Part shown: positions 1-64,000 of the stretch, one piece after another
Layout of the letters: each line of letters begins with the position of its first letter
How positions within the stretch are numbered: the first letter of the stretch is position 1
Assembly (NCBI GenBank): GCA_902777205.1
Contig: CACYSU010000001.1
Location: 21,832-85,831 of the forward strand
From: an uncultured Rhodospirillales bacterium
GTDB taxonomy: Bacteria > Pseudomonadota > Alphaproteobacteria > CAAGCB01 > CAG-977
Reading direction: 5' to 3'
Length of the DNA stretch: 64,000 nt
Translations under genes and position numbers: made by a program
The notes under the pieces: model-generated
What the model saw: the letters and a program-made list of their open reading frames with translations, nothing else
Database searches by the model: none
What the model was told of the DNA's origin: nothing

Positions 1-1415
1 TTTGAAAAATTAGGAGCTGTTATCATTTTTAATTTAGAAAACAAACCTATTTTTGAGAAAGGCATTTCAGTTTTAATTCGTATTAAAAATAAAGCAAACA
101 ACTCTCGTAATGCTTTTCCTAAATCGGAAAATTTATCGTGTGTTTTGTTTAAATTTGATATTCCGGCTTTATTGTTATTTTCACCGATTTTTGCCTGTCC
201 ACATTCTCCATACGGCGGATTGATGTAGATAATCAGCTTTTTTTGTTTTTCAGGATCATTGATAATGTTTTTCAGCTTTGCAGGCAGTTAGTCAAAGCTG
301 TCGTTTAAAAAATCGAATTGAAAAACGTGATTTTTCAACAGGCGTTGATTCTCTTTCATCACGCGCACATCGGAATCATCAAGAGTAGATGCCCAGACAT
401 TTTCGATGTTGGTCAAGCCGTTTTCCATATTTCCAGTTCCGGCGCAACAATCCCAGATATAGTATTCGTCCTGCCAGTTTTCGCCGAATACCCGCGCCAG
501 ATATTCCTGACTTTTTTCCACCCAGATTTGCGGTGTGAAATATGCGCCCTTGCGTTCGCGAATGCCGCTCGGGACAAGCAAATCTTGCCGTTCCAACATA
601 TATTTGCGATACTCTTTTTTCGGCGGCCGTTCGTAGGCGTTCCAAAATTTTTTATGCGCGCTTCCTTTGTCCTTGAAACAGATTTTGTTAAACAGTCCTT
701 TTTCCAGCTGACATTCGTAAGCGTCGTAATTCAGCAGGATTTTCAGCTTGTCCGATATGGTTTTATTTTTTTCGGACAATAAATCCGCCAGATAAAAATC
801 GCGCGGCATAATGCCGTGTTTCAACATTTCGGGCGGAATGGCGATTGACGGCAAAACGTCGCGGCTCCAGCGGTCAAATACCTGCACAAAATTATTTTTT
901 GTGATTTGTATAAAACCGCTGATGCCGGAATAGGACAATAAGTCGTTAAAAGTATGAAATAAATTTCTTTTTACAAACTCTTTAACGGCATCTTTGTCTT
1001 CAAGCCAGCGGAAAGTGATTTCCTTGCCGTCCAAAATCCGTTTGATTTTCGCTGCCGTTTTCGGGGACACAGCGCTGGGGCGTTCGTTCCAGTTGAAATC
1101 GTTTGTTTGAAAAACATCTTGCGCATGATGAAATTCAACAAAAGTGATATCCTGCGCGTCAAAGCATCCGATAAAAATAGGAGGCAACTCGGCTTTATCA
1201 ATACGTGGTTTAATAGTTAAAAATAGCTGTGCCAGCATCAGCCATTTATCATAATTGCCCTTTTTAGATTCCGCCCAATAAAGCGCGTGCCCTTTTTTAT
1301 CCGATACGGCGAAATCCAATCTGTTCTTTTCAACCACGCAATCTTTGAAAAACAAATGCTCGATTTGCGTTTTAACGTCTTCTTCGCTGAACGGCATAAT
1401 CAAATCCCCGATCAA
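1..1415 (-). pseudogene. N6-adenine DNA methyltransferase-domain protein (type IIG RM / BREX PglX-like architecture). The frame is interrupted by an in-frame TAA at 288-290 and the gene continues beyond the window start.
   Basis: The 375-aa ORF 288..1415 ends with motif I (W-D-C-C-A-G-T-G-N-M) preceded by Y-F-T-P, which is typical of gamma-class N6-adenine MTases. Directly after the TAA the same frame continues through bases 287..1 as LPAKLKNIINDPEKQKKLIIYINPPYGE..., carrying catalytic motif IV (NPPY) about 75 aa after motif I. I hand-translated this. An N-terminal region of about 290 aa precedes the MTase domain. AT-rich. Confidence 0.55.
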
Positions 1416-1811
1416 AAAATAAACACCGCCTTTTCAGGCGGCTCGGGGAGTTCAGAAATCATACTTGAGAATGATCGTTTGACCTTTAAAGCTGTCCGCG
1501 GGACGACCTCTGAACATACGTCAAAAACTCCCCGATTTTGAAAAATCAAATTTTTTCGGGGAATGGGTATTTATAACCGTTTGAACTTAAATAAAAAATC
1601 CTGTCTTATTTGTTTTTTGACTTTTTAGAAACCGTTTTCAAGGTAACGTCCCGGTAACAATCCCGAAGCGTGTTTTATCCTTTGAAAGCAACCTCTGAAA
1701 AACGAAAACCTTTTCCGGTTCCCGCTTCGTTAAAGATGATACGTCTTTTTACCGCGAAAAGCAATTTGAGAAAAATCTTTATCCCGTTTTTAATCGTTTT
1801 CGCCCGGCATC

Positions 1812-1862
1812 AATTAAAATCAATCAAAATCAAAAAATCGATAAAAATCAACAAGTTGATTT
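1812..1862. repeat. Phased direct repeats of AAAATCA(A) (4 copies, about 10-bp period) ending in the inverted repeat ATCAAC-AAG-GTTGAT, 25-75 bp upstream of ORF 1888. Putative regulator-binding or promoter array.
   Basis: Read directly from the sequence: caattaaaatcaatcaaaatcaaaaaatcgataaaaatcaacaagttgatttc. Confidence 0.4.
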
Positions 1863-1887
1863 CATTAAACAGCCTTGTTATCCTTTC

Positions 1888-2916
1888 TTGAGAAAGAATA
1901 AGAGGGAAACGATGGCGACAGGATTTGAAGAAATAGAAATACCGATAAAGCCGACCTGCACTTTGCGGGAAGCGTGCGAATGGGTGGCGTTCGGTTATCC
2001 GCCGACCGATGAGGAATTCAAGAACGTTTACCGCGACGCCTATCCGTATCAAAAAAAGCTTTTACGGGCGGCGAAAGACAAATTAAAAGTGCTGATTAAA
2101 ACGCAAAAAGTCGCCATAACCGGGCGTTACGCTTTCTTTTTCGGAGCGGACACGCTGACGATGTGGCTCTTCACGCGCTGTTTGATGGTGTTGCTCTGCT
2201 TCCTGATCGGCTTGACGCGGTTGCTTCACCCAAGAACGAAGCTTCCGGTCAGGTTTTTATATTACCGGTGGTTGGAAAATCTTCAGGCGTTTCATTTCAA
2301 CGGCGTCTGCCGGAAAGTGTATCACTTCAAAGCACGGTATTGCCACAAAGCGGGACGTTTCGATTTCGAGTGTTCCGATCCCGCCGCCGAGTTTGAGGAA
2401 GGCGATATTCCGGTTCCCGATTGGCAAACTTTGCGATTAAAGCGATACCGCAAAGTGTTCGGCAAGGAAACTTCCGTCGAAGACGCGCGTTATCCGGTCA
2501 TCACTTACGGAACGATGGGCGCGATCGCCGATTTCAAGCTGGATTTGAAGCGCAACAGAGTATCGCGCTTTTTACGGGGCTTTGCGGAAATAGAGGTCGA
2601 TACGAAAGAGCTGATGCGCGTTTGTCCGCCCGTGAATCCGCCGTTGTTCAAATACGAGGAGGCAAAACCGGCGGAAAAGAGATCCGTCTTGCCGCCGTTG
2701 CTTGCCCTTGTCGCCGAAGTGATAGAGGAAAACGGCTACACCGCCGACAACATTCCGGAAAACAAAGTCGTCGAACGGGCTTTGATTCAAAAAGCGAAAG
2801 AAAAAGGATTTGAGTTCGCTTCCGAAAATCAGATACAGGAAGCGGCGCGACTGGCGAACGGATGGGGGCTTCAAACGGTCGGACGGCGCGGCAAAGGCAG
2901 ACCCGCCAAACGATAA
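1888..2916 (+). CDS. Hypothetical protein. C-terminus has an AT-hook-like GRRGKGRPAKR.
   Basis: 342-aa ORF with an alternative ATG at 1912. I recognise no family. The C-terminal GRP-type basic tail suggests DNA binding. Low-GC island context. Confidence 0.4.
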   Translation: MRKNKRETMATGFEEIEIPIKPTCTLREACEWVAFGYPPTDEEFKNVYRDAYPYQKKLLRAAKDKLKVLIKTQKVAITGRYAFFFGADTLTMWLFTRCLMVLLCFLIGLTRLLHPRTKLPVRFLYYRWLENLQAFHFNGVCRKVYHFKARYCHKAGRFDFECSDPAAEFEEGDIPVPDWQTLRLKRYRKVFGKETSVEDARYPVITYGTMGAIADFKLDLKRNRVSRFLRGFAEIEVDTKELMRVCPPVNPPLFKYEEAKPAEKRSVLPPLLALVAEVIEENGYTADNIPENKVVERALIQKAKEKGFEFASENQIQEAARLANGWGLQTVGRRGKGRPAKR

Positions 2917-3038
2917 CGCTTGACAAACGGCTGGGATAACCTTATATTTTCTTTCAGATAGAGAGGCTATATACTACATTAAGCTTTTTTAAGCAGGATT
3001 TCGGTCTGATTGTAGTTGACGCCTCTTTTCTGTTGCCT

Positions 3039-3710
3039 TTACAAAAATCCCAACCGGCGTCCTTTGGTGTATTCCTCGTTAAAGCGGTCGATTTCCTTTA
3101 TTTGTTTCAGAACCGAGTTAGCGTTCATATCGCGAATCAGCTTGTAAATCATATTGTGGATTCTCGCCGGTTCGTTCAAAGCATCCGTTACCGTTATCAA
3201 AGAACCGTAATGAAACACCTTGTTCCTATACATACGTATTCTGTTGACACGTTCGTAAACGCGCCCCGAAACAAGCGTTTCCTTCGTGCAGTCGAAGATT
3301 TCCTTCAACAAGGTCGGATGCTTGCTCCATAACGCTTTCTTGTAGGCGGAGGAAAAAAGATAAGCCCAAAATCCGAAAGTCAGTTCCGAAATGAGATGAT
3401 CTTTATTATTCGGGTCTTTTTGCGCTTCCGCCGAAAGCCGCTTTCTGATTTTTTGAAAAGTGTCCGCGTTTTCACGGCAAACGGCATCGATCCGCTTTTC
3501 CGAAACGGTTTCATCACCGATGAATTTCGTCGGAACCAATGACGCCATACCGAACCGCGCCATCGAACGGATATAATAAGCGGTCGCGTCCGACGGATTT
3601 TTCGCCAGCAAATCATCACATTTTACGACCGCCTTTTCATAATCGGCATAGCTTTTCCGCAAAAACAAAAAAGGCAAATCATCTTGTGTTTTATCGACTG
3701 CTTCCCGCAT
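3039..3710 (-). CDS. Abi_2/HEPN-like abortive-infection family protein (candidate).
   Basis: 223-aa ORF. The C-terminal R-N-K-V-F-H fits the HEPN R-x(4-6)-H motif in an Abi_2-like context (AbiD/AbiF-type). AT-rich, next to the MTase island. The family call is from memory of the motif and was not searched. Confidence 0.45.
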   Translation of the reverse strand: MREAVDKTQDDLPFLFLRKSYADYEKAVVKCDDLLAKNPSDATAYYIRSMARFGMASLVPTKFIGDETVSEKRIDAVCRENADTFQKIRKRLSAEAQKDPNNKDHLISELTFGFWAYLFSSAYKKALWSKHPTLLKEIFDCTKETLVSGRVYERVNRIRMYRNKVFHYGSLITVTDALNEPARIHNMIYKLIRDMNANSVLKQIKEIDRFNEEYTKGRRLGFL

Positions 3711-3819
3711 ATCATCCCTTTCGCTATTTTTTTAATTAAATTCTTCAAATAAGTCTTGAAGTCCTTTTTAAACAGAGTAGAATATAACGCCGTTATCGTC
3801 TTTTTGAAAAGGCATTTTT

Positions 3820-5061
3820 ATGGACACGACTTTTCCGGCTCCCGAACAGCCGATGACGGAAGAAACGCAAGAATCTTCCGAAGAACCTCCGTCTTCCCCT
3901 CTTCCCCACAACCATTCGGAACACGTTATCTCCGACAGATCCCGCCGTTTTCTGCACACTTATTTTCCGCAGACCACCGAAGCCCAATGGAACGACTGGC
4001 GTTGGCAGATCCGCAACAGATTCCGCAAAAAAGCCGACATCGAACGGGTCCTGCATCTGACCGACAGCGAAGCCCGCGCGCTTGAACACGGAAAGAAAGG
4101 CTTTCCCGTCGCGATCACGCCCTACTATATGAGTTTGCTTGATCCCGACGATCCGACACAGCCGTTGCGCCGTTGCGTCATTCCCGTTTCCGACGAATAC
4201 GATATCTCGCCCGAAGAAAAAGTCGATCCGCTGAGCGAAGACCGCGACAGTCCCGTCAAAGGATTGGTTCACCGCTATCCGAACCGCGTCTTGTTCCTGT
4301 CGACCGATTTTTGCAGTACGGCGTGCCGTTATTGCACCCGTTCCCGTCTGATCGGCGCGACGCATCACGAATGCAAACACGATTACTGGGAGCAGGCAAT
4401 CCAATACATCGCCGAACACGAGGAAGTGCAGGACGTCGTCGTATCGGGCGGCGATCCGCTGACTTTGCCGACGGAAACGCTTGAAAAACTGTTAGCCCGT
4501 CTGCGCGCGATCCCGCACGTTTCGATCATCCGGCTCGGGACGAAGACGACAGCCGTTCTGCCCCAGCGCATCACGACGCGTCTGGTCCATATGGTCGCCA
4601 AGTATCATCCCGTCTTTGTCAGTATCCACGCGACCCATCCCGACGAACTGACGCCGGAGATGAAAGCCGCTTGCGAACGGCTGGCCGATGCCGGTATGCC
4701 GATCGGCTCCCAGACCGTTTTGCTCAAAGGCGTCAACGACGATCCGGAAACGATGCGCAAGCTGATGATGGGCTTGCTCTCTTTCCGCGTCAAACCGTAT
4801 TACATTTATCAATGCGACCCCGTCCCCGGATCCCGTCATTTCAGAACGCCCGTTCAGACGGGACTGGACATCATCAAGCATCTGCGCGGCTTCATTTCCG
4901 GATACGCTGTGCCGCACTATGTGATCGACGCTCCGAACGGCGGCGGCAAAGTACCGTTGCTGCCAAACTACGTTGACGGCATCGACGGCGAAAATCTGCG
5001 TCTGCACAATTACGCAGACAAGTCTTACGTTTATCCGGATGTTTTCCGCGAAGGGGTTTAA
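3820..5061 (+). CDS. kamA: Lysine 2,3-aminomutase (radical SAM, KamA type).
   Basis: 413 aa. Contains the C-R-Y-C-T-R radical-SAM CxxxCxxC cluster and the KamA-family hallmarks (AITPYYMSL, GGDPL, DxPNGGGK). Length matches true KamA rather than the shorter EpmB. Confidence 0.85.
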   Translation: MDTTFPAPEQPMTEETQESSEEPPSSPLPHNHSEHVISDRSRRFLHTYFPQTTEAQWNDWRWQIRNRFRKKADIERVLHLTDSEARALEHGKKGFPVAITPYYMSLLDPDDPTQPLRRCVIPVSDEYDISPEEKVDPLSEDRDSPVKGLVHRYPNRVLFLSTDFCSTACRYCTRSRLIGATHHECKHDYWEQAIQYIAEHEEVQDVVVSGGDPLTLPTETLEKLLARLRAIPHVSIIRLGTKTTAVLPQRITTRLVHMVAKYHPVFVSIHATHPDELTPEMKAACERLADAGMPIGSQTVLLKGVNDDPETMRKLMMGLLSFRVKPYYIYQCDPVPGSRHFRTPVQTGLDIIKHLRGFISGYAVPHYVIDAPNGGGKVPLLPNYVDGIDGENLRLHNYADKSYVYPDVFREGV

Positions 5062-5062
5062 A

Positions 5063-6034
5063 ATGCGCATAGGAATCACTTACGACCTGAAAAGCGATTA
5101 TTTAAAGGAAGGCTTTTCAACGGAACAAGTCGCCGAATTCGACTGCGAGGAAACGATCGACGCGATCGAAAACGCCATCAGAAACGAAGGCCACACGCCC
5201 GACAAAATCGGCAACGTCAAAGCGCTGGTGAAGCGCCTGGCCGCCGGCGACCGCTGGGATTTGGTCTTTAACATCGCGGAAGGCATCGACGGTATGGGAC
5301 GCGAGGCGGAAGTCCCCGCTTTATTGGAAGCGTATCACATTCCCTCCACTTTTTCGGGGGCGGATCTGATGGCTCTGACGCTGAACAAGGCGATGACCGA
5401 CGCGGTCGTTCGGTCTTACGGCGTGCCGGCGTGCGAATTCTTCTTGGTCAAAGAAGCGGCGGATATCGATGATATGCCGCTGTCCTATCCCGTGTTTGCC
5501 AAACCCGTCGCCGAAGGAACCAGCAAAGGCATTTCGGCGAAATCCTGCGTCCATAACAAAGCCGAATTAAAAGACGTCTGCACCGATTTGTTGGAACGTT
5601 TTCACGAACCCGTTCTGGTCGAAACATATCTGTCCGGACGGGAATTCACCGTCGGCCTGATCGGCAGCGGCAAGAACGCCCGCGTCATCGGTGTTGCGGA
5701 AATCGTTCTGGGCGAAAAAGCGGAACAGGAAGCGTACACCTACGAAAACAAACAGAAATACGAAGACCGCGTCAGATACGTTCTGGTTGACGAACCGAAA
5801 GTCGCCGAAACGGCGTTGAAAGCGTGGGAAGCTTTGGACTGTCTGGATGCGGGACGCATCGACGTCCGGCTGGACGCACAGGGCACGCCGCGCTTTATCG
5901 AAGTCAATCCTTTGGCGGGATTGAATCCGACTTATTCCGATTTGCCGATTTTATGTAAAATGGCAGGAATGGATTACCAGACGTTGATCGGGGAAATTCT
6001 GAAATCCGCGATTCACAGAGTCAAAAACAGTTAG
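5063..6034 (+). CDS. ATP-grasp enzyme, D-alanine--D-alanine ligase family (function unknown).
   Basis: ATG at 5063 lies one nt after the kamA stop, giving MRIGITYDLKSDY.... Ddl-like N-domain and ATP-grasp core (GREFTVGLIG, EVNPLAGL). Confidence 0.75.
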   Translation: MRIGITYDLKSDYLKEGFSTEQVAEFDCEETIDAIENAIRNEGHTPDKIGNVKALVKRLAAGDRWDLVFNIAEGIDGMGREAEVPALLEAYHIPSTFSGADLMALTLNKAMTDAVVRSYGVPACEFFLVKEAADIDDMPLSYPVFAKPVAEGTSKGISAKSCVHNKAELKDVCTDLLERFHEPVLVETYLSGREFTVGLIGSGKNARVIGVAEIVLGEKAEQEAYTYENKQKYEDRVRYVLVDEPKVAETALKAWEALDCLDAGRIDVRLDAQGTPRFIEVNPLAGLNPTYSDLPILCKMAGMDYQTLIGEILKSAIHRVKNS

Positions 6035-6531
6035 AAATCCATCGTGTAAATCAGGCAATCGTCCCCTGCCGCATAGTAGTTTTTCAGGCGCGCTTCTTCC
6101 TTAAAACCGCACGATTGATAAAATTTTTGCGTCGGCAGATACTGTTCCCGTCCGGCCGTCTGTAAAACAAGCTTTGTCGCCCCGAAACCTTTCACCAGAC
6201 GGACGACCTCCTTCATCAGCTGTTTGCCAAGCCCTTGTCCGCGGCAATTGTTATGCACGGCAATCCAGTAAATTTCAAAGCTTGACACCGTGCAGGGCAC
6301 GCGCGCGAAACAGGCGTAGCCAAGCGTTTTGTCCCCGTCATCCAAGAAAACAAAGTCGTAGTTTTCCGGTGAATTGTCGTCCGCCAACGCTTTTTCGGCC
6401 AATTCGATCGCGACGTCGATTTCATCCGGCGCTTCCTCAAAAAATCCCGTCGAAGAAAGAATTTCGCGAACAGCGTCCACATCCCGCGGAAAAATCTCAT
6501 TTCGAAAAAGCATTGGCGACGATCCTTTCAA
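6031..6531 (-). CDS. GNAT family N-acetyltransferase.
   Basis: 166 aa. Acetyl-CoA binding motif R-G-Q-G-L-G-K-Q-L. Overlaps the stops of both flanking ATP-grasp genes. Confidence 0.75.
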   Translation of the reverse strand: MKGSSPMLFRNEIFPRDVDAVREILSSTGFFEEAPDEIDVAIELAEKALADDNSPENYDFVFLDDGDKTLGYACFARVPCTVSSFEIYWIAVHNNCRGQGLGKQLMKEVVRLVKGFGATKLVLQTAGREQYLPTQKFYQSCGFKEEARLKNYYAAGDDCLIYTMDF

Positions 6532-7429
6532 TGACTTCTTTATCGCTCAATCCGGCTTCGTGCGCCATCGCGATAAAACCGGAATCCGGCGCGATACAGG
6601 GATTCGTGTTCAAATCAATGATGAACAGTACCCCTTTGGCGTTCATCCTGAAATCGATCCGCGTGTAGCCGCGCAAATCCAGAACGTCTTTGCATTTCAA
6701 AGCGACGGCGGAAAGCCTTTCCCTGACTTCGTTTTCGACGTCAAACGACCGGCGGCTGAGTTGATAAGCGTCGCAGTCCTCGTTCCATTTCGCTTCATAC
6801 GTCAGAATCTTATGCCCTTTGAAATCGGGGGAAAAGCACATCTCCGCCGGCGGCAGAATCTCATCGCCCAACAAAGCGACGTTAAATTCCCGCCCGTCGA
6901 TATATTCTTCGGCGATCCACGCCAGACCGGTTTCCCGCTCTTTTTGTTTCAACGCACTCCGCAATTCGTCTTCGGACGCCGGAGAAACGACACAGGTATC
7001 GTCCAAATGCGCGGAAGCGTGTTCCGTTTTCGCTTTCAGCAAATAGCTTGCCCCCGCCCGATAAACCGAAGACGGCGCGGGCAATCCGTTTTGCAAAAAC
7101 AGCCGCTTTGCCAAATCCTTGTCCGCGCTGACCAGATGCGCGAACGTCCTGTTTCCCGTATACGGCAGACGCAATATGTCCAACAGCTGCGGCGCGAAAA
7201 CCGCCAATCCGCCCTGAGAACAAACGGATTCCGTCAGGTTGAAAACGACATCGGGGGCATACCGTTGAAGCGTGCCGATCGTCTTTTCCAAATCGGCGTA
7301 AAACGGGATTTGCCGGACTTCGTTTCCGTCGAATAAAACGCTTTCGATAAATCCGGCCTCCGTCAACGTATCCATAGCGTCCGGTGAAGACGGGTTTATC
7401 AGGTCATCTCTTAAAACGGCGATTTTCAT
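6497..7429 (-). CDS. ATP-grasp enzyme, D-alanine--D-alanine ligase-like (second copy).
   Basis: Start taken at ATG 7429 (MKIAVLRDD...), preceded by GGCGG. Ddl-like architecture (EEYIDGREFNVALLG, IIDLNTNP). Confidence 0.75.
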   Translation of the reverse strand: MKIAVLRDDLINPSSPDAMDTLTEAGFIESVLFDGNEVRQIPFYADLEKTIGTLQRYAPDVVFNLTESVCSQGGLAVFAPQLLDILRLPYTGNRTFAHLVSADKDLAKRLFLQNGLPAPSSVYRAGASYLLKAKTEHASAHLDDTCVVSPASEDELRSALKQKERETGLAWIAEEYIDGREFNVALLGDEILPPAEMCFSPDFKGHKILTYEAKWNEDCDAYQLSRRSFDVENEVRERLSAVALKCKDVLDLRGYTRIDFRMNAKGVLFIIDLNTNPCIAPDSGFIAMAHEAGLSDKEVIERIVANAFSK

Positions 7430-7451
7430 TTTTCCGCCCCGTAAATGCAAA

Positions 7452-7480
7452 AAACGACCGCGACGGCCGTTTTTTTTAAA
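7452..7480 (-). terminator. Putative intrinsic terminator downstream of tRNA-Arg.
   Basis: GC-rich hairpin acgaccg-cga-cggccgt with one mismatch. It is flanked by A6 on one side and T7 on the other, so it could act in both directions. Confidence 0.4.
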
Positions 7481-7484
7481 GAAT

Positions 7485-7560
7485 GGTGCGCCCGGCGGGA
7501 TTCGAAACCACGACCCTCGGCTTCGGAGGCCGATACTCTATCCAGCTGAGCTACGGGCGC
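7485..7560 (-). tRNA. tRNA-Arg (anticodon CCG).
   Basis: The reverse complement is GCGCCCGTAGCTCAGCTGGATAGAGTATCGGCCTCCGAAGCCGAGGGTCGTGGTTTCGAATCCCGCCGGGCGCACCA. Full cloverleaf, anticodon loop CUCCGAA, CCA encoded. Confidence 0.9.
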
Positions 7561-7670
7561 GTCTGTAAAGCACACAATACCCGATTTGATAAAAAAAACA
7601 ATTAAAATTTAAAGCGTGCATAAATTACTTGACTAAGCCCTTAAAAACAGATTACTTATCTTATTGTCGT

Positions 7671-7744
7671 TGGGGCGTAGCCAAGCGGTAAGGCAACGGA
7701 CTTTGACTCAGTTAGTCTTGGTTCGAGTCCAGGTTCCCCAGCCA
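7671..7744 (+). tRNA. tRNA-Gln (anticodon UUG). Two mismatches, both on the 3' side of stems.
   Basis: TGGGGCGTAGCCAAGCGGTAAGGCAACGGACTTTGACTCAGTTAGTCTTGGTTCGAGTCCAGGTTCCCCAGCCA. It resembles E. coli tRNA-Gln (3-bp D stem, UUCGA T-loop, G73, CCA). G29 is opposite A41 and C6 is opposite U67. Confidence 0.75.
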
Positions 7745-8132
7745 ATCACAAGCCCTTGATTTTCAAGGGATTTTTTGTTTTCCGGCAGACAATTTACAAA
7801 GCCTTCGGGAAAACTCCGGTCAACCGACGGTCAACCCCGACACCGTTCAAATGTCATCAATCTTCCTCATTCATCATCAGTCAAAAGCGTAAAAAACGCA
7901 ATCCGTATTTTCTTTTTTTTCCGTCCGGTAATGATAATCAATCACAATCATACACGGGGGATATTGCAAACAAGGCGTTGATATGCTTAGATTGATAACA
8001 GCTTTTTAGCACAGACCGGTATTTACCGAGCCTGCACACAATTCAATCGAAACCGACATCATTTATTTGATGAAGGACGTGTGCGCCGGTGTTTCTGTGT
8101 GTTCAAGCCTTCGTCAAAGAAAGGAGGAACAC

Positions 8133-8357
8133 ATGGAACGAACCTGTAGAGAAGCCTGCAACATATCCCCCGCCGGATTGATGACACCGCGTGACGCCGC
8201 CGTTTACATCGGCGTCAAGATCAACACGCTTGCCGTCTGGCGTATGACGAACAAATACGGCTTGCCGTTTGTCAAATTGGGAAAAGTCGTCCGATACCGC
8301 AAAACCGATTTGGACGAGTGGATCAACAAAAACGTATCAACAGACAGGGCGGAGTAA
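8133..8357 (+). CDS. AlpA-family phage/ICE transcriptional regulator-excisionase (HTH).
   Basis: ATG 8133 is preceded by AAGGAGG. The sequence RDAAVYIGVKINTLAVWRMTNKYGLPFVKLGKVVRYRKTDLDEWI fits the AlpA/Xis HTH pattern. Confidence 0.7.
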   Translation: MERTCREACNISPAGLMTPRDAAVYIGVKINTLAVWRMTNKYGLPFVKLGKVVRYRKTDLDEWINKNVSTDRAE

Positions 8358-8371
8358 TCCGCCCTGTTTTA
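8346..8371 (+). terminator. Intrinsic terminator overlapping the AlpA stop.
   Basis: Perfect inverted repeat CAGGGCGGA-gtaa-TCCGCCCTG followed by TTTT. Confidence 0.5.
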
Positions 8372-8501
8372 GTAATTTTTTATTTTTCAATCAAACGACG
8401 ATATGGCAGGGGAGTATAACAGGCATAGGCAGAATGACGGTTTATCCGCCAATCAGGAGAGTATTTGAGTTAAGTCCCCATTCATAAATATTTTTGCAGA
8501 A

Positions 8502-9293
8502 TCACAGTTTTTGCAGATACGGAATCAATGTTTCGTGTGATAACAATTTAACATCAGCCGCATTTGCCAGTTTTCTCGCGGAATCGGTATAATCTTGATT
8601 GGAAACGACGCACGCATAATCGCAATTATAAAATTTCTGTCCCGCGATGACTTCCTGAACTGCGGAATTTCCGATAAGACTTGAATAGAATTTACACTGT
8701 ATCGCGATATGAGTCCGGTCTTTTCTGACAATTAAATCAACACCCTGATCACCCGTTTTCGGTGTCATTCCACATTCAAAACCGGCTGATACGCAAAGTT
8801 CACGAACAAACCGTTCATAATCTTCGCCTGTTTGAATATTCGATACATTAAAATCAATTTCCGCAACTTCTTTTGCTTTTTCAAAGCAACGGAAGAAAAA
8901 CTCTTGCGGCATATTCTTATTTTCTCTCAAAACTTTTCTAACAAAATACTTTAAATCTTCATCAAACTGTTCTTCGTTGAAAGTTTCAATTCCATATTCA
9001 TCAACAACATTTGCTCTATTAAACTTCGTTTTCAAAACAGCATAATGTTTTACCATTTCAGAAATTACATATTTTTCGAACTCATCAAATTCCTTTTCTG
9101 CAACTTCTTTTGCTTGTTCAAAGCAATGAAAGAAAAACGCTTGTGGCATATTTTTATTTTCTTTCAAAACGTTTCTAACAAAATACTTTAAATCTTCATC
9201 AAACTGTTCTTCATTAAAAGTTTCAATTCCATATTCATCAACCACTTTCGCTCTACTGAACTTTGTTCTCAAAACAGCATAATGTTTTACCAT
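8502..9293 (-). CDS. Mrr-catalytic-domain (PD-(D/E)xK) restriction-endonuclease-like protein with a duplicated N-terminal 79-aa module.
   Basis: The C-terminal region (GDQGVDLIVRKD...IAIQCKFY...) fits the Mrr_cat D...(D/E)xK pattern. N-terminal residues 1-79 and 80-158 are about 85% identical. Confidence 0.65.
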   Translation of the reverse strand: MVKHYAVLRTKFSRAKVVDEYGIETFNEEQFDEDLKYFVRNVLKENKNMPQAFFFHCFEQAKEVAEKEFDEFEKYVISEMVKHYAVLKTKFNRANVVDEYGIETFNEEQFDEDLKYFVRKVLRENKNMPQEFFFRCFEKAKEVAEIDFNVSNIQTGEDYERFVRELCVSAGFECGMTPKTGDQGVDLIVRKDRTHIAIQCKFYSSLIGNSAVQEVIAGQKFYNCDYACVVSNQDYTDSARKLANAADVKLLSHETLIPYLQKL

Positions 9294-9350
9294 TTCAGAA
9301 ATTACATATTTTTCAAACTCGTCAGCTTCTTTTTTACGTATTTCTTCTTC
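8820..9350. repeat. In-frame tandem duplication (2 x 237 bp) plus a partial third copy at the 5' end of the Mrr-like gene.
   Basis: The anchor string cataatgttttaccatttcagaaattacatattttt occurs at 9041 and 9278, a period of 237 bp (79 codons). A partial copy runs from 9294 to about 9350. Confidence 0.8.
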
Positions 9351-9928
9351 TCTACGTTTTTCTTCTTTACGGTTTTCTGATTCTATACGTATAGACCGTT
9401 TTTCCGCCTCTATATAGCAATCAAATAGAAAAGATTTCGCATAATATTCTCTTCCACTTTCACTAAATTCTTTTTTTTGAAAAATCTTCCAAATATTTCA
9501 AAAAGTTGACGTAATGAAGCTCTCTATATTTTCTATTTAAGATAGGATAGTTTTTCATCATCCGTTCAACCATACGATCTTTTATCGACATTTTTAACAG
9601 CCTCCTTTTCTCTTTTTCCCGTTGAAACCCCTTATAAAAAACTCCGTAGCACTCCTAAATAATGGAAAGGCTTCCCTTTCTTTCCCCCAAGTATGCAAAA
9701 CAGCCCATCCCGCAACAACCAGAGCAGAGAGAGCATCAAAAAAATCTTCCAGTTTCTCAAAAAACAATACCAGAAATGAATCATACTTCCAATTCCCGTA
9801 TCTTATCAAAAATATGCTGGGCTAATTCGTTCCATTTTTGCGAGTGCTGTAAGTCAAGTTTCCTTTTATTATCAAAATCCATAGAAAGCTCTTCTCTTAT
9901 AGATTTCCCTGCACGTTCATAGTCATCT

Positions 9929-10342
9929 TTATATTTCAGTTTTTCTAATATTCTTTCTTGAAGCAAATGATTTTTTTTTAAAAGTTTCTGCAATTTCATT
10001 GATTTCCGTTTCAATTTTTTTTCCAAACAGAACACAGCCTTTTTTAGCCAGATTTTGTATTTCCTGACCAACAATCCAAAAATTCTTTTCAGGATCTGAA
10101 CCATCGCCCATTTCGTCAGCAGGAGTATGTTTAAATGTTTGTGTTTTATAGCCAAGCTTTTTTGTTTCTTCCCAAAAAGCCCACCTTTTTTCGAACAAAG
10201 CCAAATTATGCTGACGATTTTGAATTATTCCCTGCCAAACAGCTATACCGATTGCAATAAAGGCGGCAATCATAGGGCCAAAAGCGGATAAATAATCAAT
10301 CCAATCTTTTGGTTGTTCTATTATAATCGGATAAGCAAACAT
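9929..10342 (-). CDS. Hypothetical membrane protein. Possibly frameshifted into ORF 9781..10155.
   Basis: 137 aa with an N-terminal hydrophobic helix. The run T10AAA at about 9968-9981 separates two frames that read as one continuous coiled-coil-like protein. Confidence 0.45.
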   Translation of the reverse strand: MFAYPIIIEQPKDWIDYLSAFGPMIAAFIAIGIAVWQGIIQNRQHNLALFEKRWAFWEETKKLGYKTQTFKHTPADEMGDGSDPEKNFWIVGQEIQNLAKKGCVLFGKKIETEINEIAETFKKKSFASRKNIRKTEI

Positions 10343-10359
10343 TTTGGAATCCCTAAAAA

Positions 10360-10545
10360 TTATTGCTTATTTTGTCCATTAATTAACGTATTCAATTTAT
10401 CCAAAGTATCAGCAAAATTGTAGGCTTCATCAATTTCTTTCAACCGATTCAAAGAGTTTGTGACCAACAGCATTTTCGCTTCATCACCAATGTCCGTTCT
10501 TTCCAATATCCGCCGTATTTTTGACAGATGAAATTCTTTTATCAA
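10360..10545 (-). CDS. Small hypothetical protein (61 aa).
   Basis: ORF only. Co-oriented with and adjacent to the membrane protein. Confidence 0.25.
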   Translation of the reverse strand: MIKEFHLSKIRRILERTDIGDEAKMLLVTNSLNRLKEIDEAYNFADTLDKLNTLINGQNKQ

Positions 10546-10807
10546 TCCGTGAAAGAAAAAAGTCTCAAATTCATTCCGTTGGCCTTTTATCGCTCAGGAA
10601 TCCCATTAATTATCCTATCCGATTTATCTAAGGTTGCAACGAAAATAATGCCTTTTATTCCTCCTTTCGCCGTTCGTTCAGCATCGAAACCATTGTCGAA
10701 AACACTGGAAAGCTATCGGATATTCACTTTATCTGGTTGAAAAAAAGAAAACTGTAAAAAAACGAAATGAAACGGATTGCACTGACTCAGCTGGAAGAAT
10801 AGAAATC

Positions 10808-11744
10808 TTACTTTACCACCCACTTGCCGCCTTTGAGAGAACCGACGCGCTCAATGATGCCTTCGTCTTTCATCTTTTTCAGCTGCCATTTAATGCCGCT
10901 TTCGGAAATACCGACGATTTCCGCCAGTTCCTGACGGCTGATCTGCGGATTCTTCCTGATTGCGTCCAAGATTTTTTGGGTAGTTTTTTCCCTAGTTTTT
11001 TCCCTGTTTTTCTTTCCGGCTTTATCGTCCGCTTCGGCAAACGGCTTGTTATAGCGGAACGTTACGCGGAAGAAAGTGTCCGAAATCTCGAACACGTCCG
11101 GCGCGTAAGCGTTCAAAATCCGCCGCACGCCCGACCCAAGACGCTCGACCAGTTCCATATCCTGAAAAATTCTCATCAATTCGGGATTGCGCGGACACGA
11201 CTTGCCGTTGAAAAAGTCTTCTTTCGTCATTCCCCACGGCAAGCCGCCCGTTGACGTGATCTCTATTCTGTCCGAAAATATTTCGAACTTCGGCGGATTG
11301 TTGTATGAATAATCGTTATGCAGTATCGCGTTAATGACCGCTTCTCTTAATGCTTGCGGATCGACCATCGGGCGTTCTTCGCGCTTGGTTGCCGTTACGC
11401 GAGCGTAAATCCTGTTTTCAACGAAAAACTTGTCCAAGACCTGTTCGGTCGCCTTGATTAAAGAGCAATATCCGAAGTTCTTATTTTCCGTCAAAACGTC
11501 CCGATCCGTTCAGACGTTCGCCGGCGATGTCAAACAAGCCCATAACGGACGGACGAATCCCCGTTATCAGGCGGTCTTTGATTTCCAGTTGAAGCGCGTC
11601 GCACTTGTCAACGCCGACGGGATTCCCGTTCTTGTCAATGCCGATATAGATCGTTCCGCCGTGCGCGTTCAGAAACGCCACCGCTTCTTTTTCCAAAGCG
11701 GCAGTCAGTTTTTCTTTGTATTCCGTGCGTTCGTTTTCAACCAT
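10808..11744 (-). pseudogene. AlbA_2 (Schlafen-like divergent AAA) + HATPase_c_4 + C-terminal wHTH protein (RecG-C-like 'putative transcriptional regulator'), disrupted by a frameshift near 11481-11494.
   Basis: ORF 11481..11744 encodes the AlbA_2 N-domain. ORF 10808..11494 encodes the ATPase-like and wHTH part (QELAEIVGISESGIKWQLKKM). The two overlap by 14 nt in different frames. Confidence 0.5.
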
Positions 11745-12184
11745 AAAGCACCCCTTTTCCTATTTATAAAAGATAACGCCGCCATTCTCAAACAAGAAAT
11801 TTTTTTGCCGTTTTTGTGCCACAAAAAGGCTATCCTGCAAAAAAAGTCGGATATCTGTTTTTCAAACATTTAGGCGGCGGGGAAGTCTTTGATATTTCAG
11901 AGGGGCTTTCCTTTGCAGGATACGCGATTTGTCGGACAAAATCGCACGTGGAATCCCGCCTTACGCCTCTTTGCCCTGCCGGTTTTGTCCCGACCCGGTA
12001 AAGTCCGTCCCTTTCAATCCGACAATCTGCAAATTAAATCCGTTTATTTTCAATAAGATATAAACCATTTTCGCGCTTTTACGGCGGAAATTGCACGTTT
12101 GCAAAATTGCCAAGCGGTCGGCGTCGGTCTTTTCTGGAAGAGTTCCGTCAAAAGGCGGTCATTTTTACGAAAGGACACCAAACT

Positions 12185-12403
12185 ATGAAAACATATTTAA
12201 CACGCAAGGAAGCTTCCTCTTACCTGATGGAAAAGGGATTGAACCGGACGTCGGCGACGTTGGCGAAATACGCGACGATCGGCGGCGGTCCGAAGTTCCG
12301 CAAGTTCGGCAAAACGCAAGTCGTTTACGATGTCGCGGACTTGGACGCTTGGGTGGCGGGACAGCTTTCCGCGCCCGTTCATTCGACTTCGGAACAGAGG
12401 TGA
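12185..12403 (+). CDS. AlpA-family HTH regulator/excisionase (second copy).
   Basis: ATG 12185 is preceded by AAAGGA. MKTYLTRKEASSYLMEKGLNRTSATLAKYATIGGGPKFRKFGKTQVVYDVADLDAWV. Confidence 0.7.
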   Translation: MKTYLTRKEASSYLMEKGLNRTSATLAKYATIGGGPKFRKFGKTQVVYDVADLDAWVAGQLSAPVHSTSEQR

Positions 12404-12408
12404 ACGGT

Positions 12409-12720
12409 ATGGCAAAAGTGAAGATTGCTTTACGATTGCCGCCCGAACACAAAGCGATGCTCGACAGGTTTGACAACCCGTCGGGCGTCGCCCGCAGATT
12501 TATCGCGGCGGGGTTGGCGAAAGCGAACGCTCCGGGAACGAAAGAAATCGAAAAGCTGACGGAAATCCGCGAGGAACTGCGTCGGATCGGCGTCAATCTG
12601 AATCAGATCGCCCGCGCGTTGAACGGCGGCGCGGAAGCGAAAAACATCAAAGAACACTTGGAACGCCTTGCGCTTTTGCGGGAAAGGATTCTCCGCCTGT
12701 TGAGGTATTACTATGGTTAA
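12409..12720 (+). CDS. mobC: MobC-family mobilization (relaxosome accessory) protein.
   Basis: Contains the conserved R-I-G-V-N-L-N-Q-I-A-R motif. ATG 12409 is preceded by GAGGTGA. Confidence 0.8.
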   Translation: MAKVKIALRLPPEHKAMLDRFDNPSGVARRFIAAGLAKANAPGTKEIEKLTEIREELRRIGVNLNQIARALNGGAEAKNIKEHLERLALLRERILRLLRYYYG

Positions 12721-13456
12721 ACGCAAACACGATTGGCTTGACGAGCATATCCGCGGCATCCGGCGGGAGCGTCCAGGACTGCCCTTTCATTACGAGCCTT
12801 TACAAAAGCACTTTATCAGCCTGTCCCGTTCCCGTCCGTTTGAAGCGGTGTTCAAGATAGTCGGTTACGCCAAAAGCGTCGGCACGGTTTGCGCTATGGC
12901 GGAATACGTCGCGGAAAAGTCGAAAGGCTTGGAAGAAAAGCTGACCTTGACGGACGAAACGGAAACGCGTCTGACGGCGCAGGAGTTCAAAGAACGGCTG
13001 ATCGAAGAACCGGAAAGCGGACGCAAAAACGGGCGGTGCGCCGTTCATTTTATCGTGTCTTTCCCGAACGGGTGCGGTATGGCCTCGGAGGATTTGGAAG
13101 CGTTTGCGACCGAATATATGCGGCCGTTCGCCGAAAACGGATATTCGTATGTGTTCGCCGCGCACCGTCATCAACGGCACAAACACATCCACTTTATTTT
13201 GAAACTGAACAACGGCTTGAAACGGTTGGAGTTCAATCGGCGGGAAATCGAGCAAATGCGCTTGCGCCAGTCCGAAATCGCCAGACAGTTCGGCGTCGAA
13301 TTGCAGGCGACGCGGTTCCGGGACAGGGACTTTTCTCTGACGCAAGTCGTCATTCCCCGCAAACACAAAACGCTTGAACAGCTGAAACGATCCCGCGCCG
13401 CCGCCGCCCGTCCCAAGCCCGCAGAACATTCAAAAGAAAGAGGTATCGAACGATGA
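12713..13456 (+). CDS. Relaxase/mobilization nuclease domain protein (MOBQ/MOBP-like), short at 247 aa.
   Basis: Histidine triad H-R-H-Q-R-H-K-H-I-H-F-I-L. Start overlaps the mobC stop (ATGGTTAA). Confidence 0.75.
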   Translation: MVKRKHDWLDEHIRGIRRERPGLPFHYEPLQKHFISLSRSRPFEAVFKIVGYAKSVGTVCAMAEYVAEKSKGLEEKLTLTDETETRLTAQEFKERLIEEPESGRKNGRCAVHFIVSFPNGCGMASEDLEAFATEYMRPFAENGYSYVFAAHRHQRHKHIHFILKLNNGLKRLEFNRREIEQMRLRQSEIARQFGVELQATRFRDRDFSLTQVVIPRKHKTLEQLKRSRAAAARPKPAEHSKERGIER

Positions 13457-13463
13457 CATTTTT

Positions 13464-15074
13464 TTATTGTTGTTCAATAGAAATCGCTGCATATCCCCAT
13501 TCCATTCTTTTTTTGTTAAAACTTGGAATACGGATTCCAGAAACAGCCTGATTGTCTATAAGATGAGCTTCCGCTATTAGTTTTTGAGAAATATAAACGT
13601 CTTCGACAAAACCGAACGAAGCATTTTCGGGGATCATTAAAACACCCGAAAATGAGTGTTTTAAAGAAGATGCTTCATTCGTTTCTTTAACGGAAACTGT
13701 TTCTTCTTTTCCAATGCCATACTCAATGGTCTTGGTTTCAACGACGGAATAAATCGCCGGCGGATTAAGCTTCGAAAAGGGTATCACGGCATCATTGAGA
13801 TTCTCAAAAAGTATATGAAAAACTTTCTTTTCATAATTGACGTGATCGACAATTCCTTTCTTCGTTTTTGCCAAATCCCATTCTGCTCCATCTCTTTTGC
13901 GGATATCAAGAATATGGAATTTGTCCTTTTCCATTTTTCCTTTTACCCAAACGGGCGTTCCGTTCGGGAAATTTTCTTTTACTGATTTAAACACTCCGGA
14001 CAAGACGATTCTATTGTCGGCAAGTTGAATAAAAACTTTTCTTTTTTGAGGTTTCTTATTAAAGAAGTCTCCGATAATGCCGGAATAATCGGGCAAATTT
14101 TCTGTTAGCAATTTGCTTGCCTGTAAAGAGTTTTCCCGATAAAAAGCATCATTTACCTGAAGCGGCGTTACAGAATCTTCACGACTTTTATGCCAAGCGT
14201 TATCAAGCGGCTTAAGAGACCAACCGTTATCTTCTATTAGTTTTTTCATTGATTGAAAAATACTTTTAGCTCTGCCCAAATCGTTTTTTTCTTCCAACAT
14301 CTGCGCAATGCTCAGGTAGATTTTATACTTAAAGTTATCATCTTCCGGACACAGAACGGCTTTACAAAGGCAGGAAAATTTCAGTTCGTCGTCCGTTATG
14401 CAATCCGCCAAAAGTTTCCACGCCCAAGAACAATTACTCTTTTCCAACAAAAACTCTTTTGCTGTCTCTGCCGCTTCTTCTTTTTTTCCAACGGAAAGCA
14501 ATAGTTCAACGTTATCTTTTAAAAGAAACTCGTTTTCAGGACACTTTTTACTCGCAAGGTCAATATAAGGAAGAATCCAATTAACGGCATTTTCCGTATT
14601 TCTAAGATCACCCCTTAAAATATCCTTCACGGCATAACGGATGCTTTTTTCCGCCAGAGACGGATATTCATTCTTGCCATCCTTGCTTTTTCCTTTTACC
14701 CAATCATCATCTTTTAGTTCGTCCAGATTCCACAAATAAAGAAAATGGATCAAACGAAAATCGTTTTCTATAAGAAAATCTTTTAAATCGAGTTGTTCCC
14801 ATAAATGGACAACTTGAAACAAAAAAAGGTGATGAACCTGGGAAACCTTTTTCTTTTTCCTGAAAAAATAAGCGTATTCATTAACGCATTTTTTAACACC
14901 GGAATAATTTTCTTCCTGAATGTGTTTTTTTAACAACTTATATAAAGTCCACGCGTAAGAAACAAGGCTTTCTTCGTTTCCCTGTTCGGCCAGGCTTTTA
15001 TATATTTCACGCGCTTCTTCCAACAAACCTTTATCGGATAATTCCTTTGCTTTTAAATAAAGATCGGTATCCAT
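13464..15074 (-). CDS. Hypothetical TPR-like repeat protein with two C-terminal cold-shock-like OB-fold modules. Partner of the helicase.
   Basis: 536 aa from ATG 15074. RBS AGGAA sits 7 nt upstream. The start is one nt after the helicase TGA (TGAtATG). An alternative TTG at 15101 is possible. The N-terminal half is alpha-helical and repeat-like. The C-terminal half has two ...FGFVEDVYIS... / ...HVNYEKKVFHILF... CSD-like segments. Confidence 0.65.
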   Translation of the reverse strand: MDTDLYLKAKELSDKGLLEEAREIYKSLAEQGNEESLVSYAWTLYKLLKKHIQEENYSGVKKCVNEYAYFFRKKKKVSQVHHLFLFQVVHLWEQLDLKDFLIENDFRLIHFLYLWNLDELKDDDWVKGKSKDGKNEYPSLAEKSIRYAVKDILRGDLRNTENAVNWILPYIDLASKKCPENEFLLKDNVELLLSVGKKEEAAETAKEFLLEKSNCSWAWKLLADCITDDELKFSCLCKAVLCPEDDNFKYKIYLSIAQMLEEKNDLGRAKSIFQSMKKLIEDNGWSLKPLDNAWHKSREDSVTPLQVNDAFYRENSLQASKLLTENLPDYSGIIGDFFNKKPQKRKVFIQLADNRIVLSGVFKSVKENFPNGTPVWVKGKMEKDKFHILDIRKRDGAEWDLAKTKKGIVDHVNYEKKVFHILFENLNDAVIPFSKLNPPAIYSVVETKTIEYGIGKEETVSVKETNEASSLKHSFSGVLMIPENASFGFVEDVYISQKLIAEAHLIDNQAVSGIRIPSFNKKRMEWGYAAISIEQQ

Positions 15075-15075
15075 A

Positions 15076-17865
15076 TCAGCATTCCTGTAGATGTTGGGCA
15101 ATAAGACAAGCTAAGTCGTTAGCTTCCGTCTCAGATGAAGAAAATTTTTTCACGACTTTCGGTGCAGCAAGGAAGTCCTGTGTTGATCCTCTATACGAAA
15201 AATCAAGAACGGAGATCCGATCGTTTTTAAAGAACGTATAACGAAGCGTAAAAGGGATTTCTTGCAAAGAAATAACCTTATAGCCTTGTTCTTCTGCGAT
15301 TTTTGATATTCTGGCATCAAAATTCCGCTTGAAATCATCTGTCGGCAATGCCCTGTCAATCGTAACTTTCCCAATAAAACATCCATACAAACCGTTAATT
15401 TTTTCTGAAATTTTTTCGGAAAGAGTGTTCCTGTTTTTTGGAGAAATCTTCGTTATGAAATAGCTTCCGTTATAGTAGATGTCGAATATTGAATTTTCTG
15501 CTCCGCTACCAAAAACATATTCTTCCATATAGGCGTTCGATTTTGTTGAAATGATTTTGATATCCGTGCCGTCAAGAGCGGACAGAACAAATCTGTTGAT
15601 TTTCGCTATCGGCGTTTCTTCCATATCCGAAACGTTTTTTTGCGTATTGGTTTTATCGTATTTGTTTTGCACCGTCATTTCTTTTCTTCCAAAATCAACG
15701 GGGGCTTTGATTTCACTTCCTATATCCCTATTTCTGAAATTTAAAAGATACAGTTTCCGTTTGCAACGCGTTACCGCCGTATAAAGCTCATGGAAGTATT
15801 CCGTTTTATTTCTATTTTGAGCGAGCACATCCGCAATGACGTAATCCCATTCACTTCCCTGTGCTTTATAACAGGTGATCGCGTATCCGAATTTAACGCA
15901 AAGGGCATTAAAGAACGGATCCGTTTTCAGCCTGTTTTTAAATTCTTCCGAATTCGCTTTGATACCAATATCTCCCATTCTTATCTTAAAATTTATATAC
16001 TGGGATTTTTTTTCATCGGAAGATAAATCCACATGGTTGCTGTAAAGAAGATTTTCAATGATATAAACATCCCGCATGTTAAACAGCTTGTCGTCAACAT
16101 CTTTAAACTGTAAATCAACTTTTCTATATATGATCGTTACCCATTTCGTTTCATTTGTATTTTCGTTTTTAGTGGATATACGAGCTTTTTGTTCGATACG
16201 TTCTTTAACGTTCGTAACAACCCCGTAATCTCCGTTATAAACGGTATAGCCTCCGATAAACGCCGTTTTTGTGATTATCAGCTTGTCCCCTTTCTGCAAT
16301 TCGGTCTTTTCGGTCGTTTCGGTTTTGTGAAGCGGTGCGTCCGGAAACAGGATTTTCCTGACGGATTGATTCAAATCGGCAATTCTTGCGTTTTCCCAGG
16401 CAATAACCATACAGTTCTTTAAAGACCTTACGGATCCGTCATATATTTCTTTAAAACTGTTTTCAAAATCCGTTGAAATTCGGATATCCGATGAATCAGG
16501 ATCGACATGCAGTTTATAAAAATTACCGTTTTCAATACTATCCCGTATTTGTGTTGCGAATTTTAATATATCGCCGTCTTTCTGACGAACGATATCTGTC
16601 ATCAGAAATTCCGAAGCTGAAGCTCCGTGAATGCAGTTTTTCAGATACTCTGCCGACAAAGCTGGGGAAAAACCTTTTTTATCGTCCGACGCCACCGGCG
16701 GTAATTGAGCGGGATCGCCAATAAAAATTATTTTTTTATCATGATCGTTGTTATCCAAATTCACATATTCCAAAAAGTCGGATAGAAGTTTCCCTGTTCC
16801 GAATTTAATAAATTCGGCTTCGCTGTTACTATCGGATACCATTGACGCTTCATCAACGATATACACCGTATTGGCGGGATTATCGTTGACTTTAAGTTCT
16901 GCATAAAAGCGGTATGTTTCCGAATATTCGACACCTTCCGTCTTATATTCTTTCATCCCGCTGATATTGTAAATTAGGCTGTGAAGTGTTCCGGCGCTTG
17001 CCCCCGCTTTTTGCGCAAGCACCTGAGAGGCTTTTCCCGTCGGAGCCGCCAATTTATAACAACGTCCTTTATTAGCCAGGAACTCGACCAATCCTTTGAC
17101 AATAAAAGTTTTACCTGTTCCCGCATATCCTTTTAACAGGAAAATATGTTCTTGAGGATTGCGAAGAAAATCCGCTATTTTCCGTAAAGCCTCCGATTGG
17201 CTTGGCGACAGGGTGTAATTATCAAAATACACTTCCAAAGAATCATTTTCATCTAAGATCCTTTCAGAAACCGAATTGTCTATTTTGATTTCGGCACATA
17301 CTTCTGAAGATTTTTGTGAAAATCTTTTCTGTTCCTGTTTATCCTCCGCCGTTTCCTGATTGTCCGGAATCTCAAATTGAGAGATTTCTTCTATGTTTTT
17401 CTTTTCTTCTTCCGATTGATCAGATTTCGGACATTCTTCTTCTTTCAACGGAGGAATAAAATCCATTTCGGCGTCTTTTCCCGTTTTAACCTTGTAATAC
17501 CAAACGGAAATATCATAGACATTCTTCAACGTTTCGATTTGTTCTTCATCTGTCAGAGGTTTATCTCCGATCTTCGGATGAACTATCTTGTTGACGATCA
17601 AGCGCACCGAATGAAATTTCGGTAAAATATCATATCCGACCAAACGCATAAATTTTAAATTCTTGAGCCGTTCGTGCAAGGTTGCCGCTTTTTTTGTCGG
17701 TATGCAAAACTCTGTATAAATCATTCTGACGAGAGTTTCGATAAATCCGCGCATTTTTATCATCGCGCGTTCAGGATTTGAAAAAATATTTTTTTCAGCC
17801 AATGCTGTAAATTCGTATAAATTGGGGAAAGATTCACTTAAAAATTCAAAATTCTTGGACATCAC
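15076..17865 (-). CDS. DUF4145-like N-domain + SF1 RecD/TraA-family helicase (AAA_30/UvrD_C_2) + unknown C-terminal domain of about 230 aa.
   Basis: 929 aa. Walker A is GYAGTGKT. Motif Ia is LAAPTGKAS. Walker B is VYIVDEASM. Motif III is IIFIGDPAQLPPV. Motif V is YAITCYKAQGSEW. Motif VI is YTAVTRCKRKLYL. The N-terminal 115 aa ends in R-L-I-V-N-K-I-V-H, which is DUF4145-like. Confidence 0.85.
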   Translation of the reverse strand: MMSKNFEFLSESFPNLYEFTALAEKNIFSNPERAMIKMRGFIETLVRMIYTEFCIPTKKAATLHERLKNLKFMRLVGYDILPKFHSVRLIVNKIVHPKIGDKPLTDEEQIETLKNVYDISVWYYKVKTGKDAEMDFIPPLKEEECPKSDQSEEEKKNIEEISQFEIPDNQETAEDKQEQKRFSQKSSEVCAEIKIDNSVSERILDENDSLEVYFDNYTLSPSQSEALRKIADFLRNPQEHIFLLKGYAGTGKTFIVKGLVEFLANKGRCYKLAAPTGKASQVLAQKAGASAGTLHSLIYNISGMKEYKTEGVEYSETYRFYAELKVNDNPANTVYIVDEASMVSDSNSEAEFIKFGTGKLLSDFLEYVNLDNNDHDKKIIFIGDPAQLPPVASDDKKGFSPALSAEYLKNCIHGASASEFLMTDIVRQKDGDILKFATQIRDSIENGNFYKLHVDPDSSDIRISTDFENSFKEIYDGSVRSLKNCMVIAWENARIADLNQSVRKILFPDAPLHKTETTEKTELQKGDKLIITKTAFIGGYTVYNGDYGVVTNVKERIEQKARISTKNENTNETKWVTIIYRKVDLQFKDVDDKLFNMRDVYIIENLLYSNHVDLSSDEKKSQYINFKIRMGDIGIKANSEEFKNRLKTDPFFNALCVKFGYAITCYKAQGSEWDYVIADVLAQNRNKTEYFHELYTAVTRCKRKLYLLNFRNRDIGSEIKAPVDFGRKEMTVQNKYDKTNTQKNVSDMEETPIAKINRFVLSALDGTDIKIISTKSNAYMEEYVFGSGAENSIFDIYYNGSYFITKISPKNRNTLSEKISEKINGLYGCFIGKVTIDRALPTDDFKRNFDARISKIAEEQGYKVISLQEIPFTLRYTFFKNDRISVLDFSYRGSTQDFLAAPKVVKKFSSSETEANDLACLIAQHLQEC

Positions 17866-18063
17866 AAAACCTGTGCTTACGATGTGGAAACACTATCAGT
17901 GTAAAGCTTTTTATCCATAAAACAAGGATAATATCGCTTGTGATATAAAAAGTGGCTCTATCGAATATTTTATCAAGCACTTTCCCGAATAACTGATAAA
18001 ATACATAACTTTTTAGTAATTTAGAGGGCTTCTGTTTTGAAAAAAAGAAGCCCTCTAATTGCC

Positions 18064-19242
18064 TTACACCCCGATCAATTCCGCGATTTTTTCGCTGACG
18101 ACGTTGGCGGCGTCAACAACAACCTTTTCCGTCAGGTGCGTGTATCGGTTCGTAATCGTGTTGATGTGATGCCCCAACAATCCCGCGATAATATTGTCAG
18201 AATATCCCAACGCCGCCGCCATTGACGCGAAACTGTGCCTTAAAGCGTGCAGGCAGAAGCCCGTTATCCCGATTTCCGGCTTGACGTGCGTCGCAAAATA
18301 CGCCGGCATTTTCGCCGTTACTTCGGGCTTGAAAAGGTTGCCCTCTGTCGGATCGCCGCTCCGTTCTTTCAAAAACAGCAGATACCTTTTCGCCGCGCTT
18401 CCGAACGGACGGTTTTGCGCTCCCGTCTTCGTGTCTGGAAAGCGAAACGCCTGATTGTCAAAATCGACATATTCCCACTTCAACGTCGTGATCTCGCTTC
18501 TGCGACACCCCGTCAACGCCAACAAAATAAAAATGCTCCTGACCGTTTCTTCCCGTTCGTGCTTGATTTGAAGAATGTTCCCGAACTTCACGAACCCTTT
18601 TTCGTCAAGGAAGACCATTCTTTTCGCCGTCGAAAGCGTGTCCAGTCTGATTGCCGGATTCATATCCGCCCAATCGTTGCGAATGGCGAACTCATACATC
18701 GAGCAAAGCGTCTTTCGCGCGTGATTTGCCGCCGCGACAAACTTGTGATCCGCCGGATAACCACGCCTGTCCATATAAGCTCCGCCCACCATATCGTTGT
18801 AGAACTTCTGAACGTCGGCGCGGCGCAACTCCTTGATAAAACGGTTCCCGAAAGCCGGTAAAATCTGACTTCTGACGGAAGCCGAATACACGGCGAAAGA
18901 AGACGCTTTGATGCGCGGCTTCCGGTCGGTCAGGAACTTGTCGGCAAGATCGGCGACCGTCATTTCTTTGCGCTTTTCGATTTTGTCGGAAGCGGGATCT
19001 TTGCCCTGAACGACCAAAGCCAGTATTTTCTTGGCTTCGTCGCGGGCTTGCGCCGGAGCGATCTGCGTCGTCTTGGCAATCGTGATTTTCTTTTGCTTGC
19101 CGTAAACGTTCCGATACATAACGATATAGCTTGCGGACGATTTGCCCACCCGCACGCCGAAACCTTTTAAAACGTCGTCAAAATAAGTCTTTTCCACGCC
19201 GTCAAACGTCAGGGAATTGATAAAAGTCTTGTTCAAATTCAT
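18064..19242 (-). CDS. int: Tyrosine-type site-specific integrase (P4-like, N-terminal arm-binding domain).
   Basis: 392 aa. N-terminal G-F-G-V-R-V is DUF4102-like. C-terminal HALRHSFASMAAALG...LLGH...TNRYTHL carries the R-H-R-Y catalytic signature. Confidence 0.9.
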   Translation of the reverse strand: MNLNKTFINSLTFDGVEKTYFDDVLKGFGVRVGKSSASYIVMYRNVYGKQKKITIAKTTQIAPAQARDEAKKILALVVQGKDPASDKIEKRKEMTVADLADKFLTDRKPRIKASSFAVYSASVRSQILPAFGNRFIKELRRADVQKFYNDMVGGAYMDRRGYPADHKFVAAANHARKTLCSMYEFAIRNDWADMNPAIRLDTLSTAKRMVFLDEKGFVKFGNILQIKHEREETVRSIFILLALTGCRRSEITTLKWEYVDFDNQAFRFPDTKTGAQNRPFGSAAKRYLLFLKERSGDPTEGNLFKPEVTAKMPAYFATHVKPEIGITGFCLHALRHSFASMAAALGYSDNIIAGLLGHHINTITNRYTHLTEKVVVDAANVVSEKIAELIGV

Positions 19243-19732
19243 AACTCATTACCTTTCATACCGCGGTAACGCCACGGTAACTTTGTGAAGGAATCGACTG
19301 AATGAAACAGCCTTTTCCCGAACACGCTTTCAAAGGAAATGAAAACAAGATATTCCAATAAAATCAATATGTTGGAAAACACTTTCCAACACGGGGGAAA
19401 ACAAATAAAAACAAGAAATCTTTTCTTTTCAAGAACTCCCCGAACCATCGCAGATGAATTCGGGGATGTTTCCCGTTTTGTTTGACGCAAAACGAATGAC
19501 GGCGCATCTCTGTGCCGATTGGATAAAAGGCTTTTGAAGACCCCGCGCCCGCTAAGGTGCTGTCCCGTTTATTACAACGGGCATGGGGTCAGTATAGTAA
19601 AATTCCGTTTTTTCAGGCAACAAAAAAATAATCGCCAAAGACGTGGATAAAATGGAAGATGATGTGGCCGGAAACATTCGGGCGGTATTTACGTATTCCA
19701 AAATTTTTCGGCACGGCGCGGAAAGGGGGCAT

Positions 19733-19766
19733 AAAAAAAGACTTTCCGCCCGAAAGCGGAAAGTCC
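19733..19766 (-). terminator. Rho-independent terminator of rpsA.
   Basis: On the minus strand, GGACTTTCCGC-TTTCGG-GCGGAAAGTC is followed by T7, 25 nt after the rpsA stop. Confidence 0.65.
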
Positions 19767-19791
19767 TTTTGATGTCGAAAGAAATCGAAAA

Positions 19792-21495
19792 TTATTTCTT
19801 TTCGGCTTCCTTCTTGGCGATCGCGGCGCCCAGAATGTCGCCCAGGGAAGCGCCGGAATCGGTCGAACCGAATTCGGACAAAGCTTCTTTTTCTTCGGCG
19901 ATTTCGCGCGCTTTGATGGACAAGGAGATTTTGCGGGTCTTCGCGTCGATCTGTGTGACTTTCGCGTCAACCTTGTCGCCGACGGCGAAACGTTCCGGAC
20001 GCTGTTCGGAACGGTCGCGGGACAGGTCGCCCTTGCGGATGAAGCCCTTGGAACCGTTGACATCGAGTTCGATGCCGTTGTCGGTGATCGCGGAAACGAC
20101 ACCCGTCACAACGTCGCCTTTCTTGATGTCGGAAACGGCGTCGGCGAACGGATCGTTCGACAGCTGTTTGACACCCAGAGAAATGCGTTCTTTTTCAACA
20201 TCGACATCCAATACTTTGGCTTTGATGACGTCGCCTTTCTTGTAGTCTTTGACGGCTTCTTCGCCGCTCTTGTCCCAAGACAGGTCGGACAGGTGCACCA
20301 TGCCGTCGATGTCGCCTTCCAATCCGACGAACAGACCGAATTCGGTGATGTTGCGGATTTCGCCTTCAATGACGGAACCGGCCGGATGTTTTTCAGCAAA
20401 CGCTTCCCACGGATTGGGCAGGCACTGTTTCAAGCCCAAAGAGATGCGGCGTTTCGCCTGATCGACGTCCAAAACCATGACTTCGACTTCTTGAGAAGTG
20501 GAGATGATTTTGCCCGGATGCGTGTTTTTCTTCGTCCAGCTCATTTCGGAAACGTGCACCAAACCTTCGACGCCCTGTTCCAATTCGATGAACGCGCCGT
20601 AGTCGGTGATGTTTGTCACGCGGCCGGTCAGCTTCGCGCCGACGGGGTATTTCTGTTCGACGCCGGCCCAAGGATCGGCTTCCAGCTGTTTCATACCCAG
20701 CGAAATGCGCTGCGTTTCGGGGTTGAAGCGGATGATCTGCACCTTGACGGGCTGACCGATCGTCAACGCTTCGGACGGGTGGTTGATGCGTTTCCAAGCG
20801 ATGTCGGTCACATGCAGCAAACCGTCAACGCCGCCCAAATCAATGAACGCGCCGTAATCGGTGATGTTCTTGACAACGCCGTCCAGAATCTGGCCTTCGG
20901 ACAAATTCTTGATCAGTTCGGAACGCTGTTCGACGCGGGTTTCTTCCAAAACGGCGCGGCGGGAAACAACGATGTTGCCACGGGCGCGGTCCATTTTCAA
21001 AATCTGGAACGGCTGCGGGGTGCCCATCAGGGGGCTGACGTCGCGAACCGGACGGATATCGACCTGCGAACCGGGCAGGAAAGCGATGGCGCCGGACAGA
21101 TCGACCGTAAAGCCGCCTTTGACGCGGCCGAAGATGACGCCGGTGACGCGTTCGCCGTTGGCCTGGGCTTTTTCCAATTCGTTCCAAGCTTCTTCGCGGC
21201 GCGCTTTTTCGCGGGACAGAACGACCATGCCGTCCTTGTCTTCGTAACGGTCGATGTAAACGTCAACCTTGTCGCCGACTTTCATTTCCGCGTTAAAGCC
21301 GAATTCGCGGCGGGCGATGCGACCTTCGGATTTCAAACCGACGTCGATCGTGACGAAATCGTCGTTCAAAGCAACGATCGTGCCTTTGACGACAGAGCCT
21401 TCCAGCCCTTTGTCTTCGCCGAACATTTCGTTGAACAGTTCAGCAAAATTTTCTTTCATCGCCGGAATTTCTTCGGCTGTAGTTTTAGTTACCAT
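19792..21495 (-). CDS. rpsA: 30S ribosomal protein S1.
   Basis: Six S1 domains. True start is ATG 21495 (MVTKTTAEEIPAMKENFAELF...). The ORF-track start at 21609 is an upstream in-frame extension. Confidence 0.95.
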   Translation of the reverse strand: MVTKTTAEEIPAMKENFAELFNEMFGEDKGLEGSVVKGTIVALNDDFVTIDVGLKSEGRIARREFGFNAEMKVGDKVDVYIDRYEDKDGMVVLSREKARREEAWNELEKAQANGERVTGVIFGRVKGGFTVDLSGAIAFLPGSQVDIRPVRDVSPLMGTPQPFQILKMDRARGNIVVSRRAVLEETRVEQRSELIKNLSEGQILDGVVKNITDYGAFIDLGGVDGLLHVTDIAWKRINHPSEALTIGQPVKVQIIRFNPETQRISLGMKQLEADPWAGVEQKYPVGAKLTGRVTNITDYGAFIELEQGVEGLVHVSEMSWTKKNTHPGKIISTSQEVEVMVLDVDQAKRRISLGLKQCLPNPWEAFAEKHPAGSVIEGEIRNITEFGLFVGLEGDIDGMVHLSDLSWDKSGEEAVKDYKKGDVIKAKVLDVDVEKERISLGVKQLSNDPFADAVSDIKKGDVVTGVVSAITDNGIELDVNGSKGFIRKGDLSRDRSEQRPERFAVGDKVDAKVTQIDAKTRKISLSIKAREIAEEKEALSEFGSTDSGASLGDILGAAIAKKEAEKK

Positions 21496-21915
21496 AAAAT
21501 TCAGATCCTTCACAAAAAGTGTATTCTTGCCGTCCGGTTGTGTCCGGAGGTCTGCACGTTGAAAACGACGAAGCCGCCCGTGCCTTGCGGTTTCGCGCCC
21601 TATATACACGAAAACGGGCTGTTTTGCAAGGGTTTTCGACGGAAAAGAAACGCTTTTCTTTTAAGCGAAAGTTTGATAAACTTTTTTTGTTCCCGAAAAC
21701 GGGAACAGGGCGTCAGAAACCCTTTTCAATAGTGGTCGCATACGTGTATGGCGACTGAAAAATTATACGCCGATTTCTGCCCAAGGGCGGGTGTCGGCGT
21801 CTATAAGGCTATGCGCGAAAAACGTCGAGCCGTCTTTGCTATTGAACGGTTTCTGAACACTCCGCCCACCTGCAGCAGGTGGGTTTTGTGTTTTTGACTT
21901 TAAGGAGTTTCGGAA

Positions 21916-22776
21916 ATGAAAAAGAAATATATCGCGTTCATGGCGTTGCCGTTGCTGTGCGGGTGTGCGTTAAACTCAAGAGATTTTGAGTACGTTCAAG
22001 GAAATTTATATGGAGAAAATTCGTCAATGGTTTCGGATACGATTGGTAAAAAAGATGAAATCATAGATATAGATAATGATGTTTTTAAAACTGATAAGAC
22101 GATTCTTTCATATATGCCGGAAGAAAACGGTTGCCGTTTTAAGCAAATTTACGGATATGTTAAGGAGGGAAATTATAGGGAAACTGATGTCAGAGAATTA
22201 TTTGTAGATACGCCGTGTGCAGAATTTGATTTCAAAAACTATGCAGAATATCTGAACGAAAAACGTGTAAAGAGACAAGTTGAGCTCTTTGAAAAAAATA
22301 AAGACGATAAAATGTTTGTTTCATTTTTAAAAAAAGGAAAAAATTGTGTCATAGACTTTTCTGCCGGTGTTGCTGAGAATGGAAAATATCGCGAAACGGA
22401 TGTAAAACGTGTGACTTTCGGTTCAAGAGACTGTAAAGGAATCATAGATGATTTTATTGTAGGAAATTGGAACTGGATCGATGAAAAAAAGATAAAACAT
22501 CCTGTCGAAAATGAGGACTTTTGGAGTCATAAAACGGCAGGAAAAACAGATAAAGCAGTTGTTTCCATGAAACAGGACAGAAGCAGTTGTGTCTATAGCA
22601 GATCTTACGGTTGGTCTTTGAATGGAAAATTTACGGAAACCGATTTCAAGCAAATCACGTTGGGAAATACACAATGCAGTTATGTACGCTCTTTGGTGAA
22701 AGGAAAACAAAATTCAATTTTTACAGACGGTGAACTTGAGAGCGAGATGAATCTGAAGCCCATTAAAAAGCCTTGA
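21916..22776 (+). CDS. Lipoprotein with three internal G-K/N-Y-R-E-T-D-V-containing repeats.
   Basis: Signal peptide plus lipobox L-L-C-G-C-A. Low GC. Repeat modules of about 80 aa. Confidence 0.6.
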   Translation: MKKKYIAFMALPLLCGCALNSRDFEYVQGNLYGENSSMVSDTIGKKDEIIDIDNDVFKTDKTILSYMPEENGCRFKQIYGYVKEGNYRETDVRELFVDTPCAEFDFKNYAEYLNEKRVKRQVELFEKNKDDKMFVSFLKKGKNCVIDFSAGVAENGKYRETDVKRVTFGSRDCKGIIDDFIVGNWNWIDEKKIKHPVENEDFWSHKTAGKTDKAVVSMKQDRSSCVYSRSYGWSLNGKFTETDFKQITLGNTQCSYVRSLVKGKQNSIFTDGELESEMNLKPIKKP

Positions 22777-22864
22777 ATAAATTTTTATGTTCTATGATGG
22801 CGGAGTGAAAACTCCGCCATTTAGAAATAACTAAAATGTCCGAAGTGTGTATTGCTGCTACGCT

Positions 22865-23350
22865 CTATATCAACACGCTCCACGCCTTTAGCTTGTCGTC
22901 AAACGACAAATGCGCGTTGGCGGGCGAGGTGGACGGCAGAGGGACGAGTGTCAGCGTGTTGGCAAACGGTGCGGTTTTGAACGCTTTTATAAAGCTGTCG
23001 TGCGCTTTTTGCCCGTTGAAAAACACGGTCTTTATCTGCGGATATTGTTTGAAAAAGCGTTCAAAGTCGTTCGGAACGGCGTTGCGGATATCGGAATCCA
23101 AACTGCCGTCGCGGGCGCAGGTCGAAATCACGTCCCACAGCGCGATGTGGCGCGACAAGAGCAAATTCAGCTTGTCGTCATACGAAGCGAACGGGTAGGG
23201 CGCGCCGAACAGCTTTGCCATAATCCGCCAGAACGCGTTTTGCGGGTGGGCGTAATACTGCGCTTGTTCCAGCGATTTTACCCCCGGCATCGACCCCAAA
23301 ATCAATTTGGTGCAGCCGGAATCAACGGACGGGGCGAAACATTCGGGCAT
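22865..23350 (-). CDS. UDG-superfamily DNA glycosylase (TDG/Mug or hypoxanthine-DNA glycosylase-like).
   Basis: GCTKLILGSMPGVKSLEQAQYYAHPQNAFWRIM matches the Mug/UDG motif-1 plus HPxNxFW pattern. Start taken at ATG 23350 to avoid overlapping the neighbouring gene. Confidence 0.65.
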   Translation of the reverse strand: MPECFAPSVDSGCTKLILGSMPGVKSLEQAQYYAHPQNAFWRIMAKLFGAPYPFASYDDKLNLLLSRHIALWDVISTCARDGSLDSDIRNAVPNDFERFFKQYPQIKTVFFNGQKAHDSFIKAFKTAPFANTLTLVPLPSTSPANAHLSFDDKLKAWSVLI

Positions 23351-23354
23351 GGCG

Positions 23355-23963
23355 TTATTTTCCGTTTTCGTTAAATAAATAAAGTTTGTTTTCAATAACT
23401 TCATTCATTAAGTAGCGCAATGTTTTTCTGCGGACATAAGCGTTAACAGTTCCATGATTGAAAAAAGGAGAGAGAAATATTAAGGGAAGCCACATTACAT
23501 CCTTGATTTTTTCAGGGGCGGTTATGGAATAAATTTCTTTATCGCCGGAAAAAACGAACATTGAAACATCTTTGTTGAAATAAATCCACATTGGAAATAT
23601 ACCCAATACAGCACCCCAAATTGCGCCATAGTTGTTTTGGTTTTCAATAGATGTTCCTGTTATTTTTACATCAAAATGCAAATGATATTTACTTTTATCA
23701 TTAAGTGTTGGTACATAATGCACTTTATTAAATAGGTTTGTTTCAGATAAATATTCCCTTATTTTTAATGTCATAGACGTGTAATCATAAAACTGTTCGT
23801 CGCCGGCTTGTTCATAATAGGATAGGGAAAATGTTATGTTTTTCTTTTGTTCCGCCGGTATGGATATGTTTGTATCTAATGAAACATTCGGGATGTATCC
23901 GGATGAGTATGTCGCGCATGAAAACAAGAGGGGTAAGATAAAGAATAAGCTGAAAAATCTCAT
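23355..23963 (-). CDS. Lipoprotein, hypothetical.
   Basis: Signal peptide with lipobox L-F-S-C-A. Low GC. Confidence 0.55.
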   Translation of the reverse strand: MRFFSLFFILPLLFSCATYSSGYIPNVSLDTNISIPAEQKKNITFSLSYYEQAGDEQFYDYTSMTLKIREYLSETNLFNKVHYVPTLNDKSKYHLHFDVKITGTSIENQNNYGAIWGAVLGIFPMWIYFNKDVSMFVFSGDKEIYSITAPEKIKDVMWLPLIFLSPFFNHGTVNAYVRRKTLRYLMNEVIENKLYLFNENGK

Positions 23964-23972
23964 GTTTCCGCC

Positions 23973-24464
23973 TCATTTTTTTTCTTTTGCCAAAAACAAG
24001 GCGAGCTGTTCATAAATATTTGTTTTGTACGATTGGTTTACATATTGGTATGAGTACGAAGTGGATGTTCCATAATATCTGTTATTTCCAACCGTTCCGG
24101 AATAATGGGAAAAGGTCGGGTTGGGGATCGTTAAAACATAGTTGTGTTCAGCTTCTTTTACTTTGGTTGATGAAAGAATAACGACAGTAGCCCCTTTTTC
24201 TTTCGCGGTATCAACGGCCAAGGCTCTGGCCGTCCATTCGTCTATGAAATGAGCGGAACCCAGCAGTATGTAGCCTTGATTTTTATATTCTTGAAAGCGT
24301 TCGGATAAATCCGTCGTTTCAATAACTTTGACAAAAGATTTTTTTGCCAAGGGATGCTCTTGCCGGTCAATGTTTTCGTCATTATAATAAATGGAGAAAT
24401 TATTTTTTTGACAAGCTGATAACAAGAACAGGCAACTGAAAAGGAAAAATGTCTTTTTCATCAT
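23973..24464 (-). CDS. Lipoprotein, hypothetical.
   Basis: Signal peptide with lipobox L-L-S-A-C. Low GC. Confidence 0.55.
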   Translation of the reverse strand: MMKKTFFLFSCLFLLSACQKNNFSIYYNDENIDRQEHPLAKKSFVKVIETTDLSERFQEYKNQGYILLGSAHFIDEWTARALAVDTAKEKGATVVILSSTKVKEAEHNYVLTIPNPTFSHYSGTVGNNRYYGTSTSYSYQYVNQSYKTNIYEQLALFLAKEKK

Positions 24465-24494
24465 TCATCCCTTGGCGATGATTGCGCAATCTTT

Positions 24495-25154
24495 TTATTC
24501 GTGGTTGATCGCGATAAAATCCAGCGCGGATTGGAAAGCCTGCACGGCGTTCATGTTCGACGTGTCCAGAACGCAAGCGTCTTCCGCGGGTTTCAAGGGG
24601 GCGGTCGCGCGTTCGGAATCGCGTTTGTCGCGCTCTTTGATGTCCGTCAAAATCTTGTCGTAGTCGGCGGGTTTGTTCGCGTCCTGCAATTCCTTGAAGC
24701 GGCGGTCGGCGCGGACTTCGGCGCTGGCGGTGACAAAGAATTTCACGTCCGCGTCGGGGCAGACGACCGTTCCGATGTCGCGTCCGTCCAGCACCGCGCC
24801 TTTGGCGGGGGTGCCGTCCTCGAAAAACGGGTGCGCGGCGAAATCGCGCTGCAGATCCAGCAAAGCCTGACGGACGGCGGGGATGACGGCAACTTTGGAC
24901 GCCGCGTTGCCCGTCGCTTCGTCGCGCAGGGCGGGATTTTTCAAAACGGCGTTGATGTTTCGCGGGTCGAACGCTTTGGCGGCGGCGGTCGCGGCGGTTT
25001 CGTCGGACGGGTCTTTGTTTTCCTGCAAAACGGCGTATCCGACGGCGCGGTACAGCCGTCCCGTGTCCAAAAAGGCGTAGCGGAAATGTTTGGCCAGATT
25101 CTGCGCCAAAGTGCCTTTGCCCGCGGCGGCGGGGCCGTCAATCGCGATAATCAT
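24495..25154 (-). CDS. cmk: Cytidylate kinase.
   Basis: MIIAIDGPAAAGKGTLAQNLA... P-loop. 219 aa. Confidence 0.9.
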   Translation of the reverse strand: MIIAIDGPAAAGKGTLAQNLAKHFRYAFLDTGRLYRAVGYAVLQENKDPSDETAATAAAKAFDPRNINAVLKNPALRDEATGNAASKVAVIPAVRQALLDLQRDFAAHPFFEDGTPAKGAVLDGRDIGTVVCPDADVKFFVTASAEVRADRRFKELQDANKPADYDKILTDIKERDKRDSERATAPLKPAEDACVLDTSNMNAVQAFQSALDFIAINHE

Positions 25155-26487
25155 GAATGTTTGCTCCTGCTTTGTTCATCAAAGAAATAAAATCCGGAAA
25201 GCTGGTGGCGATCGACGAAACGTCGTCCACCGCCACGGGGTTTTCCGCCGCCATGCCCATTACCAAAAAGGACATGGCGATCCGGTGATCCAGTTTTGCC
25301 TCAATCAATCCCCCGCCGCAAGGTTTTTTTCCGCCGCCGTGAATTCGTATGCCGTCCGTTCCTGTCGGCGCGCAATCGACGCCGTTCGCGCGCAGGCCGG
25401 TAAGAATGGCGTTGAAACGGTCGCTTTCCTTGACCTTCAATTCCGCAAGGCCGTTTAAAACCGTTTCCCCGCCGGCGAAAGCCGCGGCGACCGCCAGAAC
25501 CGGATATTCGTCAATCATGGACGGGGCAAGGCCGGCCGGCACGTTGACGCCGCGCAGCCGCGACGATTTCACGCGCAGGTTTGCGACGGGTTCGCCGGCG
25601 ACTTCGCGCGCGTTTTCATAAGAGATGTCCGCCCCCATTTCCTTTAAAACGGTCAGGATTCCGGTACGCAAAGGGTTTAAGCCGACGTTCGGAATTAAAA
25701 TGTCCGATTTTTCCGTGATCAGTGCCGCGACGATCGGAAAGGCGGCGGAGGAAATGTCCGCGGGTACGGTGACGGGACAGGCGCGCAACCGTTTGCCGCC
25801 GCGCAAAGTGATGATGTTGCCGCTGTCGGGATTCTTTTTAACCGATATGTCCGCGCCGAACGCTTTTAACATCCGTTCGGTGTGGTCGCGGCACGGGACG
25901 GGTTCAATGACGGTTGTCGGCGCCGTCTTTTCCAATCCCGACAGCAAAACGGCGGATTTCAGCTGCGCCGACGCGACCGGCAACGTATAGGTGAATGCTT
26001 CGCCGTTCGATCCGCCGCGCAGGGTGACGGGCAGTTTGCCGTCCGTCATTTCAAACGCCGCCCCCGTCAGGGTCAGCGGGTCGGTGATCCTTTTCATCGG
26101 GCGGGAACGCAGACTGGCGTCGCCGGTGAACGTGACGCGCAAGGGGCGGGGTGCCAGCAACCCCATCATCAGCCGCACGCCCGTTCCGGAATTTCCCATG
26201 TCCAAAACGGTGTCGGGCTGGGTGAAGTTTTCGACGCCCCGAACCGTCAGGCGATCGCCGGATTTTTCGATTTTCACGCCCAGTTTCCGCAGCGCGGCGG
26301 CGGTGTTCAGAACGTCTTCGCTTTCCAACAGTCCCTTGATTTCCGTCACGCCCGCGGCGATCGCGCCGAACATCAGGGCGCGGTGGGATACGGATTTGTC
26401 GCCTGCGACGGGGACGATGCCGGTCAGGCCGGTTGTTTTTTCAGAAAGCGCGCGCATAAAAAAATCACTTCTTTTTCCGTTTTTCAT
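25138..26487 (-). CDS. aroA: 3-phosphoshikimate 1-carboxyvinyltransferase (EPSP synthase).
   Basis: 449 aa. KSVSHRALMFGAIAAG... and LGNSGTGVRLMMGLL motifs. The start may instead be the internal ATG at 26457. Confidence 0.9.
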   Translation of the reverse strand: MKNGKRSDFFMRALSEKTTGLTGIVPVAGDKSVSHRALMFGAIAAGVTEIKGLLESEDVLNTAAALRKLGVKIEKSGDRLTVRGVENFTQPDTVLDMGNSGTGVRLMMGLLAPRPLRVTFTGDASLRSRPMKRITDPLTLTGAAFEMTDGKLPVTLRGGSNGEAFTYTLPVASAQLKSAVLLSGLEKTAPTTVIEPVPCRDHTERMLKAFGADISVKKNPDSGNIITLRGGKRLRACPVTVPADISSAAFPIVAALITEKSDILIPNVGLNPLRTGILTVLKEMGADISYENAREVAGEPVANLRVKSSRLRGVNVPAGLAPSMIDEYPVLAVAAAFAGGETVLNGLAELKVKESDRFNAILTGLRANGVDCAPTGTDGIRIHGGGKKPCGGGLIEAKLDHRIAMSFLVMGMAAENPVAVDDVSSIATSFPDFISLMNKAGANIHDYRD

Positions 26488-26556
26488 TTGACACGAATAA
26501 CGCTATCATGTCAAATCCGTCAAATAAAGATTTTTTGAACAAAGGAGATGTCTTTA

Positions 26557-26889
26557 ATGTCGAAACCTGAATGGGGAACAAAGCGTATCTGCCTGCAATG
26601 CGGCGAACATTTCTATGATTTGGGCAAAGATCCGATCAAATGCCCGAAATGCGGCGAAACCATGCCGGTTGACGAATTTCTGCGTTTGCAGGCCATGATG
26701 GCCGGCAAAGCCAAACGCGGCGGCAAAGGCAAAATGCACGAGGATTTGGAAAACATTTCGGCCGAAGACGCCGTTTTTGAAGACGCCGGCGACGATGAAC
26801 TGGAATTGATTGAAGACGCTTCCGATTTGGGCGACGACAATCACGATATGGCCGAAGTGATGGACAACGTTGAAAAGGGCGAGGAATAA
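26557..26889 (+). CDS. TIGR02300 (FYDLN_acid) family zinc-ribbon protein.
   Basis: C-x2-C...F-Y-D-L-G...C-P-K-C-G followed by an acidic C-terminal tail. ATG 26557 sits 9 nt after AAAGGAG. Confidence 0.7.
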   Translation: MSKPEWGTKRICLQCGEHFYDLGKDPIKCPKCGETMPVDEFLRLQAMMAGKAKRGGKGKMHEDLENISAEDAVFEDAGDDELELIEDASDLGDDNHDMAEVMDNVEKGEE

Positions 26890-26972
26890 TTTCACCCTTT
26901 CGACGGATTTAAAACTGGAAAACGGGACGGTCGGGTGATACCCTGACAAAGTGGATCGGTTTCTTTTAAACG

Positions 26973-27785
26973 GTGGGTCGTATGCTGTTTCGTCTGATTT
27001 TTATGACTGCGATGTTGGTCGCCGGCGGCGCGAAAGCCGCTTGTACGCTTGGTGAACAGGCGGAAAAATCAGGGCGGATCAACATCGCCTATATGCAGTA
27101 CATCTATTGCGCCGAAGAGGAAAACGACCCGCAGGCGCAATACCGGTTGGGGGCGATGTTCTATAAGGGAATCGGTCTGCCGCGTCCCGATTTTCAACGC
27201 GCCGTCGCGTTTTTCGCCCGCGCGGCCAACAACGGGTACGCGCCCGCGCAAACCAAGCTGGGGTTGCTGTATTGGCGCGGCGAAGGTGTGACCAAAGATT
27301 TGGTCATGGCGCACAAATGGCTGTATCTGGCGCAGGAACCGGCCGATATGCGTTGGTTCTACGTCGTCGCCGCGTCGCAGGACAGGCTGGCGCCGTCGCT
27401 TTACGCCAAATTGAACGCCGCGATCAAAACGGCGCATCCCGATTTGCCGGATTCCGTGCCTTTTTCATCGACGGTCGATTTGGGGGACGATGTTTTGCCG
27501 TCGTACAAAGAGGTCGCCGAATTCCAGCATGAAAACCTGATCGAAGCGGGTGAGGAAATGCTGGACGAACGGTCGCAGGCGGATTTGAACCGTTATTTGA
27601 ACGGGCTGCTGCCGGAAATCAACCCCCGTTTCCCCGCGGGTGTCGGCGACGCGGAAAAGGCGCGCGCCCGCCAGATGATTTTGGACTGGTTCAAACCGGT
27701 TTTGCTGACGACGCGGAATTTGACGCCCGCAAAGATTCCCGTGTTGGAAAAATTGAAAAACGAAATTGAACGGCCGGCTGAGTGA
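26973..27785 (+). CDS. Sel1-repeat (TPR-like) exported protein.
   Basis: Signal peptide. Sel1 repeats (AQYRLGAMFYKGIGLPRPDFQRAVAFFARAANNGYAPAQTKLGLLYWRGEG). Confidence 0.7.
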   Translation: MGRMLFRLIFMTAMLVAGGAKAACTLGEQAEKSGRINIAYMQYIYCAEEENDPQAQYRLGAMFYKGIGLPRPDFQRAVAFFARAANNGYAPAQTKLGLLYWRGEGVTKDLVMAHKWLYLAQEPADMRWFYVVAASQDRLAPSLYAKLNAAIKTAHPDLPDSVPFSSTVDLGDDVLPSYKEVAEFQHENLIEAGEEMLDERSQADLNRYLNGLLPEINPRFPAGVGDAEKARARQMILDWFKPVLLTTRNLTPAKIPVLEKLKNEIERPAE

Positions 27786-29134
27786 GCGGCCTTGGAACGA
27801 CTGTGACTAAAAAACTGTATATAAAAACTTTCGGATGCCAGATGAACGTTTACGATTCTCTGCGCATGGCGGATCTGATGCGGACTTTGGGATTTGAACA
27901 GACCGAAACGCCCGAAGACGCCGATATGATCATTTTCAACACCTGCCACATCCGCGAAAAGGCGTCGGAGAAAATCTTTTCCGAACTGGGGCGTTTCAAA
28001 CCGCTGAAAGAACAAAGACGGGCGGAGGGGCGCGATTTGATTTTGGTGGTCGCCGGATGCGTCGTTCAGGCGGAATCCGCCGAATTCATGAACCGCGCGA
28101 AGTTCGTCGATATCGCGCTGGGCCCGCAAACCTACCACCGTTTGCCCGAAATGCTGCGCCGGTTGGAACACAAACGCAAACAGCGCATCATCGACGTGGA
28201 ATTTCCGGCGGTCGCCAAGTTCGATTCCCTGCCGGCGGCGCGCGCGAACGGCGTGTCGTCCTTTTTGGCGATTCAAGAGGGATGCGACCGTTTTTGCTCT
28301 TATTGCGTCGTTCCGTACACGCGCGGGGCGGAATATTCCCGTCCGCTGCGTGAAATCGTGGACGAGGCGCGCCAGCTGGCCGCTACGGGGACGAAGGATT
28401 TGATGCTGCTGGGGCAGAACGTGAACGCTTGGCACGGCGAAGGCGCGGACGGCAATCCGTCGGATCTCAGCCGTTTGGTCGCGGCGGTCGCGGAAATCGA
28501 CGGGATCGAACGGATTCGCTACGTCACGTCCTATCCGTCCGATTTCACGGACGACATGATCGCCATGCACCGCGACATTCCCAAGGTGATGCCGTACCTG
28601 CACCTGCCGGTTCAGGCCGGTTCCGACCGCGTTTTGAAAAAAATGAACCGCCGCTACACCTGCGCGCAATACGAGGAAATCGTCGCGAAACTGCGCGCCG
28701 CGTGTCCGGAAATCGCGCTGTCGTCCGACTTTATCGTCGGCTTTCCCGAAGAAACGGACGACGATTTTGAACAGACGATGGATTTGGTGCGCCGCGTGAA
28801 TTACGCGCAGTCGTATTCGTTCAAATACAGTCCGCGTCCGGGGACGCCCGCGGCCGCGATGAAAAACCAGATTCCCGAAGATGTCAAAACCGAACGTCTG
28901 GAACGGCTGCAGGCTTTGCTGATCGAACAGCACGCCGCCTATAACGCGCGGTTCAAAGGCCGGACGGTCGATGTCCTGTTGGAGGAAAAGGCCAAAAAGG
29001 ACGGGTATCTGCTGGGGCATACGCCGCAAATGCAAAACGTCGTCGTGCGGGCGCCCGATTCCCTGTCGGGGCAAATCGTCCGCGTCCGCATCGTCGGCAC
29101 GGCGGCGACGACTTTGGACGGCGAACTGGTTTGA
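27782..29134 (+). CDS. miaB: tRNA-i6A37 methylthiotransferase.
   Basis: KKLYIKTFGCQMNVYDS... N-terminus. Radical-SAM C-D-R-F-C-S-Y-C cluster. TRAM C-terminus. The start is GTG at 27782 or 27803. Confidence 0.9.
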   Translation: MSGLGTTVTKKLYIKTFGCQMNVYDSLRMADLMRTLGFEQTETPEDADMIIFNTCHIREKASEKIFSELGRFKPLKEQRRAEGRDLILVVAGCVVQAESAEFMNRAKFVDIALGPQTYHRLPEMLRRLEHKRKQRIIDVEFPAVAKFDSLPAARANGVSSFLAIQEGCDRFCSYCVVPYTRGAEYSRPLREIVDEARQLAATGTKDLMLLGQNVNAWHGEGADGNPSDLSRLVAAVAEIDGIERIRYVTSYPSDFTDDMIAMHRDIPKVMPYLHLPVQAGSDRVLKKMNRRYTCAQYEEIVAKLRAACPEIALSSDFIVGFPEETDDDFEQTMDLVRRVNYAQSYSFKYSPRPGTPAAAMKNQIPEDVKTERLERLQALLIEQHAAYNARFKGRTVDVLLEEKAKKDGYLLGHTPQMQNVVVRAPDSLSGQIVRVRIVGTAATTLDGELV

Positions 29135-29239
29135 CGGGCGGCGGCGCGAAATCGCCGGCCGGCGCACACTAACGCTTGCCAAGTCACGGAAAAAAAGACA
29201 TAATCGTTCTAACAACATTCTGAATGAAAGGGCTTTTCC

Positions 29240-30256
29240 GTGGGAAAGAAAAAAGATTTGCAGCGCGTCAAGGAATACGCCGACAACCAAGTGCTTTTGA
29301 TCGCCTTGGGGGCGCATAACGACAACCTGAAACGTTTGGAAAAAAAGCTGGGCGTCGATATTAAAACGCGCGGCAACCAAATCACCGTCAGCGGGGACGG
29401 GGACGCCGTGGAACACGCGTTCGCCGCGATGGACAAGATTTACGCCGCCGCCGCCAAAAAAGGCGACATCGACAATTCCGACATAGACAACGCTTTACAC
29501 GTCAGCGAGGGACACAAAATGACCGCCAAAGAAAAACACGCCGCCGAAGATGTCAAAACCAACGAAGACGGCGAAGAGGATTTGACTCTGCGCACGCGCA
29601 AACGCCACATCCAGCCGCGTTCCCAGACGCAGGCGGAATACATCCGCGCCATGCGTGATTACGAAATGGTGTTCGGGTTGGGACCCGCCGGCACGGGTAA
29701 AACGTTTTTGGCCGTCGCCAAGGCTGTTTCCCTGATGATCGAAGGGCAGATCGACAAGATCATCTTGTCGCGTCCCGCCGTCGAAGCCGGTGAAAATCTG
29801 GGGTTCCTGCCGGGGGATTTGAAAGAAAAAATCGACCCGTACCTGCGGCCGCTGTACGACGCTTTGTACGATATGCTGCCCCGCGACGTTGTTGACAAGA
29901 AACTGGAACTGGGCGAAATCGAAGTCGCGCCGCTGGCGTTCATGCGCGGGCGCACGCTGACAAACGCGATGGTCATTTTGGACGAAGCGCAAAACACGAC
30001 GCCGATGCAGATGAAGATGTTCCTGACCCGTATGGGCGAAAATTCGCGCATGGTCATCAACGGCGATTTAAGCCAGACGGATCTGCCGCGCGGCGTCCAG
30101 TCGGGATTGGCCGACGCCTTGGACGTTCTGCGCAACGTCAAGGACATCGCCGTCGTCACCTTTACGGAAAAGGATGTCGTCCGCCACGGATTGGTGTCTT
30201 CGATCGTCAAGGCGTATGACAAACGCTACGCGTCCCGCAAAGGGCTGGCCGGCTGA
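29240..30256 (+). CDS. PhoH-like ATPase (YbeZ).
   Basis: P-loop FGLGPAGTGKTFLAV and the VILDEAQN motif. Confidence 0.85.
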   Translation: MGKKKDLQRVKEYADNQVLLIALGAHNDNLKRLEKKLGVDIKTRGNQITVSGDGDAVEHAFAAMDKIYAAAAKKGDIDNSDIDNALHVSEGHKMTAKEKHAAEDVKTNEDGEEDLTLRTRKRHIQPRSQTQAEYIRAMRDYEMVFGLGPAGTGKTFLAVAKAVSLMIEGQIDKIILSRPAVEAGENLGFLPGDLKEKIDPYLRPLYDALYDMLPRDVVDKKLELGEIEVAPLAFMRGRTLTNAMVILDEAQNTTPMQMKMFLTRMGENSRMVINGDLSQTDLPRGVQSGLADALDVLRNVKDIAVVTFTEKDVVRHGLVSSIVKAYDKRYASRKGLAG

Positions 30257-30257
30257 C

Positions 30258-30752
30258 ATGACGGTCAAGGTTTCGCTGCGGGTTGACGAAAAGGCGTGGA
30301 AGGACGCTTTGCCCGATTACAAGGCGTTGGTGGAAAAGGCCGCCCGCGCCGCGTGGAAAGCCGGAAACGCCGGCGATTACGCTTTGCCCGTCAAACGGGC
30401 GGAAGTCAGCGTTTTGCTGACGGACGACCGGACGATCCACGCGTTGAACAAGGAATACCGCGGGGTGGACAGGCCGACAAACGTCCTGTCTTTCGCCGCT
30501 TTGGACGACGAGGACGAACCGATCGTCGATCCGTTGCTGCTGGGTGACATTGCCGTCGCGTTTGAAACGACCGCGCGCGAGGCACAGGAGCAGAATAAAA
30601 CGCTGGCGGAGCATTTCTTTCACCTGATCGTCCACGGCGTGCTGCACCTGATCGGATACGACCATGTCGAGGACGCCGACGCCGAGGAAATGGAGGTGTT
30701 GGAAACGCGGATCATGACCGACAACAATATGGCCGACCCGTATGACGATTAA
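30258..30752 (+). CDS. ybeY: rRNA maturation endoribonuclease YbeY.
   Basis: H-L-I-V-H-G-V-L-H-L-I-G-Y-D-H metal-binding motif. ATG 30258 directly follows the phoH stop. Confidence 0.85.
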   Translation: MTVKVSLRVDEKAWKDALPDYKALVEKAARAAWKAGNAGDYALPVKRAEVSVLLTDDRTIHALNKEYRGVDRPTNVLSFAALDDEDEPIVDPLLLGDIAVAFETTAREAQEQNKTLAEHFFHLIVHGVLHLIGYDHVEDADAEEMEVLETRIMTDNNMADPYDD

Positions 30753-32280
30753 AGACGCGGCCGGCCTGTTCGTCCGGCATAAAAAAACGGCTGCCTTTCT
30801 ATGCGGTTTGATCGCCGTCGGCGCGTTGCCGCCGTATTACGCGACGGTGTGCCTGCTGCCGGCGTTCGCGGGGCTGGTCGCCTTGCTGAACCGGACGGAG
30901 GGTAAAAAACAGGCGGCCGCGACCGGTTTCTGGTTCGGATTCGGATTTTTTTCGCTGGGGCTGGCTTGGGTGTCGAACGCGATGCTGATCGACGGCATGG
31001 GGTTCGGCTGGCTGGCGCCTTTGCCGCCCGTCGGGTTCGGCCTGTGGGGCGGATTGTTCGGCGCCGCGGCCGCTTTTACCGCCGCTTTTTTCAAAGCGGG
31101 ATGGCGGCGGCTGACGGCGTTCGGCGCGGCGTGGGGCGTGTTCGAGTGGGTGCGTTCGTGGCTGTTCACCGGCTTTCCGTGGAATTTGGTCGCTTCCGTT
31201 TGGACGGATCGGCCTGAAATGATGCAGTCGGCATCGCTGGCCGGCGCGTACGGGCTGGGCATCGCGACCGTTTTTATCGCCGGATTGCCCGCGCTGGTCG
31301 GGGCGGGGTGGCGCCGTTTTGTCCCGCCGCTGGCGCTGGGCGTCATTTTACTGGCGTCGCTGTGGGGATACGGAGCCGTCCGTTTGACCCATGCGCCGGA
31401 TGACACGATCAACGGCGCGGTGATCCGGCTGGTGCAGGCGAACATTCCGCAGGGGCGCAAATGGAACGCGGACGAGGCGGAACGCAATTTGATGAAACAC
31501 GTTCACCTCAGCCGGTCGTCGGGGGCGGAAAAGGTGTCCCATGTGGTGTGGCCGGAAACGGCGACCCGTTTTTTGCTGGTGCAGGACGATTTCGCCCGTT
31601 CCATGGTGACCAGCGCGTTGACGCCGTCGGCCATATTGCTGGCGGGGACTTTGCGCGCCGAAAAAACGGAAACGGGGGCGCGGTATTTCAACAGCGTCGC
31701 CGCTTTGAACGATCTGGGCGTTTATCTGGGCGGTTACGACAAATCGCATCTGGTGCCGTTCGGGGAATATGTGCCGCTGGCGAAATTCTTTCCGTTCATT
31801 CGCAAAGTCACGCCCGTTCCGATGGATTTGGGCGTGGGCTACGGCGTGAAAACGACTGTTTTGCCGCGCACGCTGCCGGTCGGGATTTTGGTGTGTTACG
31901 AAGTGATCTTTCCCGCGAACGTCGCGGAGAGGAATTACCGGCCGTATTGGCTGCTGAACGTGACGAACGACGGTTGGTACGGCCTCAGCGCGGGACCCTA
32001 TCAGCATTTTGCCGCGGCGCAGATGCGCGCGGTGGAAGAGGGCTTGCCTTTGGCGCGGGCGGCCAACACGGGGATCAGCGGGATGATCGACGCCTACGGC
32101 CGCGTGACCGCGTCGCTGGGGCTGGGGAAAGAGGGCGTTGTTGACGCCGGATTGCCGCGCCGCACGGAAAACCCGACGTTTTACGCAAAGCACGGAAACG
32201 CCGTTCCGCTGACGCTCGCTTTGCTGTTGTTTATTTTGGCCGCCGTTCCGTTCAAACGGGAAAAAGGGGATGCCGCATGA
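30742..32280 (+). CDS. lnt: Apolipoprotein N-acyltransferase.
   Basis: 512 aa. N-terminal multi-TM region and a C-terminal CN-hydrolase domain (VCYEVIFP). Confidence 0.85.
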   Translation: MTIKDAAGLFVRHKKTAAFLCGLIAVGALPPYYATVCLLPAFAGLVALLNRTEGKKQAAATGFWFGFGFFSLGLAWVSNAMLIDGMGFGWLAPLPPVGFGLWGGLFGAAAAFTAAFFKAGWRRLTAFGAAWGVFEWVRSWLFTGFPWNLVASVWTDRPEMMQSASLAGAYGLGIATVFIAGLPALVGAGWRRFVPPLALGVILLASLWGYGAVRLTHAPDDTINGAVIRLVQANIPQGRKWNADEAERNLMKHVHLSRSSGAEKVSHVVWPETATRFLLVQDDFARSMVTSALTPSAILLAGTLRAEKTETGARYFNSVAALNDLGVYLGGYDKSHLVPFGEYVPLAKFFPFIRKVTPVPMDLGVGYGVKTTVLPRTLPVGILVCYEVIFPANVAERNYRPYWLLNVTNDGWYGLSAGPYQHFAAAQMRAVEEGLPLARAANTGISGMIDAYGRVTASLGLGKEGVVDAGLPRRTENPTFYAKHGNAVPLTLALLLFILAAVPFKREKGDAA

Positions 32281-32426
32281 AAAAAAGAATGTTGATGACG
32301 GTTTTGATTCTGGCGTTCGCGGGATTGGCCGCCTGCCGGAATTTGTATGAAAAGGAAACGTACGCCGCGACGGATTCCTATGATTCCGTGTTCAGGGGAA
32401 AATACGTCCCGCGGGACGCGCGCTGA
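32277..32426 (+). CDS. Small putative lipoprotein (49 aa). Not in the ORF track.
   Basis: I hand-translated MKKRMLMTVLILAFAGLAACRNLYEKETYAATDSYDSVFRGKYVPRDAR. Its ATG overlaps the lnt stop. Lipobox L-A-A-C. Confidence 0.4.
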   Translation: MKKRMLMTVLILAFAGLAACRNLYEKETYAATDSYDSVFRGKYVPRDAR

Positions 32427-33353
32427 TCATTCGTAGCTGAGGTTGTTCAGCCGCCAATACGTTTCCGTGTCGTACAGGCGGGGGTTTTTCTTGGCGTAAT
32501 CCAGCGCGGTGTTGCCTTCGCCGTCGGCGACGGAGATTTTCGCCCCGCAGTCGATCAAAACGTCAACGATTTCCGTCGCGTTCGGGTTGAACGCCGCGGC
32601 GAACATCAACGGGGTCAGCCCCTCCGCGCTGCGGTCGTCCAGCCCCGCGCCGTGTTCCAGCAAAGACATCAGCACATACGGGTTCAGGTTGCGTCCGGCG
32701 GACAGCATCAGCGGCGTGATGCCGTATTCGGCGCGGTCGGAAATGTGCGCCCCCATGTCCAGCAAAGCTTTGACAATGCTCAGCGGCGTGTTTTGTTCAA
32801 TGGCGATCATCAGCGGCGTCATGCCGTTTTTGTCGCGTTCGTTGATGTTGAATTTGTGCGCCGCCAGCCATTTCAGCGTTTCAATCTTCGGACGGTTCGA
32901 CAAAGCCAGCGCCCAAGCGGACTGCCCCTCGGCGTTCCGTTCGCTCAGGACGCTTTTCTTTTTTGCCAGAACGTTCAAAACCGGCACGGGGGCGTTGTTG
33001 GCGGCGGCGTGCAGAAACGCCGTCATGCCGTCGTTGTCCTTGGCGGTCACGTCGGCGCCCGCTTTGATCAAAACGGCGCAAACTTTCGGCCTTTTGTTGA
33101 AGGCGGCGGCGATCATCAGCGGCGTTTTGCCCGTTTCGTCGCGGATGTTCGGATTGACCAGCCCCGTTTTCAAATAATAGCGCACATGACGCGCCGCCCC
33201 GTTGACCAAAGCCTTTTGGAACGGGGGGACTTTCCGGTAAAACAGCACCCAAACAAGGACGAGCAGCAACAACACCCCTGAAACGGCGGTCACAACGATT
33301 TCGGGATCAAGCGATCGAAGCGTGTTTAAAATCCGGTCGGTCAAATCGGTCAA
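32427..33353 (-). CDS. Membrane-anchored ankyrin-repeat protein.
   Basis: N-terminal TM helix (VVTAVSGVLLLLVLVWVLF), then at least six ANK repeats (G-x-TPLM-x-AA...). Confidence 0.8.
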   Translation of the reverse strand: MTDLTDRILNTLRSLDPEIVVTAVSGVLLLLVLVWVLFYRKVPPFQKALVNGAARHVRYYLKTGLVNPNIRDETGKTPLMIAAAFNKRPKVCAVLIKAGADVTAKDNDGMTAFLHAAANNAPVPVLNVLAKKKSVLSERNAEGQSAWALALSNRPKIETLKWLAAHKFNINERDKNGMTPLMIAIEQNTPLSIVKALLDMGAHISDRAEYGITPLMLSAGRNLNPYVLMSLLEHGAGLDDRSAEGLTPLMFAAAFNPNATEIVDVLIDCGAKISVADGEGNTALDYAKKNPRLYDTETYWRLNNLSYE

Positions 33354-35164
33354 TAGAAACGCACTCCTTCTTCAAATTCGTTGAATGTGCGGGTCACGTC
33401 CCGCAGCGATCCCAGCGACAGCAGTTTGTTGACGAACCGTTCCGCGTCCTGCAGGTTCAGGGAACGGATGCGTTCCTTGACCATGGGAATGTTGATCGCG
33501 GGCATGGACAATTCGCGCACGCCCAACCCGATTAAAACGGCGGCGTAGCGGTGGTTGGACGCCATTTCGCCGCAAACGCTGACGGGAATGTGCGCGTCGG
33601 CCGCGCTGACGACCGTTTTTTTCAACAATTTCAAAACGGCCGGATGCAGCGGCGTGAACAACGCGGCGACGGACGCGTCCGACCGGTCGGCCGCCAAAGT
33701 GTATTGCACCAGATCGTTCGTGCCGATTGATAAAAAGTCGCAGTTCCGCGCCAGAACGTCTGATTCCAAAGCGGCCGCCGGCGTTTCGATCATAACGCCC
33801 AGCCGCGGCAAAACGTCGGGCAGGGGGACGGAACGGGCGCGCAAATCGTCCAGACATTCCGCGAAAATCCGTTTGGCTTCCAAAACCTCTTCAACGCAAG
33901 TCACCATCGGCAGCATGATCCGGATGTCACCGTGGCAGGCGGCGCGGATCGTGGCGCAAAACTGCATTTTCAACAAAAACGGCGTTTTCAGCGTGAAACG
34001 GATGCCGCGCAGTCCCAACGCCGGATTTTCGGTGCACGGGATGTGCAGGGCGTCGGGCGTTTTGTCGGCGCCGACGTCAAACGTGCGGAAAGTGACGGGT
34101 TTGCCGTCCATGCGGGAAACGATCCGGTGCAAAATCTCAAACTGTTCGTCTTCGGACGGGATGTCGCGGCGGTTCAGGAACATATATTCGCTACGCATCA
34201 ATCCGATGCCGTCAGCCCCCGTTTGCAACAGAAAGTCCACCTCGTGCGGCAGGTCGATGTTGCCTTTGAGCGAAACGGCGGCCTGATCCGACGTGACGGA
34301 CGGCTGGCTACGCAGTCGTTTCAACGACCGTTTCCACCGCAGGAAGTCCGATCTGTATTTGCGGTACAGCGTGATGTTTTCCTGCGTCGGCAGCAAAATC
34401 ACTTTACCGTATGTGCCGTCAATGATGATGATGTCGCCCGTGTGCGCCACGCGCATCAAATCGGGAATGCCGACGATGGCGGGAATGCCCAAAGACCGCG
34501 CCAACAGCGCCGCATGGCTTTGCACCGAACCGCCGGCGGTGATGAACGCGCCGATTTTTTTTAAATTCAACAAAGCCGTGTCCGTCACGCTCAGATCATT
34601 GGCGACAATGACGGCGTTTTCCGGCAGGCGAAGTTTCTTTTCTTTCGACAATGACTGCAGGTTGTGCAGAATGCGGGCGCCAACGCTGCGGATGTCTTCG
34701 ATTCTGGCGGAAATGTAAACGTCGTTCATCGCGTTGAACACGTCGGCAATGGCGTCGATTTCGCTTTGAACGGCGGCTTCGGCGTTGATCTGGCAGTTTT
34801 TGATGCGGTGGCACACACCGCGGATCAGGCGCGATCCTTTCAACATATGGCGGTACGCGTCGAACAGCGATCCGATCGGGTCGTCCTTCAACACGTCTTT
34901 CGCCTTGTCCATCAAGGTGTCCAGCTGTTTCTGCGTGGTCTGGACGGCATTTAAAAAGCGTTGCTGTTCATTGTGAACGTCGTCTTCGGCGATGCGGTAT
35001 TGCGGAACGGATTTCAGCAGGGAATCGTAAATGAACACCCGACCGATGACAATCCCCGGCGAAACGCCCGTGCCATCGCGGACGGTTTCCGCACCGTCGG
35101 CCGCCGCGTTTGAAAGCCGTTTAAAATCGGCGGGAAGTTTTTTAATTTTCGTTGAATTTGTCAT
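33350..35164 (-). CDS. ptsI: Phosphoenolpyruvate--protein phosphotransferase (PTS enzyme I).
   Basis: 604 aa. PEP-utilizing enzyme domains. Active-site region around GGSVQSHAALLARSLGIPA. Sits in the alphaproteobacterial PTS-Ntr cluster. Confidence 0.85.
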   Translation of the reverse strand: MTNSTKIKKLPADFKRLSNAAADGAETVRDGTGVSPGIVIGRVFIYDSLLKSVPQYRIAEDDVHNEQQRFLNAVQTTQKQLDTLMDKAKDVLKDDPIGSLFDAYRHMLKGSRLIRGVCHRIKNCQINAEAAVQSEIDAIADVFNAMNDVYISARIEDIRSVGARILHNLQSLSKEKKLRLPENAVIVANDLSVTDTALLNLKKIGAFITAGGSVQSHAALLARSLGIPAIVGIPDLMRVAHTGDIIIIDGTYGKVILLPTQENITLYRKYRSDFLRWKRSLKRLRSQPSVTSDQAAVSLKGNIDLPHEVDFLLQTGADGIGLMRSEYMFLNRRDIPSEDEQFEILHRIVSRMDGKPVTFRTFDVGADKTPDALHIPCTENPALGLRGIRFTLKTPFLLKMQFCATIRAACHGDIRIMLPMVTCVEEVLEAKRIFAECLDDLRARSVPLPDVLPRLGVMIETPAAALESDVLARNCDFLSIGTNDLVQYTLAADRSDASVAALFTPLHPAVLKLLKKTVVSAADAHIPVSVCGEMASNHRYAAVLIGLGVRELSMPAINIPMVKERIRSLNLQDAERFVNKLLSLGSLRDVTRTFNEFEEGVRFY

Positions 35165-35417
35165 TGACCAGTTTTTCCAATGCCGTCAAAGCCTCCCGCG
35201 CCTGTTTTCCCGAACACGCGACTTTGATTTCCGAAAAACAGGCCGCCCCCAGCATCATCAACCCCATAATGGAATGGCCGGAAACGGTTTGCCTGTCCTT
35301 TTCCACACTGACATCGGCGTCGAAAGAATCGGCTGTACGCACGAACGCCGCGGCCGCGCGGGCGTGCAGGCCTTTTTCGTTGACGATTTTCAACACTTTC
35401 GACACTTTGTCAGGCAT
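35142..35417 (-). CDS. ptsH: HPr-family phosphocarrier protein.
   Basis: 91 aa. G-L-H-A-R-A active-site His motif. Confidence 0.8.
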   Translation of the reverse strand: MPDKVSKVLKIVNEKGLHARAAAAFVRTADSFDADVSVEKDRQTVSGHSIMGLMMLGAACFSEIKVACSGKQAREALTALEKLVNDKFNEN

Positions 35418-35429
35418 GGCGTTCGCTTT

Positions 35430-35831
35430 TCAGGCGCGGTTCAACAGGGCGGACGCGACGTTGATGTATTTTTTACCCGCGTCCTGCGCGCTGACGACGG
35501 CCTCTTTCAACGGCAGGGTCGAACGCACCTGAGCCAGCTTGATCAACATGGGCAGGTTCATGCCGGCCAACACTTCGACCTTGTCCTGCGTCATCATGGA
35601 AATCGCCAGATTGGACGGCGTTCCGCCGAACATATCGGTCAGGACGATCACGCCGTCGCCCGTGTTGACTTTGGCGATTTTTTCCTGAATTTCCGAACGG
35701 CGCTGTTCCATATCGTCATTGGGGAAAATGCCGACGGATTCGACGTTTTCCTGCGCGCCGACGACGTGTTCCATCACGGCTTTCATTTCCTGCGCCAGAT
35801 TTCTGTGTGAAACTAAAATCAATCCGATCAT
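35430..35831 (-). CDS. PTS EIIA component, mannose/fructose (ManX) family.
   Basis: 133 aa. MIGLILVSHRNLA... places the N-terminal His in the family-typical position. Confidence 0.75.
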   Translation of the reverse strand: MIGLILVSHRNLAQEMKAVMEHVVGAQENVESVGIFPNDDMEQRRSEIQEKIAKVNTGDGVIVLTDMFGGTPSNLAISMMTQDKVEVLAGMNLPMLIKLAQVRSTLPLKEAVVSAQDAGKKYINVASALLNRA

Positions 35832-35832
35832 T

Positions 35833-36723
35833 TCAATTTTCCTGTCTGTGTTTATCCAATTCCCGATGGGCTAAAGTTACCATACACGTTTTTTGCGCCA
35901 AAAGCCATTTATAAAGTTGTTCCGCGATGTAAACGGAACGGTGTTTGCCGCCCGTGCATCCGACGGCGACGGTCAGGCGCGCCTTTCCCTCCTGTTCAAA
36001 ACGGGGCAGCAGGGGCGCGATGAAACCGGTCAGGCGGCCGAAAAAGGACGAAAAGTCCGGATCCTGTTCGATATAGGCGCCGACGCGCGGGTCTTTGCCC
36101 GTCAGGGGGCGCAGGTCGGGGTCGTAATGCGGGTTGCGCAGGAAACGCACGTCGAAAACCAGATCGGCTTCGCGCGGCAACCCTTCGCGATAGGAAAAGG
36201 ACATGACCGAAACGACCATTTTTTTCGCGCTCAGCGTGGTGAATTCCGCTTCGACGGCCGACCGCAGTTGCGCCGTTTTCAAATCCGTCGTGTCGATGAC
36301 GATATCCGATTTTTCGCGCAAGGGCGCCATCAACTTGCGTTCCGCGGCGATTCCGTCGCTCAGCTGTTTGTCCTTGGCCAGCGGGTGGGTGCGGCGGGTT
36401 TCCGTGAACCGGCGCAGCAGCTTTTCGTCGTCGCAATCCAGAAAAACGATTTTTTCGGCGGTGTCGGGGTCTGTTTTCAATTCCGCGCAAATGGCGCACA
36501 GCTTGTCGCAATCGAAATCGCGGGTTCGCGCGTCAACCCCCAAAGCGATCGACGAATCGGCGTCCGCGCCCGCGATGACTTCGCGCAAAACGGACAGGGG
36601 CAGGTTGTCGATGACCTCGAAACCGCAATCTTCCAATATCTTTAAAACGCTGGATTTTCCGGCGCCGGACAAACCGCTGACAATGACAATCCGTTTCATG
36701 ACACCACTTTCCTTTGCTGACAA
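35833..36723 (-). CDS. rapZ: RNase adapter / nucleotide-binding protein RapZ (YhbJ).
   Basis: P-loop G-L-S-G-A-G-K-S-S. 296 aa. The start may instead be ATG 36699. Confidence 0.85.
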   Translation of the reverse strand: MSAKESGVMKRIVIVSGLSGAGKSSVLKILEDCGFEVIDNLPLSVLREVIAGADADSSIALGVDARTRDFDCDKLCAICAELKTDPDTAEKIVFLDCDDEKLLRRFTETRRTHPLAKDKQLSDGIAAERKLMAPLREKSDIVIDTTDLKTAQLRSAVEAEFTTLSAKKMVVSVMSFSYREGLPREADLVFDVRFLRNPHYDPDLRPLTGKDPRVGAYIEQDPDFSSFFGRLTGFIAPLLPRFEQEGKARLTVAVGCTGGKHRSVYIAEQLYKWLLAQKTCMVTLAHRELDKHRQEN

Positions 36724-37127
36724 ACGATCGACACGACCGTTTTCACCTTTAATACAGCGGAAGCGGTGAAACCGTCCAGAAAAAACACCGGAACGGGGAC
36801 GTTTTCAATCGTTTCCGTTTTCAAATCGGGCATCCGGTCGATTCCCGCGTCCGGCCGCAAAACGATTTTGGCGCAAACGCGCGTTTCGGAAACGCAAGGG
36901 GTTTCGACGACGCCGATGCCGCGGATTTCCAGCAATCCCCTGATGCGTTCGGGGCATCGGGCGACCAGCGCGCCGTTTTCGTTTTCGACGATCGTTTGGT
37001 CGTCGGCCACCAGCCGCGCCCCCGCGTCCAACAGCCGCAGGCATAAATCCGATTTTCCGCATCCCGATCCGCCGCACAGCAAAACGCCCGCGCCGGAAAA
37101 GTCCGCGCACGACGCGTGGATCAGCAT
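36696..37127 (-). CDS. hprK: HPr kinase/phosphorylase, short alphaproteobacterial form (C-terminal domain only).
   Basis: 143 aa. LLCGGSGCGKSDL P-loop. Confidence 0.8.
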   Translation of the reverse strand: MLIHASCADFSGAGVLLCGGSGCGKSDLCLRLLDAGARLVADDQTIVENENGALVARCPERIRGLLEIRGIGVVETPCVSETRVCAKIVLRPDAGIDRMPDLKTETIENVPVPVFFLDGFTASAVLKVKTVVSIVCQQRKVVS

Positions 37128-38881
37128 GGCTCTTCCCCCTTGAACGGCGGCAGCAGGACGACAAAGCAGGCGCCGGCGATCCGGCCGTCGGCGTCTTTGC
37201 GGTTTTCGGCGTAGATGCGCCCGTTCAGTCCGGAAATGATCTTTTCAGAAATCGACAGCCCCAGTCCCGAATGGTGGCCGAATTGTTCCGCCGTCGGCCG
37301 TTCGCAGTAAAACCGCTGAAACAGCTTTTTTTCGTCGCCGGGGGGGATTCCGGGGCCTTCGTCGTTGAAACGCAGTTCCAGCATACCGCCGTTCATGCGC
37401 GCGGCGACGGTGATCGACGAATTGTCCGGCGAAAAGGAAACGGCGTTGTTGATCAGGTTGTAAAACACTTGCGCCAAACGGGTTTCCATGCCCAAAACGG
37501 CGATGTCGGCGGGAATGTCCGCGTCCCAATCCAGCCGGAATTTGATGCCGCGCTTTGTCGCCGCGTCGCCCAGATTGTAAACCTCGATCAGCGAAGACAG
37601 CAGTTTGTGAATGTCGATGACCTCGAACACTTCGCGGGACAGCTCCGCGTCCAGACGCGACAGGTTGGAAATGTCCGTGATCAGCCGATCGAGGCGCAGC
37701 ACGTCTTCGTGTATGATGTTGACCAGACGCTTTTTTTTGTCTTCGTTGGAAATCATGCCGATCGTTTCGACGGCGCTGCGCATGGACGACAGCGGGTTTT
37801 TGATTTCGTGGGACACGTCGGCGGCGAAACGTTCCGTCGCGTCCAGCCGTTCCCACAGCGTGTCCGTCATTTTGATCAGCGCGCCGGACAAATCGCCGAT
37901 TTCGTCGTGACGCTTCGTTTCGTCGGGAATCCTTTGCCGCCGGCCGCCGCTGACGCGGATGTTGACCGCGGCCGTTGACAGCCGGTTCAACGGCATGACG
38001 ATCGTTCTGACCATGAAATACGACAGCAGGATCGTCACCGCGAACGCCAAAGCGAACAGCCGGAACACCGCCAGCCGGAAAGCCGTCAGGTTGCGCAGCA
38101 CGTTTTCGATGCCGCCCGTCACCATGATCGCGCCGACGATCTGGTCGTCGAAAACGACGGGGACGGCGACGCTGAGAATCCGGCCGTATCCCTCCAAATA
38201 CCGGATTTCGGAAGCGAACACCCCGTCGCCCAGCGCCGTTCCGACCTCTTGATAATCGAACGCGGTCTGGTTTTTCGGTTCGTCATAGCGCGGCAGGGAA
38301 CGGAAATTGTCGGAAAACAGCCGTTTGAAAAAGGAAGTGTTGTGTCCGTCGGGGCGCGCCGCCGGCAATCCGCCGCCAAACCGGCTGTCGGCCGTTAAAA
38401 CGCCGTTGTGGTCGAACAGGCGCACGCGGACTTTGTCCAGTGACGGCAGGCGCAGCAAAATGCGCCGCGCGGCGTCCGGAAGCAGGCGGAAAAATTCGCG
38501 CGGGGTGCGGGTCGGAGAATTTCCGGACGATCCGAAATCGGAAAAATAGGAGCGGGAGGATTCCTTTTGATTGAAATACCCTTGATCCGTATTCCGTTCC
38601 TGTTCGACGGGTAACAGGGACGAGATGAATTCCGAATTGACCGCGCCTTCGCTGACGGCGACGGCCATCAGCTCGGCCTGCACTTTCAAAACCTTGATTT
38701 CCGCTTCGATCAATCCTTTGCGGTAATGATCCATATACAGCAGTCCGGCAACCAGCAGCGCGGGTGCCAGCAGGTTCAGCAACAGCAAACGCCACGACAG
38801 CGGCGAACGGATGACGGATGCGGTTTTCAACTCCGCCCATTTGCGCCGCAGATACGTCGGAATATTGATTGAACGCGCCAC
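37121..38881 (-). CDS. chvG: Two-component sensor histidine kinase, ChvG/ExoS type.
   Basis: 586 aa. Two TM segments flank a periplasmic domain. HAMP domain. H-box A-D-V-S-H-E-I-K-N-P-L. HATPase_c. Confidence 0.8.
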   Translation of the reverse strand: MARSINIPTYLRRKWAELKTASVIRSPLSWRLLLLNLLAPALLVAGLLYMDHYRKGLIEAEIKVLKVQAELMAVAVSEGAVNSEFISSLLPVEQERNTDQGYFNQKESSRSYFSDFGSSGNSPTRTPREFFRLLPDAARRILLRLPSLDKVRVRLFDHNGVLTADSRFGGGLPAARPDGHNTSFFKRLFSDNFRSLPRYDEPKNQTAFDYQEVGTALGDGVFASEIRYLEGYGRILSVAVPVVFDDQIVGAIMVTGGIENVLRNLTAFRLAVFRLFALAFAVTILLSYFMVRTIVMPLNRLSTAAVNIRVSGGRRQRIPDETKRHDEIGDLSGALIKMTDTLWERLDATERFAADVSHEIKNPLSSMRSAVETIGMISNEDKKKRLVNIIHEDVLRLDRLITDISNLSRLDAELSREVFEVIDIHKLLSSLIEVYNLGDAATKRGIKFRLDWDADIPADIAVLGMETRLAQVFYNLINNAVSFSPDNSSITVAARMNGGMLELRFNDEGPGIPPGDEKKLFQRFYCERPTAEQFGHHSGLGLSISEKIISGLNGRIYAENRKDADGRIAGACFVVLLPPFKGEEPC

Positions 38882-38886
38882 GGGGA

Positions 38887-39591
38887 TCAGACCTCGCGGT
38901 ACCGGTAGCCGACGCCGTACAGCGTTTCGATGCCGGAAAAATCCTTGTCCGCGTCTTTGAATTTTTTACGCAGGCGTTTGATGTGGCTGTCAACCGTGCG
39001 GTCGTCGATATAGACGTTTGAACCGTAGGCGGCGTCAATCAGCTGGTCGCGCGTTTTGACGATGCCCGTGTTTTCCACCAGCGAATACAGCATCAAAAAT
39101 TCCGTGATCGTCAAATCGACGGGTCGGCCTTTCCACAGGCACAAATGGCGCGTTTTGTTCATTTCCAGATCGCCGCGTTTGATGACGGCGTCGGATTCCG
39201 CGTTCGCATCCTCTCTGTTCAGGGCGGGGTCGGTGCGCCGGATCAGCGTTTTGATGCGCGCGATCAGCAAATTCGGCGAAAACGGTTTTTTGATATAGTC
39301 GTCCGCCCCCATGCGCAGCCCGCACAATTCGTCGATCTCGTCTTCCTTGCTGGTCAGGAAAATGACGGGGACGTTCGATTTTTTGCGCAGCTCCTGCAGC
39401 ATTTCCATGCCGTCCATACGGGGCATTTTGATGTCCAGAACGACCAGAGAAACCTGTTCTTTCAGCACGCCTTCCAATCCGGAAACGCCGTCGGTGTAGG
39501 TGAACACCTCGAACCCTTCCTCTTCCAAAATCATGGAAACGGAAGTCAGAATGTTTTGATCGTCGTCGATCAAGGCGATTTTATTTCCCAC
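38887..39591 (-). CDS. chvI: OmpR-family response regulator ChvI.
   Basis: [27 protein letters not shown] closely matches the ChvI N-terminus. Confidence 0.9.
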
Positions 39592-39662
39592 GGCGAAAGC
39601 TCCTGCGTCAAATCGAAACCGGATTTATTTTAGCAGGGCGCGCCGCCGAAATAAAGTCCGTT

Positions 39663-40718
39663 TTACGCCTGTCCCGCCGCGGTTTTCAGCTGGCCGCACG
39701 CCGCCATGATCTCCTGTCCGCGGGATTGGCGCACGGGGGCGGCGTAGTTGTGTTCCTCCAACAGCGCGGAAAAACGGCGGATTCTGTTGCCGGACGAGCA
39801 TTTGAACGGGCATCCCCGCCATTCGTTGAACGGGATCAGGTTGAATTTGACGGCCAGCCCTTTGACCAGACGCATCAATTCGCGGGCGTCGGCGTCGGAA
39901 TCGTTGACGCCGTCCAGCATGACGTATTCCATCGTGATGTATTGGCGCGTGCCGCCGATTTCCTGAAACTTGCGGCAGGCGGCGATCAGTTCCTCCAGCG
40001 GATATTTGCGGTTGATCGGCATGATTTTGTCGCGGATCTCGTTGGTCGGCGCGTGCAGGCTGACCGCCAGCTTGACACCCAGATCCTCGGCCACGCGGGG
40101 GATCATCGGGGCGACGCCGCTGGTGGACAGGGTGATGCGGCGTTTGGAAATGGCGATGCCTTCGCCGTCCATGATGATTTGCAGCCCCTTTTTCACGTTT
40201 TCATAGTTCAATAGCGGTTCGCCCATGCCCATGACGACGATGTTGGACAGATAGCGCGTTTCGTGCGACGGGCTGGGCCATTCGTCGTAACTGTCGCGGG
40301 CGGCCATGAACTGCGCGACGAATTCCCCCGCCGTCAGGTTGCGGGTGAACCGCTGCGACCCCGTATGACAGAAAACGCATCCGTTCGGACATCCGACCTG
40401 CGTGGACAGACAGACGGCGCCGCGATCCTCTTCGGGGATGTAAACGGTTTCGACGCTTTGCCCGTCGTTGAATTTGAACAGCCACTTGCGGGTGCGGTCG
40501 GCCGCGTTTTGTTCGCGCACGACTTCGGGGCGGTTCAGGGTGTAGCCGCTGTCGATCAGTTTTTGGCGCAAGGGTTTGCCCAGACTGGTCATTTCCTCGA
40601 AATCCCGCTTGCCCTGAAAATAAATCCAGTGCCACAGCTGTTTGGCGCGGAAAGGCTTTTCGCCCATCTTTTCCAGTTCCGATTGCAGTTCCGCGCGGGA
40701 AAGTCCGATCAAATTCAT
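39663..40718 (-). CDS. rlmN: 23S rRNA m2A2503 / tRNA m2A37 methyltransferase RlmN (radical SAM).
   Basis: 351 aa. C-P-N-G-C-V-F-C cluster and RlmN-typical termini. Confidence 0.9.
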   Translation of the reverse strand: MNLIGLSRAELQSELEKMGEKPFRAKQLWHWIYFQGKRDFEEMTSLGKPLRQKLIDSGYTLNRPEVVREQNAADRTRKWLFKFNDGQSVETVYIPEEDRGAVCLSTQVGCPNGCVFCHTGSQRFTRNLTAGEFVAQFMAARDSYDEWPSPSHETRYLSNIVVMGMGEPLLNYENVKKGLQIIMDGEGIAISKRRITLSTSGVAPMIPRVAEDLGVKLAVSLHAPTNEIRDKIMPINRKYPLEELIAACRKFQEIGGTRQYITMEYVMLDGVNDSDADARELMRLVKGLAVKFNLIPFNEWRGCPFKCSSGNRIRRFSALLEEHNYAAPVRQSRGQEIMAACGQLKTAAGQA

Positions 40719-40741
40719 AACGAAAATCCTTTATATTCAGT

Positions 40742-41149
40742 TCAGTGGGGACGGGGCATTTTGCGTATCAACGCGCGGGGATCGACGGCGGCGCGGGCTT
40801 TGTCCGCATAATCCGCCCCGTCGGAATAACCGACCAGCATGAAAAACGGGACGGTGCAGAACATCGCGGCGACCGCCCAAGCGAAATCGCCGATGAGGCA
40901 AATCCCCATCGCCGGCCAGTCGGGCGAACCGTCGCGGCGGTCGATCCGGTTGAACAACAGCCGGTAAAACATCAGGAAGGAGGCCATAAACAGATATAAA
41001 TCAAGCGTCAGCATCCGGCGGAACGCGCTTTCTTCGGCTTCGGCGCCGAAAAACACCCAGACGCCGCACAAAACGCCGATGATCGTGCACCGGTGCAACA
41101 ATATGCCCGATTTCAGCAAAATAAAAAAAGAATCAAATAGCTTTTTGAG
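40742..41149 (-). CDS. Hypothetical membrane protein.
   Basis: ORF 40742..41224 with an internal ATG at 41149. About four hydrophobic segments. No family recognised. Confidence 0.35.
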   Translation of the reverse strand, partial: LKKLFDSFFILLKSGILLHRCTIIGVLCGVWVFFGAEAEESAFRRMLTLDLYLFMASFLMFYRLLFNRIDRRDGSPDWPAMGICLIGDFAWAVAAMFCTVPFFMLVGYSDGADYADKARAAVDPRALIRKMPRPH

Positions 41150-41392
41150 CATTTTGTGGTAAACCTCTGATCCTGAGATTCGTCTGTCGGAGTTTTTACA
41201 CTGATGAAAAAAGCAAAGCAACAAGAAACAAACGACGCCCGCTCTTCCGCCCCCGCGGCGGACAACGGCGCGCCGGCGTTGAAACGCAAACAGGTTCCGT
41301 TCGTTTACATCGCCATGGAAGAACCCGCCGACGAATACAAACGGGCTTTGGCGTCCGGCCGCAACCTGTACCGGTTGGTCAAAATCAAATAA

Positions 41393-41794
41393 TCAGTCCG
41401 GCGTTTTGACGGGGTAAACGGGTTTTTCGTAAACGCCGATCAACCGGTCGGCCGGATTGGGGCTGGGGCGGTCGTAACACGTCGCCGACGCCAGCGATCC
41501 GTAGCAGTATGTTTTTTGAACGCTCCACACCGGCCGGTTCGCGCGTTCGATTTCCAGTTCCGTCATGCAGTATTTGCCTTCGCCGGACAGTTTGCGGCTC
41601 AGCGAACAGTCCTTGCCCGTCGCCAAAGACGAAACGTGGTCGCTTAAAAACTTGTCCGTCGCCAGCCACGAAACGGCTTCGCCCGCCGCGACGACGGTCA
41701 GGGGCATCGCGCCGAACGGCATTTTCGACGTGTGCGTCGTCAGCCAGCATCCCGATAAAAACAATGTCGAAATCAGCACTAAAAGATGTTTCAT
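41393..41794 (-). CDS. Hypothetical lipoprotein.
   Basis: Signal peptide with lipobox L-S-G-C. 133 aa. Confidence 0.5.
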   Translation of the reverse strand: MKHLLVLISTLFLSGCWLTTHTSKMPFGAMPLTVVAAGEAVSWLATDKFLSDHVSSLATGKDCSLSRKLSGEGKYCMTELEIERANRPVWSVQKTYCYGSLASATCYDRPSPNPADRLIGVYEKPVYPVKTPD

Positions 41795-41921
41795 GTTCCC
41801 CGTTCCGTATTTTTTTTATCGTATCACAGGCGGTTGTCCGAAAAAAGAATTTAAAACAGCTTGTTCTTTGCGCCGTTTAACGGTAAACCTATCATAGAAA
41901 AGGTTTTCATTTGTTTAAGGA

Positions 41922-42656
41922 GTGCATCCCGTGACCGGTCAAAATGATGAAAAAACGCCCTTGGAGGCCGAAATCCTGCGCGAAGTCGCCGAGGAGATGA
42001 AAGAGGAACAGTTCAAACAGCTGTGGAAAAAAATAGGCCCGTACGTCACCGGTTTGATCGTGGCGGTTTTATTGGCCACGGGCGGGGTCGAACTGTACCG
42101 GCATACGCAGAACCGCCGCGCTTTGGCGGAATCGGAACAGCTGAAAACCGCGCTGGCGATGATGGAAACGGGCGACGCGGAGGCCGGCGCGGAAATGCTG
42201 CGCCAAATCGGCGAAACATCGACCCGCGGCTATCGCTGGCTGGCGGCGTTCCATTACGCCGATTACCTGATCGGGCAGGGCAAGGACAAATACGGCGAAG
42301 CGATCAAGGTGCTGGACGGTGTGATCGGTGACGAAAAGGCGCCCGAACCGTTCCGGAACATGGCTTTGTTCGACAAAACCGTCCTGCGCATCGAAAACGG
42401 GGATACGGATTTCGCCGCGATGGAAAAGGATGTCGAGGCTTTGGCCGCGAAAAGCGACGCGTGGGCGCCGCTGGCGTTGGAAATGGCGGCGGAGCTGAAC
42501 CTGCGTCAGGGCGACACGGAAAAGGCGCAATCCCGCTGGCAGCAGATTTTGACAATGCCCGGCGTGTCCGAATCCAAACGCCTGCAGGTGTCGGAATACA
42601 TTTCTTTCCTTAACGAATCCATGCCCGCGGGCGCGGATAAGAAAGCGGACAAATAA
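41922..42656 (+). CDS. YfgM-like TPR membrane protein (ancillary SecYEG-associated).
   Basis: Single N-terminal TM, then TPR-like helices. Conserved position upstream of bamB-der. Confidence 0.55.
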   Translation: MHPVTGQNDEKTPLEAEILREVAEEMKEEQFKQLWKKIGPYVTGLIVAVLLATGGVELYRHTQNRRALAESEQLKTALAMMETGDAEAGAEMLRQIGETSTRGYRWLAAFHYADYLIGQGKDKYGEAIKVLDGVIGDEKAPEPFRNMALFDKTVLRIENGDTDFAAMEKDVEALAAKSDAWAPLALEMAAELNLRQGDTEKAQSRWQQILTMPGVSESKRLQVSEYISFLNESMPAGADKKADK

Positions 42657-42658
42657 AA

Positions 42659-43966
42659 ATGAAACGGGCGGGTGTCTTTTGGGTCGGACTGTTGGCCGCC
42701 GTCGTCGGCGGATGCGCCGCGGACGAACCGTCGCCGGCGGAACGCAAGATTTCCGTCCTGACATACGGGCGGGAATTGATGCCGGACAGGGATTTGAAGC
42801 AAAACTATCTGCTGCCCGAACCCGAATCCGTCCGCGAATGGCCGCAGGCGGGCGGCGTTTCCCACCATGTGATGCAAAATCCGGCGCTGGCGCCCAAAAT
42901 CATGCAGGCGTGGAAAGTGTCGATCGGGCGCGGATCGGGCAGAAAAAGCGTTTTGCTGGCCGAACCCGTCGGGGAACGGGGCGTGATCTACACCATTGAT
43001 TCCGCCGGAACGGTTCAAGCCGTTTCCGCGGCGTCCGGAAAAACGGTGTGGCGCGAAAACGCGACGGAAAGAAAAGCCGCGCGGCGGATCGGATCGGTCG
43101 GTTCCGGATTGGCTTTGGCCGACGGACGGCTGTTCGCCGCGTTGGGGACGGGCGAGGTCGTCGCCATGGATTCCGGCAACGGCGCGGAATTGTGGCGCGT
43201 CGATTTGAAATCGCCCGTGCGTTCCGCGCCGACGGTATATGGCGGGCGGCTGTTCGTCGTGACGGCGGACAACCGGCTGACGGCGTTGGCGCAGGACGAC
43301 GGCCGGACGCTGTGGCAGCATTACGCGTTTTTGGAAAACATTTCCCTGCTGGGCAAGGCCGCGCCCGCCATTGACGAAGGCGTCGGCGTCGCGGCGTTCG
43401 CGTCCGGCGATGTCATCGCTTTCCGCCCCGAAAACGGCAGCATTTTATGGACGGAGTCTTTGGGAACCGCGCGTTTGGCGGACGCCGGCGCGGAAATCAA
43501 CGACATCCGCGCCCGTCCCGTCATTGACGGCGACCGCGTGTTTGTCGTTTCCAGCGGCGGATTGCTGTCCGCGCTGGACCTGAAAACCGGCAGCGTGATC
43601 TGGGAACGCGAAATCGGCGGAATCAACCAGCCGTGGCTGGCCGGCGAGGTGCTGTACGCCGTTTCTTCATATCAGGAACTGGTCGCGCTGGAATCGGCGA
43701 CGGGCAAGATTTTGTGGGTGAACCGGCTGACCCGTTGGCGCGATCCGGAAAAGAAAAAGGACAAGCTGATGTGGACGGGGCCCGTGATGGCCGGAAACCG
43801 GCTGATCCTGACGAATTCCGACGGCAAAGCGATCGCGGTCGCGCCGCAGACGGGCACGATCATCGGATGGGACGATATCGACGAAACGGGGACTTTGCCC
43901 CCGATCGTTTTGAATGACACTTTGTTTTTCGTGACGGAAAACGGCAACTTGATGGCGTACAGATAA
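42659..43966 (+). CDS. bamB: Outer-membrane assembly lipoprotein BamB (PQQ beta-propeller).
   Basis: Lipobox V-G-G-C-A. Repeated PQQ-like blades. Sits between yfgM and der. Confidence 0.8.
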   Translation: MKRAGVFWVGLLAAVVGGCAADEPSPAERKISVLTYGRELMPDRDLKQNYLLPEPESVREWPQAGGVSHHVMQNPALAPKIMQAWKVSIGRGSGRKSVLLAEPVGERGVIYTIDSAGTVQAVSAASGKTVWRENATERKAARRIGSVGSGLALADGRLFAALGTGEVVAMDSGNGAELWRVDLKSPVRSAPTVYGGRLFVVTADNRLTALAQDDGRTLWQHYAFLENISLLGKAAPAIDEGVGVAAFASGDVIAFRPENGSILWTESLGTARLADAGAEINDIRARPVIDGDRVFVVSSGGLLSALDLKTGSVIWEREIGGINQPWLAGEVLYAVSSYQELVALESATGKILWVNRLTRWRDPEKKKDKLMWTGPVMAGNRLILTNSDGKAIAVAPQTGTIIGWDDIDETGTLPPIVLNDTLFFVTENGNLMAYR

Positions 43967-45433
43967 ATGACGGCGATTATTTCCTTGGTCGGCAGAACGA
44001 ATGTCGGCAAATCAACTTTGTTCAACCGTTTGACCGGACGCAAAAAGGCGTTGGTGCACGACCGGCCGGGGGTGACCCGCGACCGGCGCGAGGGACAGGC
44101 GGTGCTGTTCGGCTGTCCGTTCACCGTCGTTGACACGGCGGGGCTGGAATCCGGCGGCGAACTGGCCGATTCCATGTGGCGGCAGACGCAAAAGGCTTTG
44201 CAAACGTCCGAAGCGGTCGTTTTCATTGTCGATGTGCGCGCGGGCGTGACTCCGCTGGACAAGAAAACGGCGCAGACTTTGCGCAAAATCGGAAAACCCG
44301 TGATTTTGGCCGCAAACAAGGCCGAAGGGCGCGATTTTTCCGTGCAGGATCTGTATTCGCTGGGGTTCGGCGAACCGCTGCTGATTTCCGCCGAACACGG
44401 GCTGGGGATGAGCGACCTGTTTGAAGCGCTGTCGCCGTTCATCAAATCGGAACAGCCGGAGGAAGACGACGAAACGCCTAAGGAAAAGCGCGCGCGCCGC
44501 AAGAAACAAGACGAACCGGAAGTTGATTTGAACGATGAAACGGTCAAAGAGGAAAACATCCAAGACCGCGTGATTGATCTGGCGATCGTCGGGCGTCCGA
44601 ACGTCGGCAAATCGACTTTGGTCAACCGTCTGATCGGCGAAGATCGGATGCTGACGGGGCCCATGGCGGGGCTGACGCGCGATTCCATTTCGATCGACTG
44701 GACGTACAAAGGGCGCGCGCTGCGTCTGACCGACACGGCGGGGCTGCGCCGCCGCGCGAAAGTCGAGGACGATTTGGAAAAGCTGTCCGCCGCCGACACG
44801 AAACGCGCCGCGTTTTTGGCGCAGGTCGTCGTTTTGGTGCTGGACGCCGACGGCATTTTGGACAAGCAGGATCTGACGATCGCCCGTCAGGTTTTGGAAG
44901 AGGGACGCGCGCTGATCGTCGCGGTGAACAAATGGGACGCCGTGCGCGATAAAAAACAGGCCATGGCCGTTTTGAACGACCGCATCGCGACATCCCTGAC
45001 GCAGGTCAAGGGGTTGAAAACCGTCGCCATTTCCGCCAGAACGGGCGAGGGGCTCGACCGGTTGATGCAGGCTGTTTTCGATATTTACGCCGTGTGGAAC
45101 AGCCGCATTTCAACCGGACGGCTGAACCGTTGGCTGGCGAAAATGACCGAAGTGACGCCGCCGCCTTTGTCCGCGACGAAACGGCCGATTCCGCTGAAAT
45201 ACATCACGCAGGCCAAAACGCGGCCGCCGACGTTTGCGCTGTTTTCCAGCAATCCGGAAAAACTGCCTGAATCCTACCTGCGCTATCTGGTCAAAGGATT
45301 GGGGCAGGATCTGGGGATCGAGGGCGTGCCGATCCGCATCATTATGCGCAAGGCCAAAAACCCGTACGAAAACAAACCCCGTCCCAAGGATCAGGAGGGG
45401 TACCGGCATCATAAACGTCGGGATCGCAGATAA
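43967..45433 (+). CDS. der: Ribosome biogenesis GTPase Der (EngA).
   Basis: Two GTPase domains (GRTNVGKSTLFNRL and GRPNVGKSTLVNRL) plus a KH-like C-terminus. Confidence 0.9.
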   Translation: MTAIISLVGRTNVGKSTLFNRLTGRKKALVHDRPGVTRDRREGQAVLFGCPFTVVDTAGLESGGELADSMWRQTQKALQTSEAVVFIVDVRAGVTPLDKKTAQTLRKIGKPVILAANKAEGRDFSVQDLYSLGFGEPLLISAEHGLGMSDLFEALSPFIKSEQPEEDDETPKEKRARRKKQDEPEVDLNDETVKEENIQDRVIDLAIVGRPNVGKSTLVNRLIGEDRMLTGPMAGLTRDSISIDWTYKGRALRLTDTAGLRRRAKVEDDLEKLSAADTKRAAFLAQVVVLVLDADGILDKQDLTIARQVLEEGRALIVAVNKWDAVRDKKQAMAVLNDRIATSLTQVKGLKTVAISARTGEGLDRLMQAVFDIYAVWNSRISTGRLNRWLAKMTEVTPPPLSATKRPIPLKYITQAKTRPPTFALFSSNPEKLPESYLRYLVKGLGQDLGIEGVPIRIIMRKAKNPYENKPRPKDQEGYRHHKRRDRR

Positions 45434-45527
45434 AAGGCAATCGCCGCTTCCGTCACAGGGGCGGCGATCGTTTTTTTAAGGGGAAGGTTCGGGCGGCGGC
45501 CGTTTTCAGCCGCGCGTTTTCCGGATG

Positions 45528-47366
45528 TCATTCCCGACGGCCGAACAGGCGTTCGATGTCTTTCAGCTTCAATTCGATATAGGTCGGGCGGCCGTGGATG
45601 CATTGGCCGGAATAGGGAACGGATTCCATTTGGCGCAGCAGGGCATTCATTTCCGAAACGTCCAAAATCCGGCCGGCGCGCACCGATCCGTGACAGGCCA
45701 TGGTCGCGGCGATTTTCTTCACCCGTTCCTTTAACGCCAGAGAATCGCCGAATTCCATAATCGTGTCGGCGATGTCGTTCATCAACGCTTTCGCGTCCGT
45801 TTCCCCTAAAACGGCCGGCGTCGCCCTGATCACCAGCGCGCCGTCCCCGAACGGTTCAAACAGGAATCCGGCCTTTTCCAATTCGGCTTTTTGCTTTAAA
45901 ACGGCGTCGCGTTTTTCGGGCGGCAGTTCGGCGATTTCGGGCAACAGCAGGTATTGCGCGGCGGCGTCGCCCGATTCCATATTCTTTTTGATCTTTTCAT
46001 AGGTCAGGCGTTCGTGCGCGGCGTGCTGGTCAACGATGACGATGCCGTCTTCGGTTTGCGAAACGATATAGGTTTTGTGCAGCTGCGCGCGCGCCAGCCC
46101 CAGCGGCGGAAAAGCGTCCGCGTCAACGGCGGGGGATGATTCGACGGTGTCGTCGGGCAATTCCGCGGCGGCGGGCGCGGAAAAGGCGGAAAAAGCTTCG
46201 TTCGCTTTGAACAGCGCGCGTGTTTCGTTGAAACTGTAGCTTTTTTGCGCCGCCGGACGATAGGCGGGAGCTTGGCGGAAACCGGCAACGGGAACGGCGG
46301 GGCGCATGGGAATGAACGACGGTTCGGGGACGGACGCGTCCAACGCCTGCGCCGCCAAAGTCGTCGAAGTGCGGAAGCCCGACGACATCAGCGTTTGGCG
46401 CACGGCCGAAACGATCATGCCGCGGATACCCTGCGCGTCGCGGAAACGGACTTCGGCCTTTGTCGGGTGGACGTTGACATCAACGTCTTCGGGCGGGATC
46501 TGCAAAAACAGAACCAGCGCGGGGAACCTGTCCGCCGCCAGCAGTTCGTGGTACGCCGCCTTGATCGCGCCCAGCAAAACCTTGTCGCGCACGGGACGGC
46601 TGTTGACAAAGAAATATTGCGCCGCCGCCGTCGCTTTGTTCAGCGTTGGCAGCCCGACGAACCCTTTTAGCACGACGCCGTCGCGTCCGGCGTTGACGGG
46701 CAGGGCGTTATCGACGAAATCCTCGCCGACGATTTGCGCGACGCGCTTGATTTCATCGGATTCGGAAACAGGCTTCAGATCCAGCCGTTTTTTCTTTTCG
46801 TCCGACAGGGTGAACGCGACCGACGGATTGGCCAAAGCCAGCTTTTCAATGATTTCCTGAATGTATCCGGTTTCCGTTTGCGTCGATTTCAGGAATTTCA
46901 GCCGCGCGGGAACGGCGAAAAACAAATCGCGCACGTCCACGCGCGTTCCCTGCGGCGCGGCGGCGGGTTCGGGGGCGTGCTTTTCCCCGCCCTCGATAAA
47001 CAGCGACCACGCCGAATCGGCGTTTTCCGTCCGCGACGTGATCGTGACGCGGGCGACGGACGCGATGGACGGCAGCGCTTCGCCGCGGAAACCGAAATAC
47101 CGGATGTCGAACAGATCGTCCGTCGGCAGTTTAGATGTCGCGAACCGTTCGACCGCCAGCGTCATTTCGTCGGGCGTCATGCCGCGGCCGTTGTCGATGA
47201 CGGTGATCGCGGCTTTTCCCCCGTCGTTCAAGATGACGTCGATTTTCGTCGCTCCGGCGTCCAAAGCGTTTTCGACCAGCTCCTTTACCGCCGACGCGGG
47301 ACGTTCCAGCACTTCGCCCGCGGCGATGCGGTTGACCAGTGTCGGCGGCAACAGGCGCAAAGTCAT
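45528..47366 (-). CDS. mutL: DNA mismatch repair endonuclease MutL.
   Basis: GHKL ATPase N-terminus (VKELVENALDAGA). 612 aa. Confidence 0.9.
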   Translation of the reverse strand: MTLRLLPPTLVNRIAAGEVLERPASAVKELVENALDAGATKIDVILNDGGKAAITVIDNGRGMTPDEMTLAVERFATSKLPTDDLFDIRYFGFRGEALPSIASVARVTITSRTENADSAWSLFIEGGEKHAPEPAAAPQGTRVDVRDLFFAVPARLKFLKSTQTETGYIQEIIEKLALANPSVAFTLSDEKKKRLDLKPVSESDEIKRVAQIVGEDFVDNALPVNAGRDGVVLKGFVGLPTLNKATAAAQYFFVNSRPVRDKVLLGAIKAAYHELLAADRFPALVLFLQIPPEDVDVNVHPTKAEVRFRDAQGIRGMIVSAVRQTLMSSGFRTSTTLAAQALDASVPEPSFIPMRPAVPVAGFRQAPAYRPAAQKSYSFNETRALFKANEAFSAFSAPAAAELPDDTVESSPAVDADAFPPLGLARAQLHKTYIVSQTEDGIVIVDQHAAHERLTYEKIKKNMESGDAAAQYLLLPEIAELPPEKRDAVLKQKAELEKAGFLFEPFGDGALVIRATPAVLGETDAKALMNDIADTIMEFGDSLALKERVKKIAATMACHGSVRAGRILDVSEMNALLRQMESVPYSGQCIHGRPTYIELKLKDIERLFGRRE

Positions 47367-47376
47367 GTCGGGCGGC

Positions 47377-50434
<3,058 letters not shown>

Positions 50435-50438
<4 letters not shown>

Positions 50439-51751
50439 GGCGCCTCCCGCGGCATCAGGTAGGTGGTGACGGACGCGGAGGCCAGCATATCCCCGTAAGC
50501 TTCGCGCACATCCGCCAGCGTGACTTTTTCAATGTTCGCCGTCCAATTTTTCAAATCCTCGACGCTCAGCCCCAAAACATAAAAGAGGCCGACCAGATTG
50601 GCCGCCGTTTCGGGGTTGTCGTTTAAATATTCCAAATCGGCGACCAGCCTTTTTTTCGCTTTGTCCAAATCCTTTTGCGTCACGGACGCGGGGTCGGCGA
50701 AACGGTCGAGTTCGCGTTCCAAGCCGGACAGGGATTCGCCGTCGCGCGCCGTCAGGAAAAAGGAAAACGTCCCCTTGTCCAGCGCGAAGCCGTCGTATCC
50801 GGTCGAAGCCGACTGCGCCGTTTTTTGACCGGCGACGAAATGTTTGTACATCTTGCCCAGATGATACGTCCCCAGTATTTCGTTCAAAACGGCGTAAGCG
50901 TGCGTGTGTTCCCGCCCTTCGGACAGATAGGACGGGACGATGTAGGAACGGCGCAGGGAATACAACTTCGCCTGCGGGTGGCGCATTTCCAGTTTCGATT
51001 TCAGCGGGGCGGGGGCGGGGAACAGCCGTTTGACCGCGGGCGTCCGGCTGGGGGCGATCGCGCCGTAGTATTTTTCCGCCAGCGGTTTCAATTCGGCGGC
51101 GGAAATGTCGCCGGCGACGACCAGCACGGCGTTTTCGGGCGTGTAGTGTTCCCGATAAAACCGCTGCGCGTCGTCCAATGTCAGGGTCGGCAGCTCTTTT
51201 TTCGTGCCGATGACGGGGCGGCCGTAAGGGTGTTCGCCCCACAGCGCGGCGCGGCGGCGTTCGTCCAGAATTCCGGCCGGATTGTTTTCCGTGCGCATCA
51301 GCCGTTCCTCTTTGACGACCTCCAGTTCCGGTTCAAAATCCTGCTGGGAAAAGCGCAGGTTTTTCATGCGGTCGGATTCCAGAAACATCACCAGTTCCAG
51401 CCGGTCGCGCGCGATGTTCTGGTAATACGCCGTATAGTCGTGGGACGTGAACGCGTTTTCCGTGCCGCCGTTTCGGGCGACGATCTTTGAAAACTCCCCG
51501 TCGGGGACGGCGGGCGTGCCTTTGAACATCATATGTTCCAAAACGTGCGCGATGCCCGATTTGCCGGCGGGATCGTCGATTGATCCGGTCTTGTACCACA
51601 CCATGTGGGTGACGACGGGCGCGCGGCGGTTTTCGATGACGGCGACCTGCATTCCGTTGTCCAGCGTGAACGTTTCCGCGTCGAAAACGGATGCCGCGGC
51701 GTCAAAAACGATCAGGCACAGGGCGGTCAAAAGGGCGGCGAAGCGCATCAT
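50435..51751 (-). CDS. M16-family zinc peptidase (active subunit).
   Basis: H-V-L-E-H inverzincin motif. Signal peptide. Confidence 0.85.
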
Positions 51752-51990
51752 TCCTCCGTTTCCGGCGCGGGTTCGGGGACGGTTTCAGGTGTTTTTTCCG
51801 GCGCGGGGGCGGCGGTCTGTTCCGGCGTTTTTCCGGCCGGTTCGGGCGCGCGCAGCAGGTAATCCGGCGGCAAAGCCAGACGGTTGTGCGTGACGAACCC
51901 CTCCGGATCGGGACCCCGCTTTTCATCCAGCGAATAATAGTTGCCGCATCCGGTCAGCAACAGCAGTGAAATCAGGCATAAGGCTTTCAT
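51748..51990 (-). CDS. Small lipoprotein with a Pro/Glu-rich tail.
   Basis: Lipobox L-L-T-G-C. Confidence 0.5.
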   Translation of the reverse strand: MKALCLISLLLLTGCGNYYSLDEKRGPDPEGFVTHNRLALPPDYLLRAPEPAGKTPEQTAAPAPEKTPETVPEPAPETEE

Positions 51991-52001
51991 ATCATTATCC
52001 T

Positions 52002-52631
52002 TTATCGTTCAAACGGCAAGGCGGCGATGTCCGCCGCGACGGCGACCTGCGCGTACCGGTCGGCGATGTTGGCCAGCGCGGTTTCCTGCATCACGGCGGC
52101 GGAAACGACGCGCGCCCCGTCCCATGACATCACGTCGCACGAAGCGGTCGCGTCTGCGGCGACAATTCCCCTGTACCCCAGCAATCGGGCGTCGTGCGCG
52201 GTGGCGGCGATCGCGGCCGGCGTCGGAATTCCGGCGATGACCAGCGTGTCCGCGCCCGCCGTTTCCAGCGCGGTGTGCAGCCCCGATCCGCCGAACGCGC
52301 TGTCGGCGTATTTGGTTAAAACGGCATCCTTTCCGTTCGGCAGCAAAGGCGGGTGAAAGGCCGTTCCGTCGCCGTCGGGGGCAAAAACGGGACTGGCGGG
52401 GCTTTTGGCCTGATGCCGGATGAAAAAAACGGGGATTTTGTTTTTATCCGCCCATTCTTTCAGCCGGACGGCGGAGCGGATTGCGGCGTCCGCGTTCGCG
52501 GCGGGCAGCGTTCCGGTGAAATGCTCCGTTTGAAATCCGATCAGCAACAGCGCCGTTTTTTTGCGGTTCAGGCGCGTGACATCCGGCGTTCCGGACAGGC
52601 GGCGAAAAACGGCCGGCGCGGTCAAAGTCAT
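52002..52631 (-). CDS. Isochorismatase-family (cysteine-hydrolase-like) protein.
   Basis: Start at ATG 52631, overlapping the lspA stop. Family-like core, but no obvious catalytic Cys. Confidence 0.55.
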   Translation of the reverse strand: MTLTAPAVFRRLSGTPDVTRLNRKKTALLLIGFQTEHFTGTLPAANADAAIRSAVRLKEWADKNKIPVFFIRHQAKSPASPVFAPDGDGTAFHPPLLPNGKDAVLTKYADSAFGGSGLHTALETAGADTLVIAGIPTPAAIAATAHDARLLGYRGIVAADATASCDVMSWDGARVVSAAVMQETALANIADRYAQVAVAADIAALPFER

Positions 52632-53128
52632 TTTTTGTCTTCTCCTTTTTTCACGGGATCGGACAGCTTTTCGATCGGAGCGAAAAACAAATTCCAGATC
52701 AAAATGACGCCCGCGCCGACGCAAATGGCGGAATCGGCCGCGTTAAACGCCGGCCAGTGGCGCGCGCCGATGTGGAAATCCAGAAAATCGACGACGGCGC
52801 GGAAACGCACGCGGTCGATGACGTTGCCCAGCGCGCCGCCCAAAATCATGCCGAAACAAAGAATGGTCGGCACGTTTTTTTCCGTGTACATCCAATGCGT
52901 GATGACGGCGCAGATCAGCAGCGCGACCGTCACCAGCACCCACGGCATGGCGGGGTGGTCGGAATGGAACATGGAAAAGCTGACGCCTTTGTTCCACGCC
53001 AGCACAAAATTGAAAAAGGGCGCGATTTCGACGGGCGCGGCGTTTCGGGCGAAGTACGACAGCACGAACGCCTTGCTGATCTGGTCGATCAGCAGCACGG
53101 TCAGGGCGCAGAGCAAACCTTTTTTCAT
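52628..53128 (-). CDS. lspA: Lipoprotein signal peptidase II.
   Basis: 166 aa, four TM segments. Conserved N/D residues. Confidence 0.85.
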   Translation of the reverse strand: MKKGLLCALTVLLIDQISKAFVLSYFARNAAPVEIAPFFNFVLAWNKGVSFSMFHSDHPAMPWVLVTVALLICAVITHWMYTEKNVPTILCFGMILGGALGNVIDRVRFRAVVDFLDFHIGARHWPAFNAADSAICVGAGVILIWNLFFAPIEKLSDPVKKGEDKK

Positions 53129-54042
53129 TTCAAAATCCTTTTCACCGTTTCGGCGTCCGTTTGAATTTGCGCTTTCAATTCATCCAATGAATTAAACCGC
53201 ACCTCGGGACGCAGGAAAGTTTTCAGCCGCACGCGCAGCCGTTTGCCGTACAGGTCGCCGTCGTAATCCAGAATGTGGGCTTCCAGCAAAACGCCTTGGC
53301 CGTTGACGGTCGGGCGCGTTCCGATGTTGGCGACGGCCTTTTTTTCGACGCCGTCGATATCCACCGTCGCGGCGTACACCCCGATTCGCGGCAAAATCGA
53401 ATCGTTGGGTTTGATGTTGATCGTCGGAAAACCGATCGTCCGGCCGATTTCGGAACCGTGGACGACGTATCCTTCGATTTCAAAGGGGTGTTCCATCAAA
53501 CCGGCCGCGCGTTCGACCGCGCCGTCGCGCAAAAACGACCGGATGCGCGAAGAAGAGATGATTTCACCGTTTTGGTCGCGCAGTTTCGCAACGGCCGTCA
53601 CGGGCAGTTCGGGATGGTTTTTGCGCAGAAAGTCAACGTCGCCCTGCCGGTTTTTGCCGAAACTGTAATCTTCGCCGACGACGACGCGGGCGGCGCGCAG
53701 TCCGTTGATCAGAACGTCGCGGACGAATTCGTCGGCCGTCATGTCCGCGAACGCGCGGTTGAACGCGAACACGAAAAATCCGTCGATCGGCAAACGGCAG
53801 ATCAGCCGGACTTTGGAACGGATGGGGGTGATGCGGAACGTGCGGTCGCTGGGGCGGAAAAATCCCCCCGGATGCGGTTCAAACGTCATCAGGACGACGG
53901 GGCGGTTTTCGGCGCGTGCGATTTTCACGGCGGTTTCGACGACGGCCTTGTGTCCCGTGTGGAAACCGTCGAAATTGCCGATCGCCACGACGGCGTGTTG
54001 AAAAGCGGTCGGCACATTGCGCCATGAATGAAAGAATCTCAT
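53125..54042 (-). CDS. ribF: Bifunctional riboflavin kinase / FMN adenylyltransferase.
   Basis: AIGNFDGFHTGH motif. 305 aa. Confidence 0.9.
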   Translation of the reverse strand: MRFFHSWRNVPTAFQHAVVAIGNFDGFHTGHKAVVETAVKIARAENRPVVLMTFEPHPGGFFRPSDRTFRITPIRSKVRLICRLPIDGFFVFAFNRAFADMTADEFVRDVLINGLRAARVVVGEDYSFGKNRQGDVDFLRKNHPELPVTAVAKLRDQNGEIISSSRIRSFLRDGAVERAAGLMEHPFEIEGYVVHGSEIGRTIGFPTINIKPNDSILPRIGVYAATVDIDGVEKKAVANIGTRPTVNGQGVLLEAHILDYDGDLYGKRLRVRLKTFLRPEVRFNSLDELKAQIQTDAETVKRILK

Positions 54043-54107
54043 TTGAAAATAACGTCCCGAAATCGTATAATCCGCTTATTCTATTACATTGTGACGAAAG
54101 GTGAAAG

Positions 54108-54833
54108 ATGTCATTCGTTCTGCCAACCGTATTAGGGCACCGCGGCGCCCGATCCGTTAAAACCGAAAACACAATAGAAGCTTTTGCCTACGCTTGTCAA
54201 TCGGGCGTTAGGTGGGTGGAATTGGACGCCATGCTGTCAAAGGACGGCGAGGCCGTCGTTTTCCACGACGAAACGATCGACCGGATGTGCGAAAACAGGG
54301 AAACGGGGCGGCTGGACGAACGCACGGCGGAACAGCTGAGGTCCGTCACGCTGAAAAACGGCGCGAAGATTCCGACGCTGGCGCAGGTGTTGGACGTGTT
54401 GAACCGCTACAACGGATGCGTGAACATCGAAATCAAACCGTCGCGGCCGGAATTGGCGCGCGAAACGGCGCGCAAGGTCTGGCAGGTCGTTCGCGACCGC
54501 CGGTTCGACGACCCCGCCCGCCTGTTCTTTTCCAGCTTCACTTGGGACGCGCTGAAGGAAACGAAAGCGATCGCCCCGCACATCCGCCGCGGCGTTCTGG
54601 TCGAGGACGTTTCCGGCGATTGGCGGCCGGCCGCGAAAGAGGTTGAAGCCTATTCGATCAACTATGACGCGGATCTGCTGACCCCCGAACTGATTCGGGA
54701 AATCAAGGACGGCGGCTATCACCTGCTGGCCTACACGGTCAATGACGCGGAACAGGCGAAAAAGCTGCGCGCCCAAGGGGTGGAGGCGTTTTTCTGCGAC
54801 GATCCCTTGTTTATGACCAAAGCGTTGGGGTGA
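54108..54833 (+). CDS. Glycerophosphodiester phosphodiesterase.
   Basis: GDPD N-terminal motif VLGHRGARSVKTENTIEAF. Confidence 0.85.
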   Translation: MSFVLPTVLGHRGARSVKTENTIEAFAYACQSGVRWVELDAMLSKDGEAVVFHDETIDRMCENRETGRLDERTAEQLRSVTLKNGAKIPTLAQVLDVLNRYNGCVNIEIKPSRPELARETARKVWQVVRDRRFDDPARLFFSSFTWDALKETKAIAPHIRRGVLVEDVSGDWRPAAKEVEAYSINYDADLLTPELIREIKDGGYHLLAYTVNDAEQAKKLRAQGVEAFFCDDPLFMTKALG

Positions 54834-54839
54834 CGGAAA

Positions 54840-55778
54840 ATGTCCATCGGTGCTTTTATCAAAAAGAAAACGGCGAAAATCGTCACTTTTCCCGTTCTGA
54901 ACAAGGAAAAGCGGCGGTCGCTGCGCAAAAAGCTGGAATTGAAATGGGGATGCGCGGACACGGGCGTTTTAAACGTGTATTTCGACAGCGTCATGCGCAA
55001 ATACAACGGCTTGGTCGAAAACGCGCCGGAAATCGAAACGCTGGTTTCGGGCGACAGCCACGCGCAGTTCGGATGCGCGCCGTTCGTCATGGGGGAAAAC
55101 GCTTACAACTGCGCGTTCAACGCGAACAGTTTGTACGAAAGCTTTGAAGTGGTTAAACGGGCGGCGGAAATGTGCCCGCGGCTGAAAACCGTTGTGTTGT
55201 TCGTTTCGTTTTACAACGGCGGGTACAGTTTGGTGCGCACGACCGAAGCGTGGCGGTGCCGGATATTGGAAAAATATCTGAAAATGCCGTTCGATTTTTC
55301 CGTCAATAAAACAATCGACGTCCGATTGTACGACGCGGCTATTGAAAAATTGCGGCTTTCGGGCGACAACCTGTGCTGTCAGGGATTCGATTTCGCCGGT
55401 CAGCATATCAACCGGTCAACGAAAAAGACGCGCGACCGCGTCCTGCATCATTTCAAAATCTATCAAAAATACGACAACCAGTGGGGCGTGCTACGGGACT
55501 TCTGCGATTTTTGCAAAGAAAAAGGCCTGCGCCCGCTATTGGTTTATCCGCCCGTGCGCAGCGATTACGCCGCCGTTTTAAACGAAGTCGGGCAGGGATT
55601 TGATCCGACCGCCGTTGTCAAACAAATCGCGGCGGAAAAGGGCGTCGCTTTGCTGGACGCGCGGGACGGATTCGACGACGACGATTTCGCCGACGCGGAT
55701 CATTTGAATTTCAACGGGGCGGTCAAGCTGACCCGCCGGATCACGGGCGCGTCCTTAATGCTTAATAAGTGCGTTTGA
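54840..55778 (+). CDS. SGNH/GDSL-like hydrolase-family protein (putative polysaccharide O-acyl modifying).
   Basis: S-G-D-S-H-A block I and D-A-D-H-L block V. First gene of a glycan cluster. Confidence 0.45.
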   Translation: MSIGAFIKKKTAKIVTFPVLNKEKRRSLRKKLELKWGCADTGVLNVYFDSVMRKYNGLVENAPEIETLVSGDSHAQFGCAPFVMGENAYNCAFNANSLYESFEVVKRAAEMCPRLKTVVLFVSFYNGGYSLVRTTEAWRCRILEKYLKMPFDFSVNKTIDVRLYDAAIEKLRLSGDNLCCQGFDFAGQHINRSTKKTRDRVLHHFKIYQKYDNQWGVLRDFCDFCKEKGLRPLLVYPPVRSDYAAVLNEVGQGFDPTAVVKQIAAEKGVALLDARDGFDDDDFADADHLNFNGAVKLTRRITGASLMLNKCV

Positions 55779-56661
55779 AAAATTCGACCGTTTCCCGCAG
55801 TCCGTCCTCCAACGCCGTTTGCGGAGTGAATCCTAAAACGGCGGCGGCTTTGGCGTTGTTCAAAACGCTGTGTTTGATGTCGCCGGCGCGGGCGGGCGCG
55901 CGGTTCGGCGAAAGGGTGTAGTCCGTGTATTTTCCGATCAGCGAAAACAGTTTGTTGATGCTGGTGCGGGCGTTGGTGGACACGTTCAGCGTTTCGTTCT
56001 TTCCGTCCGACAAAACGGCGCGGCAATTCATTTCCGCCACGTCCCCGACATACACGAAATCGCGGGTCTGTTCGCCGTCGCCGTGAATTTCCAGCGGCAG
56101 GTTCTTGATCATCTTTTCAATGAAAATGGACACGACGCCCGCTTCGCCGTGCGGGTCTTGGCGCGGGCCGTAAACGTTCGCGTAACGGAAAATGACGTGG
56201 TCGATGCCGGACAGTTTGACGTATTCCTCCATCGTGTGTTTGGACACGGCGTAGGGCGACAGAAAGCTGACGGGGTGTTTTTCATCGACGGGCAGGTATT
56301 GCGGCGCGGCGTACAGGGCGGCGCTGGACGACACGACGATTTTTTTGACGCCGTGCTTTTTGCACAATTCGATCACGCGCACGGACGCCATCACGTTGTC
56401 CTGCGCGTCGCGGACGGGGTCGGCGACGGACACGGCGACGGACGCCTGCGCCGCCAGATGGATCACGGCGTCGAAACCGTGTTTTTCAAACACTTCGGCG
56501 GTTTGCGGATCGTTCAGGTCGCGCCGGTAATAAACGGCGGCATCGTTTTTATAGGGCGGATCCCTGCGGTCGATGACGACGACATCGCATCCCCCGGCGA
56601 TCAGTTTGTCCACCGTGTGCGATCCGATGAAACCCGCGCCGCCCGTAACCAATATCCGCAT
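55762..56661 (-). CDS. NAD-dependent epimerase/dehydratase (GalE-like short-chain).
   Basis: M-R-I-L-V-T-G-G-A-G-F-I-G Rossmann motif and the Y-x3-K active site. Confidence 0.85.
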   Translation of the reverse strand: MRILVTGGAGFIGSHTVDKLIAGGCDVVVIDRRDPPYKNDAAVYYRRDLNDPQTAEVFEKHGFDAVIHLAAQASVAVSVADPVRDAQDNVMASVRVIELCKKHGVKKIVVSSSAALYAAPQYLPVDEKHPVSFLSPYAVSKHTMEEYVKLSGIDHVIFRYANVYGPRQDPHGEAGVVSIFIEKMIKNLPLEIHGDGEQTRDFVYVGDVAEMNCRAVLSDGKNETLNVSTNARTSINKLFSLIGKYTDYTLSPNRAPARAGDIKHSVLNNAKAAAVLGFTPQTALEDGLRETVEFFKRTY

Positions 56662-56756
56662 TTTCCCGTCCTTTTGTTTTAAATTGACCTTTGGAACAAG
56701 TTACTCTAAAACATAAAAAATAACAGCTGTTTTTTCGCGTTCGCGGGGATGTTTTT

Positions 56757-57884
56757 ATGAAAGTCATGATCGTCAAGGACAGGAACGTCCTGAACACAAA
56801 GTTTCTGGCGCAGTTCGTCAATTCCCTGCACCGCATCGGGTTTGACGTGACCGTGGTGTGCGACACCTATAAAAAACAGGGCAGCGGCGTCACGCTGGAT
56901 GAAGGCGTGAAGTTCGTTAATTTGAACGCCAAAACGAAAAACCCGTTCTTGAATGTTTACCGTTTTCTGCGCGGCAAGCTGTTCCGGCCGGTCAAGCGGT
57001 TCAAAAAAGTCATCGCGGACGAAAAGCCCGATGTCATCATCTGCTATTTCATGGTCGATCTGGTGAACGTGCTGTACAAACAGGATCACGACATCCCCGT
57101 GATCATGATGATGCACGGCTATCCGCCGGTGATGCTGGGGCATTTGATGAAGAAAAAGCCCTATATGCGCAAAATTTACCGCGACGTGATGGACAGGGCG
57201 GCGGCTTTTCACGTTTTGATGAAATCCTACGAACCGACGATCGCGCAATTCTGCACCCCGAAACGCGTGGTGACGATCCCGAACGAAGTCGTGCAGATCC
57301 CCGAATCCGGCCGTGCCGACCTGTCGGTTGAAAAAAAGCGGATCATTTACGTCGCCCGCGTGGAAAAAGAGGGTAAACGCCACCATTTGCTGGTCGAGGC
57401 GTTCGGCCGCCTGTTCAAGGATTTTCCCGATTGGCGGCTGGAATTCTGGGGGATGCGGAAATATCCCGCCTATGAACGCGAACTGATGGAATTGGCGGCG
57501 AAATACGGGGCGGAAAACAACGTGTTCATCAAAGGCTACCATCCCCGCATCCAAGAGGTTTACCGCGACGCCGACATTCACGCTTTCCCGTCCGCGCACG
57601 AAGGGTTTTCGCTGGCTTTGGCGGACGGCATGGCCTGCGGGCTGCCGTCGCTGGGGTTTGCCGACGCGCCGTCGGTCAACGAATTGATCGTGGACGGGCA
57701 TAACGGTTTTCTGGCGTCGGATTTGGACGACTTTACGCAAAAGCTCCGCACGCTGATGAGCGACGGGGATTTGCGGATGAAATTCGGGAAAAACGCCGTC
57801 GCGGACATGGTTGACTACGCCCCCGAAAAGGTCATAGAAATGTGGCGCAAGCTGATCGTCGAAACGGTGGAGGGACGCCGATGA
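56757..57884 (+). CDS. Glycosyltransferase family 4 (GT-B).
   Basis: E-G-F-S-L-A-L-A-D-G-M-A-C-G-L-P motif. Confidence 0.8.
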   Translation: MKVMIVKDRNVLNTKFLAQFVNSLHRIGFDVTVVCDTYKKQGSGVTLDEGVKFVNLNAKTKNPFLNVYRFLRGKLFRPVKRFKKVIADEKPDVIICYFMVDLVNVLYKQDHDIPVIMMMHGYPPVMLGHLMKKKPYMRKIYRDVMDRAAAFHVLMKSYEPTIAQFCTPKRVVTIPNEVVQIPESGRADLSVEKKRIIYVARVEKEGKRHHLLVEAFGRLFKDFPDWRLEFWGMRKYPAYERELMELAAKYGAENNVFIKGYHPRIQEVYRDADIHAFPSAHEGFSLALADGMACGLPSLGFADAPSVNELIVDGHNGFLASDLDDFTQKLRTLMSDGDLRMKFGKNAVADMVDYAPEKVIEMWRKLIVETVEGRR

Positions 57885-58684
57885 TACCCAAAAAAATCCA
57901 TTACTGCTGGTTCGGCCCCGCCAAAAAGGGCGAAGTCGAAACGAAATGCATTGAAAGCTGGAAAAAAATCCTGCCCGATTACGAAATCCGCGAATGGAAC
58001 GACGCCGATCTGGCGCAATTCGACAACCGGTATTTGAAACAGGCCGTCGCGGCGAAAAAATGGGCGTTCGTGTCCGACTATGTGCGTTTGCACGCTTTGG
58101 CGGCCGAGGGCGGCGTGTATTTCGACACGGACGAGGAAATCAGAAAGCCTTTGGACGATTTCATGAATTTCGATTTCTTCATCGGGTCGCAAAAATGCGG
58201 GTCGTGCCGCAGCATTTCGCCCGCGCTGATCGGAACGGTGCCGAACCACCCGATCGTCAGGGATTTGCTGGCGGAATACGACGACATCGACTTTGTCAAC
58301 CCCGACGGGTCGTTCAACCTGACGACCAATCCGATGTACTTTGCCAAAGTGTTTAAGGAAAAATACGGGATCGACGACGTGTTCGTGACAAAGGATCGCG
58401 TGAAAATCATGGAAAACGCGTACATCTATCCGTATTATTGTTTCTGCACCGACAACGCGGACGCCTATGCCGTGCATCATTACACGGGCAGCTGGAAACC
58501 GGATTGGAACGTCCGTGAAAAACTGTCGGTTCCCGTCGGTTTCGGACGCCGGCTGGTGATCCGGAAATATAAGAAGAATCGGGACGGCGCCGAAATGCCG
58601 TTCAATGACGGCGACAAGGTTTTGTTTTCCGTCAAAACATCCAAAAGATCGCGGCTTTACCTGTTATTGGCGAAAAAGAAATGA
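57881..58684 (+). CDS. Glycosyltransferase with DXD sugar-binding region (Gly_transf_sug / OCH1-like).
   Basis: K-K-I-H-Y-C-W-F-G N-terminus. ATG overlaps the upstream stop. Confidence 0.65.
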   Translation: MIPKKIHYCWFGPAKKGEVETKCIESWKKILPDYEIREWNDADLAQFDNRYLKQAVAAKKWAFVSDYVRLHALAAEGGVYFDTDEEIRKPLDDFMNFDFFIGSQKCGSCRSISPALIGTVPNHPIVRDLLAEYDDIDFVNPDGSFNLTTNPMYFAKVFKEKYGIDDVFVTKDRVKIMENAYIYPYYCFCTDNADAYAVHHYTGSWKPDWNVREKLSVPVGFGRRLVIRKYKKNRDGAEMPFNDGDKVLFSVKTSKRSRLYLLLAKKK

Positions 58685-60303
58685 AAAAATACGTTTTCGA
58701 CGTTTTGCGCGTTCTGTTCAGCTCTTTGATCATCCTGCTGTTTTTGATGCTGCCGGAAATCGTTTTCAGCTTTATCAATCCGAAATTGGCGGTGTGCGGC
58801 AATTTCGACAAGCTGGGGGCGGTGTTTTTGCTGGCGATCGCGCTGTCGCTGGTCGGGAATAAAACGTTTATCAAATGGTTTTTGATCGTTTTCGGCGTTT
58901 TCCAGCTGGTGCAGTTCAATTCCATGGCGTATTTCGGCGTCTATCTGACGCCGTACGCGATCGACTTCATCTTTTTGGAAACGGGCGACATCATCACGGA
59001 AATCAAAGACGTGTGGTACAAATACCTGTACGTCGTCGCTTTGGTCGGCGTGCCGTACTGGCTGTTGTGGCTGGCCGTGTCGCGCGACATTTTGAACCGC
59101 GTGACGTTCAAATACGGGTGGGTTTTGCCGATGCTGTACGTCGCGGCGTTTTTTTACCGCGCTTCGACGCCCGACGGCATTTTCCAGATGCTGTTCAAAC
59201 AGACGTGTTTCGCGTCGTACAACACGATCAATTCGTTTTCGGCCTATCTGGGCAACGTTCTGCCGAAAAAAATCATCGGCCATTCGCAAGAAAAGGTTTA
59301 TCCCGATTACAAACTGACGAACATTGAAAAGGACAAAAACGAACCCGTCAACGTCGTTTTCGTCGTCGGTGAATCGGTGAACGCCAACCACTTGTCCCTG
59401 TTCGGGTACGACCGCCCGACGACGCCGCAGCTGGAAGCTTACGCCGCGCGGGATCCGCAGTTCATTTATAAAAAGGCGTGGGCGGCGGGCGTCAACACGT
59501 TGATCGCGCTGCCGATGCTTTACAACATTCAGGTCAACCCGAAAAACTATCGCAAGCTGATCAAACGCGACAGCTATCTGATGAAAATGGCGCGGGAAAA
59601 CGGGTTCAAAGTCACCTATATCGAATCGCAAAACGCGTCTTTGTTCAAAAAAACGTCCGTTTCCGATTATGACGACGCTTTCGTGTATTCGTCCGCCGAC
59701 GGCGAGGAATTGAAAGGCGAAAGCGGATTTTTGGACAAGGTGTTCGCGCGGATCGACCTGAACGCCGGACGGAATTTCGTCGTCGTGCATAAACGCAACG
59801 TTCATTCGCCCTATAACGACAACTATATGTACGAACCCGAAAAATACGAGTTTTTCAAGGATCCGCAAACGGAAGGCCGCGTCAACGAATACGACAACGC
59901 CATGCGTTACGAAGATATGTTGTTGATGAAAATCCTGAATTTCGCCCGTTCGTCAAAGCATAAAACGTACCTGTTCTATCTGTCCGACCATGGCGAGGCT
60001 TTGGGTGAAAACGGCATTTGGGGACACGGCCACCTGTCGCCGGAGGATTTGGAAATCCCGTTTATCTTCACGATGTTCAACGGGACGGACGATGAATTTG
60101 CGGCGCGTTTGCGTGAAAAGCAATGGCCGTGCGCCCACGACGTTTCGATGTGGGTGGCGGAAAAACTGGGCTGGAAAGTCGAAGCGACGGGCGAGGATCT
60201 GAACGTCTGTCAGGTCAACGGCCGCGACACGATGGGACGCGCCGGCGTTTTGAAAATCATCAAAAACGCGAACGGAACGGCGGTTTTCAAGCTGGAAAAG
60301 TGA
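58681..60303 (+). CDS. Sulfatase-superfamily membrane protein, phosphoethanolamine-transferase-like (EptA/LptA family).
   Basis: N-terminal multi-TM region. VVFVVGESVNANHLSLFGYDRPTTP matches the EptA catalytic-domain start. Confidence 0.7.
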   Translation: MKKYVFDVLRVLFSSLIILLFLMLPEIVFSFINPKLAVCGNFDKLGAVFLLAIALSLVGNKTFIKWFLIVFGVFQLVQFNSMAYFGVYLTPYAIDFIFLETGDIITEIKDVWYKYLYVVALVGVPYWLLWLAVSRDILNRVTFKYGWVLPMLYVAAFFYRASTPDGIFQMLFKQTCFASYNTINSFSAYLGNVLPKKIIGHSQEKVYPDYKLTNIEKDKNEPVNVVFVVGESVNANHLSLFGYDRPTTPQLEAYAARDPQFIYKKAWAAGVNTLIALPMLYNIQVNPKNYRKLIKRDSYLMKMARENGFKVTYIESQNASLFKKTSVSDYDDAFVYSSADGEELKGESGFLDKVFARIDLNAGRNFVVVHKRNVHSPYNDNYMYEPEKYEFFKDPQTEGRVNEYDNAMRYEDMLLMKILNFARSSKHKTYLFYLSDHGEALGENGIWGHGHLSPEDLEIPFIFTMFNGTDDEFAARLREKQWPCAHDVSMWVAEKLGWKVEATGEDLNVCQVNGRDTMGRAGVLKIIKNANGTAVFKLEK

Positions 60304-60350
60304 AAAAGCCGTTGTCGGACGAGGCGAGGGGAAGAACGGGAGCGAAGCCG

Positions 60351-61388
60351 ATGCGTGAGAACAATCCTCCCCTTGTCAGCGTGGTCATGCCCGTGTTCAA
60401 CCACCCGCCGTACCGCTTGCGCCGCGCCGTGCAAAGCATTTTGGATCAAACGTATTCCCGTTTTGAATTGATCGTGGCCGACGGCAATCCGACCGACGCC
60501 AATTTAAAAGTGATCAGGGAATTCGACGATCCCAGAATCGTCTATTGCAGGGCGAAAGGGTACATCGACTGCCTGAATCTGGGAATTCAAAAGGCGGCGG
60601 GGGCTTATATCGCGCGCATGGATTCCGATGACATCTCTTTGCCGCAAAGGTTGGAGGAGCAGGTTCGCTTTTTGGAGCAAAATCCGTGCGTCGGCCTGTG
60701 TTCGTGTCAGGCGGAAAGGTTCGGGGATGTCGAACCGTACGTCACGGAAAATCCTGAAAACGTCGATTTCATCACCTGCGTGAAAATCGGCGCCATCCTG
60801 CACCCCGCCATGATGTTCCGCCGAGAATTGAACATCAAATACGAACACGTCAAGCCGGTCGAGGATTGCCTGTTGTTCCGCCGGCTGCTGCTGGACGGAT
60901 GTGTTATTAAAAATCTGGACAAGGTTTTGTTTAAAAGTCGGGAAAACAAAACGTCGATTATGGAACGCCACCCGAAATTGATGGCGCGCTATGCGGCGAA
61001 AATCAATTTGGACGCGTTCGCCAGACTGCCCCGATTGAGGGGGATATTGAGCTTTTCGGATGAAATATTTGAAAAGAAACGGTTTTCCGCCGCTGATTTC
61101 GCAAGCTTTTTCGCCTTTGTTCGGGAAATGAAAAGATCGGACGCGGCGGACGGCCTTGATCCGCTGATGATGTTCCGCCCTTATCTGGAATATATGGTTT
61201 CCCACAGTGAAAACAAACCCGCCGCGTATTTCAAAATGCTGGCCTCCCGCGAATTCCGCGAAACCTGCAGACCCGCGCGCGCAATCCTGCGGCGGATTTT
61301 TTCCGTTCGCAACAAAAGATCGCCCGACGGTCGGAAAACAAAGGTCGTGACGATTTTATCCGTCGATATCGCCGTCAAAAAACTTTGA
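60351..61388 (+). CDS. Glycosyltransferase family 2.
   Basis: Start at ATG 60351 ([17 protein letters not shown]...). D-S-D-D motif. Confidence 0.75.
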
Positions 61389-61500
61389 ACGCCGAATTGT
61401 AAAAAAAGCTTTGCTTATTGGCGCGGGATTGCTTAAAGTCCAATCCAAAGGGTGCGATCGCGCCCGTTGTTTTCGTGTTTTTCAATCAAAGAGTATGACC

Positions 61501-62814
61501 ATGCGTTTATCCCGTTATTTTATGCCGACCCTGAAAGAAAATCCGGTCGAAGCCCAAATCGTGTCCCATCGCCTGATGCTGCGCGCCGGCATGATCCGCC
61601 AAAGCAGCGCGGGGATTTACACTTGGCTGCCTTTGGGATTGCGCGTTTTGAAAAAAATCGAACAGATCGTGCGCGAGGAACAGGATCGCGCGGGGGCGCA
61701 GGAATTGCTGATGCCGACTTTGCAGCCGTCCGATTTGTGGAAAGACAGCGGCCGTTACGACGCCTACGGCCCCGAAATGCTGCGCGTGACCGACCGTCAC
61801 GAACGCGTGCTGGTCTATGGCCCGACCGCCGAAGAGGTCATTAACGATCTGGCGCGCAACGAATTGAAAAGCTACAAGGAACTGCCCAAGATCCTGTACA
61901 ACATCCAATGGAAATTCCGCGACGAGGTGCGCCCCCGTTTCGGCGTGATGCGCGGCCGCGAATTTTTGATGAAGGACGCCTATTCGTTCGACCTGAGCTA
62001 CGAGGGCGCGAAACATTCCTATAACAAGATGTTCGTCGCCTATCTGCGCACGTTCGCGCGCTGCGGCGTCCACGCGATCCCGATGAAAGCGTCCACGGGG
62101 CCCATCGGCGGGGATTTGAGCCACGAATTCATCGTTCTGGCGGAAACGGGCGAAGAACAGGTCTATTGCGACAAAGCGTATCTGGATATGGAAATCCCGT
62201 CCGAAAACATCGACTATGATTCTGATTTGGAACCGCTGTACCAAAAATGGACGTCGCTGTACGCCGCGACCGAGGAAAAATACGACGAAGCCGAAGCGAA
62301 GGCCGTCGGCGACAATTTGCTGAGCGCGCGCGGCATCGAAGTCGGGCAGGTGTTCTATTACGGCAAGAAATACTCCAACCCGATGAACGTCGCCGTCGCG
62401 GGCGAAGACGGCAAGCCCGTTTCGATCGAAGGCGGATGTTACGGCATCGGCGTTTCCCGTTTGATGGGCGCGATTATCGAAGCGTCGCACGACGACAGCG
62501 GCATCATCTGGCCGGAATCCGTCGCCCCGTTCAAAGTCGGATTGGTCAACCTGACGGCGGGCAAGGCCGAAACGGACAAGGCGTGCGACGAATTGTACGC
62601 GACGCTGCAAAAGGCCGGCGTCGAGGTTCTGTACGATGACCGCGACGAACGCGCGGGCGTGAAATTTTCGACGATGGATTTGATCGGTCTGCCGTATCAG
62701 CTGATCGTCGGATCGCGCGGTCTGGCCAACGGCGTCGTCGAAATCAAAAACCGCAAAACCAGCGAACGCGTCGAAATGACGCCCGAAGCCGCCGTCGCGT
62801 TTTTGACGAAATGA
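61501..62814 (+). CDS. proS: Proline--tRNA ligase (short alphaproteobacterial type).
   Basis: [15 protein letters not shown]... Class II motifs. Confidence 0.9.
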
Positions 62815-62824
62815 CGGTGGGGCG

Positions 62825-64000
62825 ATGATCTTTTCCGCTTTTGAACGAATGGTGGCTTTCCGCTATCTGCGGGCGCGGCGCAAAGAGGGATTCGTATCCG
62901 TGATCGCGGCGTTTTCCTTTTTGGGAATCGTGCTGGGGGTGGCGACGCTGATCATCGTCATGGCGGTCATGAACGGTTTCAGGCAGGAGCTTTTGTCCCG
63001 CGTGCTGGGGCTGAACGGGCATCTGGGCGTTTACGCCGCGAACGGAACCGTTTTGAACAATTACGAATCTTTGGCGGAAGAAGCCGCGGCGATCAAAGGG
63101 GTCAAACTGGTGATGCCTTTGATCGAAGGGCAGGTTATGGTCAGCTCCGTCCGCGGGGCGCAGGGCGCGATCGTGCGCGGCATCCGGCCGGCCGATTTGG
63201 AAAAGAAAAACTTTCTGGCGGACAGCATTGTCGGCGGGTCGATCGAAAGTTTCGGCAATGCCGACACGGTGCTGATCGGCGATCGTCTGGCGCGCAAGCT
63301 GGGCGTTTACGTCGGCGAGGAAATCACCCTGATTTCCCCCAAAGGCACGGTGACGGCGTTCGGCAGCGTGCCGCGGATGCGTTCCTACACGGTCGGCGGG
63401 ACGTTTTCCGTCGGGATGTACGAATACGATTCGGGTTTCATTTTCATGCCGATGGCCGCCGCGCAGAAATTTTTCAATATGGACGAATCGGTCACAAATC
63501 TGGAGGTTTTCCTGAACCACCACGATTTGGTTTCGACCGTTCAGCCGCAGGTCGCGGCGCGTCTGGGCGCGGGCGTGCGCGTTTACGACTGGCAGCGGTC
63601 GAACGCCGCGTTTTTCAACGCGATTCAGGTTGAACGCAACGTGATGTTTTTGATTTTGACTCTGATCATTCTGGTCGCGTCGTTCAATATGATTTCCGGA
63701 TTGATCATGCTGGTCAAGGACAAGGGGCGCGACATCGCCGTTTTGCGCACGATGGGCGCGACGCGCGGCATGATCATGCGCATATTCTTTATGAGCGGGG
63801 CGTCGATCGGGTTTTTCGGCACGTTGTTCGGCGTGCTGTTCGGGCTGCTGTTCTGCGACAACATCGAAACGATCCGCCGTTTTCTGGAAAGTCTGACGGG
63901 GACGGATCTGTTCGCGGCCGAAATCTATTTCCTGACGCAGCTGCCGGCGGAGGTCGATCCGGCCGAAGTGGTCGCCGTCGTGGTTATGGCTTTGCTGTTG
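62825..64000 (+). CDS. Lipoprotein-releasing system permease LolC/LolE, partial (runs off the window end).
   Basis: MIFSAFERMVAFRYLRARRKEGFVSVIAAFSFLGI... No stop within the window. Confidence 0.8.
   Translation, partial: MIFSAFERMVAFRYLRARRKEGFVSVIAAFSFLGIVLGVATLIIVMAVMNGFRQELLSRVLGLNGHLGVYAANGTVLNNYESLAEEAAAIKGVKLVMPLIEGQVMVSSVRGAQGAIVRGIRPADLEKKNFLADSIVGGSIESFGNADTVLIGDRLARKLGVYVGEEITLISPKGTVTAFGSVPRMRSYTVGGTFSVGMYEYDSGFIFMPMAAAQKFFNMDESVTNLEVFLNHHDLVSTVQPQVAARLGAGVRVYDWQRSNAAFFNAIQVERNVMFLILTLIILVASFNMISGLIMLVKDKGRDIAVLRTMGATRGMIMRIFFMSGASIGFFGTLFGVLFGLLFCDNIETIRRFLESLTGTDLFAAEIYFLTQLPAEVDPAEVVAVVVMALLL

Follow-up and report, generated by a model that had tools for sequence, protein, structure and literature searches.

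Gene organization of the cassette in the window

The window is the whole 64,000-nucleotide stretch of DNA that was analyzed, from an uncultured Rhodospirillales bacterium. The four open reading frames claimed for this locus in a preliminary description were all found, base-exact. The genes and two associated elements are as follows.

3756–3783, plus strand: candidate sigma-70-like promoter (TTGAAG-16-TAGAAT), a pattern match only from a consensus scan, 37 nt upstream of the start codon (ATG) of the kamA-like gene
3820–5061, plus strand: KamA-family radical-SAM/PLP aminomutase (kamA-like), 413 aa; Radical_SAM and LAM_C (Pfam), TIGR00238 (NCBIfam)
5063–6034, plus strand: ATP-grasp ligase 1, a non-Ddl enzyme with the Ddl fold, 323 aa; Pfam Dala_Dala_lig_C, 1e-30
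6031–6513, minus strand: small GNAT N-acetyltransferase, 160 aa; Acetyltransf_1, 3e-15; RGQGLG acetyl-CoA motif
6497–7429, minus strand: ATP-grasp ligase 2, likewise a non-Ddl enzyme with the Ddl fold, 310 aa; Dala_Dala_lig_C, 3e-20
7449–7477, minus strand: A-tract/GC-stem/U-tract hairpin resembling a bidirectional terminator, -17.1 kcal/mol, z = -2.0

The ATG of ATP-grasp 1 lies 1 nt past the kamA-like stop, and the GNAT start is located within the 3' end of ATP-grasp 2, giving a 17-nt overlap. Two bases are common to the stop codons of ATP-grasp 1 (TAG, 6032–6034) and, on the minus strand, the GNAT (TAA, 6031–6033). The genes form two convergent, translationally coupled pairs, kamA-like/ATP-grasp 1 and ATP-grasp 2/GNAT. 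The hairpin is positioned between a tRNA-Arg gene and the ATP-grasp 2 start codon. At 0.54, the GC content of the cluster resembles that of the window's core part (0.57) and differs from that of the island-like flanks (0.43). The description of the cluster as GC-rich and chromosomal rather than island cargo is only roughly right, but past horizontal transfer is implied by its distribution (see below).

Properties of the encoded enzymes

NCBIfam profile searches place the kamA-like product in TIGR00238 (334 bits, cutoff 199). It scores under the cutoffs of the more specific families, which are AblA, the lysine 2,3-aminomutase equivalog (427 bits, cutoff 525), Eam (395, cutoff 650), the BlsG type (357, cutoff 600), and EpmB (254, cutoff 369; model length 321 aa). 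The solved lysine 2,3-aminomutase 2A5H is matched at E 7e-119, and the window protein keeps C125/C129/C132 (CxxxCxxC), R134, D293, D330, and K337 of that structure. The Fe-S cysteines, R134, the lysine-binding Asp293 and Asp330, and the PLP Lys337 are retained in 64/64 KamA homologues from related cassettes. Because the lysine-binding residues are conserved, lysine is the probable substrate, and the enzyme is predicted to be an L-lysine 2,3-aminomutase that makes beta-lysine. C268 of 2A5H is conserved in none of the 64 homologues and is absent from the window protein. Only 0–42 residues follow 2A5H position 360 in the 64 proteins (mostly 9–31, median 16). The 2A5H tail carries the Zn-site cysteines and mediates tetramerization. 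By these sequence criteria, the cassette enzymes are a distinct KamA subfamily that lacks the Zn site and the C-terminal tail. The gene had been called a genuine kamA; the intact radical-SAM, lysine, and PLP residues uphold that label, but the AblA equivalog score and the missing Cys268 and tail qualify it.

The two ATP-grasp proteins are only ~25% identical to each other and are therefore two different enzymes, as had been proposed. Their Ddl profile scores are 140 and 102 bits against NCBIfam cutoffs of 243–246. Residues were compared in DdlB numbering across 70 ATP-grasp 1 and 46 ATP-grasp 2 family members. The catalytic residues K97, K144, E180, E187, K215, R255, D257, and N272 are invariant throughout, and E270 is E in 70/70 ATP-grasp 1 proteins and E or D in ATP-grasp 2. 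The residues that set Ddl specificity are swapped: S150 to T or A, Y216 to E/Q/K or W, and L282 to D or G. ATP-grasp 1 has T153, a variable E/Q/K at the Ddl Y216 position, and an invariant D293 at the L282 position; ATP-grasp 2 has A138, an invariant W215, and C278. The preliminary description had asked whether these proteins are orthologues of the essential cell-wall Ddl; the scores and the replaced specificity residues show that they are not. The AF2 model of ATP-grasp 1 (pLDDT 90.4) has only Ddl structures as its best PDB matches (TM 0.69–0.77, 18–27% identity), and the top matches to the ATP-grasp 2 model (pLDDT 91.0) are also Ddl (TM 0.70–0.79). Both ligases have a full Ddl fold that keeps the catalytic set and has altered substrate-pocket residues. 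ATP-grasp 1 carries invariant acidic residues, E25 and D27, where Ddl Glu15 binds the ammonium of the first substrate, and its invariant Asp occupies the Ddl position that binds the carboxylate end of the second substrate. These acidic residues are consistent with cationic, lysine-type substrates. The substrates suggested for both ligases derive from a handful of pocket residues.

The best family match of the GNAT is RimI (66.5 bits, under the cutoff of 86.4); its match to Sat4 is weak (22.6 bits), and AblB scores 19.9 bits (cutoff 205; all NCBIfam). The GNAT also matches 2R7H (E 6e-35), an uncharacterized structural-genomics GNAT, presumably from Desulfovibrio G20, whose chain bears the deposition name 'Putative D-alanine N-acetyltransferase of GNAT family'. 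The identities of the four genes and their intact active sites are established by these comparisons.

Conservation and genomic context

With each species represented by a single genome, a scan detected at least 591 species-level cassette loci. The hosts are hundreds of anaerobic bacterial species from more than 10 phyla and include Planctomycetota, Spirochaetales, Bacteroidales, and Thermodesulfobacteriota; Desulfovibrio alaskensis G20 and Maridesulfovibrio ferrireducens are examples of carriers in culture. Non-saline sources (digesters, groundwater, lakes, and peat) account for most of the genomes, and subsurface genomes are also represented. Co-occurrence was measured in 80 loci from independent species-level genomes, with denominators that differ by gene. 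The kamA gene is present in 64/75 loci, ATP-grasp 2 in 58/69, and the GNAT in 51/65. All four genes occur together in 43/60 loci with full flanks, and 42 of these 43 complete cassettes are collinear on one strand. The co-occurrence with kamA that the preliminary description had set as a check is therefore strong, and the four genes form a recurring cassette that is usually a single operon. The same families adjoin in most of the 80 genomes, so their adjacency is far beyond chance. The convergent, overlapping layout that had been pointed out in the window is present there, but elsewhere it is an exception to the usual co-directional operon. In the window's own lineage, the cassette splits into two modules: one locus (L085) has only kamA–ATP-grasp 1 (module A), and another (L083) has ATP-grasp 1 facing GNAT–ATP-grasp 2 (module B). 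At least one member is missing nearby in 17/60 full-flank loci, and kamA does not adjoin ATP-grasp 1 in a relative with 91% identity. The KamA step could thus come from elsewhere in the genome or not be required, which counts against the pathway proposed below.

Apart from KamA, no cassette member is as well conserved as ATP-grasp 1; across phyla both are about 50–60% identical (ATP-grasp 1, 49–61%). This patchy cross-phylum spread points to past horizontal transfer. No cassette orthologues were found in the plasmids and phages searched. ATP-grasp 2 and the GNAT are joined in one polypeptide in four cases (L045, L047, L067, and P0239), which links ligation to acetylation. Eleven loci contain an embedded gene for a GNAT-HDAC deacetylase, and two contain one for a small DMT_6 transporter. 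The co-conservation, fusions, and accessory genes are established features of the cassette.

Cassette loci sit in varied core-genome neighborhoods, and no further conserved flanking family was found beside the cassette across related loci. No kamDE, kdd, kce, or kal-type neighbors and no osmoregulatory riboswitch or transporter associated with the cassette were found. In the Smithella clade, the cassette has a LysA-like gene in its vicinity. Sigma-54 promoter motifs are located upstream of kamA in 10/66 loci (~15-fold enriched), and NtrC-type response regulators adjoin the cassette in nine loci. Together these elements indicate signal-induced rather than housekeeping expression.

Proposed pathway and comparison with known systems

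The reading we favor, with somewhat better than even confidence, is a self-contained cassette that converts lysine to beta-lysine, forms two ATP-dependent amide bonds, and adds an N-acetyl group to give an acetylated, beta-lysine-containing small peptide, likely a protective or compatible solute. In module A, the radical-SAM/PLP enzyme would turn free L-lysine into beta-lysine, and ATP-grasp 1 would form the first amide bond via an acyl-phosphate. In module B, ATP-grasp 2 would form the second amide bond, and the GNAT would use acetyl-CoA to N-acetylate a remaining free amine. The expected product is a small cytoplasmic di- or tri-'peptide' (pseudopeptide) that contains beta-lysine and is N-acetylated. 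Ordinary metabolites would serve as co-substrates, since the cassette has no other conserved biosynthetic gene in its vicinity. In loci that have it, the embedded GNAT-HDAC protein would remove the acetyl group so that the product can be turned over or recycled. The earlier suggestion that beta-lysine is ligated into a peptide gains support from the non-Ddl ligases, the co-conservation, and the fusions; the ligated unit, the order of the steps, and the size and role of the product are inferred. We consider an inducible protective or compatible solute the most likely role. A compatible solute was among the options of the preliminary description; the habitat spread does not especially favor a salt osmolyte; that role is weakly founded because hosts are mostly non-saline and osmoregulatory riboswitches or transporters were not found with the cassette. 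No paper on the four-gene cassette was found in the literature, and its product apparently has never been described before.

HDAC-type enzymes and RimI-like GNATs act on proteins more often, which counts against the proposal. HDAC-family enzymes typically deacetylate protein lysines. In a protein-modification scheme, the ATP-grasps would attach KamA-made beta-lysine to a protein lysine or carboxylate, with the GNAT as writer and the HDAC as eraser; variants are EF-P-type beta-lysylation without EpmA and RimK/RimI-like modification of ribosomal proteins. The absence of a C-terminal domain from the KamA-like enzyme, as in EpmB-type enzymes, the RimI match, the usual action of HDACs, and the translation factors (TypA, ArfB, and YchF) that adjoin a few loci fit this scheme. 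We consider it quite unlikely: the translation-gene neighbors are not conserved between loci, efp or another conserved target or carrier gene is absent from 82 related loci and the window, the EpmB score is below cutoff, and the ligases belong to the Ddl subfamily, whose characterized members all join small molecules, and not to RimK/LysX. Small bioactive peptides are known to be built by pairs of ATP-grasp ligases, and two L-amino-acid-ligase-like enzymes could make a bioactive tripeptide (antimetabolite or siderophore-like; compare rhizocticin, tabtoxin, and dapdiamide) with the GNAT in self-protection. Streptothricin is a precedent for GNAT self-resistance through acetylation of a beta-lysine amine, to which the weak Sat4 match can be related, and ABC-2 exporter genes lie downstream of the cassette in two loci (L036 and L082). 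The occurrence in so many species and phyla at this level of identity and in varied core neighborhoods is unusually uniform for antibiotics; no exporter, resistance target, or tailoring enzyme is conserved beside the cassette, and orthologues were not found on plasmids or phages. A secondary metabolite is therefore an unlikely product.

The Ddl fold, and the parallel of the ATP-grasp D-aspartate ligase of peptidoglycan cross-bridges, raise the idea that a peptidoglycan precursor or lipid head group receives beta-lysine or another amino acid from the ligases. Single loci with LpxB or a glycosyltransferase in the neighborhood fit this idea. Against it, the cassette has no conserved mur, fem, or lipid-synthesis neighbor, the envelopes of the host groups are very different, and inducible sigma-54/NtrC-type control is atypical for wall synthesis; we regard envelope modification as very unlikely. 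The public annotation of both ligases as 'D-alanine--D-alanine ligase', and the KamA and GNAT pairs known to yield acetyl-beta-lysine, would suit coincidental neighbors, namely an AblA/AblB-type N-epsilon-acetyl-beta-lysine pathway, or lysine fermentation, beside two cell-wall D-Ala-D-Ala ligase genes. The AblB and AblA scores are below their cutoffs, kamDE, kdd, kce, or kal-type neighbors were not found, and the synteny of the four genes is kept across phyla, fusions included. The Ddl scores, the altered pocket residues, and the four-gene co-conservation effectively refute this explanation.

The favored acetylated beta-lysine peptide pathway shares features with several known systems. Acetyl-beta-lysine is made by ablA/ablB (PMC3543383, PMC9337991). 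The AblA/AblB systems of methanogens, green sulfur bacteria, and Pelobacter, and yodP-kamA of Bacillus, likewise couple a KamA-family enzyme to a GNAT, sometimes with a deacetylase in the locus, and are inducibly expressed. The cassette differs in its two obligate Ddl-fold ATP-grasp partners, in a KamA of a separate subfamily (427 versus 525 bits, no Zn site or C-terminal tail), and in an unrelated, 160-aa single-domain GNAT (19.9 versus 205 bits). Ngg acetylates and ligates to give an acetylated dipeptide osmolyte, and the Ngg/AsnO system for N-acetylglutaminylglutamine amide (NAGGN) also combines a GNAT with an ATP-dependent peptide ligase, sometimes fused, without a ribosome or NRPS (PMC8070244). 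The cassette lacks an AsnO-type amidotransferase and has a radical-SAM aminomutase to supply a beta-amino acid and two ligases rather than one. No Ngg-type family is among the 10 NCBIfam matches of the GNAT or the best 25 listed for each ligase. The Ngg ATP-grasp presumably belongs to the RimK-like subfamily, unlike the Ddl-like cassette ligases.

Pyrrolysine synthesis by PylB/PylC similarly uses a radical-SAM lysine mutase and then a Ddl-like ATP-grasp, which couples the rearranged lysine with another amine. PylB is not a KamA-family or PLP enzyme, similarity to PylC is marginal (22.8 bits, cutoff 248), and the cassette has a GNAT and a second ligase and lacks PylD. EpmB/EpmA, which act on EF-P, also rely on a KamA-family enzyme that is short, lacks the C-terminal domain, and provides beta-lysine for ATP-dependent ligation. 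The EpmB score is 254 versus 369 bits, neither efp nor epmA was found near the cassette, and EpmA is an aaRS paralogue whereas the cassette uses ATP-grasp ligases. The Ddl/Van ligases share the whole-chain fold (50 listed PDB matches, TM 0.69–0.79) and the full ATP-grasp catalytic set. In contrast, the cassette ligases score far under the Ddl cutoffs, replace S150, Y216, and L282, and lack the GGxSxE motif in the N-terminal region, and their genes adjoin kamA and a GNAT rather than mur or fts genes.

Gene organization and genomic setting of the cassette

The cassette comprises a kamA-like gene, two ATP-grasp genes, and a GNAT gene. These four open reading frames had been proposed in the preliminary description; all are present exactly where it placed them, and each matches its family in Pfam or NCBIfam.

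Genes of the cassette (window positions)
3820–5061, plus strand, KamA-like protein, 413 amino acids
5063–6034, plus strand, ATP-grasp 1, 323 amino acids, ATG 1 base past the kamA stop
6031–6513, minus strand, GNAT, 160 amino acids
6497–7429, minus strand, ATP-grasp 2, 310 amino acids

The stops of ATP-grasp 1 and GNAT have 2 bases in common, and there is a 17-nt overlap between the GNAT start and the end of ATP-grasp 2. These overlaps mark the locus as two translationally coupled pairs that converge. The two ATP-grasp proteins are only ~25% identical to each other, and a search of the window found no further copies of the four genes. Pattern matching located a sigma-70-like promoter candidate ahead of kamA (3756–3783). 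On the minus strand, a terminator-like hairpin made up of an A-tract, GC-stem, and U-tract (7449–7477; −17.1 kcal/mol, z = −2) separates tRNA-Arg(CCG) from the start codon of ATP-grasp 2, leaving ~19 nt for any promoter. Transcription of ATP-grasp 2 and GNAT past this hairpin could arise by read-through from the tRNA, or the hairpin could act as an attenuator.

The cluster had been taken for a chromosomal trait, and base composition bears this out. The GC content of 3820–7429 is 0.538, compared to 0.433 in the left flank (1–3819) and 0.431 at 7.7–24 kb, both island-like, and 0.572 in the core at 24–64 kb; the cluster thus lies in core-like DNA. Plasmid and phage collections contained no orthologues of the cassette, only distant paralogues at ≤32.5% identity. 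Full-length distant paralogues of ATP-grasp 1 (27–32% identity) were seen on Sinorhizobium/Rhizobium symbiotic plasmids (matches H1, H3, H4, and H8) and on MT838362.1, a 5.4-kb unannotated "bacteriophage sp." from human feces. These proteins are not orthologues of the cassette ligase.

The segment at 7671–19300 (GC 0.43), beside tRNA-Gln, looks like an integrated mobilizable defense island and is followed by the core genes rpsA, cmk, aroA, and lnt.

Features of the island (window positions)
8502–9293, minus strand, Mrr-type restriction endonuclease
10808–11494, minus strand, HATPase_c_4/HTH protein
12091–12720, MobC
12713–13456, relaxase
13464–15101 and 15076–17865, minus strand, TOTE conflict system, two genes
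18064–19242, minus strand, tyrosine integrase

A related locus from another genome, L083, carries a different island (10400–16972; HU, YolD, an IMS-family polymerase, ArdC, and MobC/relaxase) at the same tRNA-side position, corresponding to 7780 onward in the window. Different islands at one position show that this is a hot spot for integration. Window 1–3710 (GC 0.43) is possibly another accessory segment; three sizeable open reading frames in it, at 288–1415 (minus), 1888–2916 (plus), and 3039–3710 (minus), have no Pfam match at E ≤ 0.001.

Conservation and modular structure

ATP-grasp 1 has homologues at 56–62% identity in Lentisphaerae, Desulfovibrionales, and Syntrophales, and this identity across phyla implies ancient horizontal spread of the cassette. 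Scanning a single genome for each species yielded at least 599 pattern matches and at least 591 confirmed relatives, from which 80 loci were retrieved. The carriers include Lentisphaeria, Thermodesulfobacteriota, Planctomycetota, Bacteroidales, Spirochaetales, Ignavibacteriales, Aminicenantes, WOR-3, and others. Co-occurrence was determined by tblastn with the four window proteins within ±8 kb of each locus, and counts were limited to loci with sufficient flank.

Co-occurrence with ATP-grasp 1
kamA, 64 of 75 loci
ATP-grasp 2, 58 of 69 loci
GNAT, 51 of 65 loci
All four genes together, 43 of 60 loci

The order kamA, ATP-grasp 1, ATP-grasp 2, GNAT is collinear on a single strand in 42 of the 43 four-gene loci, and the same operon is present in two more loci, from Maridesulfovibrio ferrireducens and a groundwater deltaproteobacterium. 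The convergent layout in the window is a lineage-specific rearrangement of an operon that is collinear elsewhere.

ATP-grasp 2 and GNAT form a single polypeptide in a common reading frame at L045, L047, and L067, and Pfam confirmed a further fusion, P0239. Apparent fusions of kamA to ATP-grasp 1 (L006) and of the two ATP-grasp genes (L013) were artifacts of open reading frame calling, as the frames differ. Within the lineage of the window, L085 (74–78% identical) has kamA and ATP-grasp 1 only. In L083 and L084 (ATP-grasp 1 91% identical), ATP-grasp 1 faces GNAT and ATP-grasp 2, kamA is absent upstream, and nucleotide homology with the window begins exactly at 5060; L083 is 80% identical to window 5060–7780. 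Flagellar genes and a 1289-residue protein occupy the position of kamA in L083. The two pairs therefore move independently in this lineage, and this movement shows that the unit consists of two modules, A (KamA and ATP-grasp 1) and B (ATP-grasp 2 and GNAT). The modules are likewise split in L003, L005, and L007.

A protein of ~595 residues is encoded inside the cassette in 11 of 82 related loci (for example, L081 257–2044 and L054 10009–11817). It has a full histone deacetylase (HDAC)-family domain (E 1e-71) and a weak or degenerate N-terminal GNAT-like domain. A small DMT_6 transporter is inserted at two loci, and a Cys-rich CxxCxxCC protein (PF03692) lies between kamA and ATP-grasp 1 in four planctomycete loci (L044 7505–8035, L066 7489–8004, L067 3866–4492, and L078 1904–2416). 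The window contains neither the HDAC fusion nor a DMT_6 homologue, and its one CxxCxxCC-like match is marginal (E 6e-4). Among 132 genes directly flanking the cassette, Pfam revealed no conserved family apart from the HDAC gene and cases of lineage synteny. A LysA-like gene lies 3′ of the cassette in the Smithella clade. A link to phosphate was rejected as lineage synteny because PhoU_div/PHO4 follows the cassette in the Smithella/Syntrophales clade only; pstB-phoU adjoins it in one Aminicenantes locus. The ABC ATPases grouped as neighbor cluster c4 turned out to be unrelated to one another.

Rfam searches of the sequence preceding kamA, in the window and in eight other loci, detected no family. 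In 10 of 66 loci (including L013, L035, L038, L039, L054, L060, L061, L072, and L077), the region upstream of kamA contains the sigma-54 motif TGGCA-N7-TGCW; its density there is 0.22 per kb compared to a background of 0.014 per kb, a ~15-fold enrichment. NtrC-type Rec-AAA-HTH regulators adjoin the cassette in nine loci from a subset of Thermodesulfobacteriota, among them L001, L029, L060, L061, L072, L077, and L079. These elements indicate that expression is signal-dependent in those lineages; neither is present at the window cassette.

Predicted activities of the four proteins

Scores of the cassette proteins against family models (bits; cutoff)
KamA-like protein, KamA family radical-SAM aminomutases, TIGR00238: 334; 199
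KamA-like protein, AblA/KamA lysine 2,3-aminomutase equivalog, TIGR03820: 427.4; 525.4
KamA-like protein, glutamate 2,3-aminomutase, TIGR04368: 394.6; 650
KamA-like protein, arginine 2,3-aminomutase, TIGR04468: 357.4; 600
KamA-like protein, EpmB, TIGR03821: 253.8; 369.3
ATP-grasp 1, D-Ala-D-Ala ligase, TIGR01205/NF002378: 139.6/120.1; 243/245.65
ATP-grasp 2, D-Ala-D-Ala ligase, TIGR01205/NF002378: 102.2/97.1; 243/245.65
ATP-grasp 2, PylC (3-methylornithine–lysine ligase), TIGR03909: 22.8; 248.3
GNAT, Pfam Acetyltransf_1: 56.8; 20.7
GNAT, beta-lysine N-acetyltransferase AblB, TIGR03827: 19.9; 205.1

The KamA-like protein belongs to the KamA family of radical-SAM aminomutases, and that general model is the only one it passes in NCBIfam; every substrate-specific equivalog is missed. 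It matches the solved clostridial lysine 2,3-aminomutase 2A5H with E 7e-119. C165, C169, C172, and K377 align with Cys125, Cys129, Cys132 (CxxxCxxC), and the PLP-binding Lys337 of 2A5H, and the lysine-binding residues are retained as R174, D333, and D370 (2A5H Arg134, Asp293, and Asp330). Across 64 aligned KamA homologues linked to the cassette, none of these residues varies. In 2A5H, Arg134 binds the lysine carboxylate, and Asp293 and Asp330 hold the epsilon-ammonium group. The aspartate pair is replaced in glutamate 2,3-aminomutase but kept in cassette KamA, and from this we infer that the protein is a lysine 2,3-aminomutase, apparently of a distinct, shorter subfamily. Position 268 is Asp, Asn, or Ser and in none of the 64 homologues Cys, and the tails extend 0–42 residues (median 16) beyond 2A5H position 360, compared to 56 in 2A5H. 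In the clostridial tetramer, Cys268 and C-terminal cysteines form the Zn site, and the C-terminal tail is ~55 residues long.

For the ligases, DdlB was aligned with 70 ATP-grasp 1 and 46 ATP-grasp 2 sequences; the checked part of the DdlB reference spans residues 67–304. The DdlB residues for ATP and Mg binding and phosphoryl transfer (K97, K144, E180, E187, K215, R255, D257, and N272) are invariant in both sets, and E270 is invariant in ATP-grasp 1 and Glu or Asp in ATP-grasp 2. Confident AlphaFold models (pLDDT 90.4 and 91.0 for ATP-grasp 1 and 2) matched Ddl/Van ligases only among the 50 Foldseek matches listed (TM 0.69–0.79, 16–27% identity). Both proteins thus have the three-domain Ddl fold and its catalytic residues, but neither keeps the Ddl substrate-specificity positions Ser150, Tyr216, and Ser281/Leu282.

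Specificity positions (DdlB; ATP-grasp 1; ATP-grasp 2)
S150; T; A
Y216; E/Q/K, variable; W, invariant
L282; D, invariant; G

Both are predicted to be active amide ligases and not D-Ala-D-Ala ligases. PylC was not among the best 25 of 35 NCBIfam families for ATP-grasp 1. The invariant acidic residues E25, D27, and D293 in the predicted pocket of ATP-grasp 1 suggest cationic, lysine-like substrates.

The GNAT is a member of its superfamily with an intact acetyl-CoA motif (R/Q-x-x-G-x-G/A), RGQGLG, and its score against AblB points to no relation to that enzyme. Its nearest solved relative is 2R7H (full-length match, E 6e-35), an uncharacterized structural genomics entry from Desulfovibrio G20 that bears the deposited name "putative D-alanine N-acetyltransferase of GNAT family"; D. 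alaskensis G20 thus appears to have at least this member of the cassette. A full-text literature search found no functional paper on 2R7H.

Predicted pathway, alternatives, and known systems

These data support one self-contained pathway. The KamA-like enzyme would convert L-lysine to beta-lysine, the two different Ddl-fold ligases would form two amide bonds, and one amine would be acetylated; optional deacetylation of the product would allow turnover. Because nothing else is conserved near the cassette, the co-substrates are likely to be common metabolites. This predicted biochemical outline is well supported. The reading is least secure on physiological role because most carriers in the species scan come from non-saline anaerobic habitats.

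Ordinary Ddl genes beside ablAB are refuted by the NCBIfam scores, the replaced specificity residues, and the co-conservation counts. The ligases could instead attach beta-lysine to a protein, with GNAT acetylation and HDAC-fusion deacetylation as a toggle. The target could be EF-P or a ribosomal protein, for example, in phyla without EpmA, EarP, and YmfI, making the system EF-P-like or RimK/RimI-like. We regard such a macromolecule-modifying system as very improbable: no target gene is conserved near the cassette, the window and 82 related loci lack an EF-P homologue, and a Ddl-type ligase would have to act on protein, for which we know of no precedent. If this reading were true, protein beta-lysylation would have a new enzymatic route, and a Ddl-type ligase would for the first time be known to work on protein. 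The two-ligase theme would suit an antibiotic or siderophore-like cluster, but such a cluster is hard to reconcile with how widely and uniformly the cassette is distributed and with the absence of exporters and resistance genes. Envelope modification has no support among the neighboring genes.

If the small-molecule pathway is the right reading, hundreds of strict-anaerobe species (syntrophs, sulfate reducers, planctomycetes, Bacteroidales, Lentisphaerae, and spirochetes) share a compact route to an undescribed beta-lysine-containing metabolite that the misleading public annotation "D-alanine–D-alanine ligase" conceals. Identifying the product would allow thousands of annotations to be corrected and would give the Ddl-type ATP-grasp enzymes two new substrate specificities. 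Beta-lysine would gain a third physiological use, next to its roles in acetyl-beta-lysine and in the modification of EF-P, and a stress protectant of importance in digesters, sediments, and the gut could also come to light. Experiments on the system are feasible, with only four genes, cultured carriers, and the crystal structure of a homologous GNAT (2R7H).

The cassette is real, strongly conserved, and mis-annotated. It is apparently undescribed so far: a full-text literature search found no published description, and the matches were the canonical ablA/ablB pathway and unrelated papers. Its closest functional analogues include AblA/AblB, which make acetyl-beta-lysine (PMC3543383, PMC9337991), but cassette KamA and GNAT miss the AblA and AblB cutoffs. 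They also include Ngg, which acetylates and ligates glutamine to give the dipeptide osmolyte NAGGN (PMC8070244). Cassette homologues couple, and in some cases fuse, an acetyltransferase and an ATP-grasp ligase, an arrangement that would resemble Ngg; the Ngg partner is the AsnO amidotransferase, and no AsnO-like gene is conserved among the 132 genes flanking the cassette. PylB/PylC are analogous in chemical logic, although the PylC cutoff is missed. Since the AblA, AblB, EpmB, PylC, and Ddl cutoffs in NCBIfam are all missed, we assign the cassette to no named pathway and file it with the acetylated amino acid and peptide solute pathways.

Follow-up and report, generated by a model that had tools for sequence, protein, structure and literature searches.

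What protein carries two nearly identical modules beside a Mrr_cat nuclease domain, and does the number of the modules vary in nature? This is the question raised by a minus-strand gene in the window, i.e., the whole stretch of 64,000 nucleotides that was analysed. An earlier note, made from the sequence alone, had placed the gene's start at 9293 and had described a nuclease with a recently amplified, variable N-terminal sensor module. The features of the locus are listed below.

8502..9591, minus strand: whole gene (three-frame translation and A7 reconstruction); 362 aa if A7
9780..9809, minus strand: promoter-like site TTGATA-18-TATGAT, 10/12, a consensus match only, approximately 190 nt 5' of the start codon
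9463..9591, minus strand: N-terminal open reading frame (ORF) fragment of 42 codons with the true start ATG at 9591 and the ribosome-binding site AAAAGGAGGCTGTTAAAAATG
9471..9478, minus strand (T8 on the plus strand): A8 homopolymer, site of the frameshift (gene intact with A7, broken with A8)
8502..9293, minus strand: 263-aa ORF of the earlier note, beginning at the internal Met100 codon
9333..9461, minus strand: E/K/R-rich stretch, most of a long single helix (residues 44-102, AlphaFold2)
9096..9332, minus strand: repeat unit 1, residues 87-165
8859..9095, minus strand: repeat unit 2, residues 166-244
8523..8831, minus strand: Mrr_cat PD-(D/E)xK nuclease domain, residues 254-356, Pfam PF04471
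8814-8816, 8736-8738, 8697-8699 and 8691-8693, minus strand: catalytic residues E259, D285, Q298 and K300, respectively (homologue alignment)

The gene is frameshifted in the window

Three-frame translations revealed that the gene is interrupted in the window by a +1 A insertion. The 42-codon ORF, whose ribosome-binding site is a strong AAGGAGG, stops just past the A8 run at 9471-9478, and in other A8 contigs the 42-aa fragment is annotated as a gene of its own. When one A was removed, the 42-codon and 263-aa ORFs joined as a 362-aa protein. This A7 reconstruction was identical to one public protein (P0254) and one residue off a representative one (P0001), and its N-terminal region shared 53-63% identity with the N-terminal region of relatives. 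Since deletion of a single A fuses the two ORFs into a protein found elsewhere, the 263-aa ORF is the remnant of a frameshifted gene. The earlier gene model, with its start at 9293 and the sequence above it taken to lie 5' of the gene, was therefore wrong: the frame stays open for approximately 68 codons above 9293, with no ATG, GTG or TTG among them, and no ribosome-binding site was found 5' of the ATG at 9293. The modules, previously described as N-terminal, are central in the protein once the A8 frameshift is repaired to A7. The frameshift of the window's copy had gone unnoticed in the earlier note.

Since the window holds the two-module A8 (off) allele, the full-length nuclease is probably not produced in the window's strain. 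A -1 ribosomal frameshift on A AAA AAA was considered as a means of rescuing the A8 allele and was rejected, because the -1 frame meets a stop; rescue would require a +1 shift or transcriptional slippage. Annotation of this locus thus calls for caution, as the 263-aa ORF called here and in several other assemblies is a frameshift remnant and not a gene.

The gene contains an old in-frame duplication

Tandem Repeats Finder reported a period-237 array at 8858-9324 with 2.0 copies, 91% matches, no indels and a score of 794. A second repeat search paired 8846-9082 with 9083-9319 at 90% identity. The anchor string of the earlier note is present at 9041 and 9278, and the period of 237, a multiple of 3, keeps the minus-strand reading frame; the in-frame tandem repeat of 237 bp is genuine. 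Two modules were found as described, but the identity of approximately 85% given for them has to be corrected: units 1 and 2 differ at 23/237 nt and 9/79 aa and are thus 89% identical at the protein level, and the longest stretch identical between the two copies is 46 nt. A third, partial copy upstream had also been described. The array, however, has 2.0 copies only, and the upstream similarity consists of the first 13 codons of unit 1, which lie inside the coding sequence. Since the units had been phased from the ATG at 9293, the tail of the former second unit is unrepeated and the total is 2.0 copies; the repeat similarity ends near 8850, at the far end from that ATG.

The amplification had been regarded as recent, a view that the divergence of the copies does not support. 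Between the two copies, dS was 0.42, dN 0.053 and dN/dS 0.13, indicating that the duplication is not recent and that both copies have long been under purifying selection. The Mrr_cat gene of the window is frameshifted, and a conserved domain without a name was duplicated in frame within it long ago.

The C-terminus is an intact Mrr_cat domain

The Mrr_cat nuclease proposed for the C-terminus was confirmed, with a PF04471 match of 81.1 bits against a cut-off of 21 (E 8.3e-23). The columns of E259, D285, Q298 and K300 were invariant or nearly so in 87 homologues, and all four residues are intact in the window's protein, so that the broken catalytic triad considered in the earlier note was not seen. 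A match to NA-iREase1 (PF22722, inactive) was marginal (29.5 bits against a cut-off of 27) and lay beneath the far stronger Mrr_cat match. Since the catalytic residues, which are lost in NA-iREase1, are intact and the Mrr_cat match is much stronger, this identity was ruled out. The Pfam scan at E<=1 gave no Mrr_N winged-helix and no meaningful match outside Mrr_cat, and no transmembrane segment was found in the window's protein, either in its sequence or in the AlphaFold2 model.

The AlphaFold2 model of the one-module form (mean pLDDT 89.8) comprised a helix at residues 44-102, the module as a helix, a beta-hairpin and two helices, and the PD-(D/E)xK domain. In Foldseek, the nuclease part of the model matched AF1548 (1y88), MspJI and Hjc at a probability of 1.00, and it also matched the Avs4 nuclease. 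The PADLOC models of type IV enzymes gave a weak match, to the nuclease part only. No full-length match to ZorD or PDC-S02 was found, the alignment covering the last ~110 residues only. The E/K/R-rich stretch at 9333..9461 contains short low-complexity repeats of 15-33 nt. The intact protein would thus be ordered as an N-terminal helical region, a long charged helix, two 79-aa helix-hairpin-helix modules and Mrr_cat.

The module belongs to a large conserved family

A profile was built from 23 modules and used in an exhaustive search of 1.8 billion representatives. Units 1 and 2 matched it at E 4e-23 and 1.2e-23, respectively, and the search returned 1,477 representative proteins at E<=1e-3 and 137 at E<=1e-10. 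In the homologue alignments, the core motif of the module was KHxxxLxxKxxQxxxxD(D/E)YGxxxxxx(W/F)xxELxYFxxNV. When 20 module proteins were scanned with Pfam, 18 had Mrr_cat C-terminal of the module; the remaining two had, respectively, an RNase_T exonuclease instead and a Sel1 repeat only. The module is an unnamed domain family, almost always fused directly upstream of this Mrr_cat clade. Multi-module proteins made up 16/211 (~7%), one with three modules and the others with two, and the identity between modules within one protein ranged from 25 to 98%; independent duplication of the module has taken place in ~7% of the members examined.

The earlier note had described the module as a variable recognition or sensor domain. 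It proved instead to be among the most conserved parts of the family, and the variable part is the region N-terminal of it, which may contain transmembrane-like segments (~36%), ankyrin, Sel1 or a coiled coil. The module is acidic, as had been stated, though only mildly so (pI ~5.1 here against a family median of 5.7), a point against simple DNA binding. Modelled alone, it reached an AlphaFold2 pLDDT of 90.7 and a pTM of 0.79. No credible fold match was found in PDB (best E 1.6) or BFVD (best E 0.56), PDB sequence searches with the module profile and the whole protein gave no relative, and no model in Pfam, NCBIfam, PHROGs or PADLOC covered the module. A word-indexed protein search with the two modules alone as the query returned only the one-module protein P0002. 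Since neither a library model nor a PDB or BFVD fold match is at hand, what is said here of the role of the module is pure inference: it may be an adaptor or regulatory domain, acting in oligomerisation or as the coupling between the nuclease and the variable N-terminus.

This large and well-conserved family is found together with Mrr_cat nucleases on phages, plasmids and genomic islands. If it were named and its role worked out, the control of a common single-protein nuclease class would become clear.

Module number varies between strains by contraction, with gene conversion between the copies

The copy number had been expected to vary between strains, and it does: natural one-module and two-module alleles occur, the one-module alleles with chimaeric junctions. 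The one-module protein P0002 is 283 aa long, i.e., 362 minus 79, and the one-module contigs L004-L006 differ from the two-module DNA by an exact 237-bp deletion and three SNPs. The 23 sites that distinguish the copies were taken as markers for the allele junctions, and the alleles were as follows.

L004-L006 and L019: one module; copy-1 states to unit nt 179 and copy-2 states from nt 188 (junction A)
L020 and L022: one module; switch between nt 119 and 161 (junction B, unit nt 120-160)
L021: two modules; copy-1 markers at nt 64-119 within copy 2 (gene-conversion patch)

Junction A falls at unit nt 180-187, which is an 8-nt identity window. Each one-module allele joins copy 1 exactly to copy 2, the chimaera that recombination between the copies predicts. 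In the outgroup modules, the ancestral residues were split between the copies, with N26 and N29 in copy 2 and N54, K57 and H69 in copy 1. The marker pattern, together with these split outgroup states, shows that the two-module form is ancestral in the lineage. An ancestral one-module allele was rejected, since it needs every one of the 23 differences to fall within the duplicate's inner halves (probability ~1e-7), and also three reversions to outgroup residues; a second junction exists too. The history of the lineage comprises at least two contractions from two modules to one and one gene conversion. No three-module allele was found in the lineage by protein and contig searches, which gave contraction and gene conversion only. 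Of the expansion and contraction by recombination foreseen in the earlier note, contraction is thus supported by the chimaeric junctions, whereas expansion beyond two copies was not seen. Recombination between the 90%-identical units generates the one-module alleles, with their two or more junctions, and the gene-conversion mosaics.

Short-read assemblers can collapse repeats, and it may be asked whether the repeat, or the difference in copy number, is an assembly expansion or collapse. This has next to no probability. The copies differ at 23 sites and share no stretch longer than 46 nt, junction A lies within an 8-nt identity window, below the k-mer size of a collapse, and both forms recur across many independent assemblies with linked SNPs. 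The two-module form was present in ten independent contigs from several assemblers, which ruled out the artefact that the earlier note had named as a refutation. One-module, two-module and mosaic alleles of the gene therefore occur naturally.

Intact and frameshifted alleles coexist

Six contigs (L001-L006) had A7 and an intact gene. The A8 form was present in the window and in nine further contigs (L014-L022), from several studies and assemblers. The remnant 263-aa ORF (P0253) was found exactly in 7 other contigs, and further 263-aa and 184-aa versions of the remnant are on record, 184 being 263 minus 79. When the alleles were counted by cluster-member contigs, approximately 34/46 were intact and 12/46 frameshifted (about a quarter). 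L015, an independent Illumina contig, has the full haplotype of the window over 2.35 kb, including two other homopolymer states. Since an independent contig has the same haplotype and nine other contigs have A8, a sequencing error in the window was rejected as the source of A8. The frameshifted form occurred on both one- and two-module backgrounds, and all four combinations (A7/A8 with one or two modules) exist among the contigs, which requires recurrent mutation or recombination between strains. No second inactivating lesion was found in any allele examined; every off allele examined was A8. Natural intact and frameshifted alleles thus both exist, and slippage in the A7 run gives rise to the A8 frameshift alleles.

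To place this variation in its background, the other homopolymers of the 2.35-kb region were compared among 13 sequences. Four of the five tracts of >=7 nt varied, one of those four being intergenic, and none of the eight tracts of 5-6 nt did. Between the window and L001, all four indels in an 11-kb homologous stretch were in A/T runs of 6-9 nt. The A tract of the nuclease gene, like that of a contingency gene, is coding and has a length polymorphism that switches the frame (A7 versus A8); however, it was not more variable than comparable background tracts in the 2.35 kb. Since the variation is not specific to the nuclease gene, the off state may be plain mutational noise. Between an evolved contingency switch and plain A-run slippage, the comparison with background tracts favours the plainer reading.

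The nuclease gene lies in a low-GC, probably mobilisable island

The nuclease gene is located in a low-GC island (approximately 8000-19300) of a host with ~57% GC, adjoined by tRNA-Arg and tRNA-Gln; an Rfam scan near the gene gave only these two tRNAs, and a search at seed 12 gave no att direct repeats at the borders of the island. The island genes encode an HTH_17 excisionase-like protein, AlbA_2, HATPase_c_4/HTH, MobC, a relaxase, a TOTE conflict system and a tyrosine integrase. The same element is present at the same chromosomal site in the metagenome-assembled genome UBA2903, an alphaproteobacterium, with other cargo beyond the relaxase, and a third cargo, an MmeI-type restriction-modification enzyme, was found in other contigs. 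The host of the element would be a gut-type alphaproteobacterium resembling UBA2903.

The upstream neighbour, which encodes a 186-aa single-pass membrane protein, is broken in the window at a different A run from the nuclease gene, 9971-9979; other contigs have the break at a third run. This transmembrane protein was considered as a conserved partner of the nuclease and was rejected, because it is absent beside more distant homologues, and no conserved partner gene was found in the homologue neighbourhoods. The more distant homologues occur singly: one is inserted, on the opposite strand, among the early genes of a prophage (a moron), and another adjoins AAA_13 and HNH genes. Plasmid-borne relatives carry only the annotation 'restriction endonuclease'.

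Interpretation of the locus

We consider it probable, on balance, that the locus encodes a stand-alone Mrr_cat nuclease of a defence type, which is cargo of an integrative mobilisable element and is switched off here, and that the module is an adaptor or regulatory domain. The most likely function would be defence by DNA cleavage, directed against phages or other mobile elements, with the variable N-terminal parts supplying localisation or sensing. Set against this explanation are the module's mild acidity and its want of a library or fold match, the lack of a conserved partner gene and the unspecific variation of the A run. We propose that loss or switch-off of the nuclease is tolerated or favoured because such a nuclease is costly; the frequent off state may reflect either a useful switch or the cost of carrying the nuclease.

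The alternatives differ mainly in what they make of the variation. The gene may be decaying cargo, a pseudogene in the window, all of whose variation would be neutral decay, the island gene being dispensable and having no function at present; the nuclease gene and the adjoining gene are both frameshifted in the window, homopolymer indels are general in the AT-rich island, and A8 is the background of the mosaic allele and of every junction-B one-module allele. We regard this as possible, though clearly less probable than the explanation given above, since intact alleles are in the majority (~34/46 contigs), the off alleles have no second lesion, the dN/dS between the copies is 0.13, and the wider family is large and conserved. 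Somewhat less probable still is a selected origin, in which A7/A8 would be a phase-variation switch and the repeat number would serve as a further tuning device, also selected, so that populations would keep a costly defence nuclease in mixed subpopulations, on and off and with one and two modules. Phase variation of restriction genes is well documented. Consistent with such a switch, about a quarter of the contigs are off, the off alleles examined are all A8 and carry no other damage, the four combinations of A7/A8 and module number all occur, and the gene for the neighbouring transmembrane protein is also switched, at one or other of two A8 runs that lie on different SNP backgrounds. Nevertheless, at 7 nt the A run is short by the standards of a contingency tract, the variation follows tract length and not the gene (4/5 tracts >=7 nt, one of them intergenic), and recombination between strains could give the four-gamete pattern.

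As for the module, we think it unlikely that it is a new, autonomous regulatory domain family of nuclease effectors whose copy number tunes activation or oligomerisation, in a doubly variable defence locus where the homopolymer and the repeat number are both selected switches. The proposal of the earlier note, in which a modification-dependent (type IV, Mrr-like) or Abi nuclease would have the module as its variable domain for specificity or sensing, recently amplified and setting recognition by its copy number, is more doubtful again. A Mrr_cat domain is present, the copy number does vary, and there is the weak PADLOC match of the nuclease part to type IV enzyme models. However, the module is strongly conserved and acidic, the duplication dates far back (dS 0.42), the protein has neither a Mrr_N winged-helix nor any other DNA-reading domain that is known, and the variable parts of the family sit N-terminal of the module. 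Whatever the module does, the natural allele series in wild populations (one-module, two-module and mosaic, in on and off states) provides constructs suited to testing it.

Comparison with known systems

The window's protein has the E...D...QxK set and the PD-(D/E)xK fold in common with stand-alone Mrr_cat proteins such as AF1548 (PDB 1y88). It differs from them in the addition of one or two 79-aa modules and a long helix, for which there is no library model. E. coli Mrr (type IV) has a catalytic domain of the same family and the same Q-x-K variant of the motif, but the window's protein is without the Mrr_N winged-helix DNA-binding domain. The nuclease domain also aligns with those of ZorD, Avs4, Lamassu-Mrr and the PADLOC candidate PDC-S02, in the nuclease part only; the window's protein differs in that no helicase, STAND NTPase or SMC partner was found in it or conserved beside the gene. 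With the phase-variable restriction-modification genes (mod/res/hsdS), the locus shares the on/off frameshift in a coding homopolymer and the variation in intragenic repeat number, whereas the tract here is short (7-8 A) and nearby long tracts also vary, including a non-coding one.

In published work, Mrr_cat serves as an effector in Avs, in Lamassu-Mrr and in the single-gene system Epona. Epona, a cassette of the Vibrio cholerae chromosomal integron, consists of Mrr_cat and a two-transmembrane holin-like domain and is anti-phage in E. coli (bioRxiv 10.1101/2024.07.02.601686). Compared by description only, Epona resembles the window's protein in being a single-gene Mrr_cat protein in a mobile or cassette context, and differs from it in the two-transmembrane holin-like domain, the window's protein being without a transmembrane segment. 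A transmembrane-like segment N-terminal of the module, as might be compared with Epona, is present in approximately 36% of the module-family members.

Homopolymer length variation at the nuclease locus

Around the nuclease gene, homopolymers in the interval 8300-10650 were compared across 13 related contigs (from L001-L019). Length varied in four of the five homopolymers of at least 7 nt and in none of the eight tracts of 5-6 nt. When the window was compared with the related contig L001 over 11 kb, all four indels (10562, 9979, 9478, and 7478) were located within A/T runs. Slippage seems to be unusually visible in this AT-rich island.

Upstream of the nuclease gene lies the following feature.

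9781-10342, minus strand: gene for a 186-aa single-pass membrane protein

A Pfam search with this protein returned no match. The gene contains two A8 runs, at 10015-10022 and 9971-9979. In the window and in L015, which carries the same haplotype, the run at 9971-9979 is an A9 and the gene is thereby split. In the related contigs L004-6, L014, and L017, the A9 is found at the other run (10015-10022), on two different SNP backgrounds. The gene is intact in L001-3, L016, L019, and L021.

Module family and protein variants

Within the nuclease gene, an E/K/R-rich, helix-coding stretch at 9326-9390 (RKEEKRREEEIRKKE) shows short imperfect repeats with periods of 15, 18, and 33 nt; these are low-complexity coding sequence immediately upstream of repeat unit 1.

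Among the members of the module family, P0121 (653 aa) carries three modules, of which the last two are 98% identical; therefore, a very recent duplication has occurred in this unrelated family member. In another member, P0243, the module is joined to an RNase_T exonuclease in place of Mrr_cat. P0258, a 375-aa variant from a 1.6-kb contig that clusters with the representative intact protein P0001, is the same as the intact protein to about residue 333, past which an unrelated 40-residue tail stands in place of the last part of the nuclease domain. Possible origins of the tail are insertion, rearrangement, and contig chimerism.

Island ends and cargo

The features toward the two ends of the island are as follows.

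7484-7744: tRNA-Arg(CCG) and tRNA-Gln(UUG), near end
18064-19242, minus strand: tyrosine integrase, far end

A repeat search at seed 12 turned up no direct repeats (att) flanking the island, so its ends can be given only approximately. A second low-GC stretch (22000-24000; 0.375-0.41) is present between the genes for ribosomal protein S1 (19792-21609) and cytidylate kinase (24495-25154), and its ORFs at 21916-22776, 23355-23963, and 23973-24464 had no Pfam match.

The island also carries the following genes.

10808-11494 and 11481-11744, minus strand: two ORFs, one with HATPase_c_4 and HTH_24 (228 aa) and one with an AlbA_2 (Schlafen-type) domain (87 aa)
13464-17865, minus strand: TOTE conflict system, two genes

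One TOTE gene encodes DUF7017 and S1/CSD-TOTE domains; the product of the other is a helicase (AAA_30/UvrD_C_2) that also bears a TBP-TOTE domain. At the same position, L001 has a resolvase and a UvrD-like helicase instead, and the related contig L004 an MmeI-type restriction-modification enzyme; therefore, the cargo slot past the relaxase is variable. The AlbA_2 and HATPase_c_4 ORFs overlap by 14 nt. Wherever a related contig shows the region whole, they are annotated as separate genes; the arrangement resembles a usually single protein in a conserved split form.

Follow-up and report, generated by a model that had tools for sequence, protein, structure and literature searches.

Identification of the gene pair

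By their profile matches, two adjacent minus-strand genes, gene A (15076–17862; 928 aa) and gene B (13464–15074, ATG start; 536 aa), in the window (the whole 64,000-nt stretch of DNA that was analysed) form a two-gene TOTE-type conflict system, the PADLOC phage defence candidate PDC-M16, and are thus of a known kind and not new. Gene A combines a DUF4145-type HEPN domain, an SF1B helicase and two TBP-TOTE repeats, while gene B is a TPR-OB partner. PADLOC PDC-M16A matches gene A over its full length (residues 1–923, 8e-234), PDC-M16B matches gene B (1.9e-97), and the TOTE Pfam families present in the pair (PF22721, PF22707, PF22708, and PF22860) all score above their curated cut-offs. The initial annotation had held that no named system has such an architecture, a view overturned by these matches; the PADLOC check that it proposed returned PDC-M16A for gene A and PDC-M16B for gene B.

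According to PMC12458937, TOTE denotes TPR, OB, TBP and Effector, a TPR-CSD protein together with a TBP protein, and the architecture of a TPR-CSD protein with an effector-fused TBP is cited from Aravind, Iyer, and Burroughs (2022). By domain content, gene A is the ‘TBP + Effector’ component and gene B the ‘TPR + OB’ component. PDCs are defined by embedding in restriction-modification operons (Payne et al., guilt-by-embedding, bioRxiv 10.1101/2024.01.29.577857). A literature search found no experimental test or phenotype of TOTE or PDC-M16, so a defence phenotype is inferred here from context.

The open reading frame of gene A spans 15076–17865 (minus) from a GTG, though the start was taken as the ATG at 17862, in agreement with the N-termini of homologues; the protein, previously given as 929 aa, becomes 928 aa. 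At the coupling junction (15072–15086, minus; CAGGAATGCTGAtATGG) a single T (15075) separates the gene A stop TGA (15078–15076) from the gene B ATG (15074–15072), giving TGAtATG, and AGGAA lies 7 nt 5′ of that ATG (15086–15082). These features, read directly from the sequence, bear out the earlier claim that the two genes are translationally coupled and stand as a module on their own. The description of the pair as AT-rich cargo beside a P4-type integrase also stands (G+C of 0.37–0.39 at 14–18 kb, compared to 0.55–0.62 over most of the window). The AT-rich intergenic region 5′ of gene A (17863–18063, minus; 201 nt) presumably holds the pair's own operon promoter; a consensus scan for a promoter in this region scored no better than shuffled sequence. 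The region also contains a 10-bp hairpin (approximately 18020–18053), just past the integrase stop.

Domain architecture of gene A

Gene A opens with an all-helical DUF4145-type HEPN domain (aa 1–128; 17479–17862, minus) that carries a putative catalytic motif of H84, R87, N91, and H95 (17578–17613, minus). Against PF13643, gene A itself scores just below the cut-off (18.6–22.2 bits compared to 23.1), and 12 of 13 aligned homologues match the family (best E-value 1e-11). Further, the NCBIfam HsdR model NF008521 matches residues 2–188 (5.5e-22). All four motif residues are invariant in two sequence sets (26/26 and 39/39, the latter at 29–37% identity), and the DUF4145-like domain with an R...N...H motif described initially proved to be real. 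DUF4145 has been placed in the HEPN superfamily, with known fusions to ‘UvrD helicase (endoV alpha subunit)’ (PMC3710099), and in RAZR the DUF4145 domain cleaves ssRNA through the catalytic residues R146 and H154 (PMC13017515). The link from DUF4145 to a HEPN RNase family (PMC3710099, PMC13017515) was absent from the earlier description. As DUF4145 is such a family, an RNase is a plausible effector of gene A. The R87-x7-H95 spacing is that of the RAZR pair R146/H154, but it falls outside the classical Rx4-6H range, which counts against a HEPN RNase reading.

A charged helical linker (aa 129–214; 17221–17478, minus), rich in E, K, and Q in translation, connects the HEPN domain to the helicase; in the AlphaFold2 model of gene A (mean pLDDT 80.9) its helices (150–161, 172–192, and 197–206) have lower pLDDT. 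The SF1B (Dda/RecD2/Pif1-like) helicase core (aa 215–712; 15727–17220, minus) contains Walker A GTGKT (248–252), Walker B DE (337–338), motif III GDxxQLPP (382–389), and motifs V and VI (666–671 and 694–699), along with an SH3-like insert. Helicase motifs are all kept in 39/39 homologue sequences, so the full SF1 motif set noted initially is both present and invariant. Pfam families assigned to gene A were AAA_30, UvrD_C_2, SH3_13, and TBP-TOTE. The structures closest to the helicase are Dda, RecD2, and Pif1, which are ssDNA translocases, and by analogy with Dda/RecD2-like SF1B helicases the motor would run 5′-to-3′.

The C-terminal domain, for which no family had been recognized, corresponds to PF22721, TBP-TOTE, in two repeats (aa 748–928; 15079–15621, minus). 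The family matches gene A in two stretches (71.4–78.5 bits, cut-off 27), the two halves align with each other (hhalign 99% probability, E 5e-18), and in the model a disordered linker (aa 727–747) leads into a pair of homologous alpha-beta4-alpha repeats. Similarity to yeast TBP and to PDB chains was looked for by sequence and neither was found for this domain.

Domain architecture of gene B

Pfam families DUF7017, S1CSD-TOTE-1, and S1CSD-TOTE-2 were assigned to gene B, and its AlphaFold2 model has a mean pLDDT of 89.4. A TPR-like helical-repeat superhelix (aa 1–325; 14100–15074, minus) includes DUF7017 (aa 187–319) and begins ~90 aa later than in the common ~631-aa partners. In the strand pattern of the model it is followed by three consecutive small beta-barrels (13470–14090, minus), at aa 329–393, aa 402–464 (S1CSD-TOTE-1), and aa 473–535 (S1CSD-TOTE-2). 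Scores against gene B were 28.1–32.4 bits for PF22708 and 59.4–64.3 bits for PF22707 (cut-off 27 for both), while the barrel at aa 329–393 has a marginal match alone (tRNA_anti-codon OB, E 0.096) and is a predicted third beta-barrel beside the two Pfam-supported S1/CSD modules. The helical repeat and two cold-shock-like modules of the initial annotation are supported, but its count of modules leaves out the barrel predicted by the model.

Conservation of the pair and its genomic context

Pairing was surveyed in 61 metagenome loci anchored on gene B homologues. A helicase homologue was directly upstream of the partner in 57 loci, with three of the remaining four representing broken genes, and the stop and start codons overlapped in 48 of the 57 paired loci (4-nt, n = 40; 1-nt, n = 8). 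The pairing was also seen in genomes and plasmids. Adjacency and translational coupling are near-obligate across distant homologues, and the conserved pairing anticipated earlier was recovered. The helicase N-terminus varied among paired loci, with DUF4145 in 40 of 57, NERD in five, and forms of ~700 aa with neither; these shorter forms still keep the partner (L006, L010, L132, and L148). Because some relatives have a NERD nuclease in the N-terminal position and others have no domain there, the helicase, TBP, and TPR-OB parts may constitute a sensing and motor core to which the N-terminal nuclease is attached as an exchangeable effector.

Some homologous pairs are placed within type I restriction-modification operons (hsdM-hsdS-pair-hsdR) and others adjoin GmrSD, WYL, RnlA, or reverse-transcriptase genes. 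Most are chromosomal, in varied neighbourhoods without an integrase or relaxase, though gene B homologues also occur on 15 plasmids, of which nine are mobilizable. Relaxase, T4SS, and coupling-protein families were absent from the top 25 Pfam families among 114 neighbour proteins at 38 loci, and none of the loci surveyed had a homologous pair in a transfer operon. The neighbourhoods are thus of the defence type that had been expected.

In the window, the pair is flanked by a P4-type tyrosine integrase (18064–19242, minus; Pfam Arm-DNA-bind_3, Phage_int_SAM_3, and Phage_integrase) and by a MobC-like gene with a short MobA/VirD2-type relaxase of 247 aa (12091–13456, plus; Pfam MobC and Relaxase). 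The relaxase gene is convergent with gene B, with 7 nt between their stop codons. The Mrr_cat gene (8502–9293) and AlpA-like HTH_17 gene (8134–8357) were found in the window, and with the integrase they match the surroundings as first described. An integrase of identical sequence was found, with the TOTE pair behind it, adjoining rpsA and adjoining a DUF2441 gene; it also adjoins PPK2 on a contig that ends ahead of any cargo, with no pair seen. The integrase-TOTE-relaxase-MobC core recurs in L001, L003, L170, and L171, while the distal cargo varies. The carrier is a small integrative mobilizable element composed of integrase, TOTE pair, relaxase, and MobC, with the pair as cargo, and its core occurs in at least two chromosomal contexts, with the integrase alone in a third.

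Proposed mechanism and alternative explanations

The reading that we consider probable, with moderate confidence, is that the HEPN RNase-helicase-TBP protein and its TPR-OB partner are a TOTE conflict system on a mobilizable element, with a mechanism that is inferred. The two proteins would form a complex in which gene B binds single-stranded nucleic acid with its OB barrels and gene A binds a duplex or RNA-DNA hybrid with its putative TBP-like saddle, so that together they may recognize a replication or transcription intermediate of the invader. ATP-driven translocation by the helicase would then bring or activate the HEPN domain, probably via dimerization, and RNA cleavage by this domain would block the invader, possibly at a cost to the cell (abortive infection).

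The helicase forms lacking an N-terminal nuclease (such as L006 and L010) imply that the RNase is not essential to the core action of the family. An unlikely alternative is that the complex acts on DNA through the helicase alone, hindering replication or recombination of the invader on ssDNA or R-loops by ATP-driven unwinding or protein stripping, with DUF4145 serving not as an RNase but in regulation, in the binding of nucleotides or RNA, or in dimerization. The conserved helicase, TBP, and TPR-OB core, retained with its partner in the ~700-aa forms, and the ssDNA translocases among the nearest structures are consistent with this action. However, conservation of H84, R87, N91, and H95 in 39/39 sequences at ~35% identity points to catalysis beyond upkeep of the fold, a NERD nuclease at the same N-terminal position elsewhere marks this as a nuclease slot, and RAZR requires its DUF4145 catalytically (PMC13017515).

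It is quite unlikely that the pair mainly serves its integrative mobilizable element, and not anti-phage immunity of the host, by acting as an addiction or stabilization module or by attacking rival plasmids and other elements. Such a function would suit the conserved travelling core of pair, integrase, relaxase, and MobC in this lineage amid varying distal cargo, the 15 plasmids with partner homologues (nine mobilizable), and the recently reported capacity of DUF4145/HEPN proteins (Ishtar) to block conjugative plasmids (bioRxiv 10.64898/2026.07.06.735840), but homologous pairs are mostly chromosomal without integrase or relaxase, some lie inside type I restriction-modification operons, and anti-plasmid and anti-phage roles are mutually compatible. 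A TraA/TraI-like role, in which gene A supplies helicase activity to the 247-aa relaxase during transfer, is highly improbable, as proximity to MobC and a relaxase of nuclease domain only and weak matches to TraA_Ti (2.2e-14) and TraI (1.5e-5) are set against scores far under the cut-offs (52.7 compared to 590 and 22.5 compared to 2212), no relaxase domain in gene A, a relaxase gene converging on the pair from the opposite strand, no transfer families among the top 25 Pfam families at 38 homologous loci, and a TPR-OB partner and HEPN N-terminus foreign to transfer helicases.

Comparison with known systems

The SF1B helicases RecD2, Dda, and Pif1 and the RecD of RecBCD resemble gene A in the fold of the helicase core and in every motif but are without the HEPN domain, TBP-TOTE domain, and dedicated partner that accompany it, and gene A scores well under the orthologue cut-offs (RecD2 TIGR01448, 131.6 compared to 500; RecD TIGR01447, 78 compared to 310). 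RAZR, a zinc-finger and DUF4145 HEPN RNase (Nature 2026, PMC13017515), shares with gene A, as RAZR/PD-T7-4, the DUF4145-type HEPN domain and Rx7H motif (R146/H154 in RAZR; R87/H95 in gene A). BxaP and Ishtar are further DUF4145 defence proteins and, like RAZR and the pair, are defence-associated; in contrast to the pair, all three are single-gene systems without a helicase, TBP domain, or TPR-OB partner. RAZR is activated by assembly on phage protein rings and nothing comparable is known for the pair.

CoCoNuT type II/III (Bell et al., eLife 2024, PMC11090510) and TALON (PMC12458937) have in common with the pair a logic of CSD-like OB, helicase, and nuclease, with an SF1 or YprA helicase, HEPN or other nucleases, and RNA as the predicted target, and TPR-CSD and TBP genes are common to TALON and TOTE (PMC12458937). 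They differ in that CoCoNuT is built on an McrBC GTPase and UPF1-like helicase and TALON on a YprA helicase and NERD nuclease; Pfam and PADLOC profiles found no McrB, McrC, or YprA in the pair. With PDC-M16 the pair shares adjacent A and B genes, both full-length matches to the A and B models, and relatives embedded in type I restriction-modification operons, the PDC-defining criterion, though the pair itself is on a mobilizable element and not embedded in a restriction-modification system. Compared to TOTE, the effector here is HEPN with an SF1B helicase, while RNase H domains are also reported in TOTE (PMC12458937). The pair has all four defining TOTE modules, arranged as expected, in that one protein joins TPR to S1/CSD OB barrels and its neighbour carries TBP-TOTE fused to an enzymatic effector.

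Identity of the gene pair

Two minus-strand genes, near-touching as the initial annotation had described them, lie at 13464–17865 of the window. Gene A (15076..17865, minus strand) opens with a GTG that is immediately followed by an ATG at 17862; read from this ATG, the start that agrees with the N-termini of its homologues, it encodes 928 aa. Gene B (13464..15074, minus strand, ATG start) encodes 536 aa. At the junction (CAGGAATGCTGAtATGG), the gene A stop codon TGA (15078–15076) is separated by a single base from the gene B ATG (15074–15072), with an AGGAA at 15086–15082, 7 nt upstream of that ATG, and co-expression of gene A with its TPR-OB partner is predicted to be obligate. The AT-rich composition noted for the pair was also borne out (G+C 0.37–0.39 across 14–18 kb, compared to 0.55–0.62 in most of the window). 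A promoter and terminator scan of the region returned scores no better than shuffled sequence. A perfect 10-bp hairpin (AGAGGGCTTC...GAAGCCCTCT, 14-nt loop) is present at 18020–18053, between the integrase stop, which it directly follows, and the TOTE operon; lacking a T-run, it is at most a possible terminator. At the other end, the plus-strand relaxase gene and gene B converge, and the 7 nt separating their stop codons (13457–13463) are too few to accommodate a terminator.

The initial annotation had proposed the pair as an undescribed defence system and had named PADLOC as a check. Run with the PADLOC models, the two adjacent genes match both components of PDC-M16, gene A matching PDC-M16A (8e-234, residues 1–923 on model positions 1–926 of 930) and gene B matching PDC-M16B (1.9e-97). 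The PDCs are 145 ‘phage defence candidates’ that entered PADLOC after a guilt-by-embedding screen of BREX, DISARM, and type I restriction-modification loci (bioRxiv 10.1101/2024.01.29.577857). The pair also has the composition of TOTE (‘TPR, OB, TBP, Effector’), a conflict-system family of Aravind, Iyer and Burroughs (2022), as cited in PMC12458937. TPR-type helical repeats and S1/cold-shock-like OB domains occur together in gene B, TBP-TOTE (PF22721) occurs in the neighboring gene A, and an enzymatic effector is fused to the TBP domain beside the TPR-OB gene, with a putative HEPN domain, an SF1B helicase, and TBP-TOTE forming a single polypeptide. By the sequence-based definitions, the locus belongs to TOTE and to PDC-M16, a family assignment that is almost certain. 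The PADLOC and Pfam matches cover both proteins, and therefore an architecture thought to be unnamed has two names; the locus is one more case of a type already described computationally and adds no category to the existing Pfam TOTE families and PDC-M16. Searches of the accessible literature turned up no experiments on either TOTE or PDC-M16, and nothing on PDC-M16, DUF7017, TBP-TOTE, PF22721, or TOTE conflict systems beyond one citing preprint (PMC12458937). PDC-M16 was not among the eight PADLOC candidate systems tested in a separate study (PMC12881386).

Domain architecture

An AlphaFold2 model of gene A, built from 26 homologues (mean pLDDT, 80.9), is ordered as a helical bundle (aa 8–127), a charged helical linker, the helicase core, a disordered linker (aa 727–747), and two alpha-beta4-alpha units (aa 751–825 and 843–927). 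The N-terminal domain is the most informative part of the protein. Pfam places a weak DUF4145 match at residues 22–114, below the cut-off (PF13643; 18.6–22.2 bits, cut-off 23.1), while 12/13 aligned homologues match the same family (best E-value, 1e-11). The domain carries an Arg...His motif, which has the form Rx4-6H, or Rx7H in the DUF4145 RNase RAZR, and in gene A reads R87-x7-H95. Residues H84, R87, N91, and H95 are invariant in 26/26 database homologues and in 39/39 sequences of a second comparison, which includes 38 independently sampled metagenomic homologues (29–37% identity to gene A). DUF4145 was placed in the HEPN RNase superfamily in 2013, where fusions to restriction endonucleases and to a ‘UvrD helicase (endoV alpha subunit)’ were listed (PMC3710099), and the DUF4145 domain of RAZR (PD-T7-4) is a proven ssRNA RNase in which R146 and H154, with a spacing identical to that of R87 and H95, are needed for defense (PMC13017515). 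By this analogy, gene A has a putative DUF4145-type HEPN RNase domain, for which RNase activity is predicted. A search of PDB sequences with the N-terminal-domain profile gave chance-level matches only. Residues 2–188 additionally match the N-terminus of the HsdR family NF008521 (5.5e-22), and identity as an HsdR type I restriction enzyme was rejected, as the match is confined to these residues (77.7 bits, cut-off 729) and the motor is SF1B, not SF2.

The helicase core is represented by matches to AAA_30/AAA_19/PIF1 (residues 218–441), SH3_13 (residues 497–555, below cut-off), and UvrD_C_2 (residues 659–707). Motifs I, Ia, II, III, V, and VI, all of which the initial annotation had read from the sequence, are present together with a two-RecA fold bearing an SH3-like insert, the features of an SF1B helicase (Dda/RecD2/Pif1). 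Like the HEPN motif, the helicase motif residues checked are conserved in the metagenomic homologues, bar one Q427H substitution; both putative catalytic centers of gene A, HEPN and helicase, are thus strictly conserved in sequence. Orthology to RecD2 or RecD was rejected (TIGR01448, 131.6 versus a cut-off of 500; TIGR01447, 78 versus 310).

The helicase C-terminal domain, for which no family had been recognized, has its own in Pfam, with two stretches of gene A matching TBP-TOTE (PF22721; 4.9e-20; 71.4–78.5 bits, cut-off 27). The two stretches align with each other as homologous repeats (hhalign 99%, E = 5e-18), and in sequence and model the duplicated domain fits a pseudo-dimeric TBP-like domain. 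No similarity was found between the C-terminal domain and yeast TBP, and its profile returned only chance-level matches among PDB sequences.

Gene B matches DUF7017 at residues 187–319 (Pfam, 5.7e-27) and both S1CSD-TOTE-1 and S1CSD-TOTE-2 above the Pfam cut-offs, supporting the earlier description of a TPR region joined to two cold-shock-like modules. Gene B lacks ~90 N-terminal residues relative to the usual ~631-aa partners; an equally long relative (81% identity) shows this to be a naturally short form rather than a truncated one.

Conservation and variation of the pair

Whether the two genes are kept as neighbors, on which the initial annotation had staked its proposal, was examined in a partner-anchored sample of 80 metagenomic loci, 61 of which extended ≥1.2 kb upstream of the partner. 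In 57/61 loci, the next gene upstream, on the same strand, encodes a helicase homologue, and three of the remaining four have the same arrangement with a broken gene. Stop and start codons overlap by 4 nt in 40 of these 57 loci and by 1 nt in eight. A genome scan with generic RecD motif patterns gave, among the matches listed, seven loci (L004–L010) with true TOTE helicases. The same pair is present in Leptothrix (L005), Albirhodobacter (L007), Aquipseudomonas (L008), Endozoicomonas (L004), a Bacteroidetes genome (L006), Marinobacter (L084), Pseudomonas benzenivorans (L085), and a further NCBI assembly (L086), as well as on large Acinetobacter plasmids (L174) and a Pseudomonas veronii plasmid (L175), where annotation goes no further than ‘AAA family ATPase’, ‘tetratricopeptide repeat protein’ or ‘hypothetical protein’.

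The family is a substantial one, with more than 2178 homologues of the helicase. For the partner, word-indexed searches gave four and three proteins and an exhaustive HMMER search gave 1182 representatives of 50%-identity clusters; the few word-indexed matches therefore reflect a limit of sensitivity, not rarity. A fast-evolving partner was considered and rejected, as the two proteins have diverged to a similar extent (helicase 83% and partner 81% identity in the closest relatives, ~35% and ~30% in distant ones). No relatives of the partner were found in 2.9 million viral contigs, and in phage genomes they were nearly absent (one weak match).

The N-terminal slot of the gene A family is exchangeable, holding DUF4145 in 40/57 loci and a NERD nuclease in five metagenomic loci (L140, L143, L147, L150, and L154); in the ~700-aa forms it is empty. 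In those five loci, the NERD domain (PD-(D/E)xK) replaces DUF4145 and the partners are longer (647–758 aa). In L136 (6758–11085), the one partner locus that lacks an upstream helicase, a UvrD-type helicase (877 aa) and after it a shorter SF1 helicase (565 aa) with a TBP-TOTE match of 22.1 bits (Pfam cut-off 27) are encoded downstream of the partner on the opposite strand; the locus seems to be a rearranged TOTE system of three genes.

Genomic neighborhoods and the carrier element

Homologous pairs occur amongst restriction and other defense-type genes. The Marinobacter pair lies between hsdM-hsdS and hsdR, an arrangement also indicated in at least two metagenomic loci, and the P. benzenivorans pair follows hsdR-rmuC-hsdM-hsdS; other neighbors include GmrSD, WYL, AAA_15 or RnlA genes. 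In a scan of 114 neighboring proteins from 38 non-redundant loci, the commonest families were GmrSD_N, type I restriction-modification subunits, and reverse transcriptases, and there was no recurrent third gene. The 25 most frequent Pfam families of this set included no relaxase or type IV secretion family, and the transfer-operon location that would have spoken against the initial annotation was not seen.

Read in the direction of increasing coordinates, the window carries tRNA-Arg (7484–7560), tRNA-Gln (7671–7744), an AlpA-like HTH_17 gene (8134–8357), an Mrr_cat gene (8502–9293, minus strand), an AlbA_2/HATPase_c_4-HTH gene (10808–11744, minus strand), MobC with a short relaxase (12091–13456), the TOTE pair, a P4-type integrase (18064–19242), and rpsA, so that the integrase, Mrr-like nuclease, and AlpA-like gene reported near the pair are all in place. 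The pair is carried by a mobile integrative mobilizable element whose cargo region is of the defense type. An identical integrase-TOTE-relaxase-MobC core (12091–19242) adjoins rpsA and also adjoins a DUF2441 gene (compared contigs L170, L171, L173, L172, and L003), this TOTE copy is identical on several contigs, and the identical integrase is also found beside PPK2 on a contig that stops before any cargo. The distal cargo differs by copy, with Mrr in the window, an EcoRI-type methylase and GmrSD-HNH in L170, and a DEAD helicase and DprA in L003. This indicates that the core unit is an active element with a swappable defense region. A comparison of the tRNA side with the integrase/rpsA side gave no convincing direct repeats at the element ends.

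Several further features were observed in the window. The Mrr_cat gene contains a 237-nt tandem duplication (8846–9319, two copies 90% identical), which produces a 79-aa repeat in the N-terminal, non-catalytic half of the protein. At 10808–11744, an 87-aa AlbA_2 (SLFN_AlbA_2) ORF overlaps the start of a 228-aa HATPase_c_4 and HTH_24 ORF; as these domains are normally in one protein, the gene looks frameshifted or split, and the split is also present on other contigs. At 3820–7450, beside the two tRNA genes, a radical-SAM/lysine-2,3-aminomutase-like gene (3820–5061) is flanked by two D-Ala-D-Ala-ligase-type ATP-grasp genes (4973–6034, plus strand; 6497–7450, minus strand), which may constitute a small peptide or amino-acid modification cluster. 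More low-G+C stretches (0.37–0.41) occur outside the element at 1–2000 and 21916–24464; one, between rpsA and cmk, contains a 286-aa ORF without a Pfam match, a UDG-family gene, a 202-aa ORF, and a lipoprotein gene, and these are also found on related contigs.

Proposed function and related systems

In the proposed mechanism, gene A and gene B would form a complex in which single-stranded nucleic acid would be recognized by the OB barrels of gene B and duplex or RNA-DNA hybrid by the TBP-like saddle of gene A. In RNase HIII, a TBP-like N-terminal domain binds hybrids. The SF1B motor would then load and translocate 5′ to 3′, and the HEPN domain would cleave RNA, probably upon dimerization, as in other HEPN enzymes (PMC13017515), with RNA cleavage stopping the invader, possibly via abortive infection. 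Overall, a defense function exerted through an RNase is moderately favored. The fuller proposal is more tentative, namely that TOTE/PDC-M16 is a working immune system in which the SF1B helicase, on its TBP-like saddle and with the TPR-OB partner, senses an invader intermediate (an R-loop or primed ssDNA) and licenses the DUF4145 HEPN RNase.

Three alternatives were weighed. The helicase might act by itself at the DNA level with HEPN as a regulatory module, which is unlikely; forms with an empty N-terminal slot would agree with it, and the invariance of the HEPN motif favors a catalytic role. A role centered on the mobile element, as addiction or anti-plasmid function (compare Ishtar), is improbable; the pair does travel on an integrative element and on plasmids, and some of its homologues also sit within type I restriction-modification loci. 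A TraA-like mobilization helicase is highly improbable and was rejected, given that gene A lacks a Relaxase domain, scores far below the TraA/TraI relaxase-helicase cut-offs (TIGR02768, 52.7 versus 590; NF010263, 22.5 versus 2212), and has no transfer genes among the commonest neighbor families at the 38 homologous loci.

Interest in the locus is lower than initially assigned, because that case rested on the system being undescribed and TOTE is described. The remaining value of the locus is practical, as the copy is compact and complete, retains its catalytic motifs, and is located on a mobile element. If the sensor reading is true, a nucleic-acid-structure sensor would be coupled to RNA cleavage, with a nuclease slot swappable for a NERD DNase, and this small version of the system (4.4 kb, short partner) would lend itself well to study of the sensor-RNase idea. 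Compared to known systems, RAZR, BxaP, and Ishtar resemble gene A in the DUF4145 domain only, and CoCoNuT (PMC11090510) and TALON (PMC12458937) resemble the locus only in logic and shared modules.
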